Positions 1-64,000 of a DNA stretch of 64,000 bases are shown piece after piece. Numbering within the stretch: the stretch's first letter is position 1; the number at the start of each line of letters is the position of its first letter. The notes beneath the pieces were generated by a model, which was not told the origin of the DNA, ran no database searches, and saw only the letters and a list, made by a program, of their open reading frames with translations. Source of the DNA: an uncultured Gemmatimonadales bacterium. GTDB taxonomy: Bacteria; Gemmatimonadota; Gemmatimonadetes; Gemmatimonadales; Gemmatimonadaceae. The DNA lies in the NCBI GenBank assembly GCA_963793305.1, contig CAWBZV010000003.1, positions 1,088,001 to 1,152,000 of the forward strand, read 5' to 3'. Made by a program: the position numbers and the translations under genes.

Positions 1-1
1 C

Positions 2-460
2 GCCACGGCAACCGAAGTCAGTGGGCTCTTTTCCGGATCATTGGACTTCATCACGAACAAGAAAGACTTTGATTTCCAGATACAGTTATACGAGCTCACA
101 CCAAAGGGCGAATACGTTCAACTCGCACCCTACTGGTCCCGCGCGAGTTATGTCGGTGACCTCAGCCAGCGGCGCCTGTTGACTCCCGGGAAGCGAACGC
201 ATCTCGAGTTCACCAGCGGCCGCCTCATGAGCCGCCAGATGGAGCCCGGCAGCCGGATTGTCATCGTGCTCAGCATTCTCAAGTCGCCAGGGCAACAGAT
301 CAATTTCGGAACGGGAAAGGACGTCAATGACGAAACAGTCGCTGACGGAAAGGAGCCGCTCACAATCCAGTGGTTCGGCGACAGCTTTATTGACGTGCCA
401 GTGAGTCCAGCACGGTCGTCAACCGCGTCCACGGAGTCGCCGCCACGTGCATCCCGATGA
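2..460 (+). CDS. C-terminal part of a CocE/NonD (X-Pro dipeptidyl-peptidase-like) family hydrolase, truncated by window start
   Basis: Open frame from window start; resembles the PepX/CocE C-terminal domain (DFQIQLYELTPKGEY...RASY...LTPGK...PGSRIVIVL). Confidence 0.65.
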   Translation, partial: ATATEVSGLFSGSLDFITNKKDFDFQIQLYELTPKGEYVQLAPYWSRASYVGDLSQRRLLTPGKRTHLEFTSGRLMSRQMEPGSRIVIVLSILKSPGQQINFGTGKDVNDETVADGKEPLTIQWFGDSFIDVPVSPARSSTASTESPPRASR

Positions 461-1817
461 ACGTTTCCGGCGTCAACCCCTCTCGCGTCACGGCGTTGAC
501 GACCTCGATCGCGGTCTGCGGGAACGAGAGGCCAGTGGGATAGAGCTGGATCCCCTCGGCCGTATACACGATGTGCCGGTTGGGCAGATAGACCATGAGC
601 ATGCGGTCGAGCTGCTCGGTGTGAAACGGGATCAGCTCGATCGCATTCTCCCCGCTGCCCAGTAGCGTCCGAGCGCTCACCGACCGGATCACCGGCGTCC
701 GCGGCGCGCGGGCCAGGCTATCGGGCGCGAACGTATGTGGCGCCTTCGCCCGCTCCGTGACGACGCGCACGTTGCGGTCGAGCACGTAGACGGGAATGCC
801 CCGAGCGATGTACTCGCGTAGTCCGGCGACGTGCCACCAGAAATCGGTCGTCGAGATCACGCCCTTGATCGGTAGCCCAGGGAATACTCGTCCGGCTTCG
901 TCGATTACCTGGCGCGAGTAGCCGGCTGAGATCGGCGCTTCGATGATGACCACGCCGTCGCTCTGCCGCACGAGAGTGGAGTTCCACGCGCCGACGATCT
1001 GCACGACGCCCGGCGCGATCTCGCGCGCTCCTCGACCGGCGGCAGTCTCCGTCACCCCACCGGCTCCGCCAATGCCGAGCGGCACGGAATCCGCTGCCAG
1101 GCAACCGAACCCGCACGTTTTCGCCGGGGCGAATGCCTCAGCCGGTGGCGTTGCGTTGACGCGCACCAGTCCGTAGCTCACGGTCGTCTCGTGACGCCCA
1201 TTGCGATCGGTGTCGATCTGGCGCGGATACCAGATCCCGGTCGGCTCGACGCTCCAGTCGGAGAAGCGCACCACCTCCGTCACGTCACCCCATGCGTTCC
1301 AAAACACGCTCGTCGGATACGCTCGGCGCACTTCGATCATGCGCAGCATGCCGGTCTCCGACTCGAAGAAAAGTCGTACCCGCGACCGCCCGACGTGAAA
1401 TGCCACGACTTGGTGGGTGACCAACCGGAACACCGTGTCCCGCTCGCGGTGCAAGTCCGCCGCGTGGAGCGCGGTCCACAAGACGTGCTCGGGGGCCAGC
1501 ACCATCGCCAGGGTATCGGTCGACGTGGCCTGCCGCGTGTAACTCGACGTGTCCGCCGGCTCGGAGTAGGCCGTCGTGCGAGCCCACCGTCGCGTCGCCG
1601 CGACGTCCCGCCAGTCATCGACCGTGTAGTAATCGACGAAGTACGGGCCATCGAACCACTCGGAGTCACCAACGTGATACTGGCTGCCCCGGCCGACGAG
1701 CTCCAATGTCTTGACCGCGTGCCAGCGATCGTCGCCGCCGATGGCCGTTATCGCGCGGTGCACGATGCTGTCGGCCGGCTGGGCGAGGGCGAAGGCAAGC
1801 ATCAACACGGGAAGCAT
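387..1817 (-). CDS. Secreted protein with C-terminal metallo-beta-lactamase-like fold (degenerate metal motif)
   Basis: Signal peptide MLPVLMLAFALAQ; EIAPGV...NSTLVRQSDGVVIIEAP...STTDFWWHVAGLR...GMH pattern; start set at ATG 1817. Confidence 0.7.
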   Translation of the reverse strand: MLPVLMLAFALAQPADSIVHRAITAIGGDDRWHAVKTLELVGRGSQYHVGDSEWFDGPYFVDYYTVDDWRDVAATRRWARTTAYSEPADTSSYTRQATSTDTLAMVLAPEHVLWTALHAADLHRERDTVFRLVTHQVVAFHVGRSRVRLFFESETGMLRMIEVRRAYPTSVFWNAWGDVTEVVRFSDWSVEPTGIWYPRQIDTDRNGRHETTVSYGLVRVNATPPAEAFAPAKTCGFGCLAADSVPLGIGGAGGVTETAAGRGAREIAPGVVQIVGAWNSTLVRQSDGVVIIEAPISAGYSRQVIDEAGRVFPGLPIKGVISTTDFWWHVAGLREYIARGIPVYVLDRNVRVVTERAKAPHTFAPDSLARAPRTPVIRSVSARTLLGSGENAIELIPFHTEQLDRMLMVYLPNRHIVYTAEGIQLYPTGLSFPQTAIEVVNAVTREGLTPETFIGMHVAATPWTRLTTVLDSLARQ

Positions 1818-1852
1818 CCTCCCACGGTATCGCCGTGTCGTACCTGACCAGA

Positions 1853-1931
1853 ACAATATTCAGGGGATGCGGCGCGGGTCGCGGCGACTCGCGTACGCCG
1901 TGCCGCGAAGCGGCCGCCGCACACGGCGAAC
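1853..1931 (-). promoter_or_regulatory. Putative LytTR-activated promoter: three direct repeats at 21-bp period plus -10 TATTGT
   Basis: C(G/C)GCGA cores at 1882, 1903 and 1924, next to a LytS/LytTR pair. Confidence 0.55.
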
Positions 1932-1971
1932 GCGAGTGGCTCTTATCCGGGCCCGGTCGCAGATTAGTTGC

Positions 1972-2988
1972 ATGCGGCGAAGGGCAATAACGGCGCTCTG
2001 GATCGCCGGTGCATGCGCCACCGTCGGATTGCTGTCGGGCGTACACCAGTACTACACGGGTATCGCCGAGGGCGAGTCCAACGTTGTCTGGAGCGACACG
2101 TTGGTCCGACAGCTGGTCTACTGGTTCGCCTGGGGCGCGATCATGCCCCTGATCCTGTGGCTCACGAGCCGGCCACGGGTCGTAGTCCTCGTCCTCGCCG
2201 CCGTGCCGATCTGCGTCGCGCGAGTGGCGGCGGCCTACGCGATCCGCCGGCTGTTCGTACCCGGGCTGGCCCTCGAGCCACACGGGTTCGTGCTCTACAC
2301 CCGCGCCTGGCTGCGCATCGATCTCATCACGTACACTGCGGTGGTCTCGGCGATGGTCGCGGTCGGGCACTGGCGCAGGGGGCGAGAAGCCGAGGTGCAG
2401 CTGTCGGAGGCGCGACTGCGCGCGCTGCAGATGCAAATCCATCCGCATTTCCTGTTCAACACGTTGAACACGATCGCGATGCTGATCCGCACCGCGAACC
2501 CTGCCCGCGCCCTGACCGTGCTGGCCGAGCTCGGCGATCTGCTGCGGCAGATGCTCGATGACGACCCGGGGCTCGAGGTGCCGCTGCGCGAGGAGTTGCG
2601 ATTCCTCGAGGGGTACCTCGGGATCGAGCGCGCGCGGTTCTCCGACCGGTTGCGCGTGACGATGACAGTCGAGCCGCAGGCGCTCGACGCGCACGTGCCG
2701 CGATTCGTGCTGCAGCCGCTGGTCGAGAACGCGATTCGCCACGGCATCGCCAAGCGAGTCGCCAGCGGCGTCCTCACGATCACCGGCGCGCGCGCCGGGT
2801 CGAGTCTGTCGCTGGTGGTCTCCGACGATGGTCCGGGTCCCGCGGTCGACTCGTCCGATGGCGTGGGGCTCGCCAACACTCGGGAACGCCTCCGGCATCT
2901 CTACGGAGACGAGGCTGTTCTCTCGCTGACCCAGGCGCCCGGCGGAGGCGCGGTGGCCAGTATTACACTCCCGTGGCACACGTCCTGA
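1972..2988 (+). CDS. LytS/YehU-family sensor histidine kinase
   Basis: N-terminal TM helices; LRALQMQIHPHFLFNTLNTI H-box; LQPLVENAIRHG; DDGPG; GVGLANTRERL. Confidence 0.93.
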   Translation: MRRRAITALWIAGACATVGLLSGVHQYYTGIAEGESNVVWSDTLVRQLVYWFAWGAIMPLILWLTSRPRVVVLVLAAVPICVARVAAAYAIRRLFVPGLALEPHGFVLYTRAWLRIDLITYTAVVSAMVAVGHWRRGREAEVQLSEARLRALQMQIHPHFLFNTLNTIAMLIRTANPARALTVLAELGDLLRQMLDDDPGLEVPLREELRFLEGYLGIERARFSDRLRVTMTVEPQALDAHVPRFVLQPLVENAIRHGIAKRVASGVLTITGARAGSSLSLVVSDDGPGPAVDSSDGVGLANTRERLRHLYGDEAVLSLTQAPGGGAVASITLPWHTS

Positions 2989-3725
2989 AAGTCGTCGTCG
3001 TCGACGATGAGCCGATCGCCCGCGAGGGGCTCCGCGCGCTGCTGGCGGCCGACCGCAACGTCGAGGTGATCGCCGAGTGCGGCGACGGCGCGAGCGCGGT
3101 CGAGACGATCCGGCGGACTCGGCCCGATATCGTATTTCTCGACGTGCAGATGCCGGATGTCGATGGGTTCGACGTCCTCCGCGCGCTGGCGGGCGAGCCA
3201 CTGCCCGCGGTGGTGTTCGTGACGGCGTACGACAAGTACGCCCTGCGGGCGTTCGACGTCCACGCGGTGGACTATCTGCTCAAGCCATTTCATGACGAGC
3301 GGTTCGCCGAGGCGCTCGCCAGAGCGAAGGCTCGCCGTGGCGAGGATATGACCGGCCGAATCACGCGGCTCCTCGACGAGCGGAAGCCGAAGGTGATGCG
3401 CGTGCTCGTCAAGACCGGCGGCCGCGTGTTGTTCTTGAGGGCCGACGAGATCGACTGGATCGAGGCGGCCGATTATTACGTGAAGCTGCACATCGCCGGC
3501 AAAGTGCACATGCTGCGCGAGTCGATGGCCGCGCTCGAGGCGCGGCTCGACCCCGAGGTGTTCTTCCGCGTGCACCGGTCCGCGATCGTGAACCTGGAGC
3601 GCGTCCGCGAGCTCCAGCCGTACTCGCGCCGCGAGCACGTGCTCGTCCTGCGCGACGGCACGCGATTGCGGCTGACGCGAAGCCGCCGCGAGCGCTTGGC
3701 CGCGCTCCTTGGCCAACGACTATGA
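2973..3725 (+). CDS. LytR/AlgR-family response regulator
   Basis: REC domain (VVDDE, FLDVQMP, FVTAY, YLLKP) plus LytTR domain (FFRVHRSAIVNL). Confidence 0.95.
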   Translation: MAHVLKVVVVDDEPIAREGLRALLAADRNVEVIAECGDGASAVETIRRTRPDIVFLDVQMPDVDGFDVLRALAGEPLPAVVFVTAYDKYALRAFDVHAVDYLLKPFHDERFAEALARAKARRGEDMTGRITRLLDERKPKVMRVLVKTGGRVLFLRADEIDWIEAADYYVKLHIAGKVHMLRESMAALEARLDPEVFFRVHRSAIVNLERVRELQPYSRREHVLVLRDGTRLRLTRSRRERLAALLGQRL

Positions 3726-4588
3726 GAATCGGCGCGTTCTGGGCATGCATCGCGCTCTTTGTGCAGCCCGCGGCCGGCACGGTGTTCCGAGACTGTCGGG
3801 AATGTCCCGAGATGGTCGTCGTGCCCACGGGGACGTTCGTCATCGGGTCCTCGGCGGCCGAGAAAGCGTGGGCCGCGAGTCACGGGACGACCATGGGATC
3901 GGTCGCCGACGAGGAGCCGCGGCTTTCGGTTTCGCTGCGCGCCTTTGCCTTGGCCAAGTACAATGTCACCCGAGGCGAGTACGCCGCCTTCGTGCGGGAG
4001 ACCGGACGTGCAACCTTTAGCGGCTGCGGCCATGACGGCTACCCGTGGGTCCTGGACAGCGCGTTGAACTGGGAACGGCCCGGGTTCACGCAGAGCGACC
4101 GCGACCCGGTCGTGTGCGTGAGCTGGAACGATGCGCGTGCCTACGTCGCTTGGTTGAACAGCAAGGTCCATGGGTCAGCCTACCGATTGCCGAGCGAGAC
4201 CGAGTGGGAGTACGCCGCACGCGGCGGGACGAGCACGTGGTTCTGGTGGGGCGACGATGATAGCGGGGCGACCCGGCACGCATGGTACAAGGACAACGCA
4301 GACGGCCACACCCATCCCGTTGGTTCGTGGCCCGCAAATGGTTTCGGTCTGTACGATATGGTCGGTGACGTGTGGCAGTGGACGGCGGACTGCTACGCGG
4401 ACTATGCCAAGAATCCCGCCGATGGAACGCCGGTGGACCCGGGCACCAGTTGCCTGAAGGGCTGGCGCGTCGATCGCGGCGGCTCATGGTTGCATCGCAC
4501 GTGGATGCTCCGTCCGGCGACACGCGAACGGAAGCCCGACGACTTTCGCGATCGGACCATGGGATTCCGCGTCGCCAAGACGCTCTAA
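3722..4588 (+). CDS. Secreted formylglycine-generating-enzyme (SUMF1) fold protein
   Basis: CPEMVVVP, PVVCVSWNDA, RLPSETEWEYAARGG, NGFGLYDMVG, RGGSW, GFRV; ATGA overlap with the regulator; lacks the FGE catalytic Cys pair. Confidence 0.88.
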   Translation: MRIGAFWACIALFVQPAAGTVFRDCRECPEMVVVPTGTFVIGSSAAEKAWAASHGTTMGSVADEEPRLSVSLRAFALAKYNVTRGEYAAFVRETGRATFSGCGHDGYPWVLDSALNWERPGFTQSDRDPVVCVSWNDARAYVAWLNSKVHGSAYRLPSETEWEYAARGGTSTWFWWGDDDSGATRHAWYKDNADGHTHPVGSWPANGFGLYDMVGDVWQWTADCYADYAKNPADGTPVDPGTSCLKGWRVDRGGSWLHRTWMLRPATRERKPDDFRDRTMGFRVAKTL

Positions 4589-4595
4589 AGCGGAC

Positions 4596-5111
4596 CTACT
4601 GCAACTGCGGAACGCTGCGGGCGAGGCCCTGCCGCATCATTTCCTTGTTCTTATCCGTGAGCATTTTGCCCGGCGGGGACGTGGCGAGCCCGCCGCCGCC
4701 GTTCTGTCCATGGAGCTCGGTGTTCCCCAAGCCCGTTCGGTTGTGCAGAGACTCGTGGAACGCGAGCCGCCCGTACGCGTCGTCCTTCACCATGCTTGGC
4801 TTGCCGCCGATCACCATGTGCTTGTAAAACTCCGAGCCGGTCACGTGATTGCGCGTTCGCGTATGCCCGCCGGCATCGCCACGGATCGCCGCGCCGGGCC
4901 ACTGCGCTTCGATGTACGAACCATCGATGTCGGGCACGAAATGCAGGATCAGTGTATCCGAGGGGTCGCTGTCTCCCCAGGAGACAGTCGCGCCATCGCT
5001 CGTGCCCTGAAAGGCTTGCGTGAACAGGGTCTGAATTGCCGTCTGCAGCCTTTTCTTCAGATTATCGGATGAGCTCGTGTGGTCGACGAGCTTGACGGTA
5101 TAGTTGGCCAT
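4596..5111 (-). CDS. Hypothetical protein with HExxH zinc-metalloprotease-like motif
   Basis: 171-aa ORF; LAFHESLHN...ELH. Confidence 0.6.
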   Translation of the reverse strand: MANYTVKLVDHTSSSDNLKKRLQTAIQTLFTQAFQGTSDGATVSWGDSDPSDTLILHFVPDIDGSYIEAQWPGAAIRGDAGGHTRTRNHVTGSEFYKHMVIGGKPSMVKDDAYGRLAFHESLHNRTGLGNTELHGQNGGGGLATSPPGKMLTDKNKEMMRQGLARSVPQLQ

Positions 5112-5133
5112 GATCCACCATAGCTAGGGTACC

Positions 5134-8052
5134 TCATCTTGCGTCGAGCTTCCGCCCCGCGTTCAGGTTGTCGAAGTTCAGCATCGCGTTGTACACGAGG
5201 AAGTACGAGCCGACGGTCTCACCTCTATAAATCGGATTTATCGCGAACAAGATGACATGCCCCTTTTCGACGGGCACGTCGACGACCATCGGGTGCTCGG
5301 CGATCTCGCCGCCGCCGTCGAGCAGGCCCGACACGAGCAGCGATTTCTTGTCCGCGAACCGGAGCGCGACGCGCGGGCGCTGGTCGGGCGGGATGATGTT
5401 GACGGGCCGGCGTTCCTGTTCCTCGGTAATCGGCGCGGCCATCCACGCCTCGGTCGTCGGCGCGGGGATCGCCGCATTCGCCGTGTCCATCGCGGGGCGA
5501 CCTTGGACTACGTCAGGATCATCTGCCGTCCCGCGCCCTGTGCCACGGGCGCTGTCGCCACCAAAGCGCCGGAACCGGGATCCACGGACGTTCGAGAGCC
5601 CGAAGCTCTCGCCTTGCTCCGTGTAGACGGCGAGCCCATCGTGAATGCCATAGGTGATCGGGCTGGCATCGTCGACGATCTTGGTTCTCAGCACACTCCC
5701 GACCACATGGCCATGGGGTGGGTCATTCACGAAGACGCCATTCGTGAGGCCATACTGGGTCGCGAGGTCCGTGAACGAGCCCGCGGTGACGACCACGCCA
5801 CCTTTGGCCACGAAGTTTTGCAAGTGCGCCAGGCCTTGCCAGCCGAGTCCGGGGCGGATGTCATCGGTCTCGGCCCACGTGCCGATGTTGGGCGTCAGCG
5901 TCGTGTGCTTCCACGGCATCGGGTTCCGCCACATCGGAAGCCCCTCGATGATCGAGGTGACGCTCGCGTCTGATGGCGGCAGCAGGATCACGTCATACTT
6001 GGTGCTCAGATCCGGTTCTTTGGCGACCTCCTGGGTGCTGATATACGCGTACGGGATCTCGGCGAAATCCAACGTCTGGCGCCACCATCCTTCGTCTTGC
6101 GTATCGAGCCACGTGTGCACGAGGGCGACGCGGGCCGCGCGAGCCGGGTGCGTCTTCACCGCCGGCGCCGCCGGAACCGCGTATGCCGTCAGGCCGAGTG
6201 ATTTCAAGGCATCGGCGAGGCCGGGCGCGTTTTTCACGATGAACGAGCCGCGGTTGAACGCTTTCCCGGATACGCGAAATGTGTCCTCGGCGACCGCGAT
6301 GTCAGCGGTTTTCAACCGATACCGCAACGTCACCAGCGCATTGTCGCCATTGTGATTGATCACATACGTGGCGCCAGAACCTACAATGCCACCGGGCGCG
6401 TGGATGGTATCGGTCACCTTCTGGTTGGCGACATTGAGCACCGCGGGATCGGTCACGCGAACGGCTTCGACCGCGAAGAGCTCGGGGAAGGTCCACCCGG
6501 TGTCGTCATACGGCGTCTTTTGCGGATCGCTCGGGCTCCAGTACTGGTAGTCGAGCAACGCGTCAGCGATGCGCGAGTAGGGCTGGTCCATGCGGACGAT
6601 GTAGCTGCCCGAGGGGAACGTGCGCGTGGTATCGCCTTTGGTCTTATGGACGGACACCGTGAACGCGCCAGTCGAGCGGGCAATTTCTACGTGCTGCTTC
6701 TGCAGAACGCGCAGCAGCTCGGCCTGTGTGCCTGCCCGCGGATCGTCAGCCGGCAGGACGTACGCGGCGGGCCCTTCGTTGTGAGCCTTGAGGATCGACC
6801 GCTTGCTCTTCTCGTAGTAGTTCTCGAGAAACTGATGCCGGTTGTTGGCGAAATAGCTGAGTGAGACCAGCAGCCCGGTCTCTTCATAGTTGTTGTTATC
6901 CCGCATCGACCACTTCACCCGCGGCAGCGGCGGATTCTGCCGATACCACGTCCGGATGGTCTCACTCGGGTCGAGCGTTCGCTCCTCGGTCTCCGGCATA
7001 GCATTGCCGAACGTCTCGTACAGACGGCTGATGCCATTGTGCGTGGCCGCCATGAACATGAGGTAGCCGGGCGACCACGTGTCGAAGTCGCCGTGCGCGA
7101 ACACGCCAGGCATCCCGAACCGCGTCATCTCCTGCACGTTGTTCCAACCGATCATCTGCCACTCGTTCGTGAGCAGCGGATCGAGCCAGGCGTTGTACGG
7201 TCCGTCTCCCACGGTGTTGTCGTAGAGATACGGGACGGACTCGTGGAGGTCATGCAAAACTTGCGCATGCCAGTCCAGGTACGTGTTCAACACGTTTTGC
7301 GACAGCTTGAGCGTCAACGCCATGGCGTCGCGATTGTTGTCGTGGGCGACGTAATGGCCCCAATACAGCAAGCCGGGATACGTCTCACCGGGATGCGCGG
7401 CGTGCCAGCGCGAGAGATCGACCATGCGATCGCGTCCATCGACCTCGACGATCGGCGTGATCAACGTGATCAGATGATCCCGGATGTTCTTGACATAGGG
7501 CCCTTCGTCGACCGCGAGCCGATACGCCAGCTCCATGAGCGCTGACGGCGCCCCGGATTCGGTCGAGTGGATCGTGCCGGTGATGTAGTAAATCGGTGTC
7601 GTCGAGTCGACGAGCGCGGCCGCGCAATGGTCGTCCATGCCGATCGTGCGCGGATCGCCGAGCTGCGCGAGTCGTGCCCGATTCGCGTCGAGGCTGGCCA
7701 TGAGCGCCTCCGACGCCACGGCGACGGCGACCATCTCGCGGCCTTCCTCGGTCTTGCCGATCGAGAACACGCGCACGCGCGGCGTGGCGGCCGCGAGCTT
7801 GCGCATGTACGCGTACACGTCCGTCGAATACGGAAGTTTGGACGGCGAGCCGGCGATGTCACCGAGGACGGATTGCGGGGTCGGGACCGTCGACGAGGCC
7901 GGGAGATAGTCCACGAGTGGCGACGTGAAGAACGGCGCCGTCGTGTACTCGCGGATTTTCTTGGTGTAGGCCGAGTCGATCGGCTGAGCCGCGGCGTGCA
8001 ATGTCACGGCGGCCGTGAGGGCGAGGACAGCGGGGAGGAAGAGTCGCGACAT
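5134..8052 (-). CDS. Secreted M14-family zinc carboxypeptidase
   Basis: Signal peptide; IGKTEEGR, IHSTE (HxxE), DNNRD, DLHE motifs. Confidence 0.9.
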   Translation of the reverse strand: MSRLFLPAVLALTAAVTLHAAAQPIDSAYTKKIREYTTAPFFTSPLVDYLPASSTVPTPQSVLGDIAGSPSKLPYSTDVYAYMRKLAAATPRVRVFSIGKTEEGREMVAVAVASEALMASLDANRARLAQLGDPRTIGMDDHCAAALVDSTTPIYYITGTIHSTESGAPSALMELAYRLAVDEGPYVKNIRDHLITLITPIVEVDGRDRMVDLSRWHAAHPGETYPGLLYWGHYVAHDNNRDAMALTLKLSQNVLNTYLDWHAQVLHDLHESVPYLYDNTVGDGPYNAWLDPLLTNEWQMIGWNNVQEMTRFGMPGVFAHGDFDTWSPGYLMFMAATHNGISRLYETFGNAMPETEERTLDPSETIRTWYRQNPPLPRVKWSMRDNNNYEETGLLVSLSYFANNRHQFLENYYEKSKRSILKAHNEGPAAYVLPADDPRAGTQAELLRVLQKQHVEIARSTGAFTVSVHKTKGDTTRTFPSGSYIVRMDQPYSRIADALLDYQYWSPSDPQKTPYDDTGWTFPELFAVEAVRVTDPAVLNVANQKVTDTIHAPGGIVGSGATYVINHNGDNALVTLRYRLKTADIAVAEDTFRVSGKAFNRGSFIVKNAPGLADALKSLGLTAYAVPAAPAVKTHPARAARVALVHTWLDTQDEGWWRQTLDFAEIPYAYISTQEVAKEPDLSTKYDVILLPPSDASVTSIIEGLPMWRNPMPWKHTTLTPNIGTWAETDDIRPGLGWQGLAHLQNFVAKGGVVVTAGSFTDLATQYGLTNGVFVNDPPHGHVVGSVLRTKIVDDASPITYGIHDGLAVYTEQGESFGLSNVRGSRFRRFGGDSARGTGRGTADDPDVVQGRPAMDTANAAIPAPTTEAWMAAPITEEQERRPVNIIPPDQRPRVALRFADKKSLLVSGLLDGGGEIAEHPMVVDVPVEKGHVILFAINPIYRGETVGSYFLVYNAMLNFDNLNAGRKLDAR

Positions 8053-8086
8053 GGCGACAATGTACACCAGCCCGCTAGCATTCGAC

Positions 8087-8356
8087 ATGTGCCGGAACAT
8101 CAAGGTTCTTTACAACTTCGATCCGCCCACGACGGACAATGAGGTGCGGGCGGCATCCCTGCAGTTCGTACGGAAAGTGAGCGGTTTCTCGAAGCCGTCG
8201 AAAGCGAATGAGGCGGTGTTTCTGCAGGCAATCGACGAGATCGCGAGTGTCACGAGCCGTCTCCTGCACTCGCTCGAGACGCAAGCGCCGCCGAAGAGCC
8301 GGGAAGAGGAGGCCGCCAAGGCGAAGGCCCGGGCGGCCACCCGATTCGGGACCTAG
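8087..8356 (+). CDS. DUF2277 family protein
   Basis: MCRNIKVLYNFDPPTTDNEVRAASLQFVRKVSG signature. Confidence 0.88.
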   Translation: MCRNIKVLYNFDPPTTDNEVRAASLQFVRKVSGFSKPSKANEAVFLQAIDEIASVTSRLLHSLETQAPPKSREEEAAKAKARAATRFGT

Positions 8357-8877
8357 CGACTCCCCGGCGGGATCACGTTGTTCATGCGCAGATATTCGAT
8401 CATCTGCCCGTAGTGGTCCATTGCGTGGATGAGCGCTTCCTCGGCGAGCCCGAGGCGCGTCGCGTTGTTGATGAGCGGGGACTGCGGCGTGCCAGCGATC
8501 ACGGCGTTGCCCTCGTCGATGGTCGCCGCCGCCCGGTGGAGGGCAGCATACGACCCCCGCACATAGGCAACGATCTGCTCCTTCGTGCGGACGGTATCGG
8601 GCCCTTGCTCATCGCCAGCATCAACCGGCGGCGATTCCCCGAGCATCGCCGAGGCCGCGATGTAGTTGAACGCGGCGAGATGTTTCGCTTGTTCGCCAAA
8701 CGTCCGGACGTGATTGAACTCGCCGGCCGTCGGCGTGAACGAGTACTTCACGGCGGGCATCGCCTCGATCACGGCGATCATTTGCTTCTCTTGCTGGCTG
8801 ATCCAGTAGTCGGTCACTCGACTCGACGGGAGATGCGGTGGCTGGAGCAGCGCGAACATGAATACGAGATATGTCAT
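8353..8877 (-). CDS. Secreted DinB/YfiT-family protein
   Basis: AMPAVKYSFTP...RTFGEQAKHLA...HAMDHYGQMIEYLRMNNVIPP. Confidence 0.85.
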   Translation of the reverse strand: MTYLVFMFALLQPPHLPSSRVTDYWISQQEKQMIAVIEAMPAVKYSFTPTAGEFNHVRTFGEQAKHLAAFNYIAASAMLGESPPVDAGDEQGPDTVRTKEQIVAYVRGSYAALHRAAATIDEGNAVIAGTPQSPLINNATRLGLAEEALIHAMDHYGQMIEYLRMNNVIPPGSR

Positions 8878-8883
8878 GGTCGC

Positions 8884-8914
8884 ATGCTACCACTTCAAGC
8901 GCACTTGAAGTCAA
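8884..8914 (-). promoter_or_regulatory. MerR/SoxR-type promoter-operator of the DinB gene
   Basis: TTGACT-19 bp-TAGCAT with dyad ACTTCAAG-n4-CTTGAAGT (8892-8911). Confidence 0.85.
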
Positions 8915-9300
8915 GCCCGTCGCGGCCGCACACACTCCGCGAGCTGCACGCACTGGCACGTGAGCAGCTTCTGCAGCAGGTCCCGCATATGCTCCGCCCG
9001 TTCGATCAGCGCGTTGACGTCCTCGAGCTTCCGCGTCGCCATAGTCTGCCATCGCGCCGACGCCGGCGTGGCCCGGTCGAACCCATTCATTAAGCGCCGG
9101 ATCTCGGCCATCGAGAACCCGGCGCTTTTCGCCAGCTGGATCAACTTGAGCACGTGTATCGCGCTCGCGTCATACACACGCCGCCCGTTGACGCGCGTCG
9201 GCGGTGCCAACAGCCCGACGCTCTCGTAATAGCGCAACGCCGACGTTCGCATGCCGGCCTGTCGCGCCAGATCTCCGATCGTGAGCTTGACTTCAAGCAT
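8911..9300 (-). CDS. MerR-family regulator, SoxR-like
   Basis: LTIGDLAR...SALRYYES.GLL...R.NGRRVY HTH; C-terminal CxCx5C. Confidence 0.88.
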   Translation of the reverse strand: MLEVKLTIGDLARQAGMRTSALRYYESVGLLAPPTRVNGRRVYDASAIHVLKLIQLAKSAGFSMAEIRRLMNGFDRATPASARWQTMATRKLEDVNALIERAEHMRDLLQKLLTCQCVQLAECVRPRRA

Positions 9301-9317
9301 ACTTGAAGAGTTATGCT
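9287..9317 (+). promoter_or_regulatory. Second MerR/SoxR-type promoter-operator
   Basis: TTGACT-19 bp-TATGCT with dyad CTTCAAG-CATA-CTTGAAG (9291-9308); ATG at 9324. Confidence 0.85.
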
Positions 9318-9323
9318 GCACAC

Positions 9324-9599
9324 ATGGACCCGCAACTCTTCTGCACCGATCTGGGTCGCGCCCCGGAAGTAAAAAACATTCTCAGCAAAGCCACCGGCCG
9401 ACGCCAGACTGATGATGGCGTCATCGTCGAGTTCCCGGACGACGACGCGACGGCCCGCACGCTGCTCGAATTCGTGTTGGCCGAGCGACGCTGCTGCGCA
9501 TCTTTCAGTTACGAGATCGGATTCTCACCGCGGCTCACGCTCAGACTGCGCGCGAGCGGCGTATACCTAGTGCCGCTCAAGGCTTTGTACGGCCTGTAG
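9324..9599 (+). CDS. Small Cys-containing MerR-associated hypothetical protein
   Basis: FCT and ERRCCASF motifs; directly follows a MerR promoter. Confidence 0.7.
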   Translation: MDPQLFCTDLGRAPEVKNILSKATGRRQTDDGVIVEFPDDDATARTLLEFVLAERRCCASFSYEIGFSPRLTLRLRASGVYLVPLKALYGL

Positions 9600-10415
9600 C
9601 GCGTGCGCGGCGAAGACGTCTGGATCCAAAGGCGGTCCGGCCGAAGTGCTGAGCTGATGCATCCAGAAATCGGGCCGCGGCGGTGTGGGTCCATCCCACC
9701 GTGCCGTGGGCCCATAGAGCAAGTACACGTCCCAGGCGTCCTGCCCGAGGCCGAGCACCGGGTCATACCCATGTACGAGTAGACTCGACGCATCCCAGAA
9801 ATGCGTCGCGCGTGAGTCCGGCACGAACTTCGTGGCCAGCGGGACGTCGGACTCGTGGCCTTGTTTCTTCGGCACCCACACGACGTAGGCGGCGAGACGG
9901 GGATCTGGTTGGCGGGCGAGCAGGACCTGCTCGACTTCGGATGCACCCCGAAGACACTCCCCTCAGGTGGGGGCGACGAGCATGATGACGCGAACCTTCC
10001 CGACGTTCGCGTTGAACGCGCTCCGGAACGGCTCGCCGTCAGCGGTAATCACGCGATACGGTGATGAGGGCCCACTCGGTGTACAGGCCATAACCCACAG
10101 CGTTGCCGCGGCAATCCAAGCGACGATGGCGACCCGGAGACTCACGCGGATCCATCGCCCGACCGCGGTCGGACACGCGGTACCGTTCGCGGGCCGTCGC
10201 GTGCGCCAGTAGCCGAAGCCCAGGACGCCCGCGGACAGGAGGAGCAGCGGCAGCCGAAATGGCGCCAATCCTGCCGCGGCGACCGCACCGCTCGCGCCAA
10301 GCAGCGCGATCGTGATGGGACCTGCGCAACAGAGCCCGGCGATCGCGGCGGTGACCGCGCCAGCCAGTCCGCCGACGGCCGCGCCGCCCGTGAGCCACTC
10401 GCGAGGATTACGCAT
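9567..10415 (-). CDS. Putative selenoprotein: MerT-like transporter fused to a thioredoxin-like domain (UxxC; UGA at 9965-9963)
   Basis: ORFs 9963-10415 and 9567-9881 share a frame and are joined by 27 open codons; reads GLCCAGP...VRVIMLVAPT-U-GEC; SECIS-like hairpin follows the UGA. Confidence 0.8.
9935..9965 (-). other. Putative bacterial SECIS element
   Basis: UGA-GGGGAGUGU-CUUCGG-GGUGCAU-CCGAAG: 6-bp stem, loop begins with G 16 nt after the UGA. Confidence 0.65.
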
Positions 10416-10710
10416 GCTCCGCCGCGCGTAGCGCCGCGAGTATCACCGGCGCGGTCGGCGTTCCCAACCGGCATCCGCTTCCGCCGGCTTCCAGCGTCCC
10501 ACCGCCGGCCACATCGCGCCCGTCGACCAGCACGGTCGGCGACGCGTATCGCTGCGCATATGGCGGAGCGCCGGACGCCGCGCGATCCCACTCGGTCCAC
10601 GTCATGGGACGCCCAGCGCGCGTCAGCGCCTCGCGCAACTGCGCTCTCGCGGCCTCGACGTGCGGGCACGTCGCGTCAAAGATCAATTCGACGTAAGATC
10701 GGGCAGTCAC
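10408..10710 (-). CDS. Thioredoxin-like mer-associated protein
   Basis: VELIFDATCPH...YASPTVLVDGRD...GCRL; overlaps merR and the downstream gene. Confidence 0.75.
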   Translation of the reverse strand: MTARSYVELIFDATCPHVEAARAQLREALTRAGRPMTWTEWDRAASGAPPYAQRYASPTVLVDGRDVAGGGTLEAGGSGCRLGTPTAPVILAALRAAEHA

Positions 10711-11050
10711 CGGTCCGTCCTTGGCGCCGACACTCGACCGTCAGCGCCGTGAGAATGCCGCGCATGCGCTCGAGCTCGGCGAGCTTGGTGTCGATGCGCG
10801 CAATGGCCTGCTCCGCCCGCGCCTGCACCTCGGGACACGCGGTATTCTCCAGCAACTCGGCGATGTCGCCGAGCGTGAACCCCAGCGCCTGCGCGTGCTT
10901 GATGAACCGGACGCGGCCGACCGCATCCGCGTCATATTCTCGGTATCCGGACGCTTGCCGCCGCGTGACAGGTATCAGGCCGCGGCGCTCATAGTACCGT
11001 AGCGTCTGGACGTTGACCGCGGCCTGCGCCGCGACTTGGCCGATGCGCAT
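10676..11050 (-). CDS. merR: Heavy-metal (Hg-type) MerR regulator
   Basis: MRIGQVA...TLRYYERRGL...GYREY...FIKHAQALGFTL; three Cys (AC, EC, DCPIL) in the Hg-MerR arrangement. Confidence 0.8.
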   Translation of the reverse strand: MRIGQVAAQAAVNVQTLRYYERRGLIPVTRRQASGYREYDADAVGRVRFIKHAQALGFTLGDIAELLENTACPEVQARAEQAIARIDTKLAELERMRGILTALTVECRRQGRTGDCPILRRIDL

Positions 11051-11055
11051 ACCCA

Positions 11056-11087
11056 AGTCTAAACCCTATACCCGGGTACAGAGTCAA
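11056..11087 (-). promoter_or_regulatory. MerR promoter-operator
   Basis: TTGACT-20 bp-TAGACT with dyad ACTCTGTAC-CCGG-GTATAGGGT; ATG 5 nt after the -10. Confidence 0.85.
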
Positions 11088-11217
11088 GGCGCAGGTTGCC
11101 CATACTGGCACATCCGGTAACAGTCCTGTTCGCGCGTTGACTGCCGCACGACCAATGGATAGCCTGCGCGCCCCTCTTATGCGGAGAGTACATGTTACTG
11201 AACAGCGGGGTGGCAAT

Positions 11218-12432
11218 ATGACTGCGCCTGTGCCCCCCTGGCAGGGGCACGTCTTCAGCTCCGGCGGCGGCAACCTCTTCTACTACCTGGTTCAGGATTC
11301 GGTCTTTCCCGGACCGGCGCTGCCGGGACGCGCGGCAAACGAGTATCTCATGCTCGTCGAACGCATCAATAGCGCCACCGGCCAGATTGGTATCACGACT
11401 GCCTGGAGCGACGATGGGTTGACGTCCCTCGAGATGTCCGATTGGGCGGTATTGACCGGCAGCACCAGCGAGAGCTTCATCGAACCGTGCGCCATCATCT
11501 TGCCGAATGGCAATATCCTGCTGTCCCTCACGCACATTGCACCGAGTGCCAGTCCGGTCAACCCGGGATCCATTCAGATTTGGATGTCCACCGACGGCGG
11601 ACGCTCGTGGGCCTTGCGCAACGAGATCACGCCACCCAGTCCGGGGCCCACGTCGCATAAGTACGGCGAGTCGTTCATGATCCGGATCAGGGGGCCGATC
11701 GGTGGTCCACCGAATCGCGTCATGATCTGCTTCTGGGACTTCGATCAGAGCGGGGCATCCGATACGGTGTATCGGACCGTGCATTCGGACGATCTGTTCA
11801 TGACGTACACAACGACTGTCGTCGCCACTCCCACGAGCGGCACGTCGTCGGCCGGCCGGATCTCCGACTCCGCGCGTGCGTGTATCTACGAAATCGCCGA
11901 GGGCCCACAAACGACTTCGGGGCCCGCACCTGGTCGCATCGGGATCGTATACACCCGACGGGTTGCTGGTACGCCCGGTGTGCCGGCGGAAATATGGGCG
12001 TACCAGCTCGACAACTCTGGCGTGCCGCTCGTAGGCGCTACCGCGGTGAAGCTCACGACAGTGCCTGAGCAGGCCGGGACGGGGACGGGCTTTCCACTTG
12101 TTGGATGCAACCCCGTTGTGCAGCGGCTGAGCACGGGTGAGTATGGCCTGTACTTCACGTCGTGCACCTTCGACGTGGGTGGAACTACGGGCACGCTCCA
12201 CTTCATGACCAGCCCACCTTCGGCTCTCGGTGACCCGACGAAGTTCGCCAACGACCTCGTGGTCAGCACTACCACAGTCAATGGCGGCGGCGGGTACGGC
12301 AGAGTGTGGCCGCTGCCGAAGACGAATGGCGACATCGCATTGATCGGGACGTTATCACCGCCGAATGCGCCGCCGGCGCCGGTGGGCAACACGACATCCC
12401 TGGCTACCGTGATTCACTACGGCGCGGCCTGA
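11218..12432 (+). CDS. Hypothetical sialidase/BNR-like beta-propeller protein
   Basis: Asp-box STDGGRSW and a second degenerate SDDLFMTY; beta-rich; no clear signal peptide. Confidence 0.6.
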   Translation: MTAPVPPWQGHVFSSGGGNLFYYLVQDSVFPGPALPGRAANEYLMLVERINSATGQIGITTAWSDDGLTSLEMSDWAVLTGSTSESFIEPCAIILPNGNILLSLTHIAPSASPVNPGSIQIWMSTDGGRSWALRNEITPPSPGPTSHKYGESFMIRIRGPIGGPPNRVMICFWDFDQSGASDTVYRTVHSDDLFMTYTTTVVATPTSGTSSAGRISDSARACIYEIAEGPQTTSGPAPGRIGIVYTRRVAGTPGVPAEIWAYQLDNSGVPLVGATAVKLTTVPEQAGTGTGFPLVGCNPVVQRLSTGEYGLYFTSCTFDVGGTTGTLHFMTSPPSALGDPTKFANDLVVSTTTVNGGGGYGRVWPLPKTNGDIALIGTLSPPNAPPAPVGNTTSLATVIHYGAA

Positions 12433-12457
12433 CTGCTGCATCGTTCGCCGGGTATGT

Positions 12458-14470
12458 TTGGCGAGCGAGATGACGATATCGTCTGCGTTTCGCGACGTGA
12501 TGTGGGCCGCCGCTGTGACGGTCCTCATCGCGTCGCCCGCGAATGCTCAGCTCTGTGAGCAGGCTGAGTATCGCGATCTGTGGTGCATGCGGCTCCTGCC
12601 CACGGCGGGGTTCGACTCCGTCGTAGCGCACGTCGCACTGAGCCGCACCCCGGGCCCGTTCACGGTGACGATGACCGCCGACGGCCGGACGGTCTACGCG
12701 CCGATCGCGACTATTCAGGGCTTGCCGCCGCACCACACGTACGTGGCGTGGGCGATGCCGCCGGCGACTGTCCCGCGCGAGCGGCTCGGGGTGGTCACGA
12801 ACGGGACGACACCGCTCCAACCGATCGCGATGGACCCGTTTGTGGTGCTGGTGACCGAGGAGCCAGGCGGACGCATCGTGCTCCAGGGACAGTCGCCGAG
12901 CTCTAGGCTACAGCCCGCCGATTTCTTGCGGTTTGCGCTCGGCGCGTCGAACGACTCCATGCCGATGCGCATGCCCATGGGAGATACGACGCAATGGACC
13001 ATGCTCCCCATGGTGCCGGGGCTTGCGATGCTGCCCTCGGAGATGGCGCTGCGTCCCACGATCGCGCCGCTGCTGCCGCGGGCCGATAACGCGCCAGTGG
13101 CGCAGCCGTGTCAGGTCATCCGCCTGAGCGACGGCGACACGCTGCATCTGACCGCCGGCATCGTACGTCGCCGCGTAGCCGGTCATGATGTGATCATGTA
13201 CGCATACAACGGCCAATACCCGGGGCCGCGCATCGCGGTGCACCAGGGTGACTCGATCGTCGTCGATTTCGCGAATCACCTGGACCAGCCGTCGAGCATC
13301 CACTGGCACGGCATCCGGCTCGACAATCGCTACGATGGCGTGGATCCCATTCCGCCCGGTGGACAGTTCGTCTATCACCTGAGATTCCCGGACGCTGGCG
13401 TCTATTGGTACCACCCGCATGTCCGCGAAGATATGGAGCAAAACCTGGGACTCTTCGGGAACATCGTCGTGGGTCCGCAGCACGACGAGTTCGCGATCCT
13501 GGACGACCTCCTCGTGAACGACAATGGCCTCGTCCCGTACGGTCGTGACGCGGCGACGCACGCGCTCATGGGCCGGTTCGGGAATATCCGTACCCGTCAC
13601 CGTTTTACAACAGTCAAGCGCGGCGAAGTAGTCCAGTTTGCATTCACGAACGTGTCCAATGCACGCGTGTTCAATCTGTCGTTTCCCGGCACGCGCCTGA
13701 AACTCATCGGGAGCGATGCGGGTGCCTACGAGCACGAGGAGTGGGTGCCGAGCGTGGTGATCGCGCCGGCCGAGCGATATATCGTGCAAGCGAGATTTGA
13801 GCACACGGCGCCGCTCGTAAGCCGGGTGCTCGGACTCGACCATCTGAATGGCCGATTTGTCCCCTTCGACGATACGCTCGGCGTTGTCCATGTGAGTACG
13901 ACTCGTGCGACGGGGACAAGCGACTTCGAGACGCTGCACAGCGGCCCAGATCTGTCGGCCTATCGCCGGTTCCTCGACCGGCCCGCCGACCGGACGCTCG
14001 ATCTCACGCTGGAAACGCACGATCTCCCCTTCGTGACGCGGCAGCTCATGCGCCTCGACTCGTCGTATTTCGCCCCGGTCGAGTGGGTGGGCAGCATGCC
14101 GAACATGAACTGGGCGTCGACGTCGGAGCAGGTCCGCTGGATCCTGCGCGACCCGGCAACGGGCCGGGAAAACATGGACATTGGCTGGACGTTCAAGCGG
14201 GACACGCTGATCAAGCTGCGCCTCGTCAACGACCGCGGCACGTTGCACGGGATGCAACATCCGATTCACGCGCATGGACAACGGTTTCTGGTACTAGCGG
14301 TGAACGGGGTCGCGAACCAAAATCTGGTGTGGAAGGACACGGTACTGGTGCCGGCCGGGGCGGTGGTCGACATTCTGTTGGACCTCAGCAACCCCGGTCG
14401 TTGGATGCTGCACTGTCACATCGCGGAGCACCTGACCGCTGGCATGATGACCTCTTACACTGTGGAGTGA
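12458..14470 (+). CDS. Secreted multicopper oxidase with N-terminal extension
   Basis: IHWHG, WYHPH, HPIHAHG, HCHIAEHLTAGM; Met-rich linker; start uncertain. Confidence 0.92.
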   Translation: MASEMTISSAFRDVMWAAAVTVLIASPANAQLCEQAEYRDLWCMRLLPTAGFDSVVAHVALSRTPGPFTVTMTADGRTVYAPIATIQGLPPHHTYVAWAMPPATVPRERLGVVTNGTTPLQPIAMDPFVVLVTEEPGGRIVLQGQSPSSRLQPADFLRFALGASNDSMPMRMPMGDTTQWTMLPMVPGLAMLPSEMALRPTIAPLLPRADNAPVAQPCQVIRLSDGDTLHLTAGIVRRRVAGHDVIMYAYNGQYPGPRIAVHQGDSIVVDFANHLDQPSSIHWHGIRLDNRYDGVDPIPPGGQFVYHLRFPDAGVYWYHPHVREDMEQNLGLFGNIVVGPQHDEFAILDDLLVNDNGLVPYGRDAATHALMGRFGNIRTRHRFTTVKRGEVVQFAFTNVSNARVFNLSFPGTRLKLIGSDAGAYEHEEWVPSVVIAPAERYIVQARFEHTAPLVSRVLGLDHLNGRFVPFDDTLGVVHVSTTRATGTSDFETLHSGPDLSAYRRFLDRPADRTLDLTLETHDLPFVTRQLMRLDSSYFAPVEWVGSMPNMNWASTSEQVRWILRDPATGRENMDIGWTFKRDTLIKLRLVNDRGTLHGMQHPIHAHGQRFLVLAVNGVANQNLVWKDTVLVPAGAVVDILLDLSNPGRWMLHCHIAEHLTAGMMTSYTVE

Positions 14471-14472
14471 AG

Positions 14473-15876
14473 ATGAGTAAGTGGGGACTGCTCAGTTTGG
14501 GACTCGCATCGAGCCTGGCGGCGCAGCAGCCGAATGGCGCGAAAGCATACGTGACGGTCGCAGACCCGGTGGTCGCGCTGACCAACGCGACCGTGATCGA
14601 TGGGACTGGCGCAGCCCCGGTGAAGAACGAGACCATCATCATCCAGGGCGGGAAGATCGCGCAGGTCGGCCCGGCGGCGAGCGTGCCAGTGCCCGCAGGG
14701 GCGAAGACGATGGACCTGCATGGCAGCACGGTGATCCCCGGCCTCGTCGGCATGCACGATCACCTGTTCTACTTCGCCGTTGGTGGCCGCGAGGTGATGG
14801 ACAGCTATTCGGGGCCGCGACTGTACTTGGGCTCGGGCGTGACGACTATCCGAACCGCGGGATCGATCTCGCCCTACGAAGACATCACCACAAAGCGCGA
14901 GATCGACGAGGGCAAAGCAGCCGGCCCTCGCATCTACATCACCGCCCCGTACATCACGGGCAACGGTGCGAATGGCGCCGGAATCATGGCCGTGCTCAAC
15001 ACGCCCGACCAGGCCAAGGAGTTCGTTGACTACTGGTCAACCCAAGGCGCGACCTGGCTCAAGGCCTATACGGACATTCACCGCGCCGAGCTCGGGGCCG
15101 CGATCCAGGAGGCACACAAGAAAGGCCTCAAGGTCACGGGACACCTGTGCTCGGTCACGTACCAGGAAGCGGTCGATCTCGGCATCGACAATCTCGAGCA
15201 CGGTTACGCGACCGCGACGGATTTTGACCCATCAAAGACGCCGGATGCCTGCCCGGCGGGCAGCCTCGCCACCGTGGCCAACGCCTCGCCGAATGCCGCG
15301 ACGGCCAAGGCGGTCTACAAGAAGATGATCGACCACAAAGTGTCGATGACCTCGACGCTCAACGTCTTCGAGATGCTGCTCCCCAACCGTCCGTACGATC
15401 CGCGGTTGCCGGACCTCATGTCGCCGGATCTGCGCACGCTATTCCTGCAGGTGCGCGCGCACATCGACTCTGGTGGCTCCTGGCCGTTCCACACCGAGGC
15501 CATCAAGAACGCAGAAGCGTTCGAGAAAGGATTTTATGACGCTGGCGGCTTCCTCGTGGCGGGCAGCGATCCGACCGGCATCGGCACACCGCCGGGCCTC
15601 GGCGATCAGCGCGAGTACGAACTGCTCGCCGAAGGGGGCTTCACGGCGCCGCAAATCGTGCAGATCATGTCGGCGAACGGCGCCAAGGTGCTCGGCGCGT
15701 ACGACAAGTTCGGGTCGATCGAGCGCGGGAAGTCCGCCGATCTCGTCGTCCTCGACGGTGACCTCAACTCGGATCCGACCGTGATCCACAAAGTCACGAC
15801 GGTCTTCAAAGAAGGCGTGGGCTACGACTCGGCCAAGTTGATTGCCGACTGCAAGGGGCATCTCGGGGTCAACTGA
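14473..15876 (+). CDS. Secreted amidohydrolase family protein
   Basis: PGLVGMHDH, GVTTIR, TGH, EHG, GSD, GSIERGKSADLVVL. Confidence 0.92.
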   Translation: MSKWGLLSLGLASSLAAQQPNGAKAYVTVADPVVALTNATVIDGTGAAPVKNETIIIQGGKIAQVGPAASVPVPAGAKTMDLHGSTVIPGLVGMHDHLFYFAVGGREVMDSYSGPRLYLGSGVTTIRTAGSISPYEDITTKREIDEGKAAGPRIYITAPYITGNGANGAGIMAVLNTPDQAKEFVDYWSTQGATWLKAYTDIHRAELGAAIQEAHKKGLKVTGHLCSVTYQEAVDLGIDNLEHGYATATDFDPSKTPDACPAGSLATVANASPNAATAKAVYKKMIDHKVSMTSTLNVFEMLLPNRPYDPRLPDLMSPDLRTLFLQVRAHIDSGGSWPFHTEAIKNAEAFEKGFYDAGGFLVAGSDPTGIGTPPGLGDQREYELLAEGGFTAPQIVQIMSANGAKVLGAYDKFGSIERGKSADLVVLDGDLNSDPTVIHKVTTVFKEGVGYDSAKLIADCKGHLGVN

Positions 15877-18800
15877 TCACTCCGCGCGCATGGCCGACAT
15901 CGGGTCCACTGCTGCCGCACGAAGCGACGGCAGCAGGGTGGCCAGGAGTCCCAATGCGATGAGCCCCAGGGTCGCGAGCAACCACGTAGGTGTGTCGAGT
16001 GGACTGAGTCCGTAGAGGTTGGCCGCGAGCACGCGAGTGACGAGCGCGCTCGCGGCCAATCCGCACACGACCCCGATGGCGATCAGCCGGAACCCGCCGT
16101 TCACGACCAACCCGATCGTGCGGGCGGGCGTGCTGCCGAGCGCTGTTCTGATGCCCAGTTCGCGCGTGCGCTGCGCGACCGCGTAGCTCAATACGCCGTG
16201 CAACCCCGCGCCCGCCAACACGACGGCGATGCCGGCGAAGAGCCCGATCGCGACCAGGAAAAATCGTTGGCGACGAACGCTGTCGAGAATGATGTCGGAC
16301 ATCGGCATGACGCGTGTCACGGCGGCCCGGGGATCGATGGAGTGGACCGCGGTGGCGACACTGCGGTTCACGCTCCGCGGATCTCCACGCACCCGCACCA
16401 TGATGTTGTAGACCGACTCTGAGCGGTACGGGATATAGAACTCGGCGCGTGGCTCAGTGATGGGCCCGGTGTTCCTGATGGTGCTGACGACGCCAACGAT
16501 GGTCGCGAGCGTGGAGTCAGTCGTGTACCACCGTTTGCCGATCGGGTTTTCGCCGGGGAAGTCGCGCTTCACCAAGGCCTCATTCACGACGACCACCCGC
16601 GGCTCTCCCTCCTGCACGTCGGCGTCGCGCAGCAATCGTCCCGCGAGAAGGCGCTGTTGAGTGACCCCGAAGAATCCGGGCGTCACGTCGCGGACTTCGA
16701 CGACCGGCAGGCGCGTGGGCACATCCTTCGGCCGGCCCTCGTACTGGGCGCCGGTATTGACGCCCCAGGTCCGAAACGGCAGCTCCGAGATAGCGCCGAC
16801 GGCGACGACGCCCGGCACACGGGCGATGGCGTCGATCGTCGGATTGAGAAAGCGTTGCACTGACGTGCCCGTCGTGTAGGTCACCGGCGAGATCGCGGTC
16901 TCGAGCGTCAGCACGTGCGTGGGATCGAACCCCGGGTCTTGCTGGAGCAGTCGCGAGAATGCCTTGAGGACGAGTCCCGCCGCGATGACGAGGATGAGTG
17001 ACAGTGCGACCTCGACGACCACGAGCGTACCGAACGCGCGCCGGGCACTCCGGCCCGCCCCTCCGCCACGCCCGCCGCGCAAGACATCCTGCGGGTCGAC
17101 CTGCGTGCCGCGCCAGGCCGGCAGTGCGCCGGCGAGCACCGCGATGAGCCCCGACAGCAGGAGCGCGAAGGGGATCGCGCGGACGCCGACGAACACGTTG
17201 GAGAGTTGCGGCAGGTCTTCCGACAGGTGCACGCCGGTGGCGCGAATGCCGATCCACGCGAGTCCGATGCCGAGCGCGACGCCCGACACCGCTAACGCGA
17301 GGCTCTCGACGAGGACCGGGCGCACGACGTCCCACCGGGACGCGCCGAGCGCGGCGCGGACGGCGTACTCCCGTTGGCGGTGAACGCCGCGGGCGAGGAG
17401 CAGGCAGATGACGTTGCTCGTCGCGACCAGGAGAACCAACGAGACGGCGCCGAGCAGCAGCAGGAGGGGTCCTCGGACGTGGGCGACATCATCGGCCTGC
17501 ATCGCCACGGCCCGCATCGATTCTTCGCGCCAGTCCGGATAGATCTTCGCGATCTCGGCGAAGCGCTCCGCCAACTCGCGATCAGCGTCGCGGACGGTCG
17601 CCCCGGGAGCGAGCCGCCCGAACGCGCAGAGGAAATGCCACCCACGCGATTGCAGCTCGGCTTGCGTGAAGACCAAAGGAATCCAGACATCGGCCTCGAG
17701 CCGGCGGTCCCCGTGGGGCAAGCGAAATTCCGGCGGGAGGACGCCCACCACGCTCCGCGACCGGCCGTCCAACACGATCGAGCGTCCGATGAGCGCGGTG
17801 TCGGCCCCGAACCGCGTCTGCCACAGCTCGTAGCTGAGGACGACGACAGGCGCGTCCGCCGCGGCGTCCGCACTGTCCAGCAGCCGGCCATGCGATGCGG
17901 ACACGCCCAGCGCCGAGAATGTGTTCCCACTGGCTCGCATGAGATTGAGACGCTCGGCCGCGTCGGGTAGGGTCACGAGCCCCGAGGTCTGGTCGACTGC
18001 CGCGAGATCGCGCAACTCGTGCAGCGATCGGCCGAGGTCCAGGAAGTTGGGCGGGGAGAGCGGGCTGGTATCGAAGCGGAGCGCCTTGCGATAGACGGTG
18101 ACCAGCTCGCGTGCGTGGGTGAACGGGAGCGGTTGGATCAGCGCTCGGTCGATCGCGCTGTAGACACCGGTCATGGCACCCGTGCCGAGTGCCAGGCAGA
18201 TGAGCGCGTAGACAGTGACACTCGGCGCCCGGATCAGTCCCCGCACGCCGCCGCGCACATTGGCGAGGGTGACCTTGGCGCGTGGCGGCGCCGCCGGTTC
18301 CTGCAGCGCGCGCACGACGTCCATGGCGGACCGTGGCCGGTGGGCCGGCTCCTTCGCCAGGCACTGGAGAAGCATCCGCTCGATGTCGGGTGGAACGTCA
18401 GACCGCCGGCGCGCGATGGGCTGGGGCGTTTCCGTCAGGTGCGCGGTCATGAGCTTCCGCACCGTCGGACCGGCAAACGGCGGCGCGCCCACCAGCATCT
18501 CGTATCCGACGACGCCGAGCGCATAGAGGTCCGTCCGCGGGTCGACCTCGTCGCCCGCGATCTGTTCCGGCGCCATGTAGGTCGGCGTGCCGAGGGATGT
18601 GCCTTCGCTCGTCATCGGCGCGCGGGTGCGCGATTTCGCGACGCCGAAGTCGGTGACGACGGCCGAGTGCGCGGTGAGCAGGATGTTATCGGGCTTGATA
18701 TCGCGATGGACGACGCCGCGCTCGTGCGCGAACGCGAGTGCCCGCGCGACGTTCGATCAAGATGCTCACGGCCTCGCGGATCGAGAGCGGGCCACGCGCC

Positions 18801-19090
18801 AGTCGCTGCCGCAGCGACTCGCCCTCGACGTAGGGCATGACGAAGTACGGCAATCCATTGAGCTCGCCGGCCGAGAGCACCGGGACGATCTGCGGGTGCG
18901 TGAAGGTCGCGACCAGCGCGATCTCGCCTCGAAAGCGTTCGAGCGCGTCCGGGGTCGCCATCTCTTTCGGCAGGACCTTGATAACGACCGATCGGCCGAG
19001 TGACTCATCCTTGGCGAGAAAGACGGCGGACATCCCGCCGCCTTCCATCTGCCGCACGACTCGGTACCGCCCTTCGATAAGTTGATCCAT
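15877..19090 (-). CDS. Ser/Thr protein kinase fused to a duplicated MacB/FtsX (ADOP-type) permease; +1 frameshift near 18752
   Basis: GGGMSAVF, VVIK, then HRDIKPDN, DFG, YMAPEQ continuing in frame into permease motifs (REYAVRAALGA, RELGIRTALG). Confidence 0.85.
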
Positions 19091-19114
19091 GTCCGATGTG
19101 ACAGCCGAGCGCTG

Positions 19115-19390
19115 CTAGGGGTTTAGTCGGTACTCTCCCACGACCTTCGCGTCGACCGTCTTCGGAGTTTCAAGGCATTGGGCGTTGATGCCGGTCCGAA
19201 ACTCGCGATGGGACTCCAACGTTGTGATTTCCCCATCGGCAACATGGATAAAAGTCCCGTCGGGCAGGGCGAGAACGAGATAGCGAGTGCCAATCGGTCG
19301 CTTGGCGTCCAGCTCCCGAAACACTTCGGTAATGAGTCGTTCATTCTCGGCCACGTGCTCGGGTTGAACCTGATAGCGAATCACCTTCAT
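19115..19390 (-). CDS. Small hypothetical protein (dimeric alpha/beta-barrel-like)
   Basis: MKVIRYQVQPEHVAENERLI...DGTFIHV; divergent from a sigma-factor relic. Confidence 0.6.
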   Translation of the reverse strand: MKVIRYQVQPEHVAENERLITEVFRELDAKRPIGTRYLVLALPDGTFIHVADGEITTLESHREFRTGINAQCLETPKTVDAKVVGEYRLNP

Positions 19391-19435
19391 AGCGGGAACC
19401 ACATGAAAGCACTCCATGGTTAATTGCTTACTCTC

Positions 19436-19621
19436 ATGTCGGAACAGAACCTCGAAAGGATACTTCGGGACCTCCGGCCCAAGCTGCACCGCTTCTGCTC
19501 CCGCATGGTGGGCTCGGTGCTCGACGGCGAGGATCTCGTGCGGGAGACGCTCATCGCGGCTTTCCTGCCGGCGCGCCACGCCAGTCGGGTCGATCCCGCC
19601 CGGGCGCTGCAGTCTGAGTAA
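19436..19621 (+). pseudogene. Chimeric relic: ECF sigma N-terminus joined to an ABC-permease C-terminal tail
   Basis: LRPKLHRFCSRMVGSVLDGEDLVRETL (sigma region 2) followed by AAFLPARHASRVDPARALQSE* (FtsX permease tail). Confidence 0.75.
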
Positions 19622-19764
19622 GAGACCGGCCCGCTTCGCGTTCCGCCTTTTCCCGATGCTCCTTCGCTCGGCGCCTGAGCATAATGGCCACGCACCCGAA
19701 TCCGCCCATGACGCCGACCGCCTGGCCAATGAGTGCGCAAATCATGAGAGCTGTTCTTGTCATT

Positions 19765-20184
19765 TCAGTCTCCTTCTGGGAGAAATCGGCAGAGGGTTGC
19801 GTTCGTCAAGCTGGCGATGATGAGTAGGAAGCACAGGCGCGCGTAAAAGACGGAGTTCGTCGGTGGCTGGACGTAACGGAGCGCATAGAACGTGGACCCG
19901 CACAGGATGACCCACGCTGACAATGCGGCGGAGGCGAGTTTTACATCGCGCCACTTCTGGCCGCTCCCCACCACTCGCGATAGCGACTCCGCCGCAAGGC
20001 TGATGACAATCGTGAGCACTCCGCCATCGGTTGCCAGTTCTGGAATCGTGGAACCATACCCGGCGGCCATGCGCATCAGATACAGGGCCGCGATTGGGGA
20101 GAACGAGAATAGGACCGTGAAGCAAATGAAGCTCGTCAACTCCGTGTGCCAACGCTGATGTCCTTCTCCTCTGGTTTCAGCCAT
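19765..20184 (-). CDS. Hypothetical 4-TM membrane protein
   Basis: Four hydrophobic segments; GAGGAG upstream of ATG 20184. Confidence 0.6.
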   Translation of the reverse strand: MAETRGEGHQRWHTELTSFICFTVLFSFSPIAALYLMRMAAGYGSTIPELATDGGVLTIVISLAAESLSRVVGSGQKWRDVKLASAALSAWVILCGSTFYALRYVQPPTNSVFYARLCFLLIIASLTNATLCRFLPEGD

Positions 20185-20372
20185 GCAGTGATCTCCTCGA
20201 TCGACGGGAGATGGCTGAATCGCACGCGCAAGCGTCGTCGAGCAGAATCTCCCAGTGTATATGTTGACAGTGTCAACGGCGGGACAGTCGCCGACGTGCT
20301 GGACGCGCAATGTCTACGAAGGTTAAGCGCGAGTCAACGTGGAATAATCATCGGTTTCACTCGCGGCTAAGC

Positions 20373-20401
20373 TTGACACGCGATTAACCGAGAGGTTAAA
20401 T
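20373..20401 (+). promoter_or_regulatory. Promoter with palindromic operator
   Basis: TTGACA at 20373; dyad TTAACC-GAGA-GGTTAA (20384-20399). Confidence 0.6.
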
Positions 20402-20408
20402 ACAAACC

Positions 20409-21167
20409 ATGGCCAAGCATCCCATCGTCTCGCGCGAAGAATGGATCGTCGCGCGCAAGCTGCTGCTCGCGAGGGAAAAAGAGATCACCCGCCAGATCGA
20501 CGACATCAGTCGGCAACGCCGCGAGCTGCCGTGGGTCAAGATCGAGAAGACTTACGTGTTCGAGACCCCCAACGGCGCCAAAGAAACGCTCGCCGATCTC
20601 TTCGACGGCCGAAGCCAGTTGATCGTGCAACACTTTATGTTCGGCCCAGATTGGGCCGAGGGCTGCACGGGATGCTCGTTCAAGTCTGATCACATCGATG
20701 GCGCGCGCACGCACCTCGAGCACCACGATGTGTCGTTCGTCTCGGTGTCCCGCGCACCGATCGAGAAAATCGAGGCATACCGGAAGCGCATGGGTTGGAC
20801 GTTCAAGTGGGTATCGTCCTACAATAGCGACTTCAACTACGACTACGGCGTCTCGTTCCGGAAAGGCGAGCCGGCGATGTACAACTACGTCACGCACCCG
20901 GAGGCCCCCGCCGGGATGGATGAAGCGTCGGGCGACAGCGTGTTCTACATGGACGAAGCCGGCGACATTTACCATACGTACTCGACATTCGGTCGCGGCG
21001 ATGAAAAGTTGGTCGGCGCCTACAATTATCTCGACCTGACGCCAAAGGGCCGGAACGAGACAGTGCGCGGCAACCTCATGGACTGGGTCAAGCGCCATGA
21101 CCAGTACGATGACTCGCCCGTTCGCATCGGAATTCCCGCCGCTCGCAACAAGACACGTCCCGCCTGA
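20409..21167 (+). CDS. DUF899 thioredoxin-family protein
   Basis: VSREEW..AR..LL.REKE; RRELPWV; LFDGRSQLIV.HFMF; GCTGCS; LDLTPKGRNE. Confidence 0.93.
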   Translation: MAKHPIVSREEWIVARKLLLAREKEITRQIDDISRQRRELPWVKIEKTYVFETPNGAKETLADLFDGRSQLIVQHFMFGPDWAEGCTGCSFKSDHIDGARTHLEHHDVSFVSVSRAPIEKIEAYRKRMGWTFKWVSSYNSDFNYDYGVSFRKGEPAMYNYVTHPEAPAGMDEASGDSVFYMDEAGDIYHTYSTFGRGDEKLVGAYNYLDLTPKGRNETVRGNLMDWVKRHDQYDDSPVRIGIPAARNKTRPA

Positions 21168-21193
21168 GAGCACTGGGGCCGCATCATGGCCCC

Positions 21194-22543
21194 ATGCTCT
21201 GTCTGCTGCTCCAACTCGCGCTCGTCGATTCGGCCCGCCACGCGATGGGCCCCGAGGCGACCCATGCCGTTCGCATTGTCGGCATCCAACACACGTTCAT
21301 GCTCGGCAACGCCGAGCGCGCGGACGGTCCCTGGCGAACCATCTACGCGCGATTCGCGGCGCTGTACGATGCGACCAACGGCCATCTGCGACTCACGAGT
21401 CAGCCACTCAGCGCCGGATTTGGAGGACAGTCGGTCGCGATCCTGAGCGATTCGGTGATGGCCGGCGGCTCCGCGACGTCATACGAAGATTGGCTCGACC
21501 GGATCAACGCCTCTCCCGAGCGCGCGCTCGCGCTGGCGGCCGCCTCGTCGAGCCTGCATCTGGCCGGCGTTGCCCATCGCTACGGGCTGACGTTCGACAT
21601 CGTCGAATTCCCGTGGCGCAACGGACATATGCGCATTGAGCTGGAGCGTGAGACGCACCTGCCCGACGTCGTCGAGATCGTGCGCATGTACCCGAAAGAT
21701 TTTCGGCGCGCGCCGTTCGGGGAAAGCACGGTGCGGTTCGAGTACGTCGATTGGCAGATCCACCCCGGCGGCTGGTGGTGGCCGATGCAGCACAAGGTCA
21801 GCCTCAACGGCGAGCCGCTACGCGACGTCACGATCGACTCGGTGACGGCGAGCGACCAGCCCCCACCCGCGGACTCGTTCGCCATCTCCGACTCGGCCCG
21901 CGCCCAATTCGCGGCCAGCCGAGCGCGCGCGCCGGACGTCATTCGCGTCGGATCGATCGCGCCGCCCGCCGAGCTCGCGCCCGGCATCCTGCGCATTCCC
22001 GAGCTCTGGGCGATGACCGTAGTCAGGCAAGATGATGGTCTCGTCATCTTCGAGGCGCACCAGAGCGCGCAGTTTCTGCACGATGTTATCGACACCGCGC
22101 GCCGACGCTATCCCGGCATTCCGGTCAAGGCGCTCATCATGACATCAGACCCATGGGCGCACCTGGGCGGCGTACGCGAGGCTATGGCGCTCGGCATACC
22201 CATCTACGTCAACGCTCGCAGCATCCCGTTTCTGACGAAAATGGGGAAGGCGCCCAAGTTCGTTCCGATCGCCGGCAGGGTCACGATTGGCGCTGGAACG
22301 AATCGCCTGGAGCTCTATCCGGTCGGCGGCCCGTATGGCGAGCGCATGACGATGGTGTATTTCCCCGAGCGCCGATTGCTGTACGGGGCCGACCTCGTGT
22401 TCCCGAATGACCCGGGACCGGGATACGATCCGACGCCGGCGACCGATCTGCGACGCGCCGTCGAGCGAGCGCATCTCGCCGTCGACTCGGTGTTCTGTGT
22501 GCAGCGCTACGGTCCGTTCGCGTGGAGCGACTTCGTCCGCTAA
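21194..22543 (+). CDS. Secreted MBL-fold-like protein, paralog of 387..1817
   Basis: ELAPGI...VVRQDDGLVIFEA...TSDPWAHLGGVRE...MVYFPERRLLY. Confidence 0.7.
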   Translation: MLCLLLQLALVDSARHAMGPEATHAVRIVGIQHTFMLGNAERADGPWRTIYARFAALYDATNGHLRLTSQPLSAGFGGQSVAILSDSVMAGGSATSYEDWLDRINASPERALALAAASSSLHLAGVAHRYGLTFDIVEFPWRNGHMRIELERETHLPDVVEIVRMYPKDFRRAPFGESTVRFEYVDWQIHPGGWWWPMQHKVSLNGEPLRDVTIDSVTASDQPPPADSFAISDSARAQFAASRARAPDVIRVGSIAPPAELAPGILRIPELWAMTVVRQDDGLVIFEAHQSAQFLHDVIDTARRRYPGIPVKALIMTSDPWAHLGGVREAMALGIPIYVNARSIPFLTKMGKAPKFVPIAGRVTIGAGTNRLELYPVGGPYGERMTMVYFPERRLLYGADLVFPNDPGPGYDPTPATDLRRAVERAHLAVDSVFCVQRYGPFAWSDFVR

Positions 22544-23748
22544 GCCGCGACCTCGCGGTACCGCGCGAACAGGCGATCGAACGTCACCGCCCACTCATGC
22601 TCACGCTCGGCGTATTCGCGTCCGCGGAAGCCGAGCATGGGGAGATCGTCGCGCTCAATAAGCTCGATCGCGGCCGTAGCCAGAGATCCAGACTCGCCGG
22701 CGGCGAATGTCGCCCCGGCCCCGGAACGCGCCAGTTGTTCAGCCACACCACCACGATCAGCCGCAAGCACGGGAGTCCCACTCGCCAACGACTCGAGCGC
22801 ACAGAGCCCGAACGTTTCGGCGGAACCCGGCGAGACGATGACGTTGACGGCGGCCAGGAGGTTGGCGAGCGCGTCACGATCGCCCTGATAGGGCAGGCGA
22901 TAGACGCGGTCAGAGCGGCGCGCGAGCGCGTCGACTTGCTGGCGTTGATGTCCGTCGCCAACCAGGACGAGCCCCGCGTCGGTGCGCCTCTCGATCTCCG
23001 GCCACGCTTCGAGCAGCACGTCGATCTCTTTCTCGCGAGCGAACCGGCCGACGAACGCGAATAAGCGGCGGTCGGTCGGCAGCCCCAGCGCCTCGCGCGT
23101 TTCGCACGCGTCCTCGTGCCGTCGCGGATGAAAATGCGCGAGATCGACGCCGAGTGGGACAACTGCCACGCGCTCGACGCCGTGGGCGGCCAGATCGGCG
23201 GCGGCGAACTCGGAAGCGCAGATCGTCAGATCGCACTGCCCGTAGACCGCGCGTATGTACTTCCAGGTCGTCTCGTAGATCCCGCGGGTGATCGCGCTCG
23301 CCCGTTCGGGGAACGGGCAGACGGTGCGGGCCAGATTGCCGTGGAAGAACCCGACGAGCGGGATGCCCGACGCCTTCGCGGCGCGCTTGACGATCCACGG
23401 TACCGCGAAGCAGCTCCCGACCTCGATGACCGACGGCCGCTCCGACTCGATGATCCGCCGGATCGACCGGGTCGCCAGCATAAAACGATAGGGCTTCTGA
23501 GTCGGAATGTGCGGACCGCGCAGGCGATAGCACCGCATGCCCGGCTGTTCCGAGAGCGCATCTTCCTGACCAGGCACGACCAACACCTGCGCGTAATCGG
23601 GCCGGTTGGCCACGTACGCGGCTTTCTCGTTTAGATAAGTGCGGACGCCGCCGCTCGTCTCACCAAACCACTCGGTGATATCGAGGACGCGAACTGAGGC
23701 CGACTCCCGAAGCGGGGCCGGCCATGTGTACCCCTTACCGAAGTTCAT
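22540..23748 (-). CDS. GT4-family glycosyltransferase
   Basis: SGGVRTY, GVDL..FHP, FVGRF..EK, ETFGLCALESLASGTPV. Confidence 0.9.
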   Translation of the reverse strand: MNFGKGYTWPAPLRESASVRVLDITEWFGETSGGVRTYLNEKAAYVANRPDYAQVLVVPGQEDALSEQPGMRCYRLRGPHIPTQKPYRFMLATRSIRRIIESERPSVIEVGSCFAVPWIVKRAAKASGIPLVGFFHGNLARTVCPFPERASAITRGIYETTWKYIRAVYGQCDLTICASEFAAADLAAHGVERVAVVPLGVDLAHFHPRRHEDACETREALGLPTDRRLFAFVGRFAREKEIDVLLEAWPEIERRTDAGLVLVGDGHQRQQVDALARRSDRVYRLPYQGDRDALANLLAAVNVIVSPGSAETFGLCALESLASGTPVLAADRGGVAEQLARSGAGATFAAGESGSLATAAIELIERDDLPMLGFRGREYAEREHEWAVTFDRLFARYREVAA

Positions 23749-24452
23749 CGCCGGGTGAGCGTACCCATAATGAGATCCCAGAGCGGCGAGCTGACGCCGA
23801 AGTCCCGGTCGGGATCGAGGAAGTGGTGGCGCTGGTGTCGCCATTTCGTGTACCGACCAAACGCGGTGGGCAACGTCTTGTGGTGCACGGCGTAGTGCAC
23901 CGTATCGTACACGAGATACCCGGAGACGAACCCCGCGAACAACGCGGGCGAAAGCGCCGGTCCCGCCACCAAGCGAAAGAGAACGTAGAACAGAACGGCC
24001 AATGGGATACTCGCGCCGGGAGGCATGACAAGCCGCGAGGAATCATTGGGATACTCGTGATGAACTCCGTGCATTATGAAGTACACGACATGGTGCCACG
24101 TGGGTAACGCCGGCAGCACCGGCTCCCCCGGTTTGAGCCCGGCGACGATATCGTGAGTCCCGTGCATCACCTCGTCCGGTGCATGGAAGAGGTGTCGGTG
24201 CAGGAAGTACTCGACCAACGTCCACAGGGCCAACCCACCCGCCCAGAGCCCCGCGGTCGCCAGGATCGGCGTGGGGGCAAACCAGAGCAGGGCCACAATG
24301 ACTGGCACGTAGAGCACGTGCGGCACGATCGGATGGACGTGAGACAGGCGCTCCAGCCAGTCGCTGCGAAACATACGTACACTTTCGTCCCGGTTCGACA
24401 CGTAGTGGTCGCTGGGACGGTTCGCCGGGGCCGGCTGTGTCGCGCTTGTCAT
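23745..24452 (-). CDS. Fatty acid hydroxylase (FA2H/Scs7-like) / sterol desaturase family
   Basis: His boxes EYFLHRHLFH, HGVHH, HYAVHH, HQRHH; RLVMPP; FGVSSPLWD. Confidence 0.9.
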   Translation of the reverse strand: MTSATQPAPANRPSDHYVSNRDESVRMFRSDWLERLSHVHPIVPHVLYVPVIVALLWFAPTPILATAGLWAGGLALWTLVEYFLHRHLFHAPDEVMHGTHDIVAGLKPGEPVLPALPTWHHVVYFIMHGVHHEYPNDSSRLVMPPGASIPLAVLFYVLFRLVAGPALSPALFAGFVSGYLVYDTVHYAVHHKTLPTAFGRYTKWRHQRHHFLDPDRDFGVSSPLWDLIMGTLTRR

Positions 24453-24776
24453 AGTAGTAAAAGTGCACCCTCGGGCCCTGAGGGCAAGAGGGATGGGCCG
24501 GTCAAAGCGCCCGAATCACGGGTAAAAGTGGCGCAGGCGCAGCGGTTGTGACGGAGGGTTGCATCTACGGATGACCCGTAGACTCGGGTGCGTTGCACCC
24601 TATTCCTGGCACCCGATGTGCACACGAGCCCGCATTAATGAACGGGCTCGTGCTCCTCGTAATGCTCTCGATCACGCCGACGCGCGGGGTCGCCTTACCT
24701 CTTCGGCTCGCGGCCGATACGAGTATCTACATCGAGAACGTGCTATGGCCGCACGCGGTACGAGACGCGCAGCCGG

Positions 24777-25127
24777 TCAACGAGCCGAAATCCGCACCTC
24801 GATCGGTGAAAGCTCGAAAATCGCGAGGTGCCCGGCGTCCTTGACGCCGGCCGGCATCGCCTCGACCCCTTCCATGTGGCGAGGGGCGAACCCAATGCAA
24901 CGGGTCAGAATAGAGTAGTGGTGCCCGACGACCAGGCCGTTCACCGTGAAACGGCCGTCGTCCGCGGTCAGACCGGCTGCCACCTGCCCCGTCTCGTTAT
25001 CAGTCACATCAACGTGGGCGGCAGGAATAGGGACGTTACGGTTGTCGGTCACCCACCCGACAATAGCGCCATCTGAGCGCGGATGGCTCGCGAGTGCGAT
25101 GAAAATCATCGCCAGTAGCGTTTTCAT
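24777..25127 (-). CDS. Small secreted carboxypeptidase-regulatory-like domain protein
   Basis: Signal peptide; IVGWVTD...PIPAA.V...T.DDGRF...GF.P. Confidence 0.7.
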   Translation of the reverse strand: MKTLLAMIFIALASHPRSDGAIVGWVTDNRNVPIPAAHVDVTDNETGQVAAGLTADDGRFTVNGLVVGHHYSILTRCIGFAPRHMEGVEAMPAGVKDAGHLAIFELSPIEVRISAR

Positions 25128-25296
25128 GCAAACTCCAGAGTGATGCGCTGTTGTCGCGACTGACTGCCGCGCCTCACACGCGCCGAAAGAAGGAAGTCCT
25201 GCTTACCCTACGACGAAAGAACCCTTCGGTTACGCTCGTTGATGGGATATCCCTGCCACGAGACTGTAACGCCGTGAAGGGCTATTTTATCCGTCT

Positions 25297-25515
25297 ATGA
25301 AACGACGTGATGCGTTGATCACCTTGGCCGCGCTCGCCGCATGCTCGCCGGGGCCCGAGAATGACCTGCAGGTCGTCGTCCGTGAGCTCGGCGGATTCGA
25401 GCTCAAGCCTGGCGAGGGTCCGGCTGTGCTGGCCTCGCTCAAGGGCAGCCGCTACACCGCCGACATCGACCCCACTATCCAGCCGCAGTCCGACTTCGAT
25501 CCCGACGTCGCCTGA
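25297..25515 (+). CDS. Small lipoprotein-like protein, possible amidase partner
   Basis: MKRRDALITLAALAAC; stop codon overlaps the amidase start. Confidence 0.55.
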   Translation: MKRRDALITLAALAACSPGPENDLQVVVRELGGFELKPGEGPAVLASLKGSRYTADIDPTIQPQSDFDPDVA

Positions 25516-26990
25516 TGCGCGTCGACCCCACGTGGATGTCGATCGGCGACCTCGCGCGCGAGCTGCAGCGTGGCCAGGTCTCCTGTGTCGAGATCGTTCA
25601 AGCCACGCTCGACCGCACGAAACGGCTCGACAAGACGCTCAACACGTACATAACACTCACGGCTGACGCGGCCCTCGCCGAAGCCAAGATCGTCGATGGC
25701 GAGATCGCAAAGGGCCGCTATCGGGGTCCGCTCCACGGCATTCCGGTCGCCATCAAAGATCACATCGACACGGCCGGTGTCCGAACGACCGCGGGCGCGA
25801 AGTCGCGGATCACGAATGTCCCGACGACCGACGCCGCCGTCGTGCGGCGCGTCAAGCAAGCCGGCGCGGTCATCATCGGCAAGGCGAACATGAACAAGTT
25901 CGCCGATGGCGAGTCCGGTGATAATCCGGACTTCGGCCGCATTCGGAATCCCTGGAACACACAATACTCGCCGGGCGGGTCGAGCTCCGGCGGCGGCGCC
26001 CAAGTCGCCGCGGGGCTGGTGCCGTTGTCGATCGGATCGGACAACGGCGGGTCCGTGCGCATCCCGGCCGCGCTCTGCGGCGTGGTCGGCCTCAAGCCCA
26101 CGCACGGCCGCATCAGTCTCGAAGGCATCTTCCCGCGGCTCTATTCTCTCGACCATCCCGGGCCGCTGACGCGCAGCGTCGCCGACTGCGCGATCGCGCT
26201 GCAGATACTCGCCGGGCACGATACGCAAGACACGACCACCGGGCGCCGCCCCGTTCCCGATTACTCAGCCGATTTGCGCCTGGGTTTGCAGCAACTGTCG
26301 ATCGGTGTCGATCGGAAGTACGCCACCGTCGGCGAGTCGCACGTGTTGTCCGCGTTCGATGCGGCCATCGACGTGTTACGCCGACTCGGCGCGACGATCG
26401 TCGACGTCACGATTCCCTCGTACGCCGAGATGCTCGCGGTCGGCAACACGATAGCCGCCTGCGAATACTCGGTTGCCGCGGCGCATCTCTTCCGCGAGCA
26501 TCCGTCGGATTTCGATCTGGCGAAGCCGCCGGCCGCGAGCGGCGCTGATATCAAAGCCGGCGCACTGATTCCCGCTGTCGACTACATCCGCGCCACGCAG
26601 AAACGTCGTCTGCTCCAGCAGGACTACGCCCGGTCGACGCGAAGCGTCGCTGTCTTCATCTCGCCAACGTATCCGCTCGCCCCGCGGCCATTCGGCGAGT
26701 ACCCAAAGCCGTACACGGCGGACGACGCGATTCGATATACGTTCCCGTTCGACTTGTTAGGCCTCCCGGCGATCTCGGTACCGTGCGGTTTCTCCCCCGG
26801 CGGCATGCCGATCGGGATGCAATTCGTCGGTCGCCCCTTCGATGAAGCGGCCGTGCTGCGCGCCGCCTACGCCTATGAGCAAGCGACCGAGTGGCATACG
26901 CATCATCCGTCGCTTGCGCCTGCGCCATCGGTGGCGGGCGGCGGCGTCAGCGCCTCGAACGGAGACCCGTCGATATCCCACTCGGGATAA
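25515..26990 (+). CDS. Amidase signature family protein
   Basis: GPLHGIPVAIKD, PGGSSSG, GSDNGGSVRIPA. Confidence 0.95.
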   Translation: MRVDPTWMSIGDLARELQRGQVSCVEIVQATLDRTKRLDKTLNTYITLTADAALAEAKIVDGEIAKGRYRGPLHGIPVAIKDHIDTAGVRTTAGAKSRITNVPTTDAAVVRRVKQAGAVIIGKANMNKFADGESGDNPDFGRIRNPWNTQYSPGGSSSGGGAQVAAGLVPLSIGSDNGGSVRIPAALCGVVGLKPTHGRISLEGIFPRLYSLDHPGPLTRSVADCAIALQILAGHDTQDTTTGRRPVPDYSADLRLGLQQLSIGVDRKYATVGESHVLSAFDAAIDVLRRLGATIVDVTIPSYAEMLAVGNTIAACEYSVAAAHLFREHPSDFDLAKPPAASGADIKAGALIPAVDYIRATQKRRLLQQDYARSTRSVAVFISPTYPLAPRPFGEYPKPYTADDAIRYTFPFDLLGLPAISVPCGFSPGGMPIGMQFVGRPFDEAAVLRAAYAYEQATEWHTHHPSLAPAPSVAGGGVSASNGDPSISHSG

Positions 26991-28540
26991 TCGAGCAGCA
27001 TCAGCTGCAGGTCGAAGAACCGCTCGACATGTCGCACCACGGCGTCGTCGATGTCGCCGTGATCGCGCTGCTTGTCGAGCGCCTTGCGCGCCTCGTGGAC
27101 CAGGACCCGCGCGATCTGGTGCTCGTTCCGCAGTCCCGCGCCGAAGATGGAGCGCCCGCCTTTCGTCCAGTACTGCCGCTTGCGCGAATAGAGGTCGCGG
27201 AGCCGCGCGACGGCTTCGACGGCCTCGGGCCCGCGCGCGGCCGGTGACTGCGCGAAGCGGTCGAGGCGTGCGAGCGCGGCGTCGCTCGCCGCGATCCAGG
27301 CTTTGGCCTCTTCCTGATCGTCGCGCGACTGGCCCCGGCCGCCGAGTTTGAGCAGTCGCACGGCGGGCCCGAACGTGAATCCTTGGACGACGAGCGTCGC
27401 GACGATCACGCCGAACGTGATCACGACGATGAGCGGCCGCCCTGGGATCGCCAGTGGCAGCGCGAGCGCGATGACGAGGGAATCCGCGCCGCGCACGCCG
27501 GCCCAGCCGATGAACAGCACTTCGGGCCAGACGTTGTACTGCCGGCGGTCATTACGCCGGGTATAGGATGCGCTCGGAAAGGCCCACACGAGTCGGGTCA
27601 CGATGCAGACGAGCGTGACGACGCCGATATCGAGCAATACGCTCGTCGCCGTGTAGTTGCCCAGGCCCCGAATCACGACCGGGAGCTCGAGACCGACGAA
27701 GATGAAGATCAGGCTCTCGAGCACGAACGTGAGCACGGACCACATCGACTCGTGTTGAATGCGCGTGGCGGCGGTGAAGGATTGCGGGCCGACGCGCGCC
27801 AAGTAAATGCCGGCCGCGACGACCGCGAGCACGGCCGACGCGCCGAGACGGTCGGCCGGAATCCAGACCGCGAACGGGATGACCAACGACAGCGTGTTCT
27901 CGACCACGGGGATTCGCGTCGTGTGGCGGATGAGCCAGAGCACCACCCAGGCGATCGCGAGGCCAATCGCAATGCCGCCGATGCCCGCGAGCACAATGCG
28001 GATCACGGTCATGCCGAGTGAGAACGTGCCGCTGATCGCGGCGGCGACCGCCGCGCGATAGAGGATGAGGGAGGTGGCATCGTTCGCCAGCCCTTCGCCC
28101 TCGAGAATCGTGTCGACCGTGCGCGAGACGCCGAGCGGGCGGAGCACGGCGGTGGCGGCGATCGGGTCCGGCGGCGCGACGATGGCGCCCAGCGCGAACG
28201 CGGACGCCCAGGTCAAATCCGGAATGATCGCGTGTGCGGCGAGCGCGACCGTGATCGTGGTGACGACGACGAGTCCGACGCCGAGACTCAAGATCGGCCC
28301 GCGGCGCGCGCGAATCTCGCGCCACGACGCGGACTGGGCCGTGTTGTAGAGCAACGGCGGCACGAAGATCAGGAATATCAGGTCTGGCGAGGCCTCGACG
28401 TGCGGCACCCATGGAAGCGCCGCCAGGATCCCGCCGCCAATGACAAGGAGCACCGGCAGCGGTATGCGGAGCCTCCCCGCGATGAGCTGAAGCGCGGCGG
28501 AGACCGCGAGGAGAATGAGGGCCAGCTCGAGCGCTAACAC
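26903..28540 (-). CDS. CPA1 Na+/H+ antiporter
   Basis: FVPPLLY, GAIVAPPDPIA, LEGEGLANDA, GWAGVRG; multiple TM helices. Confidence 0.92.
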   Translation of the reverse strand: MLALELALILLAVSAALQLIAGRLRIPLPVLLVIGGGILAALPWVPHVEASPDLIFLIFVPPLLYNTAQSASWREIRARRGPILSLGVGLVVVTTITVALAAHAIIPDLTWASAFALGAIVAPPDPIAATAVLRPLGVSRTVDTILEGEGLANDATSLILYRAAVAAAISGTFSLGMTVIRIVLAGIGGIAIGLAIAWVVLWLIRHTTRIPVVENTLSLVIPFAVWIPADRLGASAVLAVVAAGIYLARVGPQSFTAATRIQHESMWSVLTFVLESLIFIFVGLELPVVIRGLGNYTATSVLLDIGVVTLVCIVTRLVWAFPSASYTRRNDRRQYNVWPEVLFIGWAGVRGADSLVIALALPLAIPGRPLIVVITFGVIVATLVVQGFTFGPAVRLLKLGGRGQSRDDQEEAKAWIAASDAALARLDRFAQSPAARGPEAVEAVARLRDLYSRKRQYWTKGGRSIFGAGLRNEHQIARVLVHEARKALDKQRDHGDIDDAVVRHVERFFDLQLMLLDYPEWDIDGSPFEALTPPPATDGAGASDG

Positions 28541-28544
28541 TGAG

Positions 28545-29099
28545 TTATTGGCTTGTCGTTATTGGTATTGAAATAACCGTCGTGCCCCAGTGGAGCGCCA
28601 AGATGGCATGATCAGATTCAGCAACCGGGAGCTCGAACGCCAGCGTTTCTTCAAATGGTCCAGTCGTTGGCGCTATGGTCACGCGCAGTGCGTCATGGCC
28701 TGCCGGATATGGTATGTGAAAGACGTGCGCCTTGTGGCTCAAAATGACAGTCCAATTATCCGCTCGGGGTATCGCCCACACGCTGTAGGTACCAGCCGCG
28801 AGCGATTGCCCCGCGAAAGTGATTCGTCGACTCGTCGCGAACGTCGTCGCCTCGTCGGCACCTGGGCACCACTCTGCTCCATAGGGCACGATTCCGCCGA
28901 ATAAGACACGGCCGCGCGCGGATGGCCGATTGTAGCGCACCGCGATCGTCGTCGATCCGAGATGCTGGACGATGTATGCAGGCTGACTCTTCCGTGGCTC
29001 GCGATGACATGCGCTGGCAACGAGCGCGACCGCGCCGAGCATGAAGAAGCTCATCACTGAGTAATTCGCCCTGACGACGTCCTGACATCGTTCTGACAT
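28545..29099 (-). CDS. DUF2911 family protein
   Basis: YNRPSARGRVLFGGIVPYG..W..GADEAT; start uncertain. Confidence 0.82.
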   Translation of the reverse strand: MSERCQDVVRANYSVMSFFMLGAVALVASACHREPRKSQPAYIVQHLGSTTIAVRYNRPSARGRVLFGGIVPYGAEWCPGADEATTFATSRRITFAGQSLAAGTYSVWAIPRADNWTVILSHKAHVFHIPYPAGHDALRVTIAPTTGPFEETLAFELPVAESDHAILALHWGTTVISIPITTSQ

Positions 29100-29219
29100 T
29101 ATGAGAGAAGTGTGAATGGTCTGTTAGGGGAGCATGAAATTGGCTCTTGCATCTGTGAAGAACATTTGCCCACTATTGGCCGGTTATGACCGTTCATTTC
29201 CATCTCCAGGGGGTAGTGC

Positions 29220-32200
29220 ATGACGACACTCGATGTCGGAGGAGTGCGACGTGCCGTGCTCACGATTGGCCTTGCAGCGCTGTCGAGCGTTGCGTGGAGC
29301 CAAGCGCAGAGCCAAGGAACAGCGCGGCGCATTACGGGGCACGTCCTCGACGCTGACGGCAAAGCGCCGATTCCCGCCGCGACGGTTCGCGTCGCCAACA
29401 GTACGTTCGGGGCAGCCACCTCGGACAGCGGCGCTTTCGCGCTGCGCGCGCCGGACGGACCGCTCACGCTGACCGTTCGACGGATCGGCTACACGAGTGC
29501 CACCGTCTCGGTGGCGGCCGACCAGAATGACGTGACGATCTCGCTCACGCGCGACGTCCTCAAGCTCGACGCGGAAGTGATCACCGGCGTCGCCACCACG
29601 ATCTCGTCGAAGAACTCGGCCAACAATGTCGCGGTGCTCAACGCCGACCAGATCTCGAGCGTGCCCGCGCCGACGATCGAGAACGCCCTCCAGGGCAAGA
29701 TCGCGGGCGCCGTGATTCAGCAGAACAACGGCGGCGCGCCGGGCGGCGGCATGCAGGTCCAGATCCGCGGCATCACGTCGATCAACTCCGTCGCCGAGCC
29801 GTTGTACGTGGTCGATGGCGTGATCGTGAACAACGAGACCGTGAACAGCGGCGCGAACGCGATCAGCGGCGCCGCGAACAACACGATCATCCAGTCGAAC
29901 CAGGATAACAGCCCGAACCGGATCGCCGACTTGAACCCCAACGACATCGAGTCGATCGAGGTGCTGAAGGGCGCCTCGGCCGCCGCGATCTACGGCGGGA
30001 AGGCGGCCTCGGGCGTGATCGTGATCACGACAAAGAAAGGGATTCCCGGCAAGCCGCAATGGGACCTCTCGGGTCAGACCGGGACGTACTTCGCCGGCAA
30101 TACCCTGAATCTCCGCCAATTCCCGACGCAAAAAAGCGCCCAATTATGGTGGAACAATGACGCCGGCAAAACCGGCGCGCTCCCGGCCGGTTACTACGGC
30201 GGCAACCAGGACTTCCAGAACCAGCTGTTCGGCGGCGGCCAGCTGTCCGGCCAGGGCGACCTGTCCGTGCGTGGCGCGACGAACACCACGAACTACTTCG
30301 CGTCGCTGCATGATCAGTACGACAACGGGATCATGCAAGGGACCGGATACAATAAGCAGGCAATCCGGACCAACCTGACGCAGACGTTTTCGTCGGCGCT
30401 CACCGCCTCGACGAATCTCTATTATCAGCACTCGGTGACGACCCGCGGGGTTACCGGGAACGACAACGTCGGCATCAGCCCGTACAATGTCTTCTCGGTC
30501 ACGCCCCAGTTCTACAACATGAACGCGATGACGAGCACCGGGTGGATCAACAACCCATTCGGTTTCTCCAATCCATTCCAGGACGCCGCGGAGATTCAGA
30601 CGCCGGACAACGTCAACCGCTTCATCGGCGGCGGGACGGTGTCGTATCAGATCCTGCACACGAACCAGCACGACCTGAAAGTGTCGCTGATCGCCGGCGT
30701 CGACATCTCCAACGAGCACGCTCTCAACTACGCCCCACCCGGCCTGGAGGTCGAGCAGCACCAGCCGCTGGACGGCGTGTCGAACGTGAACAACTCGGTC
30801 AACACGTACTACAACTACAACGTCAGCCTCGTTCACCACTTCACGGGGCTCTCGTGGCTCGACGCGACGACCTCGATCGGTGAATCGCAGGACCGCCGGA
30901 CGCTCGACAACCCGAACATCGTCGGGCAGAACCTGCCGACGGGCATCGTCACGCCAACCTCGGGCGCGGTGCAGAGCGCGTTCGAGTACAAGTCGGACGT
31001 CAAGACGTTGTCGTTGTACGCCCAGGAGCAGGTCCTCACGCTCTCGCAGCGGTTGGCGCTGACGGCCGGCCTGACGGCGGACCGCAACTCCAACAACGGC
31101 GGCTTCGAGCGCTACTATCTCTACCCAAAGTTCTCCGGCTCGTTGATCCTGCCGACGTTCGCGAAGTTCATCGACGAGTTCAAACTCCGTTCCGCCTACG
31201 GCCGCTCGGGGACGGCACCCACCTACGGCTACAACTACCCGAACTCGGCCAGCTGCACGTCGCAGCTCAATGCGAGCTTCCACGCGCTGGCCTGCGGATT
31301 CCTGCCGACGATCCCCGCGTTCAATCTCAACGACGTGAACCTGAGGCCCGAGCAAAGTGCCGAAACCGAGGCGGGCCTCGACATCACGATGTTCAAGTCG
31401 CGGGCCCAGTTCTCCGGTACCGTCTACAACAAGCAGGTCTCGGACCTCGTGTTGTTCGAAGCCCCACCGGGATCCTCCGGTATCTCGCAGCAAGTCGTGA
31501 ACGGGGGCAAGTTCCACAATCAGGGCATCGAGCTCTCCCTGCAATTCTCGCCGATCGCTAGCGACCGGGGCCTGACCTGGATCTCCAACACGACGTTCTA
31601 TCGGAACTACAGCCGGGTCGACGCACTGCCGGATAACAGCGCGTCATTCCCGACGACCTATCAGTTCGGCGGCGCGTTCGGCACGAACCTCATTCAGGTC
31701 GGCCGGTCGATCTCGCAGATCGTGAACACCGGCGTCACGAGTCCGAATGGCACGAACCCGCAAGTCGGCGACGCCACGCCGTCCGATGTCATCAGCTTCA
31801 ATCAGCAGCTCTCGTTTGGTCGGTTCCACCTCAATGGCGTGCTCGATTGGTATGTCGGCGGCAGCGTCGGGAACCTGACGAACGCCTACTATGACAACGG
31901 CCTGTTCCTGCTCGCGGACTCCGCCGCGTCGGCGAAGCGTATCGCGGCAGCCCAAGCCGGCGGTGCGCCGTACGTCGAGTCCGCGCGGTTCGTGAAACTG
32001 CGCGAGGTGCGCCTGAGTTGGGACGTGCCAGACAAGTGGGTCGGTGTCATCGGCCGGGGCCGCGTCCGCACCATGCGGATCGACGTGTCGGGCCGCAACC
32101 TCTTCTGGAGCTTCCCGTACACGGGTCTCGATCCGGAAGTCTCGAACTTCGGAACCCTCGCGGTCGGACGCGGTCAGGACGTGACCCCGTATCCGCCGGC

Positions 32201-32237
32201 GAGAAGCATCTTCTTCGGCGTCGACCTGGGGCTTTGA
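29220..32237 (+). CDS. SusC/RagA-family TonB-dependent outer membrane protein
   Basis: PLYVVDG, DLNPNDIESIEVLKGASAAAIYG...GVIVITTK, YTGLDPEV, YPPAR. Confidence 0.95.
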   Translation: MTTLDVGGVRRAVLTIGLAALSSVAWSQAQSQGTARRITGHVLDADGKAPIPAATVRVANSTFGAATSDSGAFALRAPDGPLTLTVRRIGYTSATVSVAADQNDVTISLTRDVLKLDAEVITGVATTISSKNSANNVAVLNADQISSVPAPTIENALQGKIAGAVIQQNNGGAPGGGMQVQIRGITSINSVAEPLYVVDGVIVNNETVNSGANAISGAANNTIIQSNQDNSPNRIADLNPNDIESIEVLKGASAAAIYGGKAASGVIVITTKKGIPGKPQWDLSGQTGTYFAGNTLNLRQFPTQKSAQLWWNNDAGKTGALPAGYYGGNQDFQNQLFGGGQLSGQGDLSVRGATNTTNYFASLHDQYDNGIMQGTGYNKQAIRTNLTQTFSSALTASTNLYYQHSVTTRGVTGNDNVGISPYNVFSVTPQFYNMNAMTSTGWINNPFGFSNPFQDAAEIQTPDNVNRFIGGGTVSYQILHTNQHDLKVSLIAGVDISNEHALNYAPPGLEVEQHQPLDGVSNVNNSVNTYYNYNVSLVHHFTGLSWLDATTSIGESQDRRTLDNPNIVGQNLPTGIVTPTSGAVQSAFEYKSDVKTLSLYAQEQVLTLSQRLALTAGLTADRNSNNGGFERYYLYPKFSGSLILPTFAKFIDEFKLRSAYGRSGTAPTYGYNYPNSASCTSQLNASFHALACGFLPTIPAFNLNDVNLRPEQSAETEAGLDITMFKSRAQFSGTVYNKQVSDLVLFEAPPGSSGISQQVVNGGKFHNQGIELSLQFSPIASDRGLTWISNTTFYRNYSRVDALPDNSASFPTTYQFGGAFGTNLIQVGRSISQIVNTGVTSPNGTNPQVGDATPSDVISFNQQLSFGRFHLNGVLDWYVGGSVGNLTNAYYDNGLFLLADSAASAKRIAAAQAGGAPYVESARFVKLREVRLSWDVPDKWVGVIGRGRVRTMRIDVSGRNLFWSFPYTGLDPEVSNFGTLAVGRGQDVTPYPPARSIFFGVDLGL

Positions 32238-32239
32238 CC

Positions 32240-33730
32240 ATGAAGAAATATTCTCTTCGGACGATCATGGCCGGCCTGGTGCTCGGGGTCGGCGCGTGCA
32301 ACACGGATCCAGTGGCGAACCTCAATCAGGTCAAGCCCGGACTGGACCACACCTCGTTCAATGAGCTCTTCGAGGGCGTGCTGTACTTCACGCGCATCAA
32401 TCTGGGCAACCAGACCATCATGTTCGCGAGCTTCTCACGAGACGCCATCAACTTCACGACGACGGACAACGAGTTCGTCACGATGTGGGGCGGCGATGGC
32501 ACCCCGATCTCGAGCTCGCGGTTCTACGGCACGGTGAACTGGACGAACTGGTTCACGGCCATTCGGCAAGCGCAGCAGATACTCGACTCCCTGCCGAGGG
32601 CGGTCCCCGCCTATTCGGCCGGCGACATGGCCAAGTGGAAGGGCGTCATCTACACGACCGAAGCCTACGCGTACATGAACGCCGAGATGAACAAGGACAC
32701 GCTCGGGTTGCCCTACAACGGGCCGCTCGGCAACGTCAACACGCCCGCGCCGATTCTGTGCGCGCGCGACGCGTGGAAGGCGATCGTGGGGCTCCTCGAT
32801 TCCGCCGAGACACAGCTCAACGTCGATCAGTCGGCCGGGCTTCCGATGCCGTTGCCGGCCGGATTCAGTGCCGTGAGCGCTCAGGCGAGCCCGAGCACGA
32901 CCTCGGGATCGTTCGCGGCGTTCAATCGTGCGCTAGCGGCGAGGGCCAACCTGGAGTTGGCGTACGCGATCGCCCGCTCGCCGGGCGGCACGCCGCCGAC
33001 GCCGACTACGACGGGATCACCGGACGCCGCGGCGTTGAACCGCGCGGACAGTGCGTTGCATGCGTCGGCGCTGTACAGCCCTGGGTCGCTCGCGCCACCG
33101 CTGCCGGGCGATTTCACGGAAGCGTTGGCCGTGTACCAGAACTTCTCGGGTTCGTCCGGTGACATCGCGAATCCGTGGCAGGGTGCGTATCAGACGACAG
33201 CCTATGTGCTCAACGAGGCGATCGCCGATATCGAACCGGGCGACAACCGCTTGGTCAAGGTCATCCCTCCCACGGACAGCGCGGGCACGCCGTACGCGCC
33301 CGGAGTCGCATCGTACAACACCTTTGGGATGTATCAAACCCCGGCCAGCCCGATGCCGATGATCCGCAACGAGGAGCTGAACCTGTTCGAGGCGCAGATC
33401 CGGCTCGGGTTGAACGACCTCACGGGCGCGGTGAACGCGATCAACGCCGTGCGGGTGAATGTTGGTGGACTGCCAGCGATCAGCGCGGCGGGTCAGACGT
33501 ACTTCACGCTGCGCAATCAGATTCTGCACGAGTTGCGCGCGTCGACGATGGGTGAGCCGAATGGTGACCGTGTGGCCGCTATTCGCGATTATGGAATGGC
33601 CACCGTTGCCGACACGACGTGGGACCATGATGGTCCGAAACAAGGTCCGGACCTTCACACTACGGTCGAACCGTTCCCGACGACGGACATCACGACGCGG
33701 AATGGGAATACGTCGTACGTCTGTCCGTAG
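32240..33730 (+). CDS. SusD/RagB-family lipoprotein
   Basis: Lipobox VGAC; MIRNEELNL.EA, ILHELR; directly follows SusC. Confidence 0.85.
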   Translation: MKKYSLRTIMAGLVLGVGACNTDPVANLNQVKPGLDHTSFNELFEGVLYFTRINLGNQTIMFASFSRDAINFTTTDNEFVTMWGGDGTPISSSRFYGTVNWTNWFTAIRQAQQILDSLPRAVPAYSAGDMAKWKGVIYTTEAYAYMNAEMNKDTLGLPYNGPLGNVNTPAPILCARDAWKAIVGLLDSAETQLNVDQSAGLPMPLPAGFSAVSAQASPSTTSGSFAAFNRALAARANLELAYAIARSPGGTPPTPTTTGSPDAAALNRADSALHASALYSPGSLAPPLPGDFTEALAVYQNFSGSSGDIANPWQGAYQTTAYVLNEAIADIEPGDNRLVKVIPPTDSAGTPYAPGVASYNTFGMYQTPASPMPMIRNEELNLFEAQIRLGLNDLTGAVNAINAVRVNVGGLPAISAAGQTYFTLRNQILHELRASTMGEPNGDRVAAIRDYGMATVADTTWDHDGPKQGPDLHTTVEPFPTTDITTRNGNTSYVCP

Positions 33731-34259
33731 CGTGTTCTAGCGCAATCAGTGCGGCCACCGTGGCGAGCTTCTCGTCTTCACGCCACGGTGGCCCCTGGGG
33801 CCTCCGCAGGGTCACCACGCGCCCTTTCAGGTCTCGCTCCTGCACCGCGACCACCGTGAAGCCACACTCGGCGGCTGCGTCGGCGATAGCCGTGCGAAAG
33901 AGCAGCCCCTCGGCTGCGTGCAGCAACGGATGCGACGCGAGTATCTTCGCCAGCGGCGGTCGCTTCTGATTCGGGTCGTGCCCGACGCCGCACCCCACGA
34001 TGTTGTGCTCTTCCAGCGCGCGCCGTATGGCATTTGTCGCGAGCTTCCGCGCACGCGAAGCGGCGTGCTCAATAGCCTTCTCGGCGTCCGGAAGATCGAG
34101 CCCGCGGGCCCCGTGATAGGGCTGAACGGTACGAGGAGGCCCGGAGCCGGCCAGGTTGATGTGGCGCCGTTCGATAACGGCAGTGGCCGACACGACGACC
34201 ATGGCCGCCCATCCAGACCGCGCCCGGAATCCCAGCGCTACGGGTTCGCCACGTCCCAT
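33690..34259 (-). CDS. Hypothetical protein
   Basis: 189-aa ORF filling the gap (ALGFRARSGWAAMV...HPLLHAAEG). Confidence 0.6.
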   Translation of the reverse strand: MGRGEPVALGFRARSGWAAMVVVSATAVIERRHINLAGSGPPRTVQPYHGARGLDLPDAEKAIEHAASRARKLATNAIRRALEEHNIVGCGVGHDPNQKRPPLAKILASHPLLHAAEGLLFRTAIADAAAECGFTVVAVQERDLKGRVVTLRRPQGPPWREDEKLATVAALIALEHATDRRTTYSHSAS

Positions 34260-34288
34260 GATTATTGTTAAATAGAGGCCCTTGAGCC

Positions 34289-35203
34289 ATGCCCGCCAGC
34301 TTTAACGCCCCCATCCTGGCCGAAAGCGCCCCGGCCGGTCTCCGACTGAACTTCGTGTCGGTGGCTCTCCTGTTGGGTTTCGCGGGCCTCGGCGCCTGGA
34401 CCCTGCTGACGCTGAACAGCGTCGCGGGCGCGATCGTTGGCGGAGCGCTGGCGATTCTGACCGGCATGGCGCCCCAGGTCGCCCGCCAATGGGAGCGTGT
34501 CGTCGTGCTCCGCCTCGGCCGCTATCAGGGCCTCCGCGGCCCAGGCCTCTTCTGGCTGATCCCGTTCGTCGACACGATTTCGACTTGGGTCGACCAGCGG
34601 GTGATCACGACTGCCTTCGCGGCCGAGGAGACACTCACGTCGGACACGGTGCCGGTGAACGTGGATGCCGTGCTCTTCTGGATGGTCCACGATCCCGAGC
34701 GCGCGGCGTTGGAGGTGCAGCACTATCCGCAAGCCGTCTCGTGGGCCGCGCAAACCGGGCTCCGCGATATTATCGGTCGCACATCGCTCAGCGAGTTGCT
34801 CCGCGGCCGCGAGCGCATCGAGTCGGAGCTGCAAGAGCTGATCGATCAGCGGAGCATGCCCTGGGGTATCACTGTCCAAGCGGTCGAGATGCGCGATATC
34901 GTGATCCCCACGACCCTCCAGGACGCGATGTCGCGCGAAGCCCAAGCCGCGCGTGAAAAACGCGCCCGCATCATCCTCGGCGAGGCCGAGGTCGAGATCG
35001 CGGCATTGTTCGACGAGGCTTCGAAAGCCTACGCCAACAACCCTACGGCGCTACATCTCCGCGCCATGAACATCCTCTACGAAGGCCTCAAGGAGAAAGG
35101 CGCGCTGATGCTCGTCCCATCGACGGCCGTCGAGTCGATGGGACTCGGCGGGCTCCTCGGTGCGGCCGCGCTCGGACAGCAGCAGCGGGGAGAGAAGCAA
35201 TAA
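34289..35203 (+). CDS. SPFH/slipin (stomatin-like) protein
   Basis: WERVVVLRLGR, GPGLF, TLTSDTVPVNVDAV, AQTGLRDIIG. Confidence 0.93.
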   Translation: MPASFNAPILAESAPAGLRLNFVSVALLLGFAGLGAWTLLTLNSVAGAIVGGALAILTGMAPQVARQWERVVVLRLGRYQGLRGPGLFWLIPFVDTISTWVDQRVITTAFAAEETLTSDTVPVNVDAVLFWMVHDPERAALEVQHYPQAVSWAAQTGLRDIIGRTSLSELLRGRERIESELQELIDQRSMPWGITVQAVEMRDIVIPTTLQDAMSREAQAAREKRARIILGEAEVEIAALFDEASKAYANNPTALHLRAMNILYEGLKEKGALMLVPSTAVESMGLGGLLGAAALGQQQRGEKQ

Positions 35204-35237
35204 CGGAATCGTGACGAGTGGTATCTAGCATGCGACC

Positions 35238-37886
35238 ATGCTGCTCGCCGCGCTCACGCTTCTCTTCCAGATCGACTCCACGCCACCCCGTCGAGTCGAT
35301 GACCCAGGCGTCGTCACGACTCGACAGACGATTACGCCAGCCGGGGCTCAAGCTGTCCTGACCGGCCGGGTCCATGGCGTGGCATTCGGCCGGGATTCGG
35401 ACGACGTATGGGTGCTCGTCAGCGGCCGACCCGGCGCACTGGTCCACCTCGCCTGGGCCACCAACCGCGTCCTCGGTCGCGTGGTGCTCGACTCGCTGAG
35501 CTCCCCGGGGATGCAGTCGATCGCACTGGATCCGGTCACCCGTCAGCCATACCTGGCATTGGGTGCGTCGATTGTCGACACACACCCCAAGCCCAAGAAA
35601 AACAAAAAGCCCAAAAAGAAAAAGTCCGGGCGAGTCGGCCCGCCCATGCGCCCGGTCGTCCGATTCGCCGTAGTCGAAGGAGACTCGACGAGGATGCTGT
35701 CCGAGCTACCGACCGCGGGCGGGACGACCGGCCCGTTGGCGATCGCGACAACGCGCGATGCCCATGGGCACCGGATCGCACTGGTGACGTTGACCGATGA
35801 TGACACGCTCGCCGTGATCGACATCCAGACGGGCGCGGTCGTACGCAAGCTGGCCACCGGCATCGCCCCGTTCGCGGCGGTGATCGATTCGGCCGGGACG
35901 GTCGCATACGTATCGAACTGGGGCGGCCGTCGCCCGCGCGTCGGCGAGCGGTGGGCGCGGACCGGCGATGATTCCACCGCTGACCGCGTGGTGATCGATG
36001 CACGCGGTGTCGCGGCCACCGGGACCGTCACCCGGCTCGACCTCGCGACCGGAGCGCGGACGACGATCGCCGTCGGCCTCCATCCCACGGCCATGGTCTG
36101 GGACGAGCCGCGCCACCGGATCTTCGTGGCAGACGGGAATGCCGACTCGGTCTCGGTGATCGAGACGACGACCAACACGGTCGTCCAGACCATCTCGCTC
36201 AATCCATTCGCCGGCCATCCCTTCGGTGTCGCTCCCACCGCCGTCGCGGTGAGCCCGGATGGGTTGACGCTCTTCGTCGCCTGCGGCGGAGTGAACGCGA
36301 TCGCCGTCGTCGACATTGATCACAACACCGTGCGCGGCCTCATTCCCACGGCATGGTATCCAGCGAGTCTGGCGGTGAGCCGCGACGGGCGCTCGCTGGC
36401 GGTGGGCGCGATCCTCGGCGTGGGGTCGGGCCCCATCGCTCCAGTGCTCGATGCCGTTACCTCCGACAAGGGCGACGAACGGTTCTTCCCGCACGGGCCG
36501 CGTCCCGATGCGCGGTATGTCCATGCCTATCGCGGCACCGTCAGCGTCATTCCGGTACCCGACGACACCCAGCTCGCGGCCTACACCACGGCGGTGACGC
36601 AGAACGACCGCCTCTCCCTGACGACCCCGCCCGCCGACAGCACGGCCAGCTGGCCAACGATCGACCACGTCGTCTACGTCGTGCGCGAAAACCGGTCATA
36701 CGACCAGGTCTTAGGCGATATCGGCAAGGGCAATTCCGATTCGTCGCTCACCATGTACGGCCGTGACATCACGCCGAACGCGCACCGGCTGGCCGCGCAG
36801 TTCGTGCTGCTCGACAATTTCTATGCGACGGGCGGCAACAGCGGTGACGGGCACCAGTGGGTGACGCAAGCCAACGAGACCGAGTACACGATCTGGCCAG
36901 GGTATGGCCATCGCAGCTACCCAAAGAACGGCAACGATCCGCTCGCGTACTCGAAGACCGGTTTTATCTGGAACGCGGCGGCGGAGCGGAACAAGACCAT
37001 TGCGATTTTCGGCGAGTACGTTGGCTATCTCCCGAAGCCGAAGCACGAGAGCGACAGTGTGGCGCTATTCGAGCTCGCGAAGTATCGGCGCGGCGCGACC
37101 TACGTCGGCCGGTTCGCGACGCGCGCCCCCATCACCGCGATCCAGCAATACGTGGTGTCCGACTATCCCGCGTACGGCACCCAGATCCCCAACGTCGCCC
37201 GGGCCCGCATCTTCGCGCGGCATGTCGCGCACTGGGACTCGACCGGTGTCATGCCGAACCTGGTGATCGTGCAATTGCCGTGCGACCATACGGCGGGTAT
37301 GACTCCGGGTTGGACGACGCCGAGCGCCATGGTCGCCGACAACGATCTCGCGTTGGGTCGCATCGTCGATGCGTTGTCGCACTCGCGCTTCTGGGGCTCG
37401 ATGGCGATCTTCATCGTCGAGGACGATGCGCAGGGCGGCGTCGACCACGTCGATGGGCACCGCACGGTCGCGTTGGCCGCGAGCCCGTTCATCCGGCACG
37501 GCACGATCGACCACACATTCTACTCGCAGCCGAGTCTCCTCCGAACCATCGAAGGCATCCTCGGACTCCGGCACCTCACGATGTTCGATTTGGTCGCGAA
37601 CGACCTTCGTGCAAGCTTCTCGGACAGCGCCGATCTCACGCCCTATACGGTGCAGGAGCCGGTCCAATCGATCTATGAGCCGAACGCCGAGATCGCGGCA
37701 CTGAGCGGACCGGCGAAGCACGCGGCCGTTGCGTCGGCGACGATGAACTGGCGCGAGCCGGATATGGCGCCGGCCATGACGCTCAACAAGATCCTGTGGC
37801 ACGACGTGCGTGGATGGGCGACGCCGTATCCCGAGCCAACCCACGCCGTGTTCGCGCCACTTGCGGCGCCTGACCCCGACCCGTGA
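35238..37886 (+). CDS. YVTN beta-propeller plus phosphoesterase (alkaline-phosphatase superfamily) protein
   Basis: YVSNWGG and DSVSVI repeats; VVRENRSYD, DNDLALG, EDDAQGGVDHVD. Confidence 0.9.
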   Translation: MLLAALTLLFQIDSTPPRRVDDPGVVTTRQTITPAGAQAVLTGRVHGVAFGRDSDDVWVLVSGRPGALVHLAWATNRVLGRVVLDSLSSPGMQSIALDPVTRQPYLALGASIVDTHPKPKKNKKPKKKKSGRVGPPMRPVVRFAVVEGDSTRMLSELPTAGGTTGPLAIATTRDAHGHRIALVTLTDDDTLAVIDIQTGAVVRKLATGIAPFAAVIDSAGTVAYVSNWGGRRPRVGERWARTGDDSTADRVVIDARGVAATGTVTRLDLATGARTTIAVGLHPTAMVWDEPRHRIFVADGNADSVSVIETTTNTVVQTISLNPFAGHPFGVAPTAVAVSPDGLTLFVACGGVNAIAVVDIDHNTVRGLIPTAWYPASLAVSRDGRSLAVGAILGVGSGPIAPVLDAVTSDKGDERFFPHGPRPDARYVHAYRGTVSVIPVPDDTQLAAYTTAVTQNDRLSLTTPPADSTASWPTIDHVVYVVRENRSYDQVLGDIGKGNSDSSLTMYGRDITPNAHRLAAQFVLLDNFYATGGNSGDGHQWVTQANETEYTIWPGYGHRSYPKNGNDPLAYSKTGFIWNAAAERNKTIAIFGEYVGYLPKPKHESDSVALFELAKYRRGATYVGRFATRAPITAIQQYVVSDYPAYGTQIPNVARARIFARHVAHWDSTGVMPNLVIVQLPCDHTAGMTPGWTTPSAMVADNDLALGRIVDALSHSRFWGSMAIFIVEDDAQGGVDHVDGHRTVALAASPFIRHGTIDHTFYSQPSLLRTIEGILGLRHLTMFDLVANDLRASFSDSADLTPYTVQEPVQSIYEPNAEIAALSGPAKHAAVASATMNWREPDMAPAMTLNKILWHDVRGWATPYPEPTHAVFAPLAAPDPDP

Positions 37887-37895
37887 TCGTTCCGC

Positions 37896-38220
37896 GTGGT
37901 GAAGGCACGCTTGACGTGGCGAACCGTCTGTCGCATTGGCCGTGAGTTCGAGGGGGTCGAGGAGTCGACGTTCCTACGGGACTCCGGCGCTCAAGGTCCG
38001 CGGCAAGCTGCTCGTGCGTCTGCGCGAGGACGGCGAGACGCTGGTCTTGATCACGACGTTCGTCGACCGGGACTTGCTGCTACGGGACAAGCCGCGGACG
38101 TTCTTTATCGAGGAGCACTACCGGAACTACCCGGCGATCTTGACGCGACTCACGCGCGTTGGCCCGAATCAACTCCGCGACATGATCGAGGCCGCCTGGT
38201 TGCGGGTGACCAAGCGATGA
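37896..38220 (+). CDS. MmcQ/YjbR-family protein, +1 frameshift near 37971
   Basis: GVEEST | SYGTPALKVRGK...FFIEEHYRNYP split across two frames. Confidence 0.8.
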
Positions 38221-38693
38221 AAGATCGCATCCATCTGCGCGGGCGATTCGCGGCGGCCGTGATCGAGCCACCACGTCATCAGCGAGATCAGTGCGCCAGC
38301 GAGCGCGAACGCGGTGGCGCTGTCTCCGAGCCGCTGCTCGAAGCTGCGCGCGAAGCATCCGCGCATGATGTCCAGCAGGTCCTGCAACTGCCCGGCCTCG
38401 GCGAGCGCCGCCACGAACCACTCCATGTGCGCCACGTGATCGAATAGCTCTCTCACCGGCGCGAGCCGGGGCGACACCTCGGCATTCGCGAAGCGCGTAC
38501 AGAACTCCTCGGCGTCGCTGAAAAAGAGATCGCTCTTGTCGCGATAGTGTGCGTAGAACGTCGACCGGCTGACGCGAGCCCGGTCGAGCACATCCTGGAC
38601 GGTGATCTCGTCGAACGGTTTCTCGTGGATCAGCGCGACGAGCGCGCCGCCGAGCGCGTTGCGCGTGCGCGTGCCGCGGCGCTTTTCGAACAT
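38169..38693 (-). CDS. TetR-family regulator
   Basis: RTRNAL..ALV.LI.EKPFDEITVQDVLDRARVSRSTFYAHY. Confidence 0.9.
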   Translation of the reverse strand: MFEKRRGTRTRNALGGALVALIHEKPFDEITVQDVLDRARVSRSTFYAHYRDKSDLFFSDAEEFCTRFANAEVSPRLAPVRELFDHVAHMEWFVAALAEAGQLQDLLDIMRGCFARSFEQRLGDSATAFALAGALISLMTWWLDHGRRESPAQMDAIFHRLVTRNQAASIMSRS

Positions 38694-38756
38694 TTCGGGG
38701 GTCAATGTTCGATTTCCATCGTTGACCGCCTTCGTACGCATAGCGACACTCCTCGC

Positions 38757-39357
38757 ATGACACGAGATCGCGCGGGTGGCACAGCGCTCATAGTGAGTGC
38801 CGGCGCCTGGATCATAGTAATGGCGTTCCATCCCACTGCGCGACAGCTCTTCGCGCCAGGACAGATGGACCAGGTCATTCGAGTAGGGACGGGCGTCCAC
38901 GCACTCGCGCTGCTCTCCCTCCCGGTCGCGTTCTTCGGCGCCGTGATTCTCTCGCAACGCCTCGAGGCCCTCGGCGCGCTGATCGCATACGGCTTCGGCG
39001 CCGTGGCGATTATGAATGCGGCGGTCTTCGACGGGCTCCTGGTGCCGAAGATCGCCGTCCGTATGAGTGACTCGGACACCTGGCGCATCCTGTTCCTGTA
39101 CAACGGGATGCTCAATCAGGCGTTCGCGCTCGTCTACGTCGTGGCGTCCTCGGCCGCGATCGTGCTGTGGTCGTTCGCGATGCGCCGTGAGGCCAAGGTC
39201 CTGGGCGTGGTCGGGATGATACTCGGCCCCCTGATCACGATCCCGGTACTGACCCATTCTGATTGGCCTCGACGCCCACGGATTCGGCATGATCGTGTTG
39301 GTCGAGGGCGCGTGGTTCATCGCCTCCGGTATCTGGCTAGTTCGTCTGAAGAGCTAA
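38757..39357 (+). CDS. Multi-TM membrane protein, frameshift near 39254
   Basis: Hydrophobic helices; removing one C restores ...GLDAHGFGMIVLVEGAWFIASGIWLVRLKS*. Confidence 0.65.
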
Positions 39358-41913
39358 CCGGGGATCGATCGTCGTCGCCCGCCGGGCGGGGAAGTAGGCC
39401 GCCGCGGCCGCGACGAGCAGCATAAACAGAACGGCGCCCGCGAGCACGCGTAGATCGAGCGGGCTCGTGCCGAAGAGCAGCGACTCGATGAGCCGCGAGA
39501 GCGCGAGCGCGCCGCAGAGGCCGAAGGCGATGCCGAGCGAGGTGACGGCCACGCCGTGGCGGAGCACCATGCCGCGAATCGACCCGCGATCGGCGCCGAG
39601 TGCGATGCGGATGCCGATCTCTTTACGTCGAAGGGTGACGACGTAGGAGAGAATGCCGAAGAGCCCGACGGCGGCGAGCGTCAAGGCGACGGCCGCGAAC
39701 GTCAGCAAGATGCGCATCGTGAACACGCGCTGCGCCGTCCCGCGCCCGATGGCGTCCTCGAGCGCCATCGGCTGATCGACGACGAGTCGCGGATCGAGCG
39801 AGGCGAGTATGCGGCGGGCCTGCGGGAGGAAGTCGAGCGCCGGGCCATCGGTGAGCACGAGCTGCGTCAGCTCCCAGTTCCGGTCGCCCGCGAATTGGCG
39901 GTGTGGATGGTAGACGTAGGTATCAACTCGCCCCGTGGCATCGACGGAGACGTCGCCAACGACGCCAATGACGACGAGCATGGGTCCGCCGGTCGACAGG
40001 CGCTGTCCCAGCGGGTCGACGCCTGGGAAGAACTGTTGTGCGGCGCTCTGGCTGATTACGACGTGACGGAGGCTGGTCGAGTCGGTGAGTGGCAGCTCGC
40101 GGTCGTCGAACACGCGGCCGGCGACGAGGGGGATGCGCGCCGCGGCGAAGTAGTTGCCGGAGACGACGCGGTTCTGCGCCAGGAAATGGAAGTCGGTGTC
40201 GGCGCCCGCCATGGGGCCGCTGGCGACGCGCACGCCCCACTGGTTGAACGCGCCCGTGGCCGGCAGCTTGGAGATCCCACCGGCGGCCCGCACGCCAGGC
40301 GTCTCTTGGAATCGCCGCGCCAATGTTTCATAGAATCTGGCACGCGCGGTCGAGTCATACAGCGCGGCGGGCAGCTCCATGCGGAACGTGAGGACGTGGT
40401 CGCCGCGCACGCCGAGTGGCGTGTCGCGGAGCCGAGCCAGACTCGCGAGAAGGAGACCGGCGCCGACGAGCAACACGAACGCCAGCGCCACTTGCACGAC
40501 GACCAACCCCGCCCGCAGCCGCCCCTGTTGCGTCGTGGCGGTTGCCCTCGCGTGGGTTTCGTTGCCGATCCGCGCCGCGCGCAGCGCGGGCGCGAGGCCA
40601 AAGACGATCGCGCTCAGTGACGAGACGCCCAGGCAAAAGAGGAGCATGCGCGGATCGAGCGAGAGGTGCTCGAGCCGCGGGATGGACTGTGAGCCCAAGC
40701 TGACGAGCCCACGCATGACGAGCCACGCCACGCCGAGGCCCAGGACGCCACCCGCAAGGGCGAGCGCCAGGCTCTCGGTCAAGAGTTGTCGCACGATGCG
40801 CCCGCGCCGGGCGCCGAGCGCGGTACGCAATGCCAACTCGGGAGTGCGCTCTGATGCCCGCACGAGGAGCAAATTCGCGACGTTGACGCACACGAGCAGC
40901 AACACGAGTCCCACGGCGCCGAACACGAGCTCGATCTCCGACCCGGCGGACCCAACGACATCGGTCTTGAGCGGTTGGAGGAGCGCCTTGATCCGCATCG
41001 TCCGCGGATCCTGTGCGGCGAACGACCGGTCCAACCCGTCGATCTCCGCCTGCGCTCGCGCCAGCGACGTCCCTGGCGTGAGCCGCGCGATCATACTGAT
41101 CCAGTGGTTGTTGGGGTTGTCGCCGCCCTGCTTCAAGTCGAGCGGTACCCACGCGTCCACATCGCCGACGACGGGATCGCGCAGTCCTTCGGGTGCCACG
41201 CCGATAACCGTATGCGGGACGCCGTCCAGCGTGAGCACGCGACCGAGGACTTTGGGGTCGCTGTTGAGCCGGCGTTGCCAGAAGCGGTGGCTCAAGACGA
41301 CGAGATGCGCCCCGTTCTCCTCGCTGACCTCGAATGGTCGTCCGAGTGGCGGCGCCGCGCGCAGCGTCGCGAAGTACTGCGCCGTAATGGGCAGCGTGCG
41401 AATGCGCTCGGCGCCCGTGCCGAGGTCGATGTCCGCGCCGGTGACGTTGTAATTCATGAACGCGGCCGCCGACTGGAACGACGTCATATGGTCGCGATAG
41501 CCCTTGAAGTGGAACGTGCTCAGAAACGTTCGCTCGCCGGGCTTGTAGTACGAGTAAACCCGAACGAGCTGCTCGGGCTCGGCGTACGGCAACGGCTTGA
41601 GCAGCACGGCGTCGACGACGCTGAACACGGCGGTCGTGCCACCGATCCCTAAGGCGAGCGTCGCGATGGCGAGCAACGCAAACCGTGGTCGCTTAATGAT
41701 GGTCCGCACGGACCAACTGAGATCCGCGATCGTCTCTTCGAGCCAGCGCGTGCCGCGCGCATCGCGGACGTCTTCTTTGTAGCGCTCGATATCCCCGAAC
41801 GACTTGCGCCCCGCCATCTCCATGTGAAAGCGCATCTCCTCGGCCATCTCGCGCTCTTCCTGGCCGCGAAACACGAGAGCGTGGAAGCGCTCGCGGAGAT
41901 CCGACCACCACAT
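39337..41913 (-). CDS. Duplicated MacB/FtsX (ADOP-type) ABC permease
   Basis: EEMRFH, LALGIGGTTAVFSVV, CVNVANLLL, EIGIRIALGA, PARRATTIDP. Confidence 0.93.
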   Translation of the reverse strand: MWWSDLRERFHALVFRGQEEREMAEEMRFHMEMAGRKSFGDIERYKEDVRDARGTRWLEETIADLSWSVRTIIKRPRFALLAIATLALGIGGTTAVFSVVDAVLLKPLPYAEPEQLVRVYSYYKPGERTFLSTFHFKGYRDHMTSFQSAAAFMNYNVTGADIDLGTGAERIRTLPITAQYFATLRAAPPLGRPFEVSEENGAHLVVLSHRFWQRRLNSDPKVLGRVLTLDGVPHTVIGVAPEGLRDPVVGDVDAWVPLDLKQGGDNPNNHWISMIARLTPGTSLARAQAEIDGLDRSFAAQDPRTMRIKALLQPLKTDVVGSAGSEIELVFGAVGLVLLLVCVNVANLLLVRASERTPELALRTALGARRGRIVRQLLTESLALALAGGVLGLGVAWLVMRGLVSLGSQSIPRLEHLSLDPRMLLFCLGVSSLSAIVFGLAPALRAARIGNETHARATATTQQGRLRAGLVVVQVALAFVLLVGAGLLLASLARLRDTPLGVRGDHVLTFRMELPAALYDSTARARFYETLARRFQETPGVRAAGGISKLPATGAFNQWGVRVASGPMAGADTDFHFLAQNRVVSGNYFAAARIPLVAGRVFDDRELPLTDSTSLRHVVISQSAAQQFFPGVDPLGQRLSTGGPMLVVIGVVGDVSVDATGRVDTYVYHPHRQFAGDRNWELTQLVLTDGPALDFLPQARRILASLDPRLVVDQPMALEDAIGRGTAQRVFTMRILLTFAAVALTLAAVGLFGILSYVVTLRRKEIGIRIALGADRGSIRGMVLRHGVAVTSLGIAFGLCGALALSRLIESLLFGTSPLDLRVLAGAVLFMLLVAAAAAYFPARRATTIDPRLALQTN

Positions 41914-41915
41914 GC

Positions 41916-42224
41916 TCACGCGAGCACCCAGTTCACGGCGGTCGATGCGCGCTCCCACTCGGCGCGCTCGGCCTCTAGCTGCTCGAGACCGACGGGCGTG
42001 ATCTCATAGTACCGCGCCCGCCGGTTGTTCTCACTGGCCCGCCATGCCGACTTGATCCAGCCCCGCCGCTTCATGCGCACGAGCGCGGGGTACAGCGAGC
42101 CTTGTTGGACCAGGAACACCCCGCGCGACATCTGCTGCACGCGCTGCGCAATGCCCCACCCGTGCATGGGCGATTCCCGCAGCGTGCGCAGGACGAGCAT
42201 CTCGAGTGTGCCTTGGAGTATCAT
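41916..42224 (-). CDS. PadR-family regulator (Acidobacteria type)
   Basis: LQGTLEMLVL, MHGWGI, GSLYPAL, SENNRRARYY. Confidence 0.93.
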   Translation of the reverse strand: MILQGTLEMLVLRTLRESPMHGWGIAQRVQQMSRGVFLVQQGSLYPALVRMKRRGWIKSAWRASENNRRARYYEITPVGLEQLEAERAEWERASTAVNWVLA

Positions 42225-42227
42225 GCT

Positions 42228-42261
42228 CCTGTAGATTGTCTACAGGTAAGCGAAGTGTCAA
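42228..42261 (-). promoter_or_regulatory. PadR promoter-operator
   Basis: Perfect dyad CCTGTAGA-TTG-TCTACAGG (42228-42246); TTGACA at 42261-42256. Confidence 0.75.
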
Positions 42262-43766
42262 GGCACTCGGGTGTAGCGCGTGATCACCTCTCGCACGGCA
42301 TCGGTCGCCGTAAACTCCTCCATTTTCGGCGGCGCCTCCGCTCCCGCCTCGAGTAGCGCCTGGACGGCGCCCGCAAAGTCCCCGGTGTCGCGATGCCAGC
42401 CGTTCTCCGACCCATAACAGGCCCACCCCAGCGGCGTCATCGCGTACACCCCCTCGAACAGATCCACCGTGGGATGATACCGCAGGATCTCCCGTACCAT
42501 CGCCGCATTGCCGTGGAATCCGGCCCAATGGAGCGCGGCCCCTCCATGCGTGCCGACGAAGTCGACCGGCCAGCCCGCGCCGAGCATCAGCCGCACGGCG
42601 TCGAGATTATTGTTCTCGGCCGCGTCGGCGAGCTTGCGATTGTCGGCGTCCGATAGCGTCGCCACCAGATTGGGCTTCTGTTTCAGCAGGTCACGAAACG
42701 CTGCCTCATCCCCGACCTCGGCGGCAATCGCGAACCGCAGGTCGCTCGGGCTTCGGTCCATGAGCAGCTGATAGACATCCGGATGCCCGAAGGACTTCGC
42801 GATGCTGTGCGCCGTCCGGTGGTGCCCGAGGACCCATATATAGATGGTCCCGCCGGCCTCCGGGTTCTTCTTCGGGAACCAGTGCTCGTCCACGCGCGTC
42901 CTGATCGACTCGGGATCAGCGTCGAGGTGTTTCTTCACGAGCGCGATATCGCCGAGCGCCGAGGCCATCAGAATATCCGTTCGACACCCGCGGGCGACGA
43001 GCGCGCGCGCAACGTCGGTGCGCTCCTTCGCAAAGTGACGCGTCTGCGTGACGCGCAGCATGTACTGCGCCGGCGTCGACTCGTGGTCGATATCCAATGC
43101 GTCGATATCGGCGCCGTGTTCGAGTAGCAACTGGGCGATCTCCATCGTCGACGCCATGTGCAACGGTGTCTGTCCGTCGGGCCCGTGGAAATGAACGACC
43201 GATGGACGCGTGGCGATCATCGCCCGGAGCTCGTCGATCATGCCAAGCCGCGCCGCGGCCGGCGCTTCGGCAATCGCGCCGCGCTCGATGAGATACGGCG
43301 CGAATTCGGCGCTCGTCTGATCGAGCACATGGAACCCACCGGCCCACCAGTGGCTCTTCTGGTTGATATCGGCGCCGAATTCCAAGAGCACGTCGACCAT
43401 CGGTCCATTGGTTCGCATGACGACTTCGAGGAGCGCCGTTTGGCCGAACGAGCTCCCGGCGAAGGGTTCGTTGATCCCCGCTCTGAGCGCTGGCGAGGAA
43501 GCGAGGATCCGTCGCATGGCCGCCGGGTCGTGTCTAATGATTGCGTCCATGAGGGCACGCGCCGGATCGGCCGCCATCACGAGGGTCTCGACGTGATTCT
43601 TGAGATCCGCCCACGTCGAGAACCCATACTCACGGGCGGTTTCGTGTTGCGCGTCGGATAGTTGCCGGCGCGTGCCGGGGTCCTGCTGTCGCCATTCGCG
43701 CAGCAGGGCTTTGGCTTGCTTACGGAGATGTTCGAGGTTCGGCTGGGCCGGTAGTTCGCGGGACAT
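42258..43766 (-). CDS. Ankyrin-repeat protein with N-terminal LPAQPNLEHLRKQAK domain
   Basis: GQTPLH...LLLEHGADID, GAALHW, TPLGWA repeats. Confidence 0.9.
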   Translation of the reverse strand: MSRELPAQPNLEHLRKQAKALLREWRQQDPGTRRQLSDAQHETAREYGFSTWADLKNHVETLVMAADPARALMDAIIRHDPAAMRRILASSPALRAGINEPFAGSSFGQTALLEVVMRTNGPMVDVLLEFGADINQKSHWWAGGFHVLDQTSAEFAPYLIERGAIAEAPAAARLGMIDELRAMIATRPSVVHFHGPDGQTPLHMASTMEIAQLLLEHGADIDALDIDHESTPAQYMLRVTQTRHFAKERTDVARALVARGCRTDILMASALGDIALVKKHLDADPESIRTRVDEHWFPKKNPEAGGTIYIWVLGHHRTAHSIAKSFGHPDVYQLLMDRSPSDLRFAIAAEVGDEAAFRDLLKQKPNLVATLSDADNRKLADAAENNNLDAVRLMLGAGWPVDFVGTHGGAALHWAGFHGNAAMVREILRYHPTVDLFEGVYAMTPLGWACYGSENGWHRDTGDFAGAVQALLEAGAEAPPKMEEFTATDAVREVITRYTRVP

Positions 43767-43890
43767 AGCTCCTCCTTCCGTGACGCCCGGTGTCCGCTAT
43801 TTCGGGCAGAAGAGAGGATGCATTGGGCAATCGATATGGCTCAGGTGGGATAATCCCTTTCCGCGGACGGGGTGCGACCTGGATCGCAAC
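43767..43890 (-). ncRNA. Candidate structured cis-regulatory leader RNA
   Basis: Several complementary segments, including an anti-SD/SD pair and GUCCGC/GCGGAC; extended -10 TGnTATAGT at 43902-43894. Confidence 0.55.
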
Positions 43891-43924
43891 TGTACTATAA
43901 CACATTTCGTCTCTAAGTTGGCTA

Positions 43925-45541
43925 ATGGCTTATCGCGTGCTGCTCACCGACAACATCGACCCTGATGGCGTGGCCGTACTGACGGCCGAGCCCGAGCTCT
44001 CGGTCGACACCGTTCCGACGCTCTCACGCGAGGATCTGATCGCGCGCATCGGGGTGTACGATGCGTTGGTCGCGCGGAGTGCGACGCGAGTGTCCCGGGA
44101 GGTGCTGCGCGCGGGGTCACGGCTCGCGGTCGTGGGCCGTGCAGGCGCGGGGGTCGACAACATCGCGGTCGACGCGGCGACCGAGATGGGCATTGCGGTC
44201 ATCAATGCTCCAGCCGGCAACACGGTCGCCGTGGCCGAGCTGTTCTTCGGGTCCGTATTGAGCCTGTTGCGCCACATCCCACAGGCCGACCGCTCGATCC
44301 GCGAGGGCCGCTGGGAGAAAACCCGATTCTTGGGACGCGAGTTGCGGGGGCGCACGCTCGGTATCATTGGCCTGGGTCGCATCGGCGGCGAGATCGCGAC
44401 GCGCGCGCACGCATTCGGCATGACGGTGGTCGCCTACGACCCGTACGTGGGCGACGCGCGATTCCATGCGCTACGCGTTCGTCGCGCGACGGTGCTCGAC
44501 GACATGCTGGCCGAGTCGTCGGTCCTCTCCGTGCACACGCCGCTGGTCGAGAATGAAGGGCTCCTCGGCGAGCGTGAGCTATCGCGCTTGCCGGTGGGCG
44601 CGATCGTCGCGAACCTCGCGCGTGGCGGCATTATTGACGAGAGCGCGCTGGCCGCGGCGCTCGTCGGCGATCATCTGGCCGGGGCGGTCCTCGACGTGTT
44701 CGGAACGGAGCCGCTGCCGGCCGATCATCCGCTGCGCGCGGCGCCGAACGTCGTGCTCACGCCGCACATCGGTGCGTCGACCATCGAAGCGCAGCGCTCC
44801 GTTGCCGTCGACGTGTGCCGTGCGGTGCGCGATGCATTGTTGCACGGTGAGCTCTCGCGTTCGATCAACGCCGCGCTGGTCGAGGGTGTCAACGCCGCCG
44901 ACGTCCGCCCGGCGCTCCTGCTCACTCGCCAACTCGCCGCCGTCGCACAGGCACTGCTCGCGAGCCGTGAGGCGCGCGCGATCGACCGTGTCGAGGTGAC
45001 GCCGGGCGAGTCGCTGGCGGGTGCTCGCGACGCATTGCTCGCCGCGGCCGCGCACGGTGTGCTCGCTCCGGTGCTCTCGCACGAGCGGCTGAACCTGATC
45101 AACGCCCGCGCCCTCGCTGTCGCTCGCGGCATCGCGCTCTCGGCCACCGAACGCGTGCCGGCCGAAAACGGCGCGGCGGCGTATTCGCTCAGCGTCCGCG
45201 TCTCGAGTGGCGCCGAGGAGATCACGGTCACTGGCTCGGCGCATCCCGCGGCCGCACCGCGGATCACGCGCATCGGTGCGTTCCGCGTCGACGTGTATCC
45301 TCGCGGCACGCTCCTCATTTTGTCCAACCGCGACGTGCCCGGCGTCATCGGTCACGTCGGTACGGTGCTCGGCGCGGCCCACGCGAACATCGCCGAGTAT
45401 CACCAGGCGCGCTTGGCCCAAGGCGGCGCGGCGCTGGCGGCGATCACCGTCGACGGTCCGGTGGGCGACGAGGTCCGCTCGGCGTTGCTCGCGTTGCCCG
45501 AGGTTCACGCGGTCACCGTCGTCGAGCTGCCGGCCGAGTAG
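43925..45541 (+). CDS. serA: D-3-phosphoglycerate dehydrogenase
   Basis: GRAGAGVDNI, GLGRIG, TPHIGAST, C-terminal ACT domain (NRDVPGVIG). Confidence 0.95.
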   Translation: MAYRVLLTDNIDPDGVAVLTAEPELSVDTVPTLSREDLIARIGVYDALVARSATRVSREVLRAGSRLAVVGRAGAGVDNIAVDAATEMGIAVINAPAGNTVAVAELFFGSVLSLLRHIPQADRSIREGRWEKTRFLGRELRGRTLGIIGLGRIGGEIATRAHAFGMTVVAYDPYVGDARFHALRVRRATVLDDMLAESSVLSVHTPLVENEGLLGERELSRLPVGAIVANLARGGIIDESALAAALVGDHLAGAVLDVFGTEPLPADHPLRAAPNVVLTPHIGASTIEAQRSVAVDVCRAVRDALLHGELSRSINAALVEGVNAADVRPALLLTRQLAAVAQALLASREARAIDRVEVTPGESLAGARDALLAAAAHGVLAPVLSHERLNLINARALAVARGIALSATERVPAENGAAAYSLSVRVSSGAEEITVTGSAHPAAAPRITRIGAFRVDVYPRGTLLILSNRDVPGVIGHVGTVLGAAHANIAEYHQARLAQGGAALAAITVDGPVGDEVRSALLALPEVHAVTVVELPAE

Positions 45542-46179
45542 TGCCGTTCGCGTCGGTCATTCTCGACGTCGATTCGACGCTGACGAGTGTGGAAGGGATT
45601 GCCTGGCTGGGGGCCCGTCGGGGTGCGGCCGTCATGGCGGCAGTCGACGCGATGACGGCTGATGCGATGACGGGTGCCTTACCACTAGATGCCGTGTACG
45701 CGAAACGCCTATCGCTCGTCCGCCCATCGCGTACCGATCTCGCCGCCCTCGCCGAGGCCTACGCGGCGGGTCTCATGCCTGGCGCTCGTGACGCGATTGG
45801 CACGCTCCGCGAAGCGGGCGTGCACTTATCGCTCGTCAGCGGCGGTCTCCGCGAAGCCATCTTGCCCTTCGCGGCCGGTTTGGGGTTCACCACCAAGGAT
45901 GTCCACGCGGTGGAGCTCCAATTCACGCCGGATGGCGCCTACGCCGGATTCGACGCCGCCACTCCGCTCGCCTGTGCCGGCGGCAAGCCCCGCGTCGCGC
46001 GCACCCTCGGCCTGCGCGGCCCGGTGCTCGCGGTTGGCGATGGCAGCACCGACGCCGAGCTCAAACCGTGCGTCGACGCTTTCGCCGCATTCACGGGCGT
46101 CGCGCGCCGGGAATCTGTCGTCGCCGTCGCCGATTACGTCATCACTCAATTCGCCGAGCTGCCTGCTCTCGTCCTATGA
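45541..46179 (+). CDS. serB: Phosphoserine phosphatase (HAD family)
   Basis: DVDST, VSGG, GDGSTD; coupled to serA. Confidence 0.85.
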   Translation: MPFASVILDVDSTLTSVEGIAWLGARRGAAVMAAVDAMTADAMTGALPLDAVYAKRLSLVRPSRTDLAALAEAYAAGLMPGARDAIGTLREAGVHLSLVSGGLREAILPFAAGLGFTTKDVHAVELQFTPDGAYAGFDAATPLACAGGKPRVARTLGLRGPVLAVGDGSTDAELKPCVDAFAAFTGVARRESVVAVADYVITQFAELPALVL

Positions 46180-47249
46180 CTTTCGGCACCTTCTTCGTCC
46201 CCGGTCCCACCGAAGTCCGCCCCGAGATCCTCCAGGCGATGACCCAGCCGATGATCTCCCACCGCGGCTCGGCGTTTCGCTCACTATTCGAGCGCTGTCA
46301 GACTGGCCTCCGCACTGTCTTCTGCACCAACCGCCCAGTCTTCATCGCGACGTGCTCGGCCACGGGCCTGATGGAAGCCGCGATCCGCAACGCGCCTCCC
46401 GGCAGCGTGCTCGCCTGCGTCAACGGCGCCTTCTCCGATCGCTTCTCGCTGATCGCCGAGAAGTGCGGCCGCGTATCGGAACGCTACGAAGTCCCGTGGG
46501 GTGAGGTCCACGACTCGGCCACAGTCGCCGCCCGCGTATCCGCCGGCCACCACACTGTCGTTGCCGTCGTCCACTCCGAGACATCCACAGGCGCCCTCAA
46601 CGACGTGCGCGCAATCTCCGACGCCGCCCACCGCGCGGGCGCTGTCTGCGTGATCGACAGCGTCAGCGGCATCCGCGGCGCCGAGCTGCGGTTCGACGAC
46701 TGGGGCCTCGACTTCGTCTTCACGGGCTCCCAAAAGGCACTCGCGCTCCCTCCGGGCCTCGCCTTCGGCGTCGCCACCGAGCGCTTCCTCTCCTCCGGCG
46801 ACCGCTCCGCGCGTGGCGCGTACTTCGACCTCGCCGAGTTCGCGTCGGGAGCAGCGAAGGGCGAAGCTCCCAATACGCCCGCGATCTCTCTTTACTACGC
46901 CCTCGCGGCGCAACTCGAGTGCATCCTGGAAGAAGGCATCGAGAACGCGTGGAAACGCCACGCCGCGATGGCGGCGATGACATACGCGTGGGCCGAGGAT
47001 CTCACGCGCGACGGGATTGCGGTGAGCCCGTTCGCGAAGGCCGGCCATCGCTCGCCGACGGTGACCGCGATCTCATTGCCGAAGGGCATCACCGGCGAAG
47101 CCGTCGTGAAGGCCGTGTCTGCGGCCGGCATCACACTCGGCGCGGGATACGGGAAGCTCAAAGACACGACGATCCGGATCGGCCACATGGGCGACCATAC
47201 ACCGGAGACCGTCGAGCGCTGTCTCGAGAAGCTGGCCGGCGCGTTGTAA
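46176..47249 (+). CDS. Class V PLP aminotransferase, probable phosphoserine aminotransferase role
   Basis: PGPT, HSETSTG, GSQKALALPPG, RIGHMG; third gene of the ser operon. Confidence 0.88.
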   Translation: MTFGTFFVPGPTEVRPEILQAMTQPMISHRGSAFRSLFERCQTGLRTVFCTNRPVFIATCSATGLMEAAIRNAPPGSVLACVNGAFSDRFSLIAEKCGRVSERYEVPWGEVHDSATVAARVSAGHHTVVAVVHSETSTGALNDVRAISDAAHRAGAVCVIDSVSGIRGAELRFDDWGLDFVFTGSQKALALPPGLAFGVATERFLSSGDRSARGAYFDLAEFASGAAKGEAPNTPAISLYYALAAQLECILEEGIENAWKRHAAMAAMTYAWAEDLTRDGIAVSPFAKAGHRSPTVTAISLPKGITGEAVVKAVSAAGITLGAGYGKLKDTTIRIGHMGDHTPETVERCLEKLAGAL

Positions 47250-47312
47250 ACGCGGCTACATGGGGCATTCAGCCCATGGCGGTGATGGACTCGACACCGC
47301 ATCCTGCACGCC

Positions 47313-49148
47313 ATGTCACGGTTTGCTATCGCGCTGGTACTGACGCTGTTGGGCGCCGGCGGGCTCGCGGCTCAGACGTGTTCGGAACGCCAGACCAAGC
47401 GATCGGACTCGCTGCCGATGCTGAACCGGCCAACCGTATTTATCAGCTCGGATAGCGGCAAAGTCAGCGGTAGTTTGCCGTTCGACGAGCGATTCAACCT
47501 TTCGGGACCTGCGGATTCGTCCCTCGTCGCGGTCGCAGTGCGGTTGATCCGATTGACGCCGGACATCCCCAACGTCGAGGCAGACCCTTGCCGCGACAGT
47601 CTCTTCAACGACCCTCGAGCGACCCGTTGGAATCGCACGGATAAACGGGTCAAAGTTTTCACGGTACTGGTCCGCCCGATCGTGCCAAGCTCGCCGTATG
47701 TGATCCGCGTCGCGACGTTGACGCGTTTGCCGGATTCCGTTATTCGCTCCGCAGCGAGCGCCATAGCCGACAGTATCCGGACGGCGCAGGACTCTGTTGA
47801 GGCGCGAACGGTTCGTGTGGTGGCCAACCTCGTGCCGGCTGACACCCTCTATTCGACCGCCGAACGAGCGGCCTTTGGAGTGGACAGCGGCGTATCCTCG
47901 CGACACTCGACGCCTCACAAGTACGTGGTCACTCAAGCACTATTGCGCGTCGCGAGTTTCCAGTCGGTGCGCACAGATCGGCACAATGACTCGGTGACTC
48001 GCCATGCCGACACGGTAACCAGCCACGGTGACTCGGCTCGGCGCGTTGACTCGGCCCGGCGCCAAACTGATTACCGGACGTTCCAACAGCAGTACCAACA
48101 AGCCCGGCGTGCCCGGGCCGGGGCCATTGAGCAATTGGACGCGGACACTGGTTGGATCCGTATTCGCCTCGATGCGCTGACGCGCCAGATCACACCGTTC
48201 TCATTTCTGTTGTTGCCGAACGATTTTGACGGTGGTCACTATCGGTCCGCAATCATCTTCACGCAAGCACTCCCCGCGCGATTGACTCGAGAGAAGCAGC
48301 GCATCATCGATGGCCAGACGCTCGTGGAGAACGCGGACGACACCGTCGAGTCGCTTGGCCATGCCGCGATTCTGCATAGTGCGGCCATCACGCCGATCCA
48401 GGGCCGGCTGGCGATGCTCGATGCCGATGTTCGTGACCAATACGAGTTGTTCACGATCGCGAGGCGTGATCCGCTGGTCCGAGAGCGGTTGCGTGGGGAT
48501 ACCGCACGGCTCGACTCAGCGATGACGATCGACACATCGCTCATTCGACTCGTGTCCCAAGAACGCGAGACCTACGGCGCGCTGGCCAAATCCCTCGACG
48601 CGCTCGACTCGGCGGCCCTGCAGTACGCTCGCACGGTCGTGCCGCGACTCAAGCCAGATTCGCTGGCGTTCTTCGCCACGACGGATCACCAGTTCGATGA
48701 TCGAGCGTCGCTCTACATCAGCGCTGACATTGGCGTGCTCGTCGCCACCCCCATCTTCCAGCGCTTCTCGGGCACGGTCGTCACGCCGTACGTCGGGGTG
48801 AATATTTACCCGTTGGCGGTGAACAAGAAGGCGCCGTTGAGCGATTGCGAGCAGATGCCGCAGTGCCGGTTCAAGCGCTTCTCGGCCACGATCGGAGTCA
48901 CGACCAGTAGCATCGGTCGGACCGGTGTTCGCACGGATCTCTTTGGCCAACACAGTCTGTATGTCGGCGTCGGCTACCGCTGGAACAGTTACTTGCGGGC
49001 CACCGCCGGCTCGCTGATGTATCAGACCTATTCGACCGACGGTGCGCATACGCTCCGCTTCAACATGACACCGGCGCTCTCGCTGTCGTTCGATTGGGAT
49101 GTTAAGAGCACATTGGGCGGCATAGCTTCACTCCTGGGCGGTGGTTGA
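47313..49148 (+). CDS. Secreted hypothetical protein with helical middle and C-terminal amphipathic beta-strands
   Basis: Signal peptide; alternating-residue strands at the C-terminus. Confidence 0.7.
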   Translation: MSRFAIALVLTLLGAGGLAAQTCSERQTKRSDSLPMLNRPTVFISSDSGKVSGSLPFDERFNLSGPADSSLVAVAVRLIRLTPDIPNVEADPCRDSLFNDPRATRWNRTDKRVKVFTVLVRPIVPSSPYVIRVATLTRLPDSVIRSAASAIADSIRTAQDSVEARTVRVVANLVPADTLYSTAERAAFGVDSGVSSRHSTPHKYVVTQALLRVASFQSVRTDRHNDSVTRHADTVTSHGDSARRVDSARRQTDYRTFQQQYQQARRARAGAIEQLDADTGWIRIRLDALTRQITPFSFLLLPNDFDGGHYRSAIIFTQALPARLTREKQRIIDGQTLVENADDTVESLGHAAILHSAAITPIQGRLAMLDADVRDQYELFTIARRDPLVRERLRGDTARLDSAMTIDTSLIRLVSQERETYGALAKSLDALDSAALQYARTVVPRLKPDSLAFFATTDHQFDDRASLYISADIGVLVATPIFQRFSGTVVTPYVGVNIYPLAVNKKAPLSDCEQMPQCRFKRFSATIGVTTSSIGRTGVRTDLFGQHSLYVGVGYRWNSYLRATAGSLMYQTYSTDGAHTLRFNMTPALSLSFDWDVKSTLGGIASLLGGG

Positions 49149-49492
49149 TGTCGGCGGCCATGAACAACATCACCTTGCTCGACACGCAGCCAGTCCCCGC
49201 GATCCCCATTCCGGGCCCCGTGACGCTCTCGTTCACCGCTACCGCGTGGACGCCGACGCAACGCGTCAACGTGTCATACTCGATCATGCAGACCGCGAAC
49301 GTCACGCTTGCTGACAGCACAGGCCTGGATAGCGTCGCGATTCCGGATCGCGCGACTCCCGTCACACTCCAGACCCGATTCCGGCTCAAGCAGGGGACGA
49401 CCGCGCCGCAAAGCTTTGAAGTCCATGCCGAGGTGTTCGACAACAAGGTGCGGCAGTTCGAGGTCGTCTGGATCATCGGGGTGAAACCGTGA
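49145..49492 (+). CDS. Small beta-rich hypothetical protein
   Basis: Overlaps both neighbouring genes by about 4 nt. Confidence 0.6.
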   Translation: MMSAAMNNITLLDTQPVPAIPIPGPVTLSFTATAWTPTQRVNVSYSIMQTANVTLADSTGLDSVAIPDRATPVTLQTRFRLKQGTTAPQSFEVHAEVFDNKVRQFEVVWIIGVKP

Positions 49493-50139
49493 AGCGCTTC
49501 GTGCTCGCCTTAGGCGTGCTCCTCGCATGTCACGACTCGGTCGATCCAGGAGCGACCGGCCTGACCTCTCTGGGCGCGGCGCCCGACACGGTGCTCGCCA
49601 ATGCCGTCAGCGAGACGAAACTGAGCGCGACGGTCGACCCGCATTCGATAGCGCCCTGGTCCGTCACGTTCACCTCGACGGCCGGTGTGTTCGCGGAAAC
49701 CGGGACACAAGCGGCCACGCAAGGTGCGGATCCCACGGGCCTGGCGACTGTCTACTTGCGCGCACCACGCGATTCGGCGACAGCCACGGTCACCGCGACG
49801 GTTGACACCGTGGTGCGGAGCATGACCGTGTATTTCGCGCTCGCGTCCGTCGACTCGATCACACTCGTGCCAGCCGCGCTCCATGTCCCGGACTCGGTTC
49901 AGGTCACGGCCTACCTGAGAAGCAACGTCGGCTTCCCGAGTCCGGGCGTGCTTCTCAAGTTCACAGCGACCGGGTCGGCGGGCGACTCAACCGGTCAGTT
50001 CACGCCCGTTTTGCCGAGCGATACGACGAATGTTGTGAACGTCCAATACTACCGGGATTCAACCTACGCGGGGACTGTGACAATTGTCGCGACAGCGCCC
50101 AACGGCGTCGTCGGACGTGCTGTCATCACCGTGCCATAG
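49489..50139 (+). CDS. Lipoprotein with two Ig-like (invasin/Big-type) domains
   Basis: Lipobox LLAC; VLANAVSETKLSATV, DPTGLATVYL. Confidence 0.7.
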   Translation: MKRFVLALGVLLACHDSVDPGATGLTSLGAAPDTVLANAVSETKLSATVDPHSIAPWSVTFTSTAGVFAETGTQAATQGADPTGLATVYLRAPRDSATATVTATVDTVVRSMTVYFALASVDSITLVPAALHVPDSVQVTAYLRSNVGFPSPGVLLKFTATGSAGDSTGQFTPVLPSDTTNVVNVQYYRDSTYAGTVTIVATAPNGVVGRAVITVP

Positions 50140-50216
50140 GCGATTTCGCCTAGGCGGTCTGGCGCAGTGCCGCCGGTGATTGTGGACGGCGTGTTCAACA
50201 ATCGCCAAGTTGGCGG

Positions 50217-53200
50217 ATGTCCCTTCGCCATCCTGCCGCACTGATGCTTGTCGGGTGCCTGGTCGCGGCAGCGACCAGCTGTAGGCGAGAGGCTAACGAC
50301 GCCGACAGCCTCGTTCGAGCGCTGGCGAGCCTGCACATGCCACGGTCCACGGTCGCCCGATTATCAATCGCCAGCCGCTACATCCGATGTGACTCCTTGG
50401 AGGCGGGTGAGTGTCGGCACCCGCCAGCGTTTGACGGAGCACTCCTCGCTCGCGTCGGCGCGATCGCCGCGCGCGCAGCCACACGCCTTCACGACCACTA
50501 TGACCCTGACGCGGTCCATGCGGCCGCACTCATCGACCTGCTGTGGGCTGACCCCGCGGGAAATTCTCTGCGTCGGGCCATCTCATCTCTTCGGTTGGTG
50601 GCGCAAGTGTCGACGCACCCCGTTCCATTGCTGACCGATCTCGCGGCCGCGCTGCTTCTACGCGACGCGCACACCGGATCAGCGAGCGATGTGGTCGAGG
50701 CAGTCGATGTAGCCCAGCGCGCGGTTGAGCTGGATTCCCTGAATGCCGCAGCGAGGTTCGATCTGGCGCTTGCGCTCGATCGACTGGGCCTCGCCGCACA
50801 AGCTGGTCGTGCATGGAGAGATTACGTGCGTATCGATATTTCGTCACCGTGGGCCGACGAAGCGCGCGCTGGTGTGAGGCGCTGCGACAGTATCGCCGCT
50901 CCAGCCCATGACACGGCCAGCTCGCCGCAGGTCGCTCGTGTCACGGGCTGGGACTCCGTGCTTGGCGCGTGGGGAACCGCGGTGTCACAGAACAGCACCG
51001 CGCATGCCAAGGCTTCGTTGGGGCGGGCAAGTCAGCTCGCGAAGCTCGTGCAACGGTCCGGAGACGCATCGCTCGCGGAGGCAGTCCGCGGCATGCGAGC
51101 CAGTAGCGGCCGGCGCCGGCTCGCGCTGGCGCGAGGTTACCAAGCATACGCGCAGGGCCGACGAGCATTCTTGGCAGGGGATATGGATGGGGCGCGTCGA
51201 TGGCTGATGGTCGCTGCTCGCGCATCGTCAGGATCCGTGCTCGCTGCATGGGCATCGGTATATCTCGCCGCCACCGCATTGCAACTCGGTGACACCGCTT
51301 CGGCGTTCCGGCTTCTCGGCCCGGTCGTGCGGAGTGTTGACGCAGCACGGTATCCGGCGCTCGCGGGGCAAATGCACTGGACCCGGGCCGTCGTGCTCAT
51401 CCGCATTGGTCAGTACGAACACGGCCTGGTTGAGTCGCAGGTGGCCGAGCGGTCCTTCGCACGCGCCGGCGAACGGGAGAATCAGGGCGCCGTCGCATTT
51501 CTCCAGAGTACCGCGTATATCGCGCTCGGGAACCTCACGGCCGCGGCCCAGTCGCTCCGACGGACGTTACTCGTCCTCAGGTCCGATCGCCGCTCTGTCT
51601 TCCTCCACAATGTCCTCTTGGTATGGGCCGAGATGGAGTCTAACGGGCCCGTACGTGCGGCGAAGCGAATCGTGGACGAGGACATTGCGGTTGCCGACCT
51701 GTCCGGACTGCCGGTCGCGACCGTGGGAGCGCGGACCCTTCGCGCCCGCCTCCGCGCCCTGGAGAGAGATACGGCCGGTGCGGTGGCCGACTTGGATTCC
51801 GCGCGCACGCTCATCGCGTTTGTGCCGGCCGGACCTCTGTACCGCTGGCTAGCAGCGAACCTCGCCATTGCGCAGGCATCTCTCCGAACGAAACGTCGAG
51901 CCAGGGATGCGTCGCTCGACTCGGCGGTGAGCTTTTTCCAGGAGATCCACAGCGCCGCGCTCGAGCCGCAAGCGCTGGCTATCAGGGCCGAAGCGCGACT
52001 GATGCTCGGCGATACGGCTGACGGTGCCGCGGATCTCCGGCAGGCGCTGACCTTGCTCGCTGCGCAAGGAGAAGGGGTCGCCAGTGCGCCGCTCCGAGTG
52101 ACCTTTCTCGACGCCGCGCGACGGACCATCGATCGGCTCGTGCTACTCCGAATGCAACAGCCAGCAGAAGCGCTGGCGATACTGGAGCGCGGGCGGGCAG
52201 CGGTAGCGTCTGCCGTGCCGGACCCACAACGCGCCGCTGACGAGCCGATCCGATCACCGTCCGGTGTGGTCGTACTCGACTACTCGGTGATCGGCGACAC
52301 CGTGTTGAGCTGGACGGTGCGCGACACGCTCGTGCGTCTGCACCGTTGGACCGTCCGAAGCGGCGCGCTGTTCATGACCATTGCGAGGGTGGTGGCCGCC
52401 ATGGAGTCGCGCTCAAACGGAACGCAGGTCGAGCGCGACCTCTCCGATCTCTATCGGCAACTCGTTGCGCCGGTCGAGGCGGACTTGGGGCGTCGCGACA
52501 CATCGCTCATGATTGTCGCGGACGGAGAGTTGGCGGCAGTCCCGTTCGCGGCGTTACGCGATGGGAACGGGCATTATCTGGTCGAGTCACGCCTGCTGCG
52601 TTTCTCGAACAGCTTGCGTGACGTCACCGCGCCGCGCTCGACATCTCGCTCCCAGCCGTCAGCAGTCGTGCTCATTGGCGATCCGGCGTTTGCGGCGAAC
52701 CTCCACCCCGAGCTCGAGCGTCTTTCGGGCGCGCGTGCCGAAGTCGACTCCATCCAGGCGATCTATCCGACGGCGCGCGTGCTTCGCGATGCCGCGGCGG
52801 ATCGCCGAGCAGTGGAAGCCGCTCTGCGAGGCTCGACCGTGGTGCACTTCGCCGGCCATGCGCGCATCGACGATGATGAGCCGGAGCGATCCACGCTCGT
52901 TCTGGCGGGGACGACGCCAACCGCGGATCTCGATGCGGCTAGCATCGCGACCCAGCGCTTTTCGCGTGCCCCTCTCATCGTGCTATCCGCTTGCGAAACC
53001 GCTGTTCCACGCGCCGGCCGGTCCGGAGGGCTGGCGAGCCTCACCGGGGCTTTCTTGCGGGCCGGCGCAATCGGCGTCGTCGGGAGTTTGTGGCGCGTGG
53101 ACGACCACGACACGCAACCGCTCATGACTGCGCTGCACCGCGCCTATTCGCAATCTCGCGATGGCGCTGTCGCGCTTCGCGCGGCCCAATTGCAATTGGT

Positions 53201-53267
53201 GCACGGATCAGCGCCGGCGCTCCGAGCACCGATGGCCTGGGCCGCATTTCGCTACACCGGGTCCTGA
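50217..53267 (+). CDS. TPR-CHAT (caspase-like) protease with N-terminal export signal
   Basis: TPR-like helices; IVADGELAAVPF, L.GARAEV, VHFAGHA, LSACET, VVGSLWRVDD, WAAF. Confidence 0.92.
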   Translation: MSLRHPAALMLVGCLVAAATSCRREANDADSLVRALASLHMPRSTVARLSIASRYIRCDSLEAGECRHPPAFDGALLARVGAIAARAATRLHDHYDPDAVHAAALIDLLWADPAGNSLRRAISSLRLVAQVSTHPVPLLTDLAAALLLRDAHTGSASDVVEAVDVAQRAVELDSLNAAARFDLALALDRLGLAAQAGRAWRDYVRIDISSPWADEARAGVRRCDSIAAPAHDTASSPQVARVTGWDSVLGAWGTAVSQNSTAHAKASLGRASQLAKLVQRSGDASLAEAVRGMRASSGRRRLALARGYQAYAQGRRAFLAGDMDGARRWLMVAARASSGSVLAAWASVYLAATALQLGDTASAFRLLGPVVRSVDAARYPALAGQMHWTRAVVLIRIGQYEHGLVESQVAERSFARAGERENQGAVAFLQSTAYIALGNLTAAAQSLRRTLLVLRSDRRSVFLHNVLLVWAEMESNGPVRAAKRIVDEDIAVADLSGLPVATVGARTLRARLRALERDTAGAVADLDSARTLIAFVPAGPLYRWLAANLAIAQASLRTKRRARDASLDSAVSFFQEIHSAALEPQALAIRAEARLMLGDTADGAADLRQALTLLAAQGEGVASAPLRVTFLDAARRTIDRLVLLRMQQPAEALAILERGRAAVASAVPDPQRAADEPIRSPSGVVVLDYSVIGDTVLSWTVRDTLVRLHRWTVRSGALFMTIARVVAAMESRSNGTQVERDLSDLYRQLVAPVEADLGRRDTSLMIVADGELAAVPFAALRDGNGHYLVESRLLRFSNSLRDVTAPRSTSRSQPSAVVLIGDPAFAANLHPELERLSGARAEVDSIQAIYPTARVLRDAAADRRAVEAALRGSTVVHFAGHARIDDDEPERSTLVLAGTTPTADLDAASIATQRFSRAPLIVLSACETAVPRAGRSGGLASLTGAFLRAGAIGVVGSLWRVDDHDTQPLMTALHRAYSQSRDGAVALRAAQLQLVHGSAPALRAPMAWAAFRYTGS

Positions 53268-53301
53268 CGTTCCTCATCCATCCCTGAAGGGAGAGTATCC
53301 C

Positions 53302-54342
53302 ATGAGTACGCCATACACGCTGACAGTCACGGTCGCCGGGCTATGCCTGGCGGCTGCCGATGAGCAGGCGACATCGAACGACAACTTGCTGCACGTGCTG
53401 ATGATGCGATACGACCCGCAAAACCAGAATAACATGCAGCACTTCGCGCGCCTGTTGTTCGATGCCGACTATTTAACCGGCGTGGATTCGGGCACGCAGA
53501 CGCTCACGTGCGTCGATCTGTACAACGGAGCGCTCGACTTGGATGTCGGCCCGACAGCCATTGACTTTCAGGCGTCGCCTCCGACCGGTATCGCCAACCT
53601 CAGCACCCTGGCGAGCGTCGCCACCTTAGATCCTACGTACGTGACCGGCAATTCGAATCACATCGCGAACGCGCGACTCACGTTACGGAAAGGTGCATTT
53701 GGCGTGCAAGGTAAGACCGCGAAGTTCGACACGACCGCTGGGCCACAGGACCTCAGCCACTACATGGTCTGGACAATGACCGGTGGTATGACCAAGGACC
53801 AAAACGCGAATAAACAGGACTGCTTGACACTGACATTCCAACAGATGGAGTCGGACAAGAACGATCCGCCAGCGCCGGCCGCGATCCAGCTGTGCCCGAA
53901 GGGAGGCCAGATCAACCTGTACTTCATGAATGCCATGCCCATGGAAATTCCGTCGACCGACGTCCCTGCCGATCCGCAGTCCACCTGGAATCCAGGGGAT
54001 GAGGCGATGCATTTCGATGGCTACTTCAGTGCCTTCCCCGGTACCCCGATGGCGATCATCCAGAAGAGCACACCGAAGCTCCAAAACAAAACGGATCTCC
54101 CCGGCGACAGTCCGCTCGCGGGCTGGAAAGGCGGTTGCGTGTTCTTGACGCGGTCCTCGGGCGCCAAGCTATTCGACGTGCCTTCACCGTTCATCGGTGA
54201 CAACGAGGAGACGATTCTTACGCCGGTCTGCATTCACGCGATTGTGGATGTCGGCGTCACGAACCCAAAGCCGCCAAGCCCGTCGTTACTTGAATCTGCA
54301 GGCCATTCCAGTCACCAGGGGCACGGAAGTCCCGCCATGTGA
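53302..54342 (+). CDS. Hypothetical beta-rich protein downstream of CHAT
   Basis: GAAGGGAG RBS then ATG 53302; 346 aa. Confidence 0.75.
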   Translation: MSTPYTLTVTVAGLCLAAADEQATSNDNLLHVLMMRYDPQNQNNMQHFARLLFDADYLTGVDSGTQTLTCVDLYNGALDLDVGPTAIDFQASPPTGIANLSTLASVATLDPTYVTGNSNHIANARLTLRKGAFGVQGKTAKFDTTAGPQDLSHYMVWTMTGGMTKDQNANKQDCLTLTFQQMESDKNDPPAPAAIQLCPKGGQINLYFMNAMPMEIPSTDVPADPQSTWNPGDEAMHFDGYFSAFPGTPMAIIQKSTPKLQNKTDLPGDSPLAGWKGGCVFLTRSSGAKLFDVPSPFIGDNEETILTPVCIHAIVDVGVTNPKPPSPSLLESAGHSSHQGHGSPAM

Positions 54343-55099
54343 TGCCGATGGAAGCCGGTAGCCGGGACATGAGCGCCCGGCTGCCGGCGGACGTGAAGAA
54401 CGCGACGTCGTGGTGCGCGGCCGCAATCCGAGCTGCCTCCATCCAGGCGCCGAGATCGACGGCCTCGCGCCCCGCGATCACGGCGGCCAGGGGCGCGCCG
54501 AGCGCGAGGAGGGAATCGCGCCCATGAGCGTCACGGGTCGTGTCCACCATCTGCCGAAAAATTTGAGCGACCGAGGCTGATCCGGGCACCGCATCGAGCA
54601 AGACTGCGATATCGGCAGCGCTACGCGCCGCGCGTGCATCGCTCGCTCGGATTTCGAGTATGAGGTCCGTGAGATGTGCGCCCAGACGTATCGCCCGAGC
54701 GCTGTCAGTCAGCGGCTCAGCCGTACCCCGTGTCGTAGCCCATGGCGCTCCGTTCCAATCGGATGGAAGCGTCGATTCGCTCGCCAACGACACAGCAAAT
54801 CGCCGGGGGTCTGCGGAGGGCGCCGACGCAGGGTACATGCGAGCGAGCGACACGATGGTGATGATCGCAACGATACTGGCGGCGATGGCCAGACCAGCCC
54901 TGCGCCACCGGAGCGAGCGCGCCGGCAGTGCTTTGGCCCGGGGCCCCTCCCCGTGGATCACGCCCGCCGCATCAACGAACGCCTCGAGCGCCACATCAGA
55001 GGTCCCGAGGCGCGCGAGGATCTCTTCGCGTTGACGAGCATCGAGCCGCCCATCAAGCAGCGCTGCGATCCGTTCCGCGTCATCCAAGGGATCCGTCAT
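54257..55099 (-). CDS. Putative single-pass anti-sigma factor
   Basis: N-terminal ERIAALLDGRLD...ILARL (ZAS-like, lacks HxxxCxxC); one TM helix; follows the ECF sigma. Confidence 0.7.
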   Translation of the reverse strand: MTDPLDDAERIAALLDGRLDARQREEILARLGTSDVALEAFVDAAGVIHGEGPRAKALPARSLRWRRAGLAIAASIVAIITIVSLARMYPASAPSADPRRFAVSLASESTLPSDWNGAPWATTRGTAEPLTDSARAIRLGAHLTDLILEIRASDARAARSAADIAVLLDAVPGSASVAQIFRQMVDTTRDAHGRDSLLALGAPLAAVIAGREAVDLGAWMEAARIAAAHHDVAFFTSAGSRALMSRLPASIGITWRDFRAPGDWNGLQIQVTTGLAALGS

Positions 55100-55154
55100 G
55101 CGATGGGTTCTCCTGGCATATCCACGAAGATTGGATGATCCCGCGCCCAGTCTT

Positions 55155-55922
55155 TCACTGCTCGAGCTCGCTTAACATTGTCTGGACGCGCTCGCGCGAG
55201 ACACCCGACAGCTCGACGCAACGACGTATATCAGCTAACGCGCGCTCGATACGGCGATAGAGCGGCTTCTGCGGCATACCAAGAGCTCGCGAAATCTCGG
55301 CAACCGTCATGCCCTCCCAGAAGCGCATTCGGATGATCGCCCGATCCTCGCTGGACAGGCGGTCGAGCGCAGCCTCTACCGCCTGTTCGGCATGACGCCG
55401 ATCATCGTCCCATGCGGCTAGCTCGCTCGCATCCGCCGCGGGTACCTCGGCAAGCGGCGCTGATCCGACCTCGAGGGGCCGCATCGGATCGCGGAGGGGT
55501 AACTGCGAAAGTATCGCCGCCAGATCCCGATCGGACATCGCGGTATCTCCCCGCGTCCGCAAGACCTCGGCCGCCTGATCGAGCCGGTGCCCATCGCGGT
55601 AGACCAAGGTCTCGAGTTGGACCGCGATCCGGCCACGCCGGCACGCCGCCGCGGAGGGGCGCCAGCGGCCCCAGCGCTGGACGCGGTAGTCGCGGGCCAG
55701 CATCGCTATGACGACCGTGAGGTAGGTGCCGAGCGCGCTCTCGCCTCGGAACTTACCGAGAATCGCATAGTCGTTCTCGACGAGCTTGAGCTTGATCCAC
55801 GAGCCGAAATCGGCGGTGTCGTCTCCAGTCATCCCGTGACGCCGGCAGATCGCGCCCGCGATCCGCTCGATGGCGCCGAGGTGACTCAAGAATAGCGCTT
55901 CGAGCTGTTGCCGCGCCGCCAT
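55155..55922 (-). CDS. ECF-type sigma-70 factor
   Basis: Region 2 (KFRGESALGTYLTVV) and region 4 (LSSEDRAIIRMRFWEGMTVAEISRALG). Confidence 0.88.
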   Translation of the reverse strand: MAARQQLEALFLSHLGAIERIAGAICRRHGMTGDDTADFGSWIKLKLVENDYAILGKFRGESALGTYLTVVIAMLARDYRVQRWGRWRPSAAACRRGRIAVQLETLVYRDGHRLDQAAEVLRTRGDTAMSDRDLAAILSQLPLRDPMRPLEVGSAPLAEVPAADASELAAWDDDRRHAEQAVEAALDRLSSEDRAIIRMRFWEGMTVAEISRALGMPQKPLYRRIERALADIRRCVELSGVSRERVQTMLSELEQ

Positions 55923-56083
55923 GAGGCAAAAGCTACAATCGGGTGGACTTCGCCGCCGATAGGTCGCGATCATGGCAGCGATCATAGCCGGACCTGCGCA
56001 GGCTGTCCTTAAGCGATCGCTAAATCATTCTCAAATGTTCTCGCTATTCGCGAAACCGCGACCGAGCGTCCGTCTAATGAGCT

Positions 56084-56659
56084 GTGACCCTACCTCTCGT
56101 CATTTCAGTCCTGCAAGCGCTGGATCTCGCCGCCATGGTGGCCGATGGTGCCGGTCGGGAGGTGCGAGAGACCGCGCGACTCGGCCGGCTACTCGCTGAA
56201 GACGCGGACAGCTCCGATGTGCGCGCTCGCCTTTTGCAACTCGTTCGCAAACGGTTAACACGGAATGGCGTTGGCGCACCGGTCACGGTTGAAACGCGAC
56301 GAGGGGTGTACACGCTGTTGGCGGTTCCGTGGCCCCAGCCGGATGGTGTGGTCACCCTCGGCATCGGCCTCGCGACCGTGAGCGGGAATCTCGCGGTCGA
56401 CCCCAGTGTCAGGCAGCGGTTCGGCCTCACCCCCCGCGAAAGCGACGTCGCGTCACGCCTCGCAGCCGGCGCGTCGAGCCGGGAGGTGGCTGAGAGTCTC
56501 GGCATGAGCGTGCATACCGCGCGGAGACACACGGAGCGCGTCTTGCAGAAATGCAATGTGCGGCGGAGGGCCGGGGTTGCCGCGGCGCTCTACGCGGCGT
56601 GGTTGCCGGAGCCAGTGGCTACGACGATACCTCGCTCGTCGCCAGCGATGCGTCCGTGA
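56084..56659 (+). CDS. LuxR-type HTH regulator
   Basis: GLTPRESDVA...GASSREVAESLGMSVHTARRH...K. Confidence 0.8.
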   Translation: MTLPLVISVLQALDLAAMVADGAGREVRETARLGRLLAEDADSSDVRARLLQLVRKRLTRNGVGAPVTVETRRGVYTLLAVPWPQPDGVVTLGIGLATVSGNLAVDPSVRQRFGLTPRESDVASRLAAGASSREVAESLGMSVHTARRHTERVLQKCNVRRRAGVAAALYAAWLPEPVATTIPRSSPAMRP

Positions 56660-57032
56660 GGTACGGCGTGATCTCACGAAACGCGCTGTCGCGCACGCCG
56701 ATCGTCGTGACGCCATCGAGGTCGAGCACGCGCGTGTGCAACCACAGGAATTGGTGGCCGCCCGCATAGCGGATCAGCGACCACGGAATCAAAAGCGGCG
56801 GGTGGAACAACACGAGCGGGTGACTGTGGAGATAGAGCCCCGCCGTGGTGGGAATCATCACCGTACTGCGACTGCGCGCGACCTGGCCGGCGAGTCGCGG
56901 GCCGTCCGGCTGCGCACCGGCGCGGAAGCGCCGGGCGAGAGCGGACCATCCACTGGTATAGGCGACGATCGCGTTGCTCAGGAGCCAGAGGCCGAGCAAC
57001 ACGAGGGCGGCCCACCAGGGCGCGTGTAGCAT
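56619..57032 (-). CDS. Hypothetical membrane-anchored protein
   Basis: TM helix, SGWSALARRF, FHPPLLIPW. Confidence 0.65.
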   Translation of the reverse strand: MLHAPWWAALVLLGLWLLSNAIVAYTSGWSALARRFRAGAQPDGPRLAGQVARSRSTVMIPTTAGLYLHSHPLVLFHPPLLIPWSLIRYAGGHQFLWLHTRVLDLDGVTTIGVRDSAFREITPYLTDASLATSEVSS

Positions 57033-57070
57033 ATACGCAAACCTAGCAGGAAGACCGGCGCGCTCACGGC

Positions 57071-58143
57071 CTAGGGGACAGACAGTCCCAAACTTTTCAG
57101 CAGTGAAAGAGCGAGCTTGCTCAGGTCGACCTCGTCCATGTTGGCGAGAAGTACGACACCCGTCTCGCGATCGAGATCGAGGACGACATAAGTACTGGTT
57201 CCCTGCTGGCCACCGGAGTGGCCAACGCAATGGACGCACGTGCTGTCACCGATCCCCCAGCCAAGGCCGTACCCGGTCACCGAGTCGCGCGTGGTGCGTT
57301 GCGGGGTCCACATCAGCGTGCGAGTCGAGCGCCGCATCAGCTTATCGTGATAGAGCGCCGACTCGAACTTGGCCAGATCGGTGGCCGACGACAGCCAGCC
57401 GCCGCCCGGCACCTTGTAGCTCGCGTCGAGGAAATCCGCGTTCTGAACCTGCTCGGTCGAGTCTCTATGGTAGAAGCGCGTCCGATGGCGAATGATCGCA
57501 AACCGGTCGTCGGCCCGCGTCTCGGTCATTCCCGCTGGCACAAACACATTTTCCCGCACGGCGTCCACGTATGAGGTGCCCGCCGCGCCGGCGATGGCGC
57601 ATCCGACGAGCGTGTAGCCCATCGTCGAGTAGTTGAATCTGGTGCCCGGCTGCGCGACCAACGTGTCGGACGCGAAGAACGCGATGCCACCCGCGATCCC
57701 ATCGGTGAAGTGCTTCGTGTTCCCGCCCTCGAGGTCATCCGCGGCCTGGACTTATAGTGCCGAATCCCGCCAAGGTGGCCGAGCAGCTCGCGCGTCGTGA
57801 TGGGCCACGGCTTCTCGGGGAAGCCCGGGCAGTATCGCTGGATCGGCGCGTCGAGATCCAATTTGCCGCGCTCCCACAGGACCATCGCCTCGGTGGCCGT
57901 AATTGGTTTGGAAACCGATCCGAGACGGAAGAGCGTATGCGCCGTCACCGGAACGGCATTCTCGAGGTCCGCCATCCCATAGCCCTTGGCCCACACCGGA
58001 TTGCCGCGGACCACGGCCGCCACCGCGATACCCGGTGCGTGAGTCGTCGCCATGAACTTCGCGATCGCGCTGTCGACGCGCGCCGGCTGGGCCGACGCGA
58101 CTCCCGAGAGCGCGAGGAACGCCAGTACGGGGAGTTGTCGCAT
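57071..58143 (-). CDS. Secreted serine hydrolase (beta-lactamase family), frameshift near 57747
   Basis: FRLGSVSK (SxxK), LLGHLGG; second frame PGTRFNYST, GHSGG. Confidence 0.85.
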
Positions 58144-58172
58144 GACCGACAATCTACAGTCTAATATTAGAG

Positions 58173-60034
58173 GTGCGCTCAGTAGCGCTCATGCTCTGTG
58201 TGTGTGCCGCGACGGCCGCCGGTCAAGCGGGCGGCACGCTCGTGACCACGATCGTCGAGCGGGAGACGCACGCTCCGCTTGGCTTTAGCACGGTCACGGT
58301 GACGGCGGTCGGGCGAAGCGACTCGGTCGCTCGATTCACGGACGACGCCGGCCAGACGCTGTTTGCCCCACTGGCACCCGGCCGATATCGGATTCGGGCG
58401 CGCGAGCTCGGATTCGCGCCCGCCGATACGGTCGTCGACTTCGCCGACAATGTCCCGCACTGGGGTGTCGTGCTCACGCTGCACGCGATACCGCAGCAGT
58501 TGGAGACGGTCGACGTGCGTGAGCAGGGCGTCTGCCGGCAACCGGGCATACCGGACGAGATCGCGTCGCAGATTCACGAGAACGCCCAATCGCGCGCGTC
58601 TGCTCGCCGCCGCGTATCCGTACTATTACCAGCGCGAGGAGCACATCGCGAACGCGTACGACACGGCGACGTACGACAGTCGAAGCTACGTCACGTACCG
58701 CGTCGGTCACTGGTGCATGCGACGCGCGATCCCCATGGCGCGCGAGTGGTGGTCGTCGTCGCTGCCGCACCTTCAGGATCTCGCCGATAGCGGATTTCAG
58801 CGCGTCCACTGTTTTGGTATGCGGGCGCGATAGCTCCGGCGTCCGAATCGATGTCGAGCCGTTCGTCACGCTCGGCGACGCCGACGTCGCGGCGCGGTTC
58901 TATCTCGATCCGGAGCACTTCGTCGTCCGTCGCGCGACGTTTCGGGTGACCCACACCGAGCGCATCGACCCGACGCTCGAGTCGCAGGTCGTCGAGACGC
59001 GATATCGCGAGTTGGCTCCGCTGGTCGCGGTGCCCGATTCGATCGTCTCGACGACCAAAATGCGGGCGCCATGGCAGGGAGGGACACGCACGATCGTCGA
59101 GCAGGATCGGCTGATCACCGTCTGGGACGTGACCGGCGTGATGGCGGATAGCTCGGGCGGTAAGGCGGTGGCTGCCTTGCTCGACTCCGCCAGCACCGAC
59201 GCTCCGCCAGGGCAGTCGACGCGCAACGTCCACGGCCGGTTGATCGCCGCCGACAGCGCGCCGCTCGTCGGCGCGCATGTCGAGATCCTGGGGCTGCACA
59301 TGGCGGCGGTCGCGGGCGACAGCGGGCAGTTCGACCTCCATGACGTCCCAATCAGCGAGCAGACGTTGTTCATTCGCCGGATCGGGTACCGGCCGACGAC
59401 GGCCACGCTGCCTGCCACGACGCGCCGCGTCACGATCCGGATTCCGGCGTCGAGCGTCGTGACGTTGGATCCCGTGGTGGTGCAGGCGCAGCGTACGGCG
59501 GCCGCGTATCACCAGATCGGGTTCGATTTACGCCGGAAGACGGAGCGCGGGTTCTTCCTCGACGCCGATCAGATCAAGCGTCTGGGCGCATCCAAGTTGT
59601 TCGAGCTGGCCGCGCGCGCGCCCTGGATACGATACGTCCACCCCGGTGGGGTGCAGGCGGCGTCCCCTGCACCGTCACTGCGCGCTTTGACTCCCCAGCA
59701 GGGGCTGACGCGGGCCGGCGCCGGTCACGATGAAGACGCGCTGGGGCCGCACATCGCGTCCGATTCGTTGCGGGTCGAAGGCGATGTGTCGTGCCTGGGT
59801 ACGGGCTGCGCTCCGTGCCTCAGCTACTTTGCCGACGGGCAGATGATCCGCGACGGCGAATCCATTCATCCGTCGCTCACATTCCGCGACATCGAGGCGC
59901 AGTACCCGCCGGACCGAATCGCGGCGCTTGAGGTGTATGAGCCGTACGCGGTCCCATCGGCGATCAGCGCGCAGGGCGGCGCCGGATGCGCGGTGATCAT
60001 GATCTGGACGAAGCGATATCTGGGGATCGAGTAG
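58173..60034 (+). CDS. Secreted protein with two carboxypeptidase-regulatory-like domains and a plug-like C-terminus; frameshifts near 58586 and 58820
   Basis: FTDDAG...PGRYRIRARELGF; RRIGYRP; GF..RR...GFF; IAALEVY; CAVIMIWTK across three frames. Confidence 0.7.
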
Positions 60035-60977
60035 CTAGGCTGATCGGTTCAACAGGGGCTCGCCGCGGCGAAATCGCTCGATGTTGGCGGTAAACCCGTC
60101 GACGATCTCGCCGTAGGAGCGGTCGGTCACTCCGGCGATGTGCGGGGTCGCGATGACGTTCGGCAACGCCAACAGCGGGTCGTCCGGCGACACCGGCTCC
60201 TGCCAGAAGACATCGAGTGCCGCACCCGCGAGTCGCCCACTCTCGAGCGCGTCATACAGCGCCCGGTAGTCAACCAAGGGACCCCGGGCGGCGTTCACGA
60301 AATACGCCCCTTTGGGTAGCTGCCCGAATACCGCCGCATCCACGATTCCCTTCGTGGCCTCGCTCAGCCGAATGCATGGCACCAGGATGTCGGTCTGCGC
60401 GAGACACGCGGCGCGATCGCCGGGAGCGTAGCAGGCATCGAGGCCATACGCCGCGACCTTCGGGGACGACGGATCGCGCGTGATCCCGAGCAGCTTCACG
60501 CCCATCGGACGGAACCGCAGGGCCAACGAGAGTGCGGTCGCTCCCAGTCCCCACAGGCACACCGTGCGGCCCGCGAGCATGCGGCCTTGTGGCGCTCCCA
60601 ACGTACGCGTGCGGATGTTGGCTTGGGCCAGCGGCAACTCCCTGAGCAGCGCGAGCACCAGCATCAACACATGCTCGGCCACCGACTCGGCATTGCTACC
60701 CGACGCCGGCAGGGCCGCCACGGGAATCTGCCGCTCGCGCGCGGCGACCAAATCAACGCCCTCGAGCCCAGACCCGACCTGCTGAATGAGCCTCGGCCGC
60801 AGCGCGTCCATTACGACCGCATCGATCCTGAACATCATGGGAACGAGGACGTCGATGTCGGTCATTTCGGGAATGACGTTCCGGTCGCGCCAGAACGTCG
60901 AGCTCATCAGACGGAAGCCGCTCGGCGATCATCGCCCGAGCCGACGGGAACGTCTCCCCTCCAAACACAATGCGCAT
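60035..60977 (-). CDS. D-isomer 2-hydroxyacid dehydrogenase, +1 frameshift at 60875-60899
   Basis: NAESVAEH, GLGATA, VNAARG, LDVF..EP, TPHIAG; N-terminus in a different frame. Confidence 0.87.
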
Positions 60978-61020
60978 TGGCGTTGATTTATTCTATTGAT
61001 TTGACGAAATTGGAGATCCT

Positions 61021-62496
61021 ATGCGAGCTGAGCCATTACGTGCCGTTCTGGTGCTGGGTCTCGCCGCATGCGGCAGCGCCAGCACCACACCCTCCGGTAC
61101 AAAGCCACCGCCGGTAACGTCGGTCGGCGACACGATCACTGTCGATCCCTCGTCTTCCGGCCCGACGATCTCCTCGCTCGTCCTCGGCGCCAACATGGCG
61201 ATGTGGTACGACATCACCCAACCCGGCATCGCCTCGAGCCTCCAGACCGCCGGCTTCGCCGCGACGCGCTGGCCCGGTGGGTCGGAGTCCGACTCCTACT
61301 ATTGGAAACGCAACGTCGTGTGCTCGGGCGGAGGATACACGAGCCCCAACTCGACGTTCGATCACTTCATGGCCGACGTCGCGCAGCCCGCACACCTGGA
61401 CGTCGCCATTACGCTGAACTACGGCAGCGACTCGACGTGCGCGCTGCCCGGCGATCCAGCGGTCGCCGCGGCGTGGGTCGCCTATGCTCACGCGCAAAAT
61501 TATCAGATCACGCACTGGACCGTGGGCAATGAGAGCTACGGTCACTGGGAGACCGACCTTCACGCGAATCAATGGGACCCGACGACGTACGCCGCGGCGG
61601 TGAAGAATGGCTACTACCCGCAGATCAAGACCGCCGACGCCACGGCCCTCGTCGGCGTCGTCGTCTCCGGCGGTGGATTCAACAACTGGGACCAGACCGT
61701 CCTGGCGAACGCGCCATACGACTACGTCGAGCTCCACTACTACGATCAAAACCCGGGCTCGGAGTCTGATACGGGTCTCATCCTGCATGGAGCCAGCCGA
61801 CTCGCGACCGCCGTGCAGACGGTACAGACTGAGCTGTCGCAAGCCGGAAAAGCCGGCGTGCCGATCTACGTTGGCGAGCTGGGCTCCGTCAACACCAATC
61901 CCGGCAAGCAGACGATGTCGATCACCCAAGCGCTCTACGCCGCTCAAGCGATCGGCACGCTGATGCAACTCGGCGTCCCGCGCGCGACGTGGTGGCTCGC
62001 GCTCGGCGGTTGCAACACATCGTCCACCGGCAATTTCTCGTCGTCCCTCTACGGATGGCAGAGCTTCGCCGGCTACATGATCCTCTCCGACGGCATCCCG
62101 ACGCCCTACGAGTGCACCGGCGAACCCAACGTCCCACTCGGCACGCTGCTCCCGACCGCCCGCGCCTATCAGGTGCTCTCCCAGTTCGCCGTCACCGGCG
62201 AACACATGGTCGCCGTCTCACTCGGCGACTCCTTACCGACCATCCGCGCCTGGGCCGCAACGTCGGGCTCAGGCTACGCGCTTCTGCTGGTGAACGTCGA
62301 TCGTGCCACGACGAAGACGGCGCCCTTGATCATCAAGGGGCACTCATTGCCCGCGAGTGTGACCGTCACGACCTACGGCAAAGCGCAGTACGACGACTCC
62401 AAGAACAACATCTGGACCAGTCCGACGCAATCGACCGTCACCACCGGCTCGATTACGTTGCCACCATGGAGCCTGACGGTCGTCCGGGCGCCCTGA
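61021..62496 (+). CDS. Lipoprotein glycoside hydrolase, clan GH-A-like
   Basis: Lipobox LAAC; RWPGGS, WTVGNE (acid/base), YVGE (nucleophile), TLPPWSLTVV. Confidence 0.8.
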   Translation: MRAEPLRAVLVLGLAACGSASTTPSGTKPPPVTSVGDTITVDPSSSGPTISSLVLGANMAMWYDITQPGIASSLQTAGFAATRWPGGSESDSYYWKRNVVCSGGGYTSPNSTFDHFMADVAQPAHLDVAITLNYGSDSTCALPGDPAVAAAWVAYAHAQNYQITHWTVGNESYGHWETDLHANQWDPTTYAAAVKNGYYPQIKTADATALVGVVVSGGGFNNWDQTVLANAPYDYVELHYYDQNPGSESDTGLILHGASRLATAVQTVQTELSQAGKAGVPIYVGELGSVNTNPGKQTMSITQALYAAQAIGTLMQLGVPRATWWLALGGCNTSSTGNFSSSLYGWQSFAGYMILSDGIPTPYECTGEPNVPLGTLLPTARAYQVLSQFAVTGEHMVAVSLGDSLPTIRAWAATSGSGYALLLVNVDRATTKTAPLIIKGHSLPASVTVTTYGKAQYDDSKNNIWTSPTQSTVTTGSITLPPWSLTVVRAP

Positions 62497-62912
62497 TACA
62501 TCGCGGGCTGGTCGCGGCACTCGTGGTCGCGATCGGCCTGAGCTTTCTCTTTTTCCGACCGGCCGGACGCGATTGGCTTGGCGTGCTTCTCGGCGCCGAA
62601 ACGCTATCCGTTATCGCGCTGGCACTGCTGTTGGTGTTCCGCACCGGGGGACCCCGATTGGCGGCCACAGGCGTCACGTTCGTTGCCGCGTTCATTCCGA
62701 CATGCGAGGGTGTCCTGATCGGGCATTATCCAGGCGGCAGTCCGGGACCCGCGCCGCCCTCCAGCGTCCCGCTCGTCCTCGCGAATCTCGCGGTCATGGT
62801 GCTCGCGGCTCTCAGCTTTCGCGACGAGGATCGGCCCACCATGGTCGTCATGCTCATGGCGACGGGCCTCACGATCGTCGCGATCGGCACGATCGACCTG
62901 TTGTATCGCTAG
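62493..62912 (+). CDS. Hypothetical membrane protein
   Basis: About five hydrophobic segments; start uncertain. Confidence 0.5.
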   Translation: MIHRGLVAALVVAIGLSFLFFRPAGRDWLGVLLGAETLSVIALALLLVFRTGGPRLAATGVTFVAAFIPTCEGVLIGHYPGGSPGPAPPSSVPLVLANLAVMVLAALSFRDEDRPTMVVMLMATGLTIVAIGTIDLLYR

Positions 62913-62980
62913 CTCGCCAGAGGCCGTAGCCGTCCGTTCACTCTGACGCCGGCGTGTGACATTGGCAATATTTGCATCCT

Positions 62981-64000
62981 ATGCCGATGCTCATTGCCTT
63001 GACCACACTCCTCGCCGCCACGACGCCGCGCGTCGAAGTCGTGGTCCCCGCCTCCGTGCACGCCGAGCCGATCACGGGCCGCGTGTTCGTCTTCTTCTCG
63101 CACGACTCCACGCCGGAGCCAAGACTGCAATCCGGCGGCATGGTGAGCGTGCCGTTCTTCGGCCAAGATGTCGACCAGCTCGCGCCGGGCACGCCGGGGG
63201 TCATCGACCTCAACTCGCAGGGATATCCCCTGCAGTCGATGTCGTCTCTGCCGCCGGGTGACTACTACGCGCAGGCGATTGTCAGCGTGTACACGAAGTT
63301 CGCGCGCGCCGACGGCCACACGATCTGGGCGCACATGGACGAGTGGGAAGGGCAGCAGTTCAATACCGCGCCGGGCACGCTCGTCAGCGCCGTGCAGCGC
63401 GTGCATGTCGATGCGGCCGGTGCCGTGTCGGCGCATTTCGAGGTCTCGCGCGTGCTGCCGCCCGTCCAAATGCCGCCGGACGACAAGTACGTCAAGCGCG
63501 TGAAGATCCAGAGTCAGATCCTCACCAAATGGTGGGGCCACCCGATGTACCTCGGCGCGGTCGTGCTGCTCCCAAAGAGCTACGACGAGCACCCGACCGA
63601 GAAATACCCGGCGATCTGGGAGCAAGGGCACTTCTCGCTCAGCGCGCCATTCGGGTTCACGTTCGATACCGAGTCGACAGCGCGACGGGTTCGGCGAAGC
63701 CAAGGCTCGGCGCGCGAGTCGGGCGCCGAGTTCGCGAAGTCGTGGTTGAGCGACGGGTTCCCGCAGATGGTCGCGTTCCGCATTCTGCATCCGTCGCCCT
63801 ACTACGACGACTCGTACGCCGTGAACTCGGCCAACAACGGCCCCTATGGCGACGCGATCATGCAGGAGCTGATCCCGTATCTCGAAACGCATTTTCGCGT
63901 GATTCGCGACCCCAGCGCGCGCGTGCTGACGGGCGGCTCGACGGGAGGCTGGGAAGCGCTCGCGCTCCAGGTCTATCACCCGGACTTCTTCGGTGGCACC
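62981..64000 (+). CDS. Secreted alpha/beta-hydrolase (putative esterase), truncated by window end
   Basis: Signal peptide; PITGRVF, VLLPKSY, NSANNGPYG, GGSTGGW nucleophile elbow. Confidence 0.85.
   Translation, partial: MPMLIALTTLLAATTPRVEVVVPASVHAEPITGRVFVFFSHDSTPEPRLQSGGMVSVPFFGQDVDQLAPGTPGVIDLNSQGYPLQSMSSLPPGDYYAQAIVSVYTKFARADGHTIWAHMDEWEGQQFNTAPGTLVSAVQRVHVDAAGAVSAHFEVSRVLPPVQMPPDDKYVKRVKIQSQILTKWWGHPMYLGAVVLLPKSYDEHPTEKYPAIWEQGHFSLSAPFGFTFDTESTARRVRRSQGSARESGAEFAKSWLSDGFPQMVAFRILHPSPYYDDSYAVNSANNGPYGDAIMQELIPYLETHFRVIRDPSARVLTGGSTGGWEALALQVYHPDFFGGT

Follow-up and report, generated by a model that had tools for sequence, protein, structure and literature searches.

The question raised by this locus is whether the 158-nt intergenic gap between a minus-strand ankyrin gene and a divergent serA-like gene carries a regulatory RNA and, if so, what such an RNA responds to. 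The window, meaning the whole 64,000-nt stretch of DNA that was analysed, derives from an uncultured Gemmatimonadales bacterium. A sequence-only reading of it had proposed a structured leader behind an extended -10 element, comprising a 5' hairpin, a GGGA/UCCC hairpin, an alternative CAGGU/ACCUG pairing and a 3' hairpin that engages the Shine-Dalgarno (SD) sequence and carries a loop complementary to an upstream hexamer. All of the segments named are present on the minus strand, at the coordinates given below together with the other features of the locus.

42258..43766, minus strand: 502-aa gene encoding a head domain and ankyrin repeats (Ank_2, E 2.6e-24).
43581..43766, minus strand: head domain, residues 1-62, three helices, basic, a candidate RNA-binding module.
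43902-43894, minus strand: extended -10-like hexamer, TG-n-TATAGT (TGTTATAGT), a predicted promoter element.
About 43887-43888, minus strand: predicted transcription start, from the spacing of the -10-like hexamer; equals the first base of P1.
43873..43888, minus strand: P1 hairpin, in which 43888-43884 pairs with 43877-43873 and the loop holds CAGG (43881-43878).
43861..43871, minus strand: P1b, a 2-bp helix (pairs 43871:43861 and 43870:43862) closing the loop that contains GUCCGC.
43868-43863, minus strand: kissing hexamer GUCCGC, in the P1b loop.
43860-43858, minus strand: purine linker, preceding P2.
43847..43857, minus strand: P2 hairpin, GGGA/UCCC, with two covarying pairs (E about 0).
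43842..43846, minus strand: conserved unpaired A and CCUG, the latter being the 3' strand of pseudoknot 1, with the P1 loop as partner.
43819..43841, minus strand: variable linker, 16-35 nt (median 25) in 100 homologues.
43818-43809, minus strand: anti-SD strand of P3 (UCCUCUCUUC), covarying with the SD.
43785..43807, minus strand: P4 hairpin, in which 43807-43803 pairs with 43789-43785; two pairs covary (E<0.05).
43797-43792, minus strand: GCGGAC, partner of the kissing hexamer, in the P4 loop.
43778-43770, minus strand: Shine-Dalgarno sequence and 3' strand of P3 (GAAGGAGGA), with an unpaired probability of 0.01 here.

The predicted overall fold is a 5' knot (P1, P1b, the purine linker, P2 and pseudoknot 1), a linker and a 3' P3-P4 hairpin, with the loops of the two parts kissing. 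The G-U pairs in P3 identify the RNA strand as the sense strand of the gene. A TAnnnT hexamer ending 4-12 nt 5' of P1 occurs in 76 of 100 homologues and in 17 of 792 control windows; a consensus promoter scan returned no site. The hexamer spacing supports the predicted transcript start at the RNA itself, giving a leader of about 120 nt, in agreement with the length that had been predicted from the extended -10 element. Directly downstream of the ankyrin gene lie a PadR regulator and a MacB/FtsX ABC permease (39337-42224, minus strand), a neighbourhood that is not kept in distant loci, and the next downstream genes are unconserved overall (49 of 56 are singletons). On the plus strand, the divergent serA is followed by HAD phosphatase-like and class V aminotransferase-like ORFs, assigned by eye (43925-47249). 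This cluster is likely devoted to serine synthesis and unrelated to the leader. The divergent serA neighbour was seen in three close relatives.

The minimum free energy (MFE) fold of the window's own leader contains P1, the GGGA/UCCC hairpin and the SD-pairing 3' hairpin, as the sequence-only reading had described them, and the 3' hairpin (-20.1 kcal/mol) forms unaided. The stability of the single leader is that expected by chance (z 0.39; 124 of 200 shuffles fold equally well), and some perfect 6-bp complement occurs in 893 of 1000 shuffles. The SD has an unpaired probability below 0.3 in 73 of 100 homologues. Opening the region from the SD to the start codon costs 9.5 kcal/mol here and a median of 10.6 in 100 homologues, compared with 10.5 kcal/mol at 51 unvalidated SD-plus-ORF sites in the same GC-rich genome, which makes the leader ordinary in this respect. 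Single-sequence stability, being no better than shuffles and controls, was dropped as evidence.

The evidence for the fold comes from homologues, since orthologous genes in relatives have a clearly conserved leader. Covariation among the leaders of genes starting LPxxPNLEHLxKQAK had been suggested as a check, and these leaders proved both conserved and covarying. In alignment A3, which holds 56 rows from protein-selected loci (including 4 weak or partial rows) and was fitted to the nested helices and not to the pseudoknots, 89.6% of cells are paired and double-sided changes occur in 28 of 35 pairs; the covariation score of 0.346 compares with 0.144 for shuffled and 0.08-0.12 for slid alignments. 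A tree-aware G-test of our own on 100 sequences, 50 protein-selected and 50 pattern-selected (pattern positions are therefore under-varied), gave ten Watson-Crick pairs at E<0.05, namely two each in P1, P2, P3 and P4 and one each in pseudoknot 1 and P1b; one extra significant pair is non-canonical and probably spurious. Both P1 pairs reach E<0.01, with double changes in 4/5 pairs of A3, and P2 is 99.5% paired in the same alignment. Pseudoknot 1 has double changes in 5/5 pairs of A3, and its pair 15-65 has an E of about 0. Between the anti-SD and SD strands of P3, pairs 114-170 and 115-169 reach E about 0.01, with double changes in 10/10 pairs and 79.8% pairing. P1b, which the initial inspection had overlooked, emerged from unguided covariation as pair 25-36 of alignment A5 (98% paired; CG 87, GC 6, UA 3, AU 2; E about 0). 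Judged by covariation, P1, pseudoknot 1, P1b, P2, P3 and P4 are shown to be real. The CAGGU/ACCUG pairing noted earlier does covary, but it is no alternative fold: CAGG/CCUG is compatible with P1 and forms a pseudoknot.

The kissing helix is 100% paired, with a double change in 3 of its 6 pairs, each in one sequence and in two sequences overall; in the first leader type, that of the window, it is too invariant for significance in the tree-aware test. A kiss between the P1b and P4 loops is thereby supported, and the GUCCGC/GCGGAC complementarity noted earlier persists, recast as a loop-loop contact with GUCCGC held inside P1b. Base triples between the 5' CC and P4 showed no significant covariation. 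Because the linker is never shorter than 16 nt, the kiss could form with P3 closed. In one locus (L188:270-439), short AT-rich repeats have swollen the linker to about 80 nt, with both domains intact. A search for an anti-anti-SD helix serving as an ON state found no conserved alternative above about 0.14 mean pair probability in the 100 homologues. Of the translational switch originally proposed, the conserved SD-pairing leader therefore stands; the switching, for which the homologues offer no conserved alternative helix, is something we infer.

With an SD-pairing hairpin present, as in RNA thermometers, the leader might be a fixed or temperature-tuned translational damper that lowers expression or melts under stress and has no specific partner. 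An SD stem that forms unaided and is rich in G-U pairs suits such a device. A single hairpin would be enough for it, however. The conservation of the 5' knot, kissing hexamers that hardly vary and the tie to a single protein domain are left unexplained, and the match to the SodB thermometer, at 14.6 bits where the cut-off is 98, is noise. A damper is very improbable, and the least probable of the explanations weighed here.

The tie to a single domain was established in both directions. A 27-nt core of the leader served as the search pattern on GTDB, where it matches an estimated 1,600 or so stretches, and 119 of these were fetched. From RNA to protein, 104 of the 119 loci consist of the full motif followed by a head domain; the remaining 15 comprise three at contig ends, one broken head gene and 11 chance matches devoid of P1 and the 3' hairpin. 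From protein to RNA, 58 head-selected loci were fetched from 121 genomes of Gemmatimonadota, and 52 have the leader at E<=3.4e-5 (48 of 54 after removal of four training duplicates). Of the six head loci with no leader match, four have heads that are weak or partial, one has the third leader type and one retains the remnant of a deleted leader. Run over the same 121 genomes, the RNA model returned 57 matches: head genes account for 52, truncated relics for 3 and chance for 2. No intact copy of the first leader type stands before a headless gene among the pattern loci and the 121-genome matches. By record title, the true matches span at least eight phyla, mostly of soil bacteria, which we take to be Acidobacteriota, Actinomycetota, Pseudomonadota, Gemmatimonadota, Planctomycetota, Verrucomicrobiota, Myxococcota and Eisenbacteria. 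In all three counts (104/119, 52/58 and 52/57), the RNA lies in the 5' UTR of the operon encoding its presumed partner, as in autogenous leaders. The RNA follows the head, and not the cargo or pathway, as would be expected of a protein-binding leader in the definition of PMC11109978 and as is seen with ribosomal-protein operators (PMC3616713). The co-occurrence could also reflect plain co-inheritance of the leader with its gene. Between the two triggers initially entertained, a ligand or the downstream protein, the evidence leans to the protein.

A second leader copy in this genome (L195, G000:C5:1030815-1032600; E 2.6e-16) lies before a head-ankyrin paralogue with a frameshift about 80 codons in, indicating either a pseudogene or an assembly error. 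Two tandem head-ankyrin genes (L004:1-2900, G005:C289) have their own leader copy each. Truncated relics of the leader occur at apparent deletion junctions (L324-L326 and L181), one of them with a decayed head remnant, and leader RNA and head gene seem to decay together.

The leader might also act as a released RNA, self-cleaving or processed, that associates stably with the head protein, for instance in an antitoxin-like manner. Small ribozymes and type III antitoxin RNAs have a compact double-knot topology, which the leader resembles, and the RNA begins at the predicted 5' end of the transcript. Nevertheless, its covarying stem includes the SD and ties it to translation in cis; it is present as a single copy with no repeats; Rfam gave no ribozyme or antitoxin match and PADLOC no match for the head; and the only two pattern matches on viral contigs both lack support from the RNA model. 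These points leave such a released RNA only a slim chance.

The head domain is predicted to form three helices (pLDDT 86) and is homologous to the N-terminal 55-60 residues of PF20066 (Glyoxalase_8; hhalign 96.8%, E 2.4e-10); the window's ankyrin protein itself has no PF20066 match at E<=0.1. While the name of PF20066 implies an enzyme, the part held in common with the head is a three-helix module found on unrelated bodies. The head family comprises 11,807 clusters at 50% identity (E<=0.001). Heads are basic, with a median net charge of +3 and a positive charge in 91% of 98 proteins, whereas the rest of the protein is acidic (-2.9 per 100 aa). Position 15 is K/R in 90% and 100% of the two head types, and position 19 in 99% and 100%. 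Against known structures, Foldseek returned nothing at E<=0.001 and the best Z was 4.6; no solved relative was found by sequence or fold, and Atlas matches were only hypothetical proteins, under 0.9. The charge and the kept K/R residues would suit a nucleic-acid-binding partner, but none of the structure or family searches gave a significant match to such a protein. A cargo scan of 64 proteins, among the 71 pattern loci with long flanks, assigned 57 to ankyrin, 2 to LRR, 2 to PF20066 only and 3 to no family. Other bodies joined to heads include Clp_N, a ClpX zinc finger and FliM (among 32 chosen top matches), VOC and the ATPase-like PRK05973, and VOC/bleomycin-binding-like cargo stands behind some heads. 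In 7 of 98 proteins the head is repeated, so that the domain may serve some other function. In two FliM-matching proteins with head-like domains (P0053 and P0122), the best head match is internal, at about residues 87-156.

PF20066 genes in Alphaproteobacteria are preceded by a second leader, which looks different and has the same topology: the P1 loop pairs beyond the purine linker, CC/GG surround the kissing hexamer, and the partner hexamer lies in the loop of the 3' hairpin. The accessory hairpin precedes the purine linker, whereas in the first type it follows it. The hexamers of the two types differ by two compensatory pairs, and one variant is common to both (L159 and L353). The second type also covaries, its kissing helix reaching E 0.033, and has no Rfam match. 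The models of the first and second types show no significant cross-match either way; we infer the kinship of the leader types from topology and partner, not from score. A pattern for the second type matches about 490 metagenome stretches. Its model matches 8/8 protein-selected PF20066 loci; in two small orders the leader is found at 7/8 and 8/8 PF20066 loci with no match elsewhere, and all 7 strong matches in 81 genomes lie at PF20066 genes. After 23 of 120 rows had been dropped as chance, 97 second-type loci were kept, of which 75 have the leader directly before a head and 15 directly before a MATE gene. The MATE assignments rest on Pfam in eight cases and on visible similarity in seven, and the 1.5-kb metagenome flanks are too short to show a head gene.

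These MATE-first leaders were considered as proof of a ligand, a use that has been weakened. Eight of 401 genomes have the MATE orthologue; five of them have a leader at the MATE locus, and the same five have a PF20066 gene, adjacent in four and located elsewhere with its own leader in one. The three MATE genomes devoid of the leader have no PF20066 match. The MATE leader therefore tracks a genomic head gene in 5/5 testable cases. On a Paracoccus plasmid, the order is leader, MATE, head gene. An Agrobacterium plasmid carries leader and MATE with no annotated head within 5 kb, in a search confined to the plasmid. In L346-L348, L350, L353, L359 and L360, a single operon downstream of the second leader type holds this MATE subfamily together with PF20066 genes, and either may come first.

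Head-VOC genes, both in this genome and on five rhizobial plasmids, have a leader of a third type, which is shorter.

L187:388-476 (G000:C3:1020437-1020525) and L366-L370: third leader type.

The third type keeps the 5' knot, with pseudoknot 1 fully paired and two double changes in one sequence; its six sequences, which are too few for statistics, are 91.7% paired, not above shuffles (69/500). The first-type model misses it (best E 0.23). In its predicted consensus fold, the 3' strand of P1 also pairs with the bases just before the AUG, so that the two pairings would compete, and two states might be most readily observed in this type. In addition, the proteins of the PRK05973 (NF004629) genes in L362-L365 have a head-like N-terminus (E 1e-8 to 4e-7 among the three rows listed). 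These genes share a fourth conserved leader, about 120 nt upstream of the start codon, which has a 5' tract rich in C, two tracts resembling an SD and no Rfam match. Near the end of one PRK05973 gene (L363:1293-1358, plus strand), a match to the SorX sRNA scored 46.1 against a 46.6-bit cut-off.

These leaders bear on a further explanation, that of an orphan small-molecule or ion riboswitch in which the two pseudoknots close a pocket, a ligand docks the 5' knot on P4 and alters access to the SD, and head genes together with MATE form a detoxification or stress regulon. The leader is a complex, conserved 5' UTR structure with an expression platform at the SD, and its double pseudoknot, its 31 columns conserved at >=95% (paired and unpaired alike) and its spread over at least eight phyla by record title all speak for a riboswitch. 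Near-invariant bases and a kissing architecture also suit a ligand pocket, the second type stands before non-homologous MATE genes as well, and some cargoes are VOC/bleomycin-binding-like. Gene function excepted, the leader also fits the strong-candidate criteria given in the accessible part of PMC11109978. On the other hand, no intact first-type copy was seen before a headless gene, the MATE orthologues are leaderless in the three genomes that have no head gene, and one domain is accompanied by three leaders of distinct sequence, an arrangement that a shared ligand would not call for. A riboswitch is consequently rather unlikely, albeit well short of negligible.

Comparison with catalogued RNA families yielded no identity. 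Rfam 15 gave 0 matches in the window at the gathering threshold; near the locus at E<=10 it returned only mir-346 and SodB (E 3.9-5.3, noise), and it gave none for two further sets of related leaders, from 14 and 9 loci, so that the initial failure to assign an Rfam family was borne out. The sul1 motif (RF03058) was rejected: its best E is 5.4, elsewhere in the genome; its model has no match at the locus, at the third-type leader of this genome or at related loci; and the downstream genes encode head-domain proteins. Like the leader, sul1 is an orphan cis-regulatory 5' UTR motif, but in the available portion of PMC5737381 it precedes sulfate transporters and sulfur/methionine genes, which the leader does not.

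In ZTP riboswitches, a variable linker connects a 5' domain to a 3' hairpin, and the loop of that hairpin base-pairs with the 5' domain. The leader shares this layout, but it has an extra P1-loop pseudoknot and its 3' hairpin runs into the SD stem. Identity with ZTP was likewise rejected, as there is no Rfam match and the downstream genes are not the purine or folate genes given as the context of ZTP (pfl) riboswitches in the part of PMC7266159 available. COMPASS cluster #630,527 (bioRxiv 10.64898/2026.10.21.760802), compared by description only and a possible counterpart of the second or third leader type, is also an unnamed covarying motif directly upstream of glyoxalase genes; unlike the leader, it also precedes flavin monooxygenases and NmrA-like proteins. 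No published description of the leader was found, although the supplements of PMC5737381 and PMC11109978 and the COMPASS database lay beyond the search and may hold the motif; the single supplementary file of PMC8632094 and the 11 of PMC6429828 contain no mention of 'ankyrin', 'glyoxalase' or 'PRK05973'. On comparative grounds, the leader is a real, widespread and uncatalogued cis-regulatory RNA, whose most likely role is that of the RNA partner in an RNA-protein regulatory module.

The closest functional analogues are ribosomal-protein leaders such as those of S15, S4 and S2, which are structured, in some cases pseudoknotted, and thought to be bound and inhibited by their product (PMC3616713, available portion). 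Both kinds are structured 5' leaders before the gene of a presumed binder, binding being predicted here; the partner in the present case differs in being non-ribosomal, in having no known RNA target and in being portable across many cargoes. On balance, the leader is somewhat more probably than otherwise an autogenous translational control element bound by the head of its own product. The undocked leader would allow low-level translation, given an opening cost that is ordinary for the genome. The 5' knot would dock on the P4 loop, and the head would hold this docking through conserved K/R residues at positions 15, 19 and 45, which would lock P3 and shut translation. The cargo domain would act as a sensor or titration site, and its occupation would free the message, including co-transcribed genes such as those of MATE pumps. 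The sign of the effect, repression or activation, is the weakest step of this mechanism: because the 3' strand of P1 is predicted to pair with the bases before the AUG in the third type, the knotted state there would be ON, opposite to the sign proposed.

More broadly, the head could be an unrecognised RNA-binding module that, together with pseudoknotted leaders of at least three architectures built on one knot core, and perhaps a fourth in front of PRK05973 genes, makes up a portable one-component translational regulator, in which swapped cargoes (ankyrin, LRR, VOC, Clp_N/ClpX zinc finger, ATPase) supply the signal and the output includes, for example, MATE pumps; this generalisation is offered tentatively, as a possibility with the odds somewhat against it.

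Doubly pseudoknotted leaders that are widespread, strongly conserved and outside Rfam are rarely found. The question of what this one binds is directly testable, as the natural compensatory variants are ready-made mutant pairs. If small-molecule binding were true, the leader would represent a new riboswitch class, with a ligand that would make sense of thousands of bacterial ankyrin and 'glyoxalase superfamily' proteins. If instead the head binds the leader, a very large unannotated domain family would gain a function, and bacteria would possess a modular regulator that acts at the RNA level, is comparable to one-component transcription factors and may control efflux pumps.

Follow-up and report, generated by a model that had tools for sequence, protein, structure and literature searches.

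In the E. coli sigma-E system (RseA/DegS/RseP), a periplasmic site-1 cut is followed by an M50 site-2 cut and by release of the sigma factor, and RseB binds RseA. Proteolysis is also linked to sigma-factor control in the type III-E craspase, which brings together Cas7-11, the cytoplasmic TPR-CHAT protease Csx29 (RNA-activated via Cas7-11), Csx30 as the protein that this protease cleaves, and a sigma factor. In Myxococcus xanthus, the ECF sigma factor DdvS and the transmembrane anti-sigma factor DdvA (PDB 8rot, 8rw5) are described in a report whose available text has a periplasmic TPR-CHAT domain of DdvA controlling the anti-sigma factor, and models CHAT-mediated cleavage of a linker followed by cleavage by RseP (PMC11506125). 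In the same text, the proposed cut is autoproteolytic and falls in the linker that joins the TPR-CHAT part to the membrane helix, the description of the active site is that of an incomplete one, DdvA-like anti-sigma factors are reported only from Myxococcota and one Comamonas, and the DdvS/DdvA regulon protects Myxococcus from a phage (PMC11506125). For the ECF54 group of Actinobacteria, the available part of Casas-Pastor et al. 2021 (PMC7826278), who cite Huang et al. 2015 on the ECF54 context, describes genes for carboxypeptidase-regulatory-like, subtilase, and CHAT-TPR proteins in the vicinity of the sigma genes; the group is given there as 100% actinobacterial and without an anti-sigma factor, and the authors leave open whether these neighbors serve "regulation or response".

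Here, we describe a four-gene cassette (sigma factor, anti-sigma factor, TPR-CHAT protease, and a fourth protein, g346) in a soil Gemmatimonadaceae genome (G000). It lies in a block of eight genes within the 64,000-nucleotide stretch of DNA analyzed, which we refer to as the window:

47313-49148 (+): 611-aa protein, first gene of a trio; signal-like sequence at the N-terminus, matched by neither Pfam nor NCBIfam
49145-49492 (+): 115-aa protein, second gene of the trio; no Pfam or NCBIfam match
49489-50139 (+): 216-aa protein, third gene of the trio; lipobox-like N-terminus, sub-threshold Pfam matches to Invasin_D3/Big_1 (Ig-like)
50217-53267 (+): TPR-CHAT protease, 1016 aa; PF12770 CHAT, E 2.1e-57
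53302-54342 (+): g346, the fourth protein, 346 aa; no Pfam or NCBIfam match
54257-55099 (-): anti-sigma factor, 280 aa; residues 68-86 form its single hydrophobic helix
55155-55922 (-): sigma-70-family (ECF-type) sigma factor, 255 aa; TIGR02937
56084-56659 (+): GerE/LuxR-type HTH gene, oriented divergently to sigma; PF00196, E 1.1e-9

The first five genes converge on the anti-sigma/sigma pair, and serA, a HAD (serB-like) gene, and a class-V aminotransferase gene lie directly 5′ of the block; this layout, with its single-TM anti-sigma factor and divergent LuxR-type gene, and the position directly after the ser genes are as a preliminary description of the DNA had given them. That description had also seen more A/T-ending codons in the block than in its flanks, which holds relative to serA/serC (GC3 of 0.81-0.85, compared to 0.72-0.83 in the block) but not on the right, where the GC3 of the flank (0.70-0.74) equals that of the block, such that the block is no distinct compositional island. 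As the sigma and CHAT operons converge, they are not co-transcribed in the window. The block is surrounded by genes of housekeeping or hydrolase type, and the distance from the sigma gene to two CarboxypepD_reg genes is 2-3 kb. The characterization of the block as "CRISPR-free" is borne out within the window, in which no tandem or short-spaced arrays of direct repeats were found, and the NCBIfam model of Csx29 scores only 18.6 bits on the protease, against a cut-off of 300.

To place this arrangement in context, we compared loci that encode relatives of the sigma factor. Out of 64 such loci, 17 were dropped, the match covering only sigma region 4, and 47 were kept, 32 of them well flanked (at least 6 kb downstream). 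An anti-sigma gene is present, directly 3′ of the sigma gene, in 41/47 loci, a CHAT gene in 30/47, and a g346 gene in 19/47; among the well-flanked loci, the corresponding counts are 30/32, 27/32, and 16/32. A large TPR-CHAT gene lies within 5 kb in 26 of the 32 well-flanked loci, while in five the CHAT gene is absent and the neighbors are unrelated. Since G000 has three CHAT matches in 5.72 Mb, a 20-kb stretch would contain one by chance in about 1% of cases, and to find sigma, anti-sigma, and CHAT genes side by side this often is thus far beyond chance. Gene orientation differs between loci and adjacency stays: the three genes abut co-directionally in six loci, a separate CHAT and g346 operon converges on the sigma/anti-sigma pair in about a dozen loci besides that of the window, and in others the g346 gene is divergent from sigma. 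The sigma, anti-sigma, and CHAT distance matrices correlate across 30 loci (Spearman 0.73-0.79), and the anti-sigma/CHAT value was reached by none of 999 permutations, although common descent alone can give such a correlation. The four genes are a conserved unit.

The preliminary description had treated all five co-oriented genes as one system and suggested neighborhood conservation as a check. The CHAT and g346 genes do belong, co-occurring with the sigma and anti-sigma genes, but the translationally coupled trio at 47313..50139 is not a member of the cassette: its relatives are found in 0/47 sigma loci and in none of the searched stretches of genomes G001 and G004. In the sister genome G001, the trio occurs as a unit on contig C85 and the cassette on contig C45, and on contig C144 of G004, the trio is missing and serC directly abuts the CHAT gene. 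The GerE/LuxR-type HTH gene is likewise a local neighbor and no conserved member, as its relatives adjoin the sigma gene only in L016/L013 (one G004 contig), L033, and L057. A further match, in L059, was rejected as a relative, since the protein is of the PAS/receiver type and, although it has a GerE domain, unrelated.

The sigma factor is 255 aa long when counted from the start consistent with the family alignment, with the open reading frame extending to 55985. It matches TIGR02937 at 58.5 bits (cut-off 42.9; protein residues 27-256, model positions 2-164), Pfam recognizes region 4 only, and no closeness to any solved sigma factor was detectable outside this region. Between regions 2 and 4 it carries an insert of ∼70 aa with the invariant motif GRWRPSAAA. 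The family comprises 1020 proteins at E ≤ 1e-5, which their sources assign to Gemmatimonadaceae and Longimicrobiaceae. No promoter motif common to the sigma and CHAT operons was found, and the motif upstream of the sigma genes is housekeeping-like.

In the anti-sigma factor, a cytoplasmic head (∼1-60) and the transmembrane helix (68-86) are followed by a predicted periplasmic domain of ∼190 aa, in which W120, R124, R138, and G140 are invariant or near-invariant in the family alignment. Pfam zf-HC2 is found in 6/28 family members (best E 1.6e-7); the copy in the window has no Pfam match and lacks the HxxxCxxC zinc motif. When the anti-sigma alignment (A5) was compared to alignment A3 using hhalign, the probability was 0.1%, and the periplasmic domain is unrelated to the TPR-CHAT module.

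The protease combines an all-helical scaffold/TPR solenoid (∼74-674) with a CHAT domain (684-1016) in which H877, H881, and C926 are invariant in 22/22 sequences. It begins with a lipoprotein-type export signal, with the Cys at 14 or 22, and the CHAT proteins of the family begin with hydrophobic signals, lipobox-like by regular expression in 13/30 plus one weaker case; the protease is thus predicted to be exported and to act in the periplasm. In a Foldseek search with the structure model (pLDDT 86, pTM 0.85), DdvA ranks first (8rot_A, E 9.7e-19, TM 0.58/0.65, 1044 columns), and the periplasmic part of DdvA is the only one to align over the whole length, with VIA-align superposing model residues 29-1015 on DdvA chain residues 95-991 (850 residues, 19% identity). 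VIA-align gives higher Z-scores to Csx29 (32.6) and the separases (about 28) than to DdvA (24.8), but the match of both is confined to the model's C-terminal two thirds; for Csx29, 513 residues align within 291-1016, which leaves the N-terminal 290 residues without a counterpart. DdvA is also the best PDB match to the protease profile among natural proteins (8rot_B, E 4e-15, compared to about 1e-4 for Csx29). The analogy to Csx29 and Csx30 drawn in the preliminary description does not fit, since Csx29 is cytoplasmic and works with Cas7-11 and the protease here is predicted to be exported, and a Csx30-like substrate finds no support.

The fourth protein, g346, is all-beta, starting with a structural beta-hairpin and the family motif MAFxLxITFxGLC, with L7, G13, H47, G131, W157, P258, and C310 invariant in the family alignment. 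At its C-terminus is a disordered tail, the coding sequence of which overlaps the anti-sigma gene by 86 bp at the 3′ end of the latter. Its profile retrieves 2566 representative clusters at E ≤ 1e-3, while neither g346 nor 18 relatives match Pfam, NCBIfam, or PADLOC, and a structural search with its model (pTM 0.81) gave no match. As no signal peptide was found, g346 would occupy a different compartment from the protease, and is thus unlikely to be the substrate that the preliminary description had considered it; possibly, it acts in the cytoplasm as a partner that binds metal, or is an output.

Taking these observations together, we put at about even odds that the cassette is a split, two-protein form of an envelope switch of the DdvS/DdvA type, in which a cut made by the protease in the anti-sigma factor would likely set the sigma factor free. 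A natural fusion points in this direction: P0273, a 1120-aa zf-HC2 + TPR + CHAT protein from the Thermoanaerobaculia, matches the anti-sigma profile (E 6.2e-11), with residues 12-58 pairing with the anti-sigma head (32% over 47 residues) and residues 108-1113 aligning with residues 30-1012 of the CHAT protein in the window (29% identity, E 1e-56). The export signals, the DdvA precedent, and this fusion are consistent with the role in envelope signaling that was originally suggested for the protease. In this reading, protease and anti-sigma factor would touch, the latter being the probable substrate. In such a scheme, a signal would lead the periplasmic TPR-CHAT protease to sever the anti-sigma factor's outer domain, a candidate site being the invariant stretch W120-x3-R124, which would lie some 35 residues out from the membrane, after which an RseP-type membrane protease would complete the cleavage and release the sigma factor. 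M50 proteases are encoded at three places in G000 (four matched stretches, best E 1.5e-67). Several observations weigh against this reading: the convergent CHAT and sigma operons of the window, which share no promoter motif; the five well-flanked loci without a CHAT gene; the orphan sigma gene on a plasmid described below; the retention of W120 and R124 where CHAT is not nearby; the higher VIA-align Z-scores of Csx29 and separases; and the lack of a Pfam match and of the zinc motif in the anti-sigma factor of the window.

The alternative that survives best, although we consider it unlikely, is that the TPR-CHAT protein serves as sensor or guard and that another protease makes the first cut in the anti-sigma factor; it could bind the periplasmic domain of the latter, in an RseB-RseA-like manner, or cut itself from its lipid anchor at the conserved post-lipobox linker. 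In P0273, the homologue of the mature N-terminus of the protease comes directly after the membrane segment, so that the split protease retains the "linker" beside its own anchor, as this alternative would have it, and W120 and R124 are retained in the four well-flanked loci with an anti-sigma gene and without a nearby CHAT gene, such that the motif is not tied to CHAT adjacency. The autoproteolytic cut and incomplete active site given for DdvA in the available text (PMC11506125) are also in line with such a role. Against this, the invariance of the His and Cys residues in 22/22 sequences suggests catalysis on some substrate, and the cassette loci have no second conserved gene for a protease, a subtilase gene adjoining the CHAT gene in G001 only.

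Somewhat less probable again is that the protease and g346 are outputs of the sigma factor, as members of its regulon, rather than parts of its input, and act on other targets. Their own convergent operon would suit this, and conserved neighbors of ECF sigma genes are often targets, with the ECF54 authors undecided in the available text (PMC7826278). The six loci in which CHAT abuts the sigma/anti-sigma genes co-directionally speak against it, as does a search, albeit a weak one, in which no sigma-type promoter motif upstream of CHAT exceeded the shuffled control, and both P0273 and DdvA put the TPR-CHAT part on the input side.

We regard as improbable that the cassette is an anti-phage or conflict module that senses envelope attack and triggers a defense response, or in which g346 is a toxic effector. 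Besides the phage protection by the DdvS/DdvA regulon (PMC11506125, available text), such a role would agree with the patchy distribution of the cassette (sigma family in 6/151 and g346 in 2/151 sampled genomes of the phylum; full-length protease relatives in only 3/6 genomes of the genus, including G000) and with the divergence between G000 and G004, which share 90-95% identity in the flanks, 74% in sigma, 50% in anti-sigma, and 35-40% in CHAT, the CHAT gene being inverted. However, PADLOC returned only two partial domain-level matches across the eight block genes and 15 flanking ORFs, such that the defense or gasdermin link of the preliminary description found no backing there; the window has no CRISPR-like array, the genes around the block are of housekeeping or hydrolase type, and the only plasmid record matching sigma, Gemmatirosa kalamazoonensis plasmid 1, carries an orphan copy with no anti-sigma, CHAT, or g346 gene within 9 kb on each side. 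Finally, while many long spurious ORFs arise in high-GC DNA, accidental adjacency or unreal genes can practically be dismissed, as numerous relatives, with conserved alignment columns, exist for all four proteins and the neighborhood recurs in 26/32 well-flanked loci against about 1% by chance.

Reading the cassette as a split DdvS/DdvA-type switch, we can compare it to the systems introduced above. In common with ECF54, an ECF-type sigma gene has a conserved CHAT-TPR neighbor, both by bioinformatic prediction, with a subtilase by the CHAT gene in G001 and two CarboxypepD_reg genes near the sigma gene of the window; in contrast to ECF54, the cassette nearly always has a dedicated anti-sigma gene and occurs in Gemmatimonadota and Acidobacteriota, a distinction drawn by description. 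It shares with the craspase the TPR-CHAT fold (PDB 8eey, 7y9x, and others) and a protease linked to sigma-factor control, but its protease is predicted to be exported, the window offers no CRISPR array or Cas7-11 context, and g346 matches no NCBIfam or PADLOC family. The proposed logic of a single-pass anti-sigma factor that is cut twice to free sigma is that of RseA/DegS/RseP, although only the sigma factor and the M50 protease are homologous, and the role of site-1 enzyme, filled there by a PDZ serine protease, would here fall to a cysteine protease that is caspase-like and has a TPR sensor. P0273, which is uncharacterized and carries the source name CHAT domain-containing protein, is an example of the zf-HC2/TPR/CHAT fusions found outside Myxococcota; it joins a full-length relative of the protease to an anti-sigma-like head in a single polypeptide, without a counterpart of the 190-aa periplasmic domain of the window's anti-sigma factor.

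The closest likeness is to DdvS/DdvA, with which the cassette shares the pairing of a sigma factor and an anti-sigma factor in the membrane, a scaffold + TPR + CHAT module on the periplasmic side (∼900-990 residues) with a His/Cys pair, and an RseP-type protease encoded in the genome. It differs in that the TPR-CHAT module, which is the C-terminus of the anti-sigma factor in DdvA, is predicted to be a separate exported lipoprotein; that the periplasmic domain of the anti-sigma factor (∼190 aa) is one of its own, unrelated to this module, and that the copy in the window lacks the zinc motif; that the sigma factor carries the ∼70-aa insert; that g346 is an extra conserved protein; and that no CBASS or CRISPR genes are nearby. 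DdvS/DdvA is the one studied system of this kind, of which the window would provide a two-protein form.

The flagged stretch lies in a metagenome-assembled genome of the Gemmatimonadaceae, and open reading frame and family searches return the layout given in the preliminary description, with five plus-strand genes, two minus-strand genes converging on them, and a LuxR-type gene divergent from the sigma gene.

Genes of the flagged stretch and of its upstream flank (positions in the window)
43925-45541, plus strand, serA, upstream of the block
45541-46179, plus strand, HAD (serB-like) gene, upstream of the block
46068-47249, plus strand, class-V aminotransferase (serC), upstream of the block
47313-49148, plus strand, 611-aa protein with a signal-like N-terminus and no family match
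49145-49492, plus strand, 115-aa protein with no family match
49489-50139, plus strand, 216-aa protein with a lipobox-like N-terminus and sub-threshold Ig-like matches in Pfam
50217-53267, plus strand, TPR-CHAT protease, 1016 aa (PF12770 CHAT, E 2.1e-57)
53302-54342, plus strand, fourth protein, 346 aa, with no family match
54257-55099, minus strand, anti-sigma, 280 aa, one hydrophobic helix at residues 68-86, converging on the plus-strand genes
55155-55922, minus strand, sigma factor (TIGR02937, 58.5 bits against a cut-off of 42.9; Pfam, region 4 only)
56084-56659, plus strand, GerE/LuxR gene, divergent from the sigma gene

The block had also been said to contain more A/T-ending codons than its flanks, which holds on the left, where its GC3 values of 0.72-0.83 compare with 0.81-0.85 for serA and serC, but not on the right, where the flanking genes have values of 0.70-0.74. 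Beyond the LuxR gene, a PF00144 beta-lactamase-family serine hydrolase (57071-58152, minus strand) is broken into two overlapping frames, 57526-58152 covering profile positions 1-122 and 57071-57661 covering positions 136-312. Either a frameshift or an assembly error accounts for this split; the gene is split in the same way, into two tblastn pieces, in the related genome G004.

Using the sigma factor as the anchor and scanning one genome per species, we obtained 64 loci, of which 17 with a match to region 4 only were left out and 47 kept; their content was determined by local iterative searches of six-frame ORFs, and those with 6 kb or more of downstream sequence, 32 in number, are referred to as well-flanked. 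An anti-sigma gene lies directly downstream of the sigma gene, at position +1, in 41/47 loci (30/32 well-flanked), a CHAT gene is present in 30/47 (27/32), and a relative of the 346-aa protein in 19/47 (16/32), such that the co-occurrence expected of a conserved neighborhood is indeed found for sigma, anti-sigma, CHAT, and fourth gene. In 26 of the 27 well-flanked CHAT-bearing loci, a large TPR-CHAT protein (≥900 aa) is encoded ≤5 kb from the sigma gene, the 27th (L060) having a CHAT protein of 343 aa at a distance of 6.9 kb; as the window's genome (G000) has three CHAT matches in 5.7 Mb, the chance of a CHAT gene in such a stretch is ∼1%. CHAT is absent from 5/32 well-flanked loci, where the neighbors are unrelated. 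Gene order varies while adjacency is kept: sigma, anti-sigma, and CHAT are codirectional and abutting in six loci, the sigma/anti-sigma pair and the CHAT/fourth-gene pair are convergent in about a dozen, as in the window, and the fourth gene is divergent from sigma in four. Pairwise distances for sigma, anti-sigma, and CHAT are correlated across 30 loci (Spearman 0.73-0.79), which is compatible with joint inheritance but can also arise from nothing more than shared descent. The cassette is thus a real, conserved four-gene unit.

The suggestion that all five co-oriented genes belong to one system did not survive this comparison, as none of the sigma loci examined encodes a relative of the 611-, 115-, or 216-aa protein. 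The three genes, whose stops and starts overlap by 4 bases in the window, recur together in the sister genome G001 on contig C85 (locus L081, 1495-4236), and the G001 cassette lies on contig C45; contig C144 of G004, which has serC immediately next to CHAT, lacks them. The trio forms an uncharacterized exported cassette of its own, with translational coupling. The LuxR gene, in turn, stands alongside sigma in only three other loci.

The sigma family is large (1020 proteins at E ≤ 1e-5, Gemmatimonadaceae being named among the sources of the relatives) and distinctive in having an insert of ∼70 residues between regions 2 and 4, with an invariant GRWRPSAAA inside. The insert follows from the TIGR02937 match, which covers 230 residues for 163 model positions; the window protein scores above the cut-off of this model, but its match is longer than the ∼160-200 aa of an ECF sigma factor comprising regions 2 and 4 only. 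PF07638 remains below its cut-off, Pfam detects region 4 only, and solved relatives likewise align over region 4 only. One member, 52% identical, comes from a cultured species, Gemmatirosa kalamazoonensis, where it lies on the 1.1 Mb plasmid 1 (L082, NZ_CP007129.1 464748-465512); within 9 kb to either side of it, genes for the anti-sigma, for CHAT, and for the fourth protein are all absent.

A Gibbs sampler run on 45 sigma-upstream regions returned the housekeeping-like pattern TTG-N19-GTACnTT, which stands upstream of most family sigma genes (L016-L062) and at 55923-55960 in the window. Scanning all loci places it upstream of sigma in ∼27 loci and of CHAT in only 2, with a matrix trained on these same sites. 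When 22 CHAT-upstream regions were sampled separately, no motif emerged (information content 13.6, compared to 12.2 when shuffled), and neither sampler nor scan yielded a promoter motif common to the sigma and CHAT operons. In the window, G001, and G004, the sigma promoter pattern ends only ∼8-13 nt before the ATG, suggesting a leaderless sigma mRNA.

Members of the anti-sigma family have a conserved N-terminal head and a periplasmic domain of ∼190 residues that looks helical; between the two lies a single hydrophobic membrane helix, which follows a basic stretch in 39 of the 40 relatives scanned. The head matches zf-HC2 of Pfam in 6/28 relatives, and acidobacterial members carry HxxxCxxC; the window protein has neither this motif nor a Pfam match. 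Judging from its sequence, the window gene would be a class I anti-sigma factor, with an N-terminal domain, position +1, and a single helix. In the periplasmic domain, W120, R124, R138, and G140 are invariant or near-invariant; alignment comparison finds this domain unrelated to the protease, and it has no solved-structure match below E 0.05.

The protease scores 195.2 bits against PF12770, for a Pfam cut-off of 24, and H877, H881, and C926 are invariant in 22/22 sequences, as would be expected of the conserved His and Cys of a CHAT (clan CD) protease. It begins with a lipoprotein-type signal; among 30 relatives, 13 have a lipobox-like N-terminus by regular expression, with one weaker case, and the remainder mostly have other hydrophobic N-termini when inspected by eye. 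The AlphaFold model (pLDDT 86, pTM 0.85) comprises a helical solenoid at ∼74-674 and a CHAT domain at 684-1016, and the TPR-CHAT fold named in the preliminary description is borne out by structure comparisons with separases, with Csx29, the TPR-CHAT protease of type III-E CRISPR systems, and with DdvA, the Myxococcus xanthus anti-sigma factor that pairs with sigma factor DdvS and carries a periplasmic TPR-CHAT (PDB 8rot). DdvA is the best natural match of the sequence profile against the PDB (8rot_B, E 4e-15; Csx29 chains, ∼1e-4) and comes first in Foldseek (8rot_A, E 9.7e-19, TM 0.58/0.65 over 1044 columns), where separases and Csx29 have TM 0.25-0.41. VIA-align orders them differently, with Csx29 at Z 32.6 and separases at ∼28, these covering the model only from ∼290 or ∼190 onward, and DdvA at Z 24.8 over 850 residues (model 29-1015 on chain 95-991), with the highest identity, 19%. 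On the predicted model, therefore, DdvA is the only solved structure sharing the whole architecture, including the N-terminal scaffold.

With the fourth protein, the cassette contributes a large family, comprising 2566 representative clusters at E ≤ 1e-3 in a profile search (compared to only 3 proteins in a word-index search using the family alignment), without a model in the Pfam copy searched and, so far, without a structural neighbor. Pfam matches neither the window protein nor any of 18 representatives and 3 relatives drawn from the loci, and the Pfam column is empty for proteins P0121-P0123; DUF8256 was not matched by any of 11 further CHAT-adjacent ORFs, in a Pfam copy that may not include that model. 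The structural model (pTM 0.81) has no Foldseek match in the PDB at E ≤ 1e-3 and no usable match in the ESM Atlas. With VIA-align, likewise, none of 48,161 representatives and none of Foldseek's top 994 chains reached Z 2, a blank that may be technical, as unmatched models usually reach Z 7-8. The protein opens directly with a conserved beta-hairpin and lacks a signal peptide; since the protease has an export signal, it is unlikely to be the substrate of the latter. L7, G13, H47, G131, W157, P258, and C310 are invariant, and C15, D54, F238, and P271 near-invariant, a pattern that may reflect a metal site. Copies are doubled, in tandem or nearby, at some loci (L019, 8774-9637 and 9725-10657; L044, 11783-12511 and 16619-17443). 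In loci scored as lacking the fourth protein, five ORFs of ∼260-285 aa adjoin CHAT, with an hhalign probability of 11% against the family. At locus L037, a 165-aa ORF just after CHAT (14684-15178) resembles Ntox46 (bacterial toxin 46) at E 2.3e-4 and 21.6 bits, the cut-off being 25.

A natural fusion links the anti-sigma and the protease. When longer proteins were searched with the anti-sigma profile, P0273, a Thermoanaerobaculia protein of 1120 aa with zf-HC2, TPR, and CHAT, was matched at E 6.2e-11; its residues 12-58 align with the head of the window anti-sigma, and residues 108-1113 correspond end to end to window protease residues 30-1012 (29% identity, E 1e-56). By the classic fusion argument, the separate anti-sigma and protease would function together.

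How they might do so is suggested by the published model for DdvA, in which CHAT, once activated by a signal, cleaves the linker that joins the membrane helix to the periplasmic bulk, after which RseP cuts inside the membrane and the sigma factor is released, the CHAT cleavage step being itself a proposal (PMC11506125). In the window, the TPR-CHAT bulk would be a separate lipoprotein, and the anti-sigma would have a periplasmic domain of its own, so that, on the most economical reading, we infer that the protease cuts the anti-sigma in trans. A candidate cut site is the invariant W120-x3-R124, ∼35 residues beyond the membrane; separase and gingipain R, for instance, are proteases of clan CD that cleave after Arg. 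One of the M50 proteases encoded in G000 could then complete the release of sigma. We note, however, that the simple version of trans cleavage is weakened by the 5/32 well-flanked loci without CHAT, by the retention of the W/R motif in four such loci, and by the orphan sigma of the Gemmatirosa kalamazoonensis plasmid. We regard as doubtful a combined form of this split caspase-like gating of transcription, in which the exported TPR-CHAT would cut the separate anti-sigma at W-x3-R and the cytoplasmic fourth protein, with its fold that has no solved neighbor, would add a further control point inside the cell, perhaps through docking on the 70-residue sigma insert or by sensing metal, giving a two-compartment switch widespread in soil Gemmatimonadota and Acidobacteriota.

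A role of the cassette in conflict (defense) would account for its patchy spread, the sigma family being found in at least 6 and the fourth protein in at least 2 of 151 sampled genomes of the phylum, and full-length protease relatives in at least 3 of 6 congeneric genomes, counting G000; these counts are lower bounds, as only part of the first-look candidates was scored. It would also fit the divergence at the one syntenic locus compared between G000 and G004 (L012 and L013), where the flanks are 90-95% identical (serA 95%, serC 90%, LuxR 90%), compared to 74% for sigma, 50% for anti-sigma, and 35-40% for CHAT, which is inverted; here, the sensory genes were either swapped for a distant allele or are diverging much faster than their flanks. 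Set against this are the PADLOC searches, in which the 8 block genes and 15 flanking ORFs gave no defense-family match apart from two partial ones, and the lack of CRISPR-like repeats anywhere in the 64-kb window, which agrees with the earlier label "CRISPR-free". For a gasdermin neighbor, the 8 block genes gave only weak HTH or CHAT-level matches in PADLOC; PADLOC includes gasdermin models. We give a defense role low odds and retain trans cleavage of the anti-sigma as the preferred reading.

Among known systems, the analogy with cleavage of Csx30 by Csx29 falls away. The window protease shares the TPR-CHAT fold of Csx29, whereas compartment, partners, and family model differ: Csx29 is cytoplasmic and the window protease has an export signal, the Csx29 model NF041237 of NCBIfam reaches 18.6 bits against a cut-off of 300 (residues 917-979 only), and of the Csx29 context (Cas7-11/gRAMP, array, Csx30/Csx31), there are no repeat arrays in the window and no NCBIfam or PADLOC Cas match among the neighbors. 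The interpretation in the preliminary description is partly supported: sigma, anti-sigma, TPR-CHAT, and the 346-aa protein belong together, and the TPR-CHAT fold stands, but membership of the upstream three genes and the Csx29/Csx30 analogy do not.

A further known context is that of ECF54, an Actinobacteria group noted bioinformatically in the supplement of the ECF classification paper, where it is described with carboxypeptidase-regulatory-like, subtilase, and CHAT-TPR neighbors and without an anti-sigma factor (PMC7826278). Going by that description, the cassette differs in phylum and in having an anti-sigma (PMC7826278); the main text of the paper mentions neither CHAT nor Gemmatimonadetes (PMC7826278). 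Neighbors of the same kinds as in ECF54 are seen here, with CarboxypepD_reg genes at 58173-58790 and 58814-60034 of the window, 2-3 kb from sigma, and a Peptidase_S8 subtilase directly upstream of CHAT in G001 (L011, 14308-15543). In the literature searched, we found no paper on a split sigma/anti-sigma/TPR-CHAT cassette.

DdvS/DdvA is the closest known system, and the cassette may act like it. The predicted periplasmic scaffold, TPR, and CHAT architecture of the window protease resembles that of DdvA, and both have a cognate sigma gene nearby (∼1.9 kb between the sigma and CHAT genes in the window). In contrast, DdvA holds anti-sigma domain, helix, and TPR-CHAT in one polypeptide, whereas the window has separate genes on opposite strands; the cassette is thus not a strict member of the DdvA type, which is defined by this single-chain architecture. 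DdvA also controls a CBASS/CRISPR-Cas island; the window block and its 15 flanking ORFs have no defense-family match beyond the two partial ones, and the regulon of the window sigma factor could lie elsewhere. DdvA is the only anti-sigma factor with a TPR-CHAT domain to have been studied, and its proposed key step, CHAT cleavage of the linker followed by RseP, is hard to test, as enzyme and substrate belong to the same chain of a dimer. In the cassette, which is carried by uncultured soil bacteria, has no bearing on pathogens, and extends the known range of the TPR-CHAT/anti-sigma design beyond Myxococcota, the two are encoded by separate genes, such that the site-1 protease role and the position of the cut become cleanly testable. 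The DdvA type is already known; what is new here is a split version of a DdvS/DdvA-like design.
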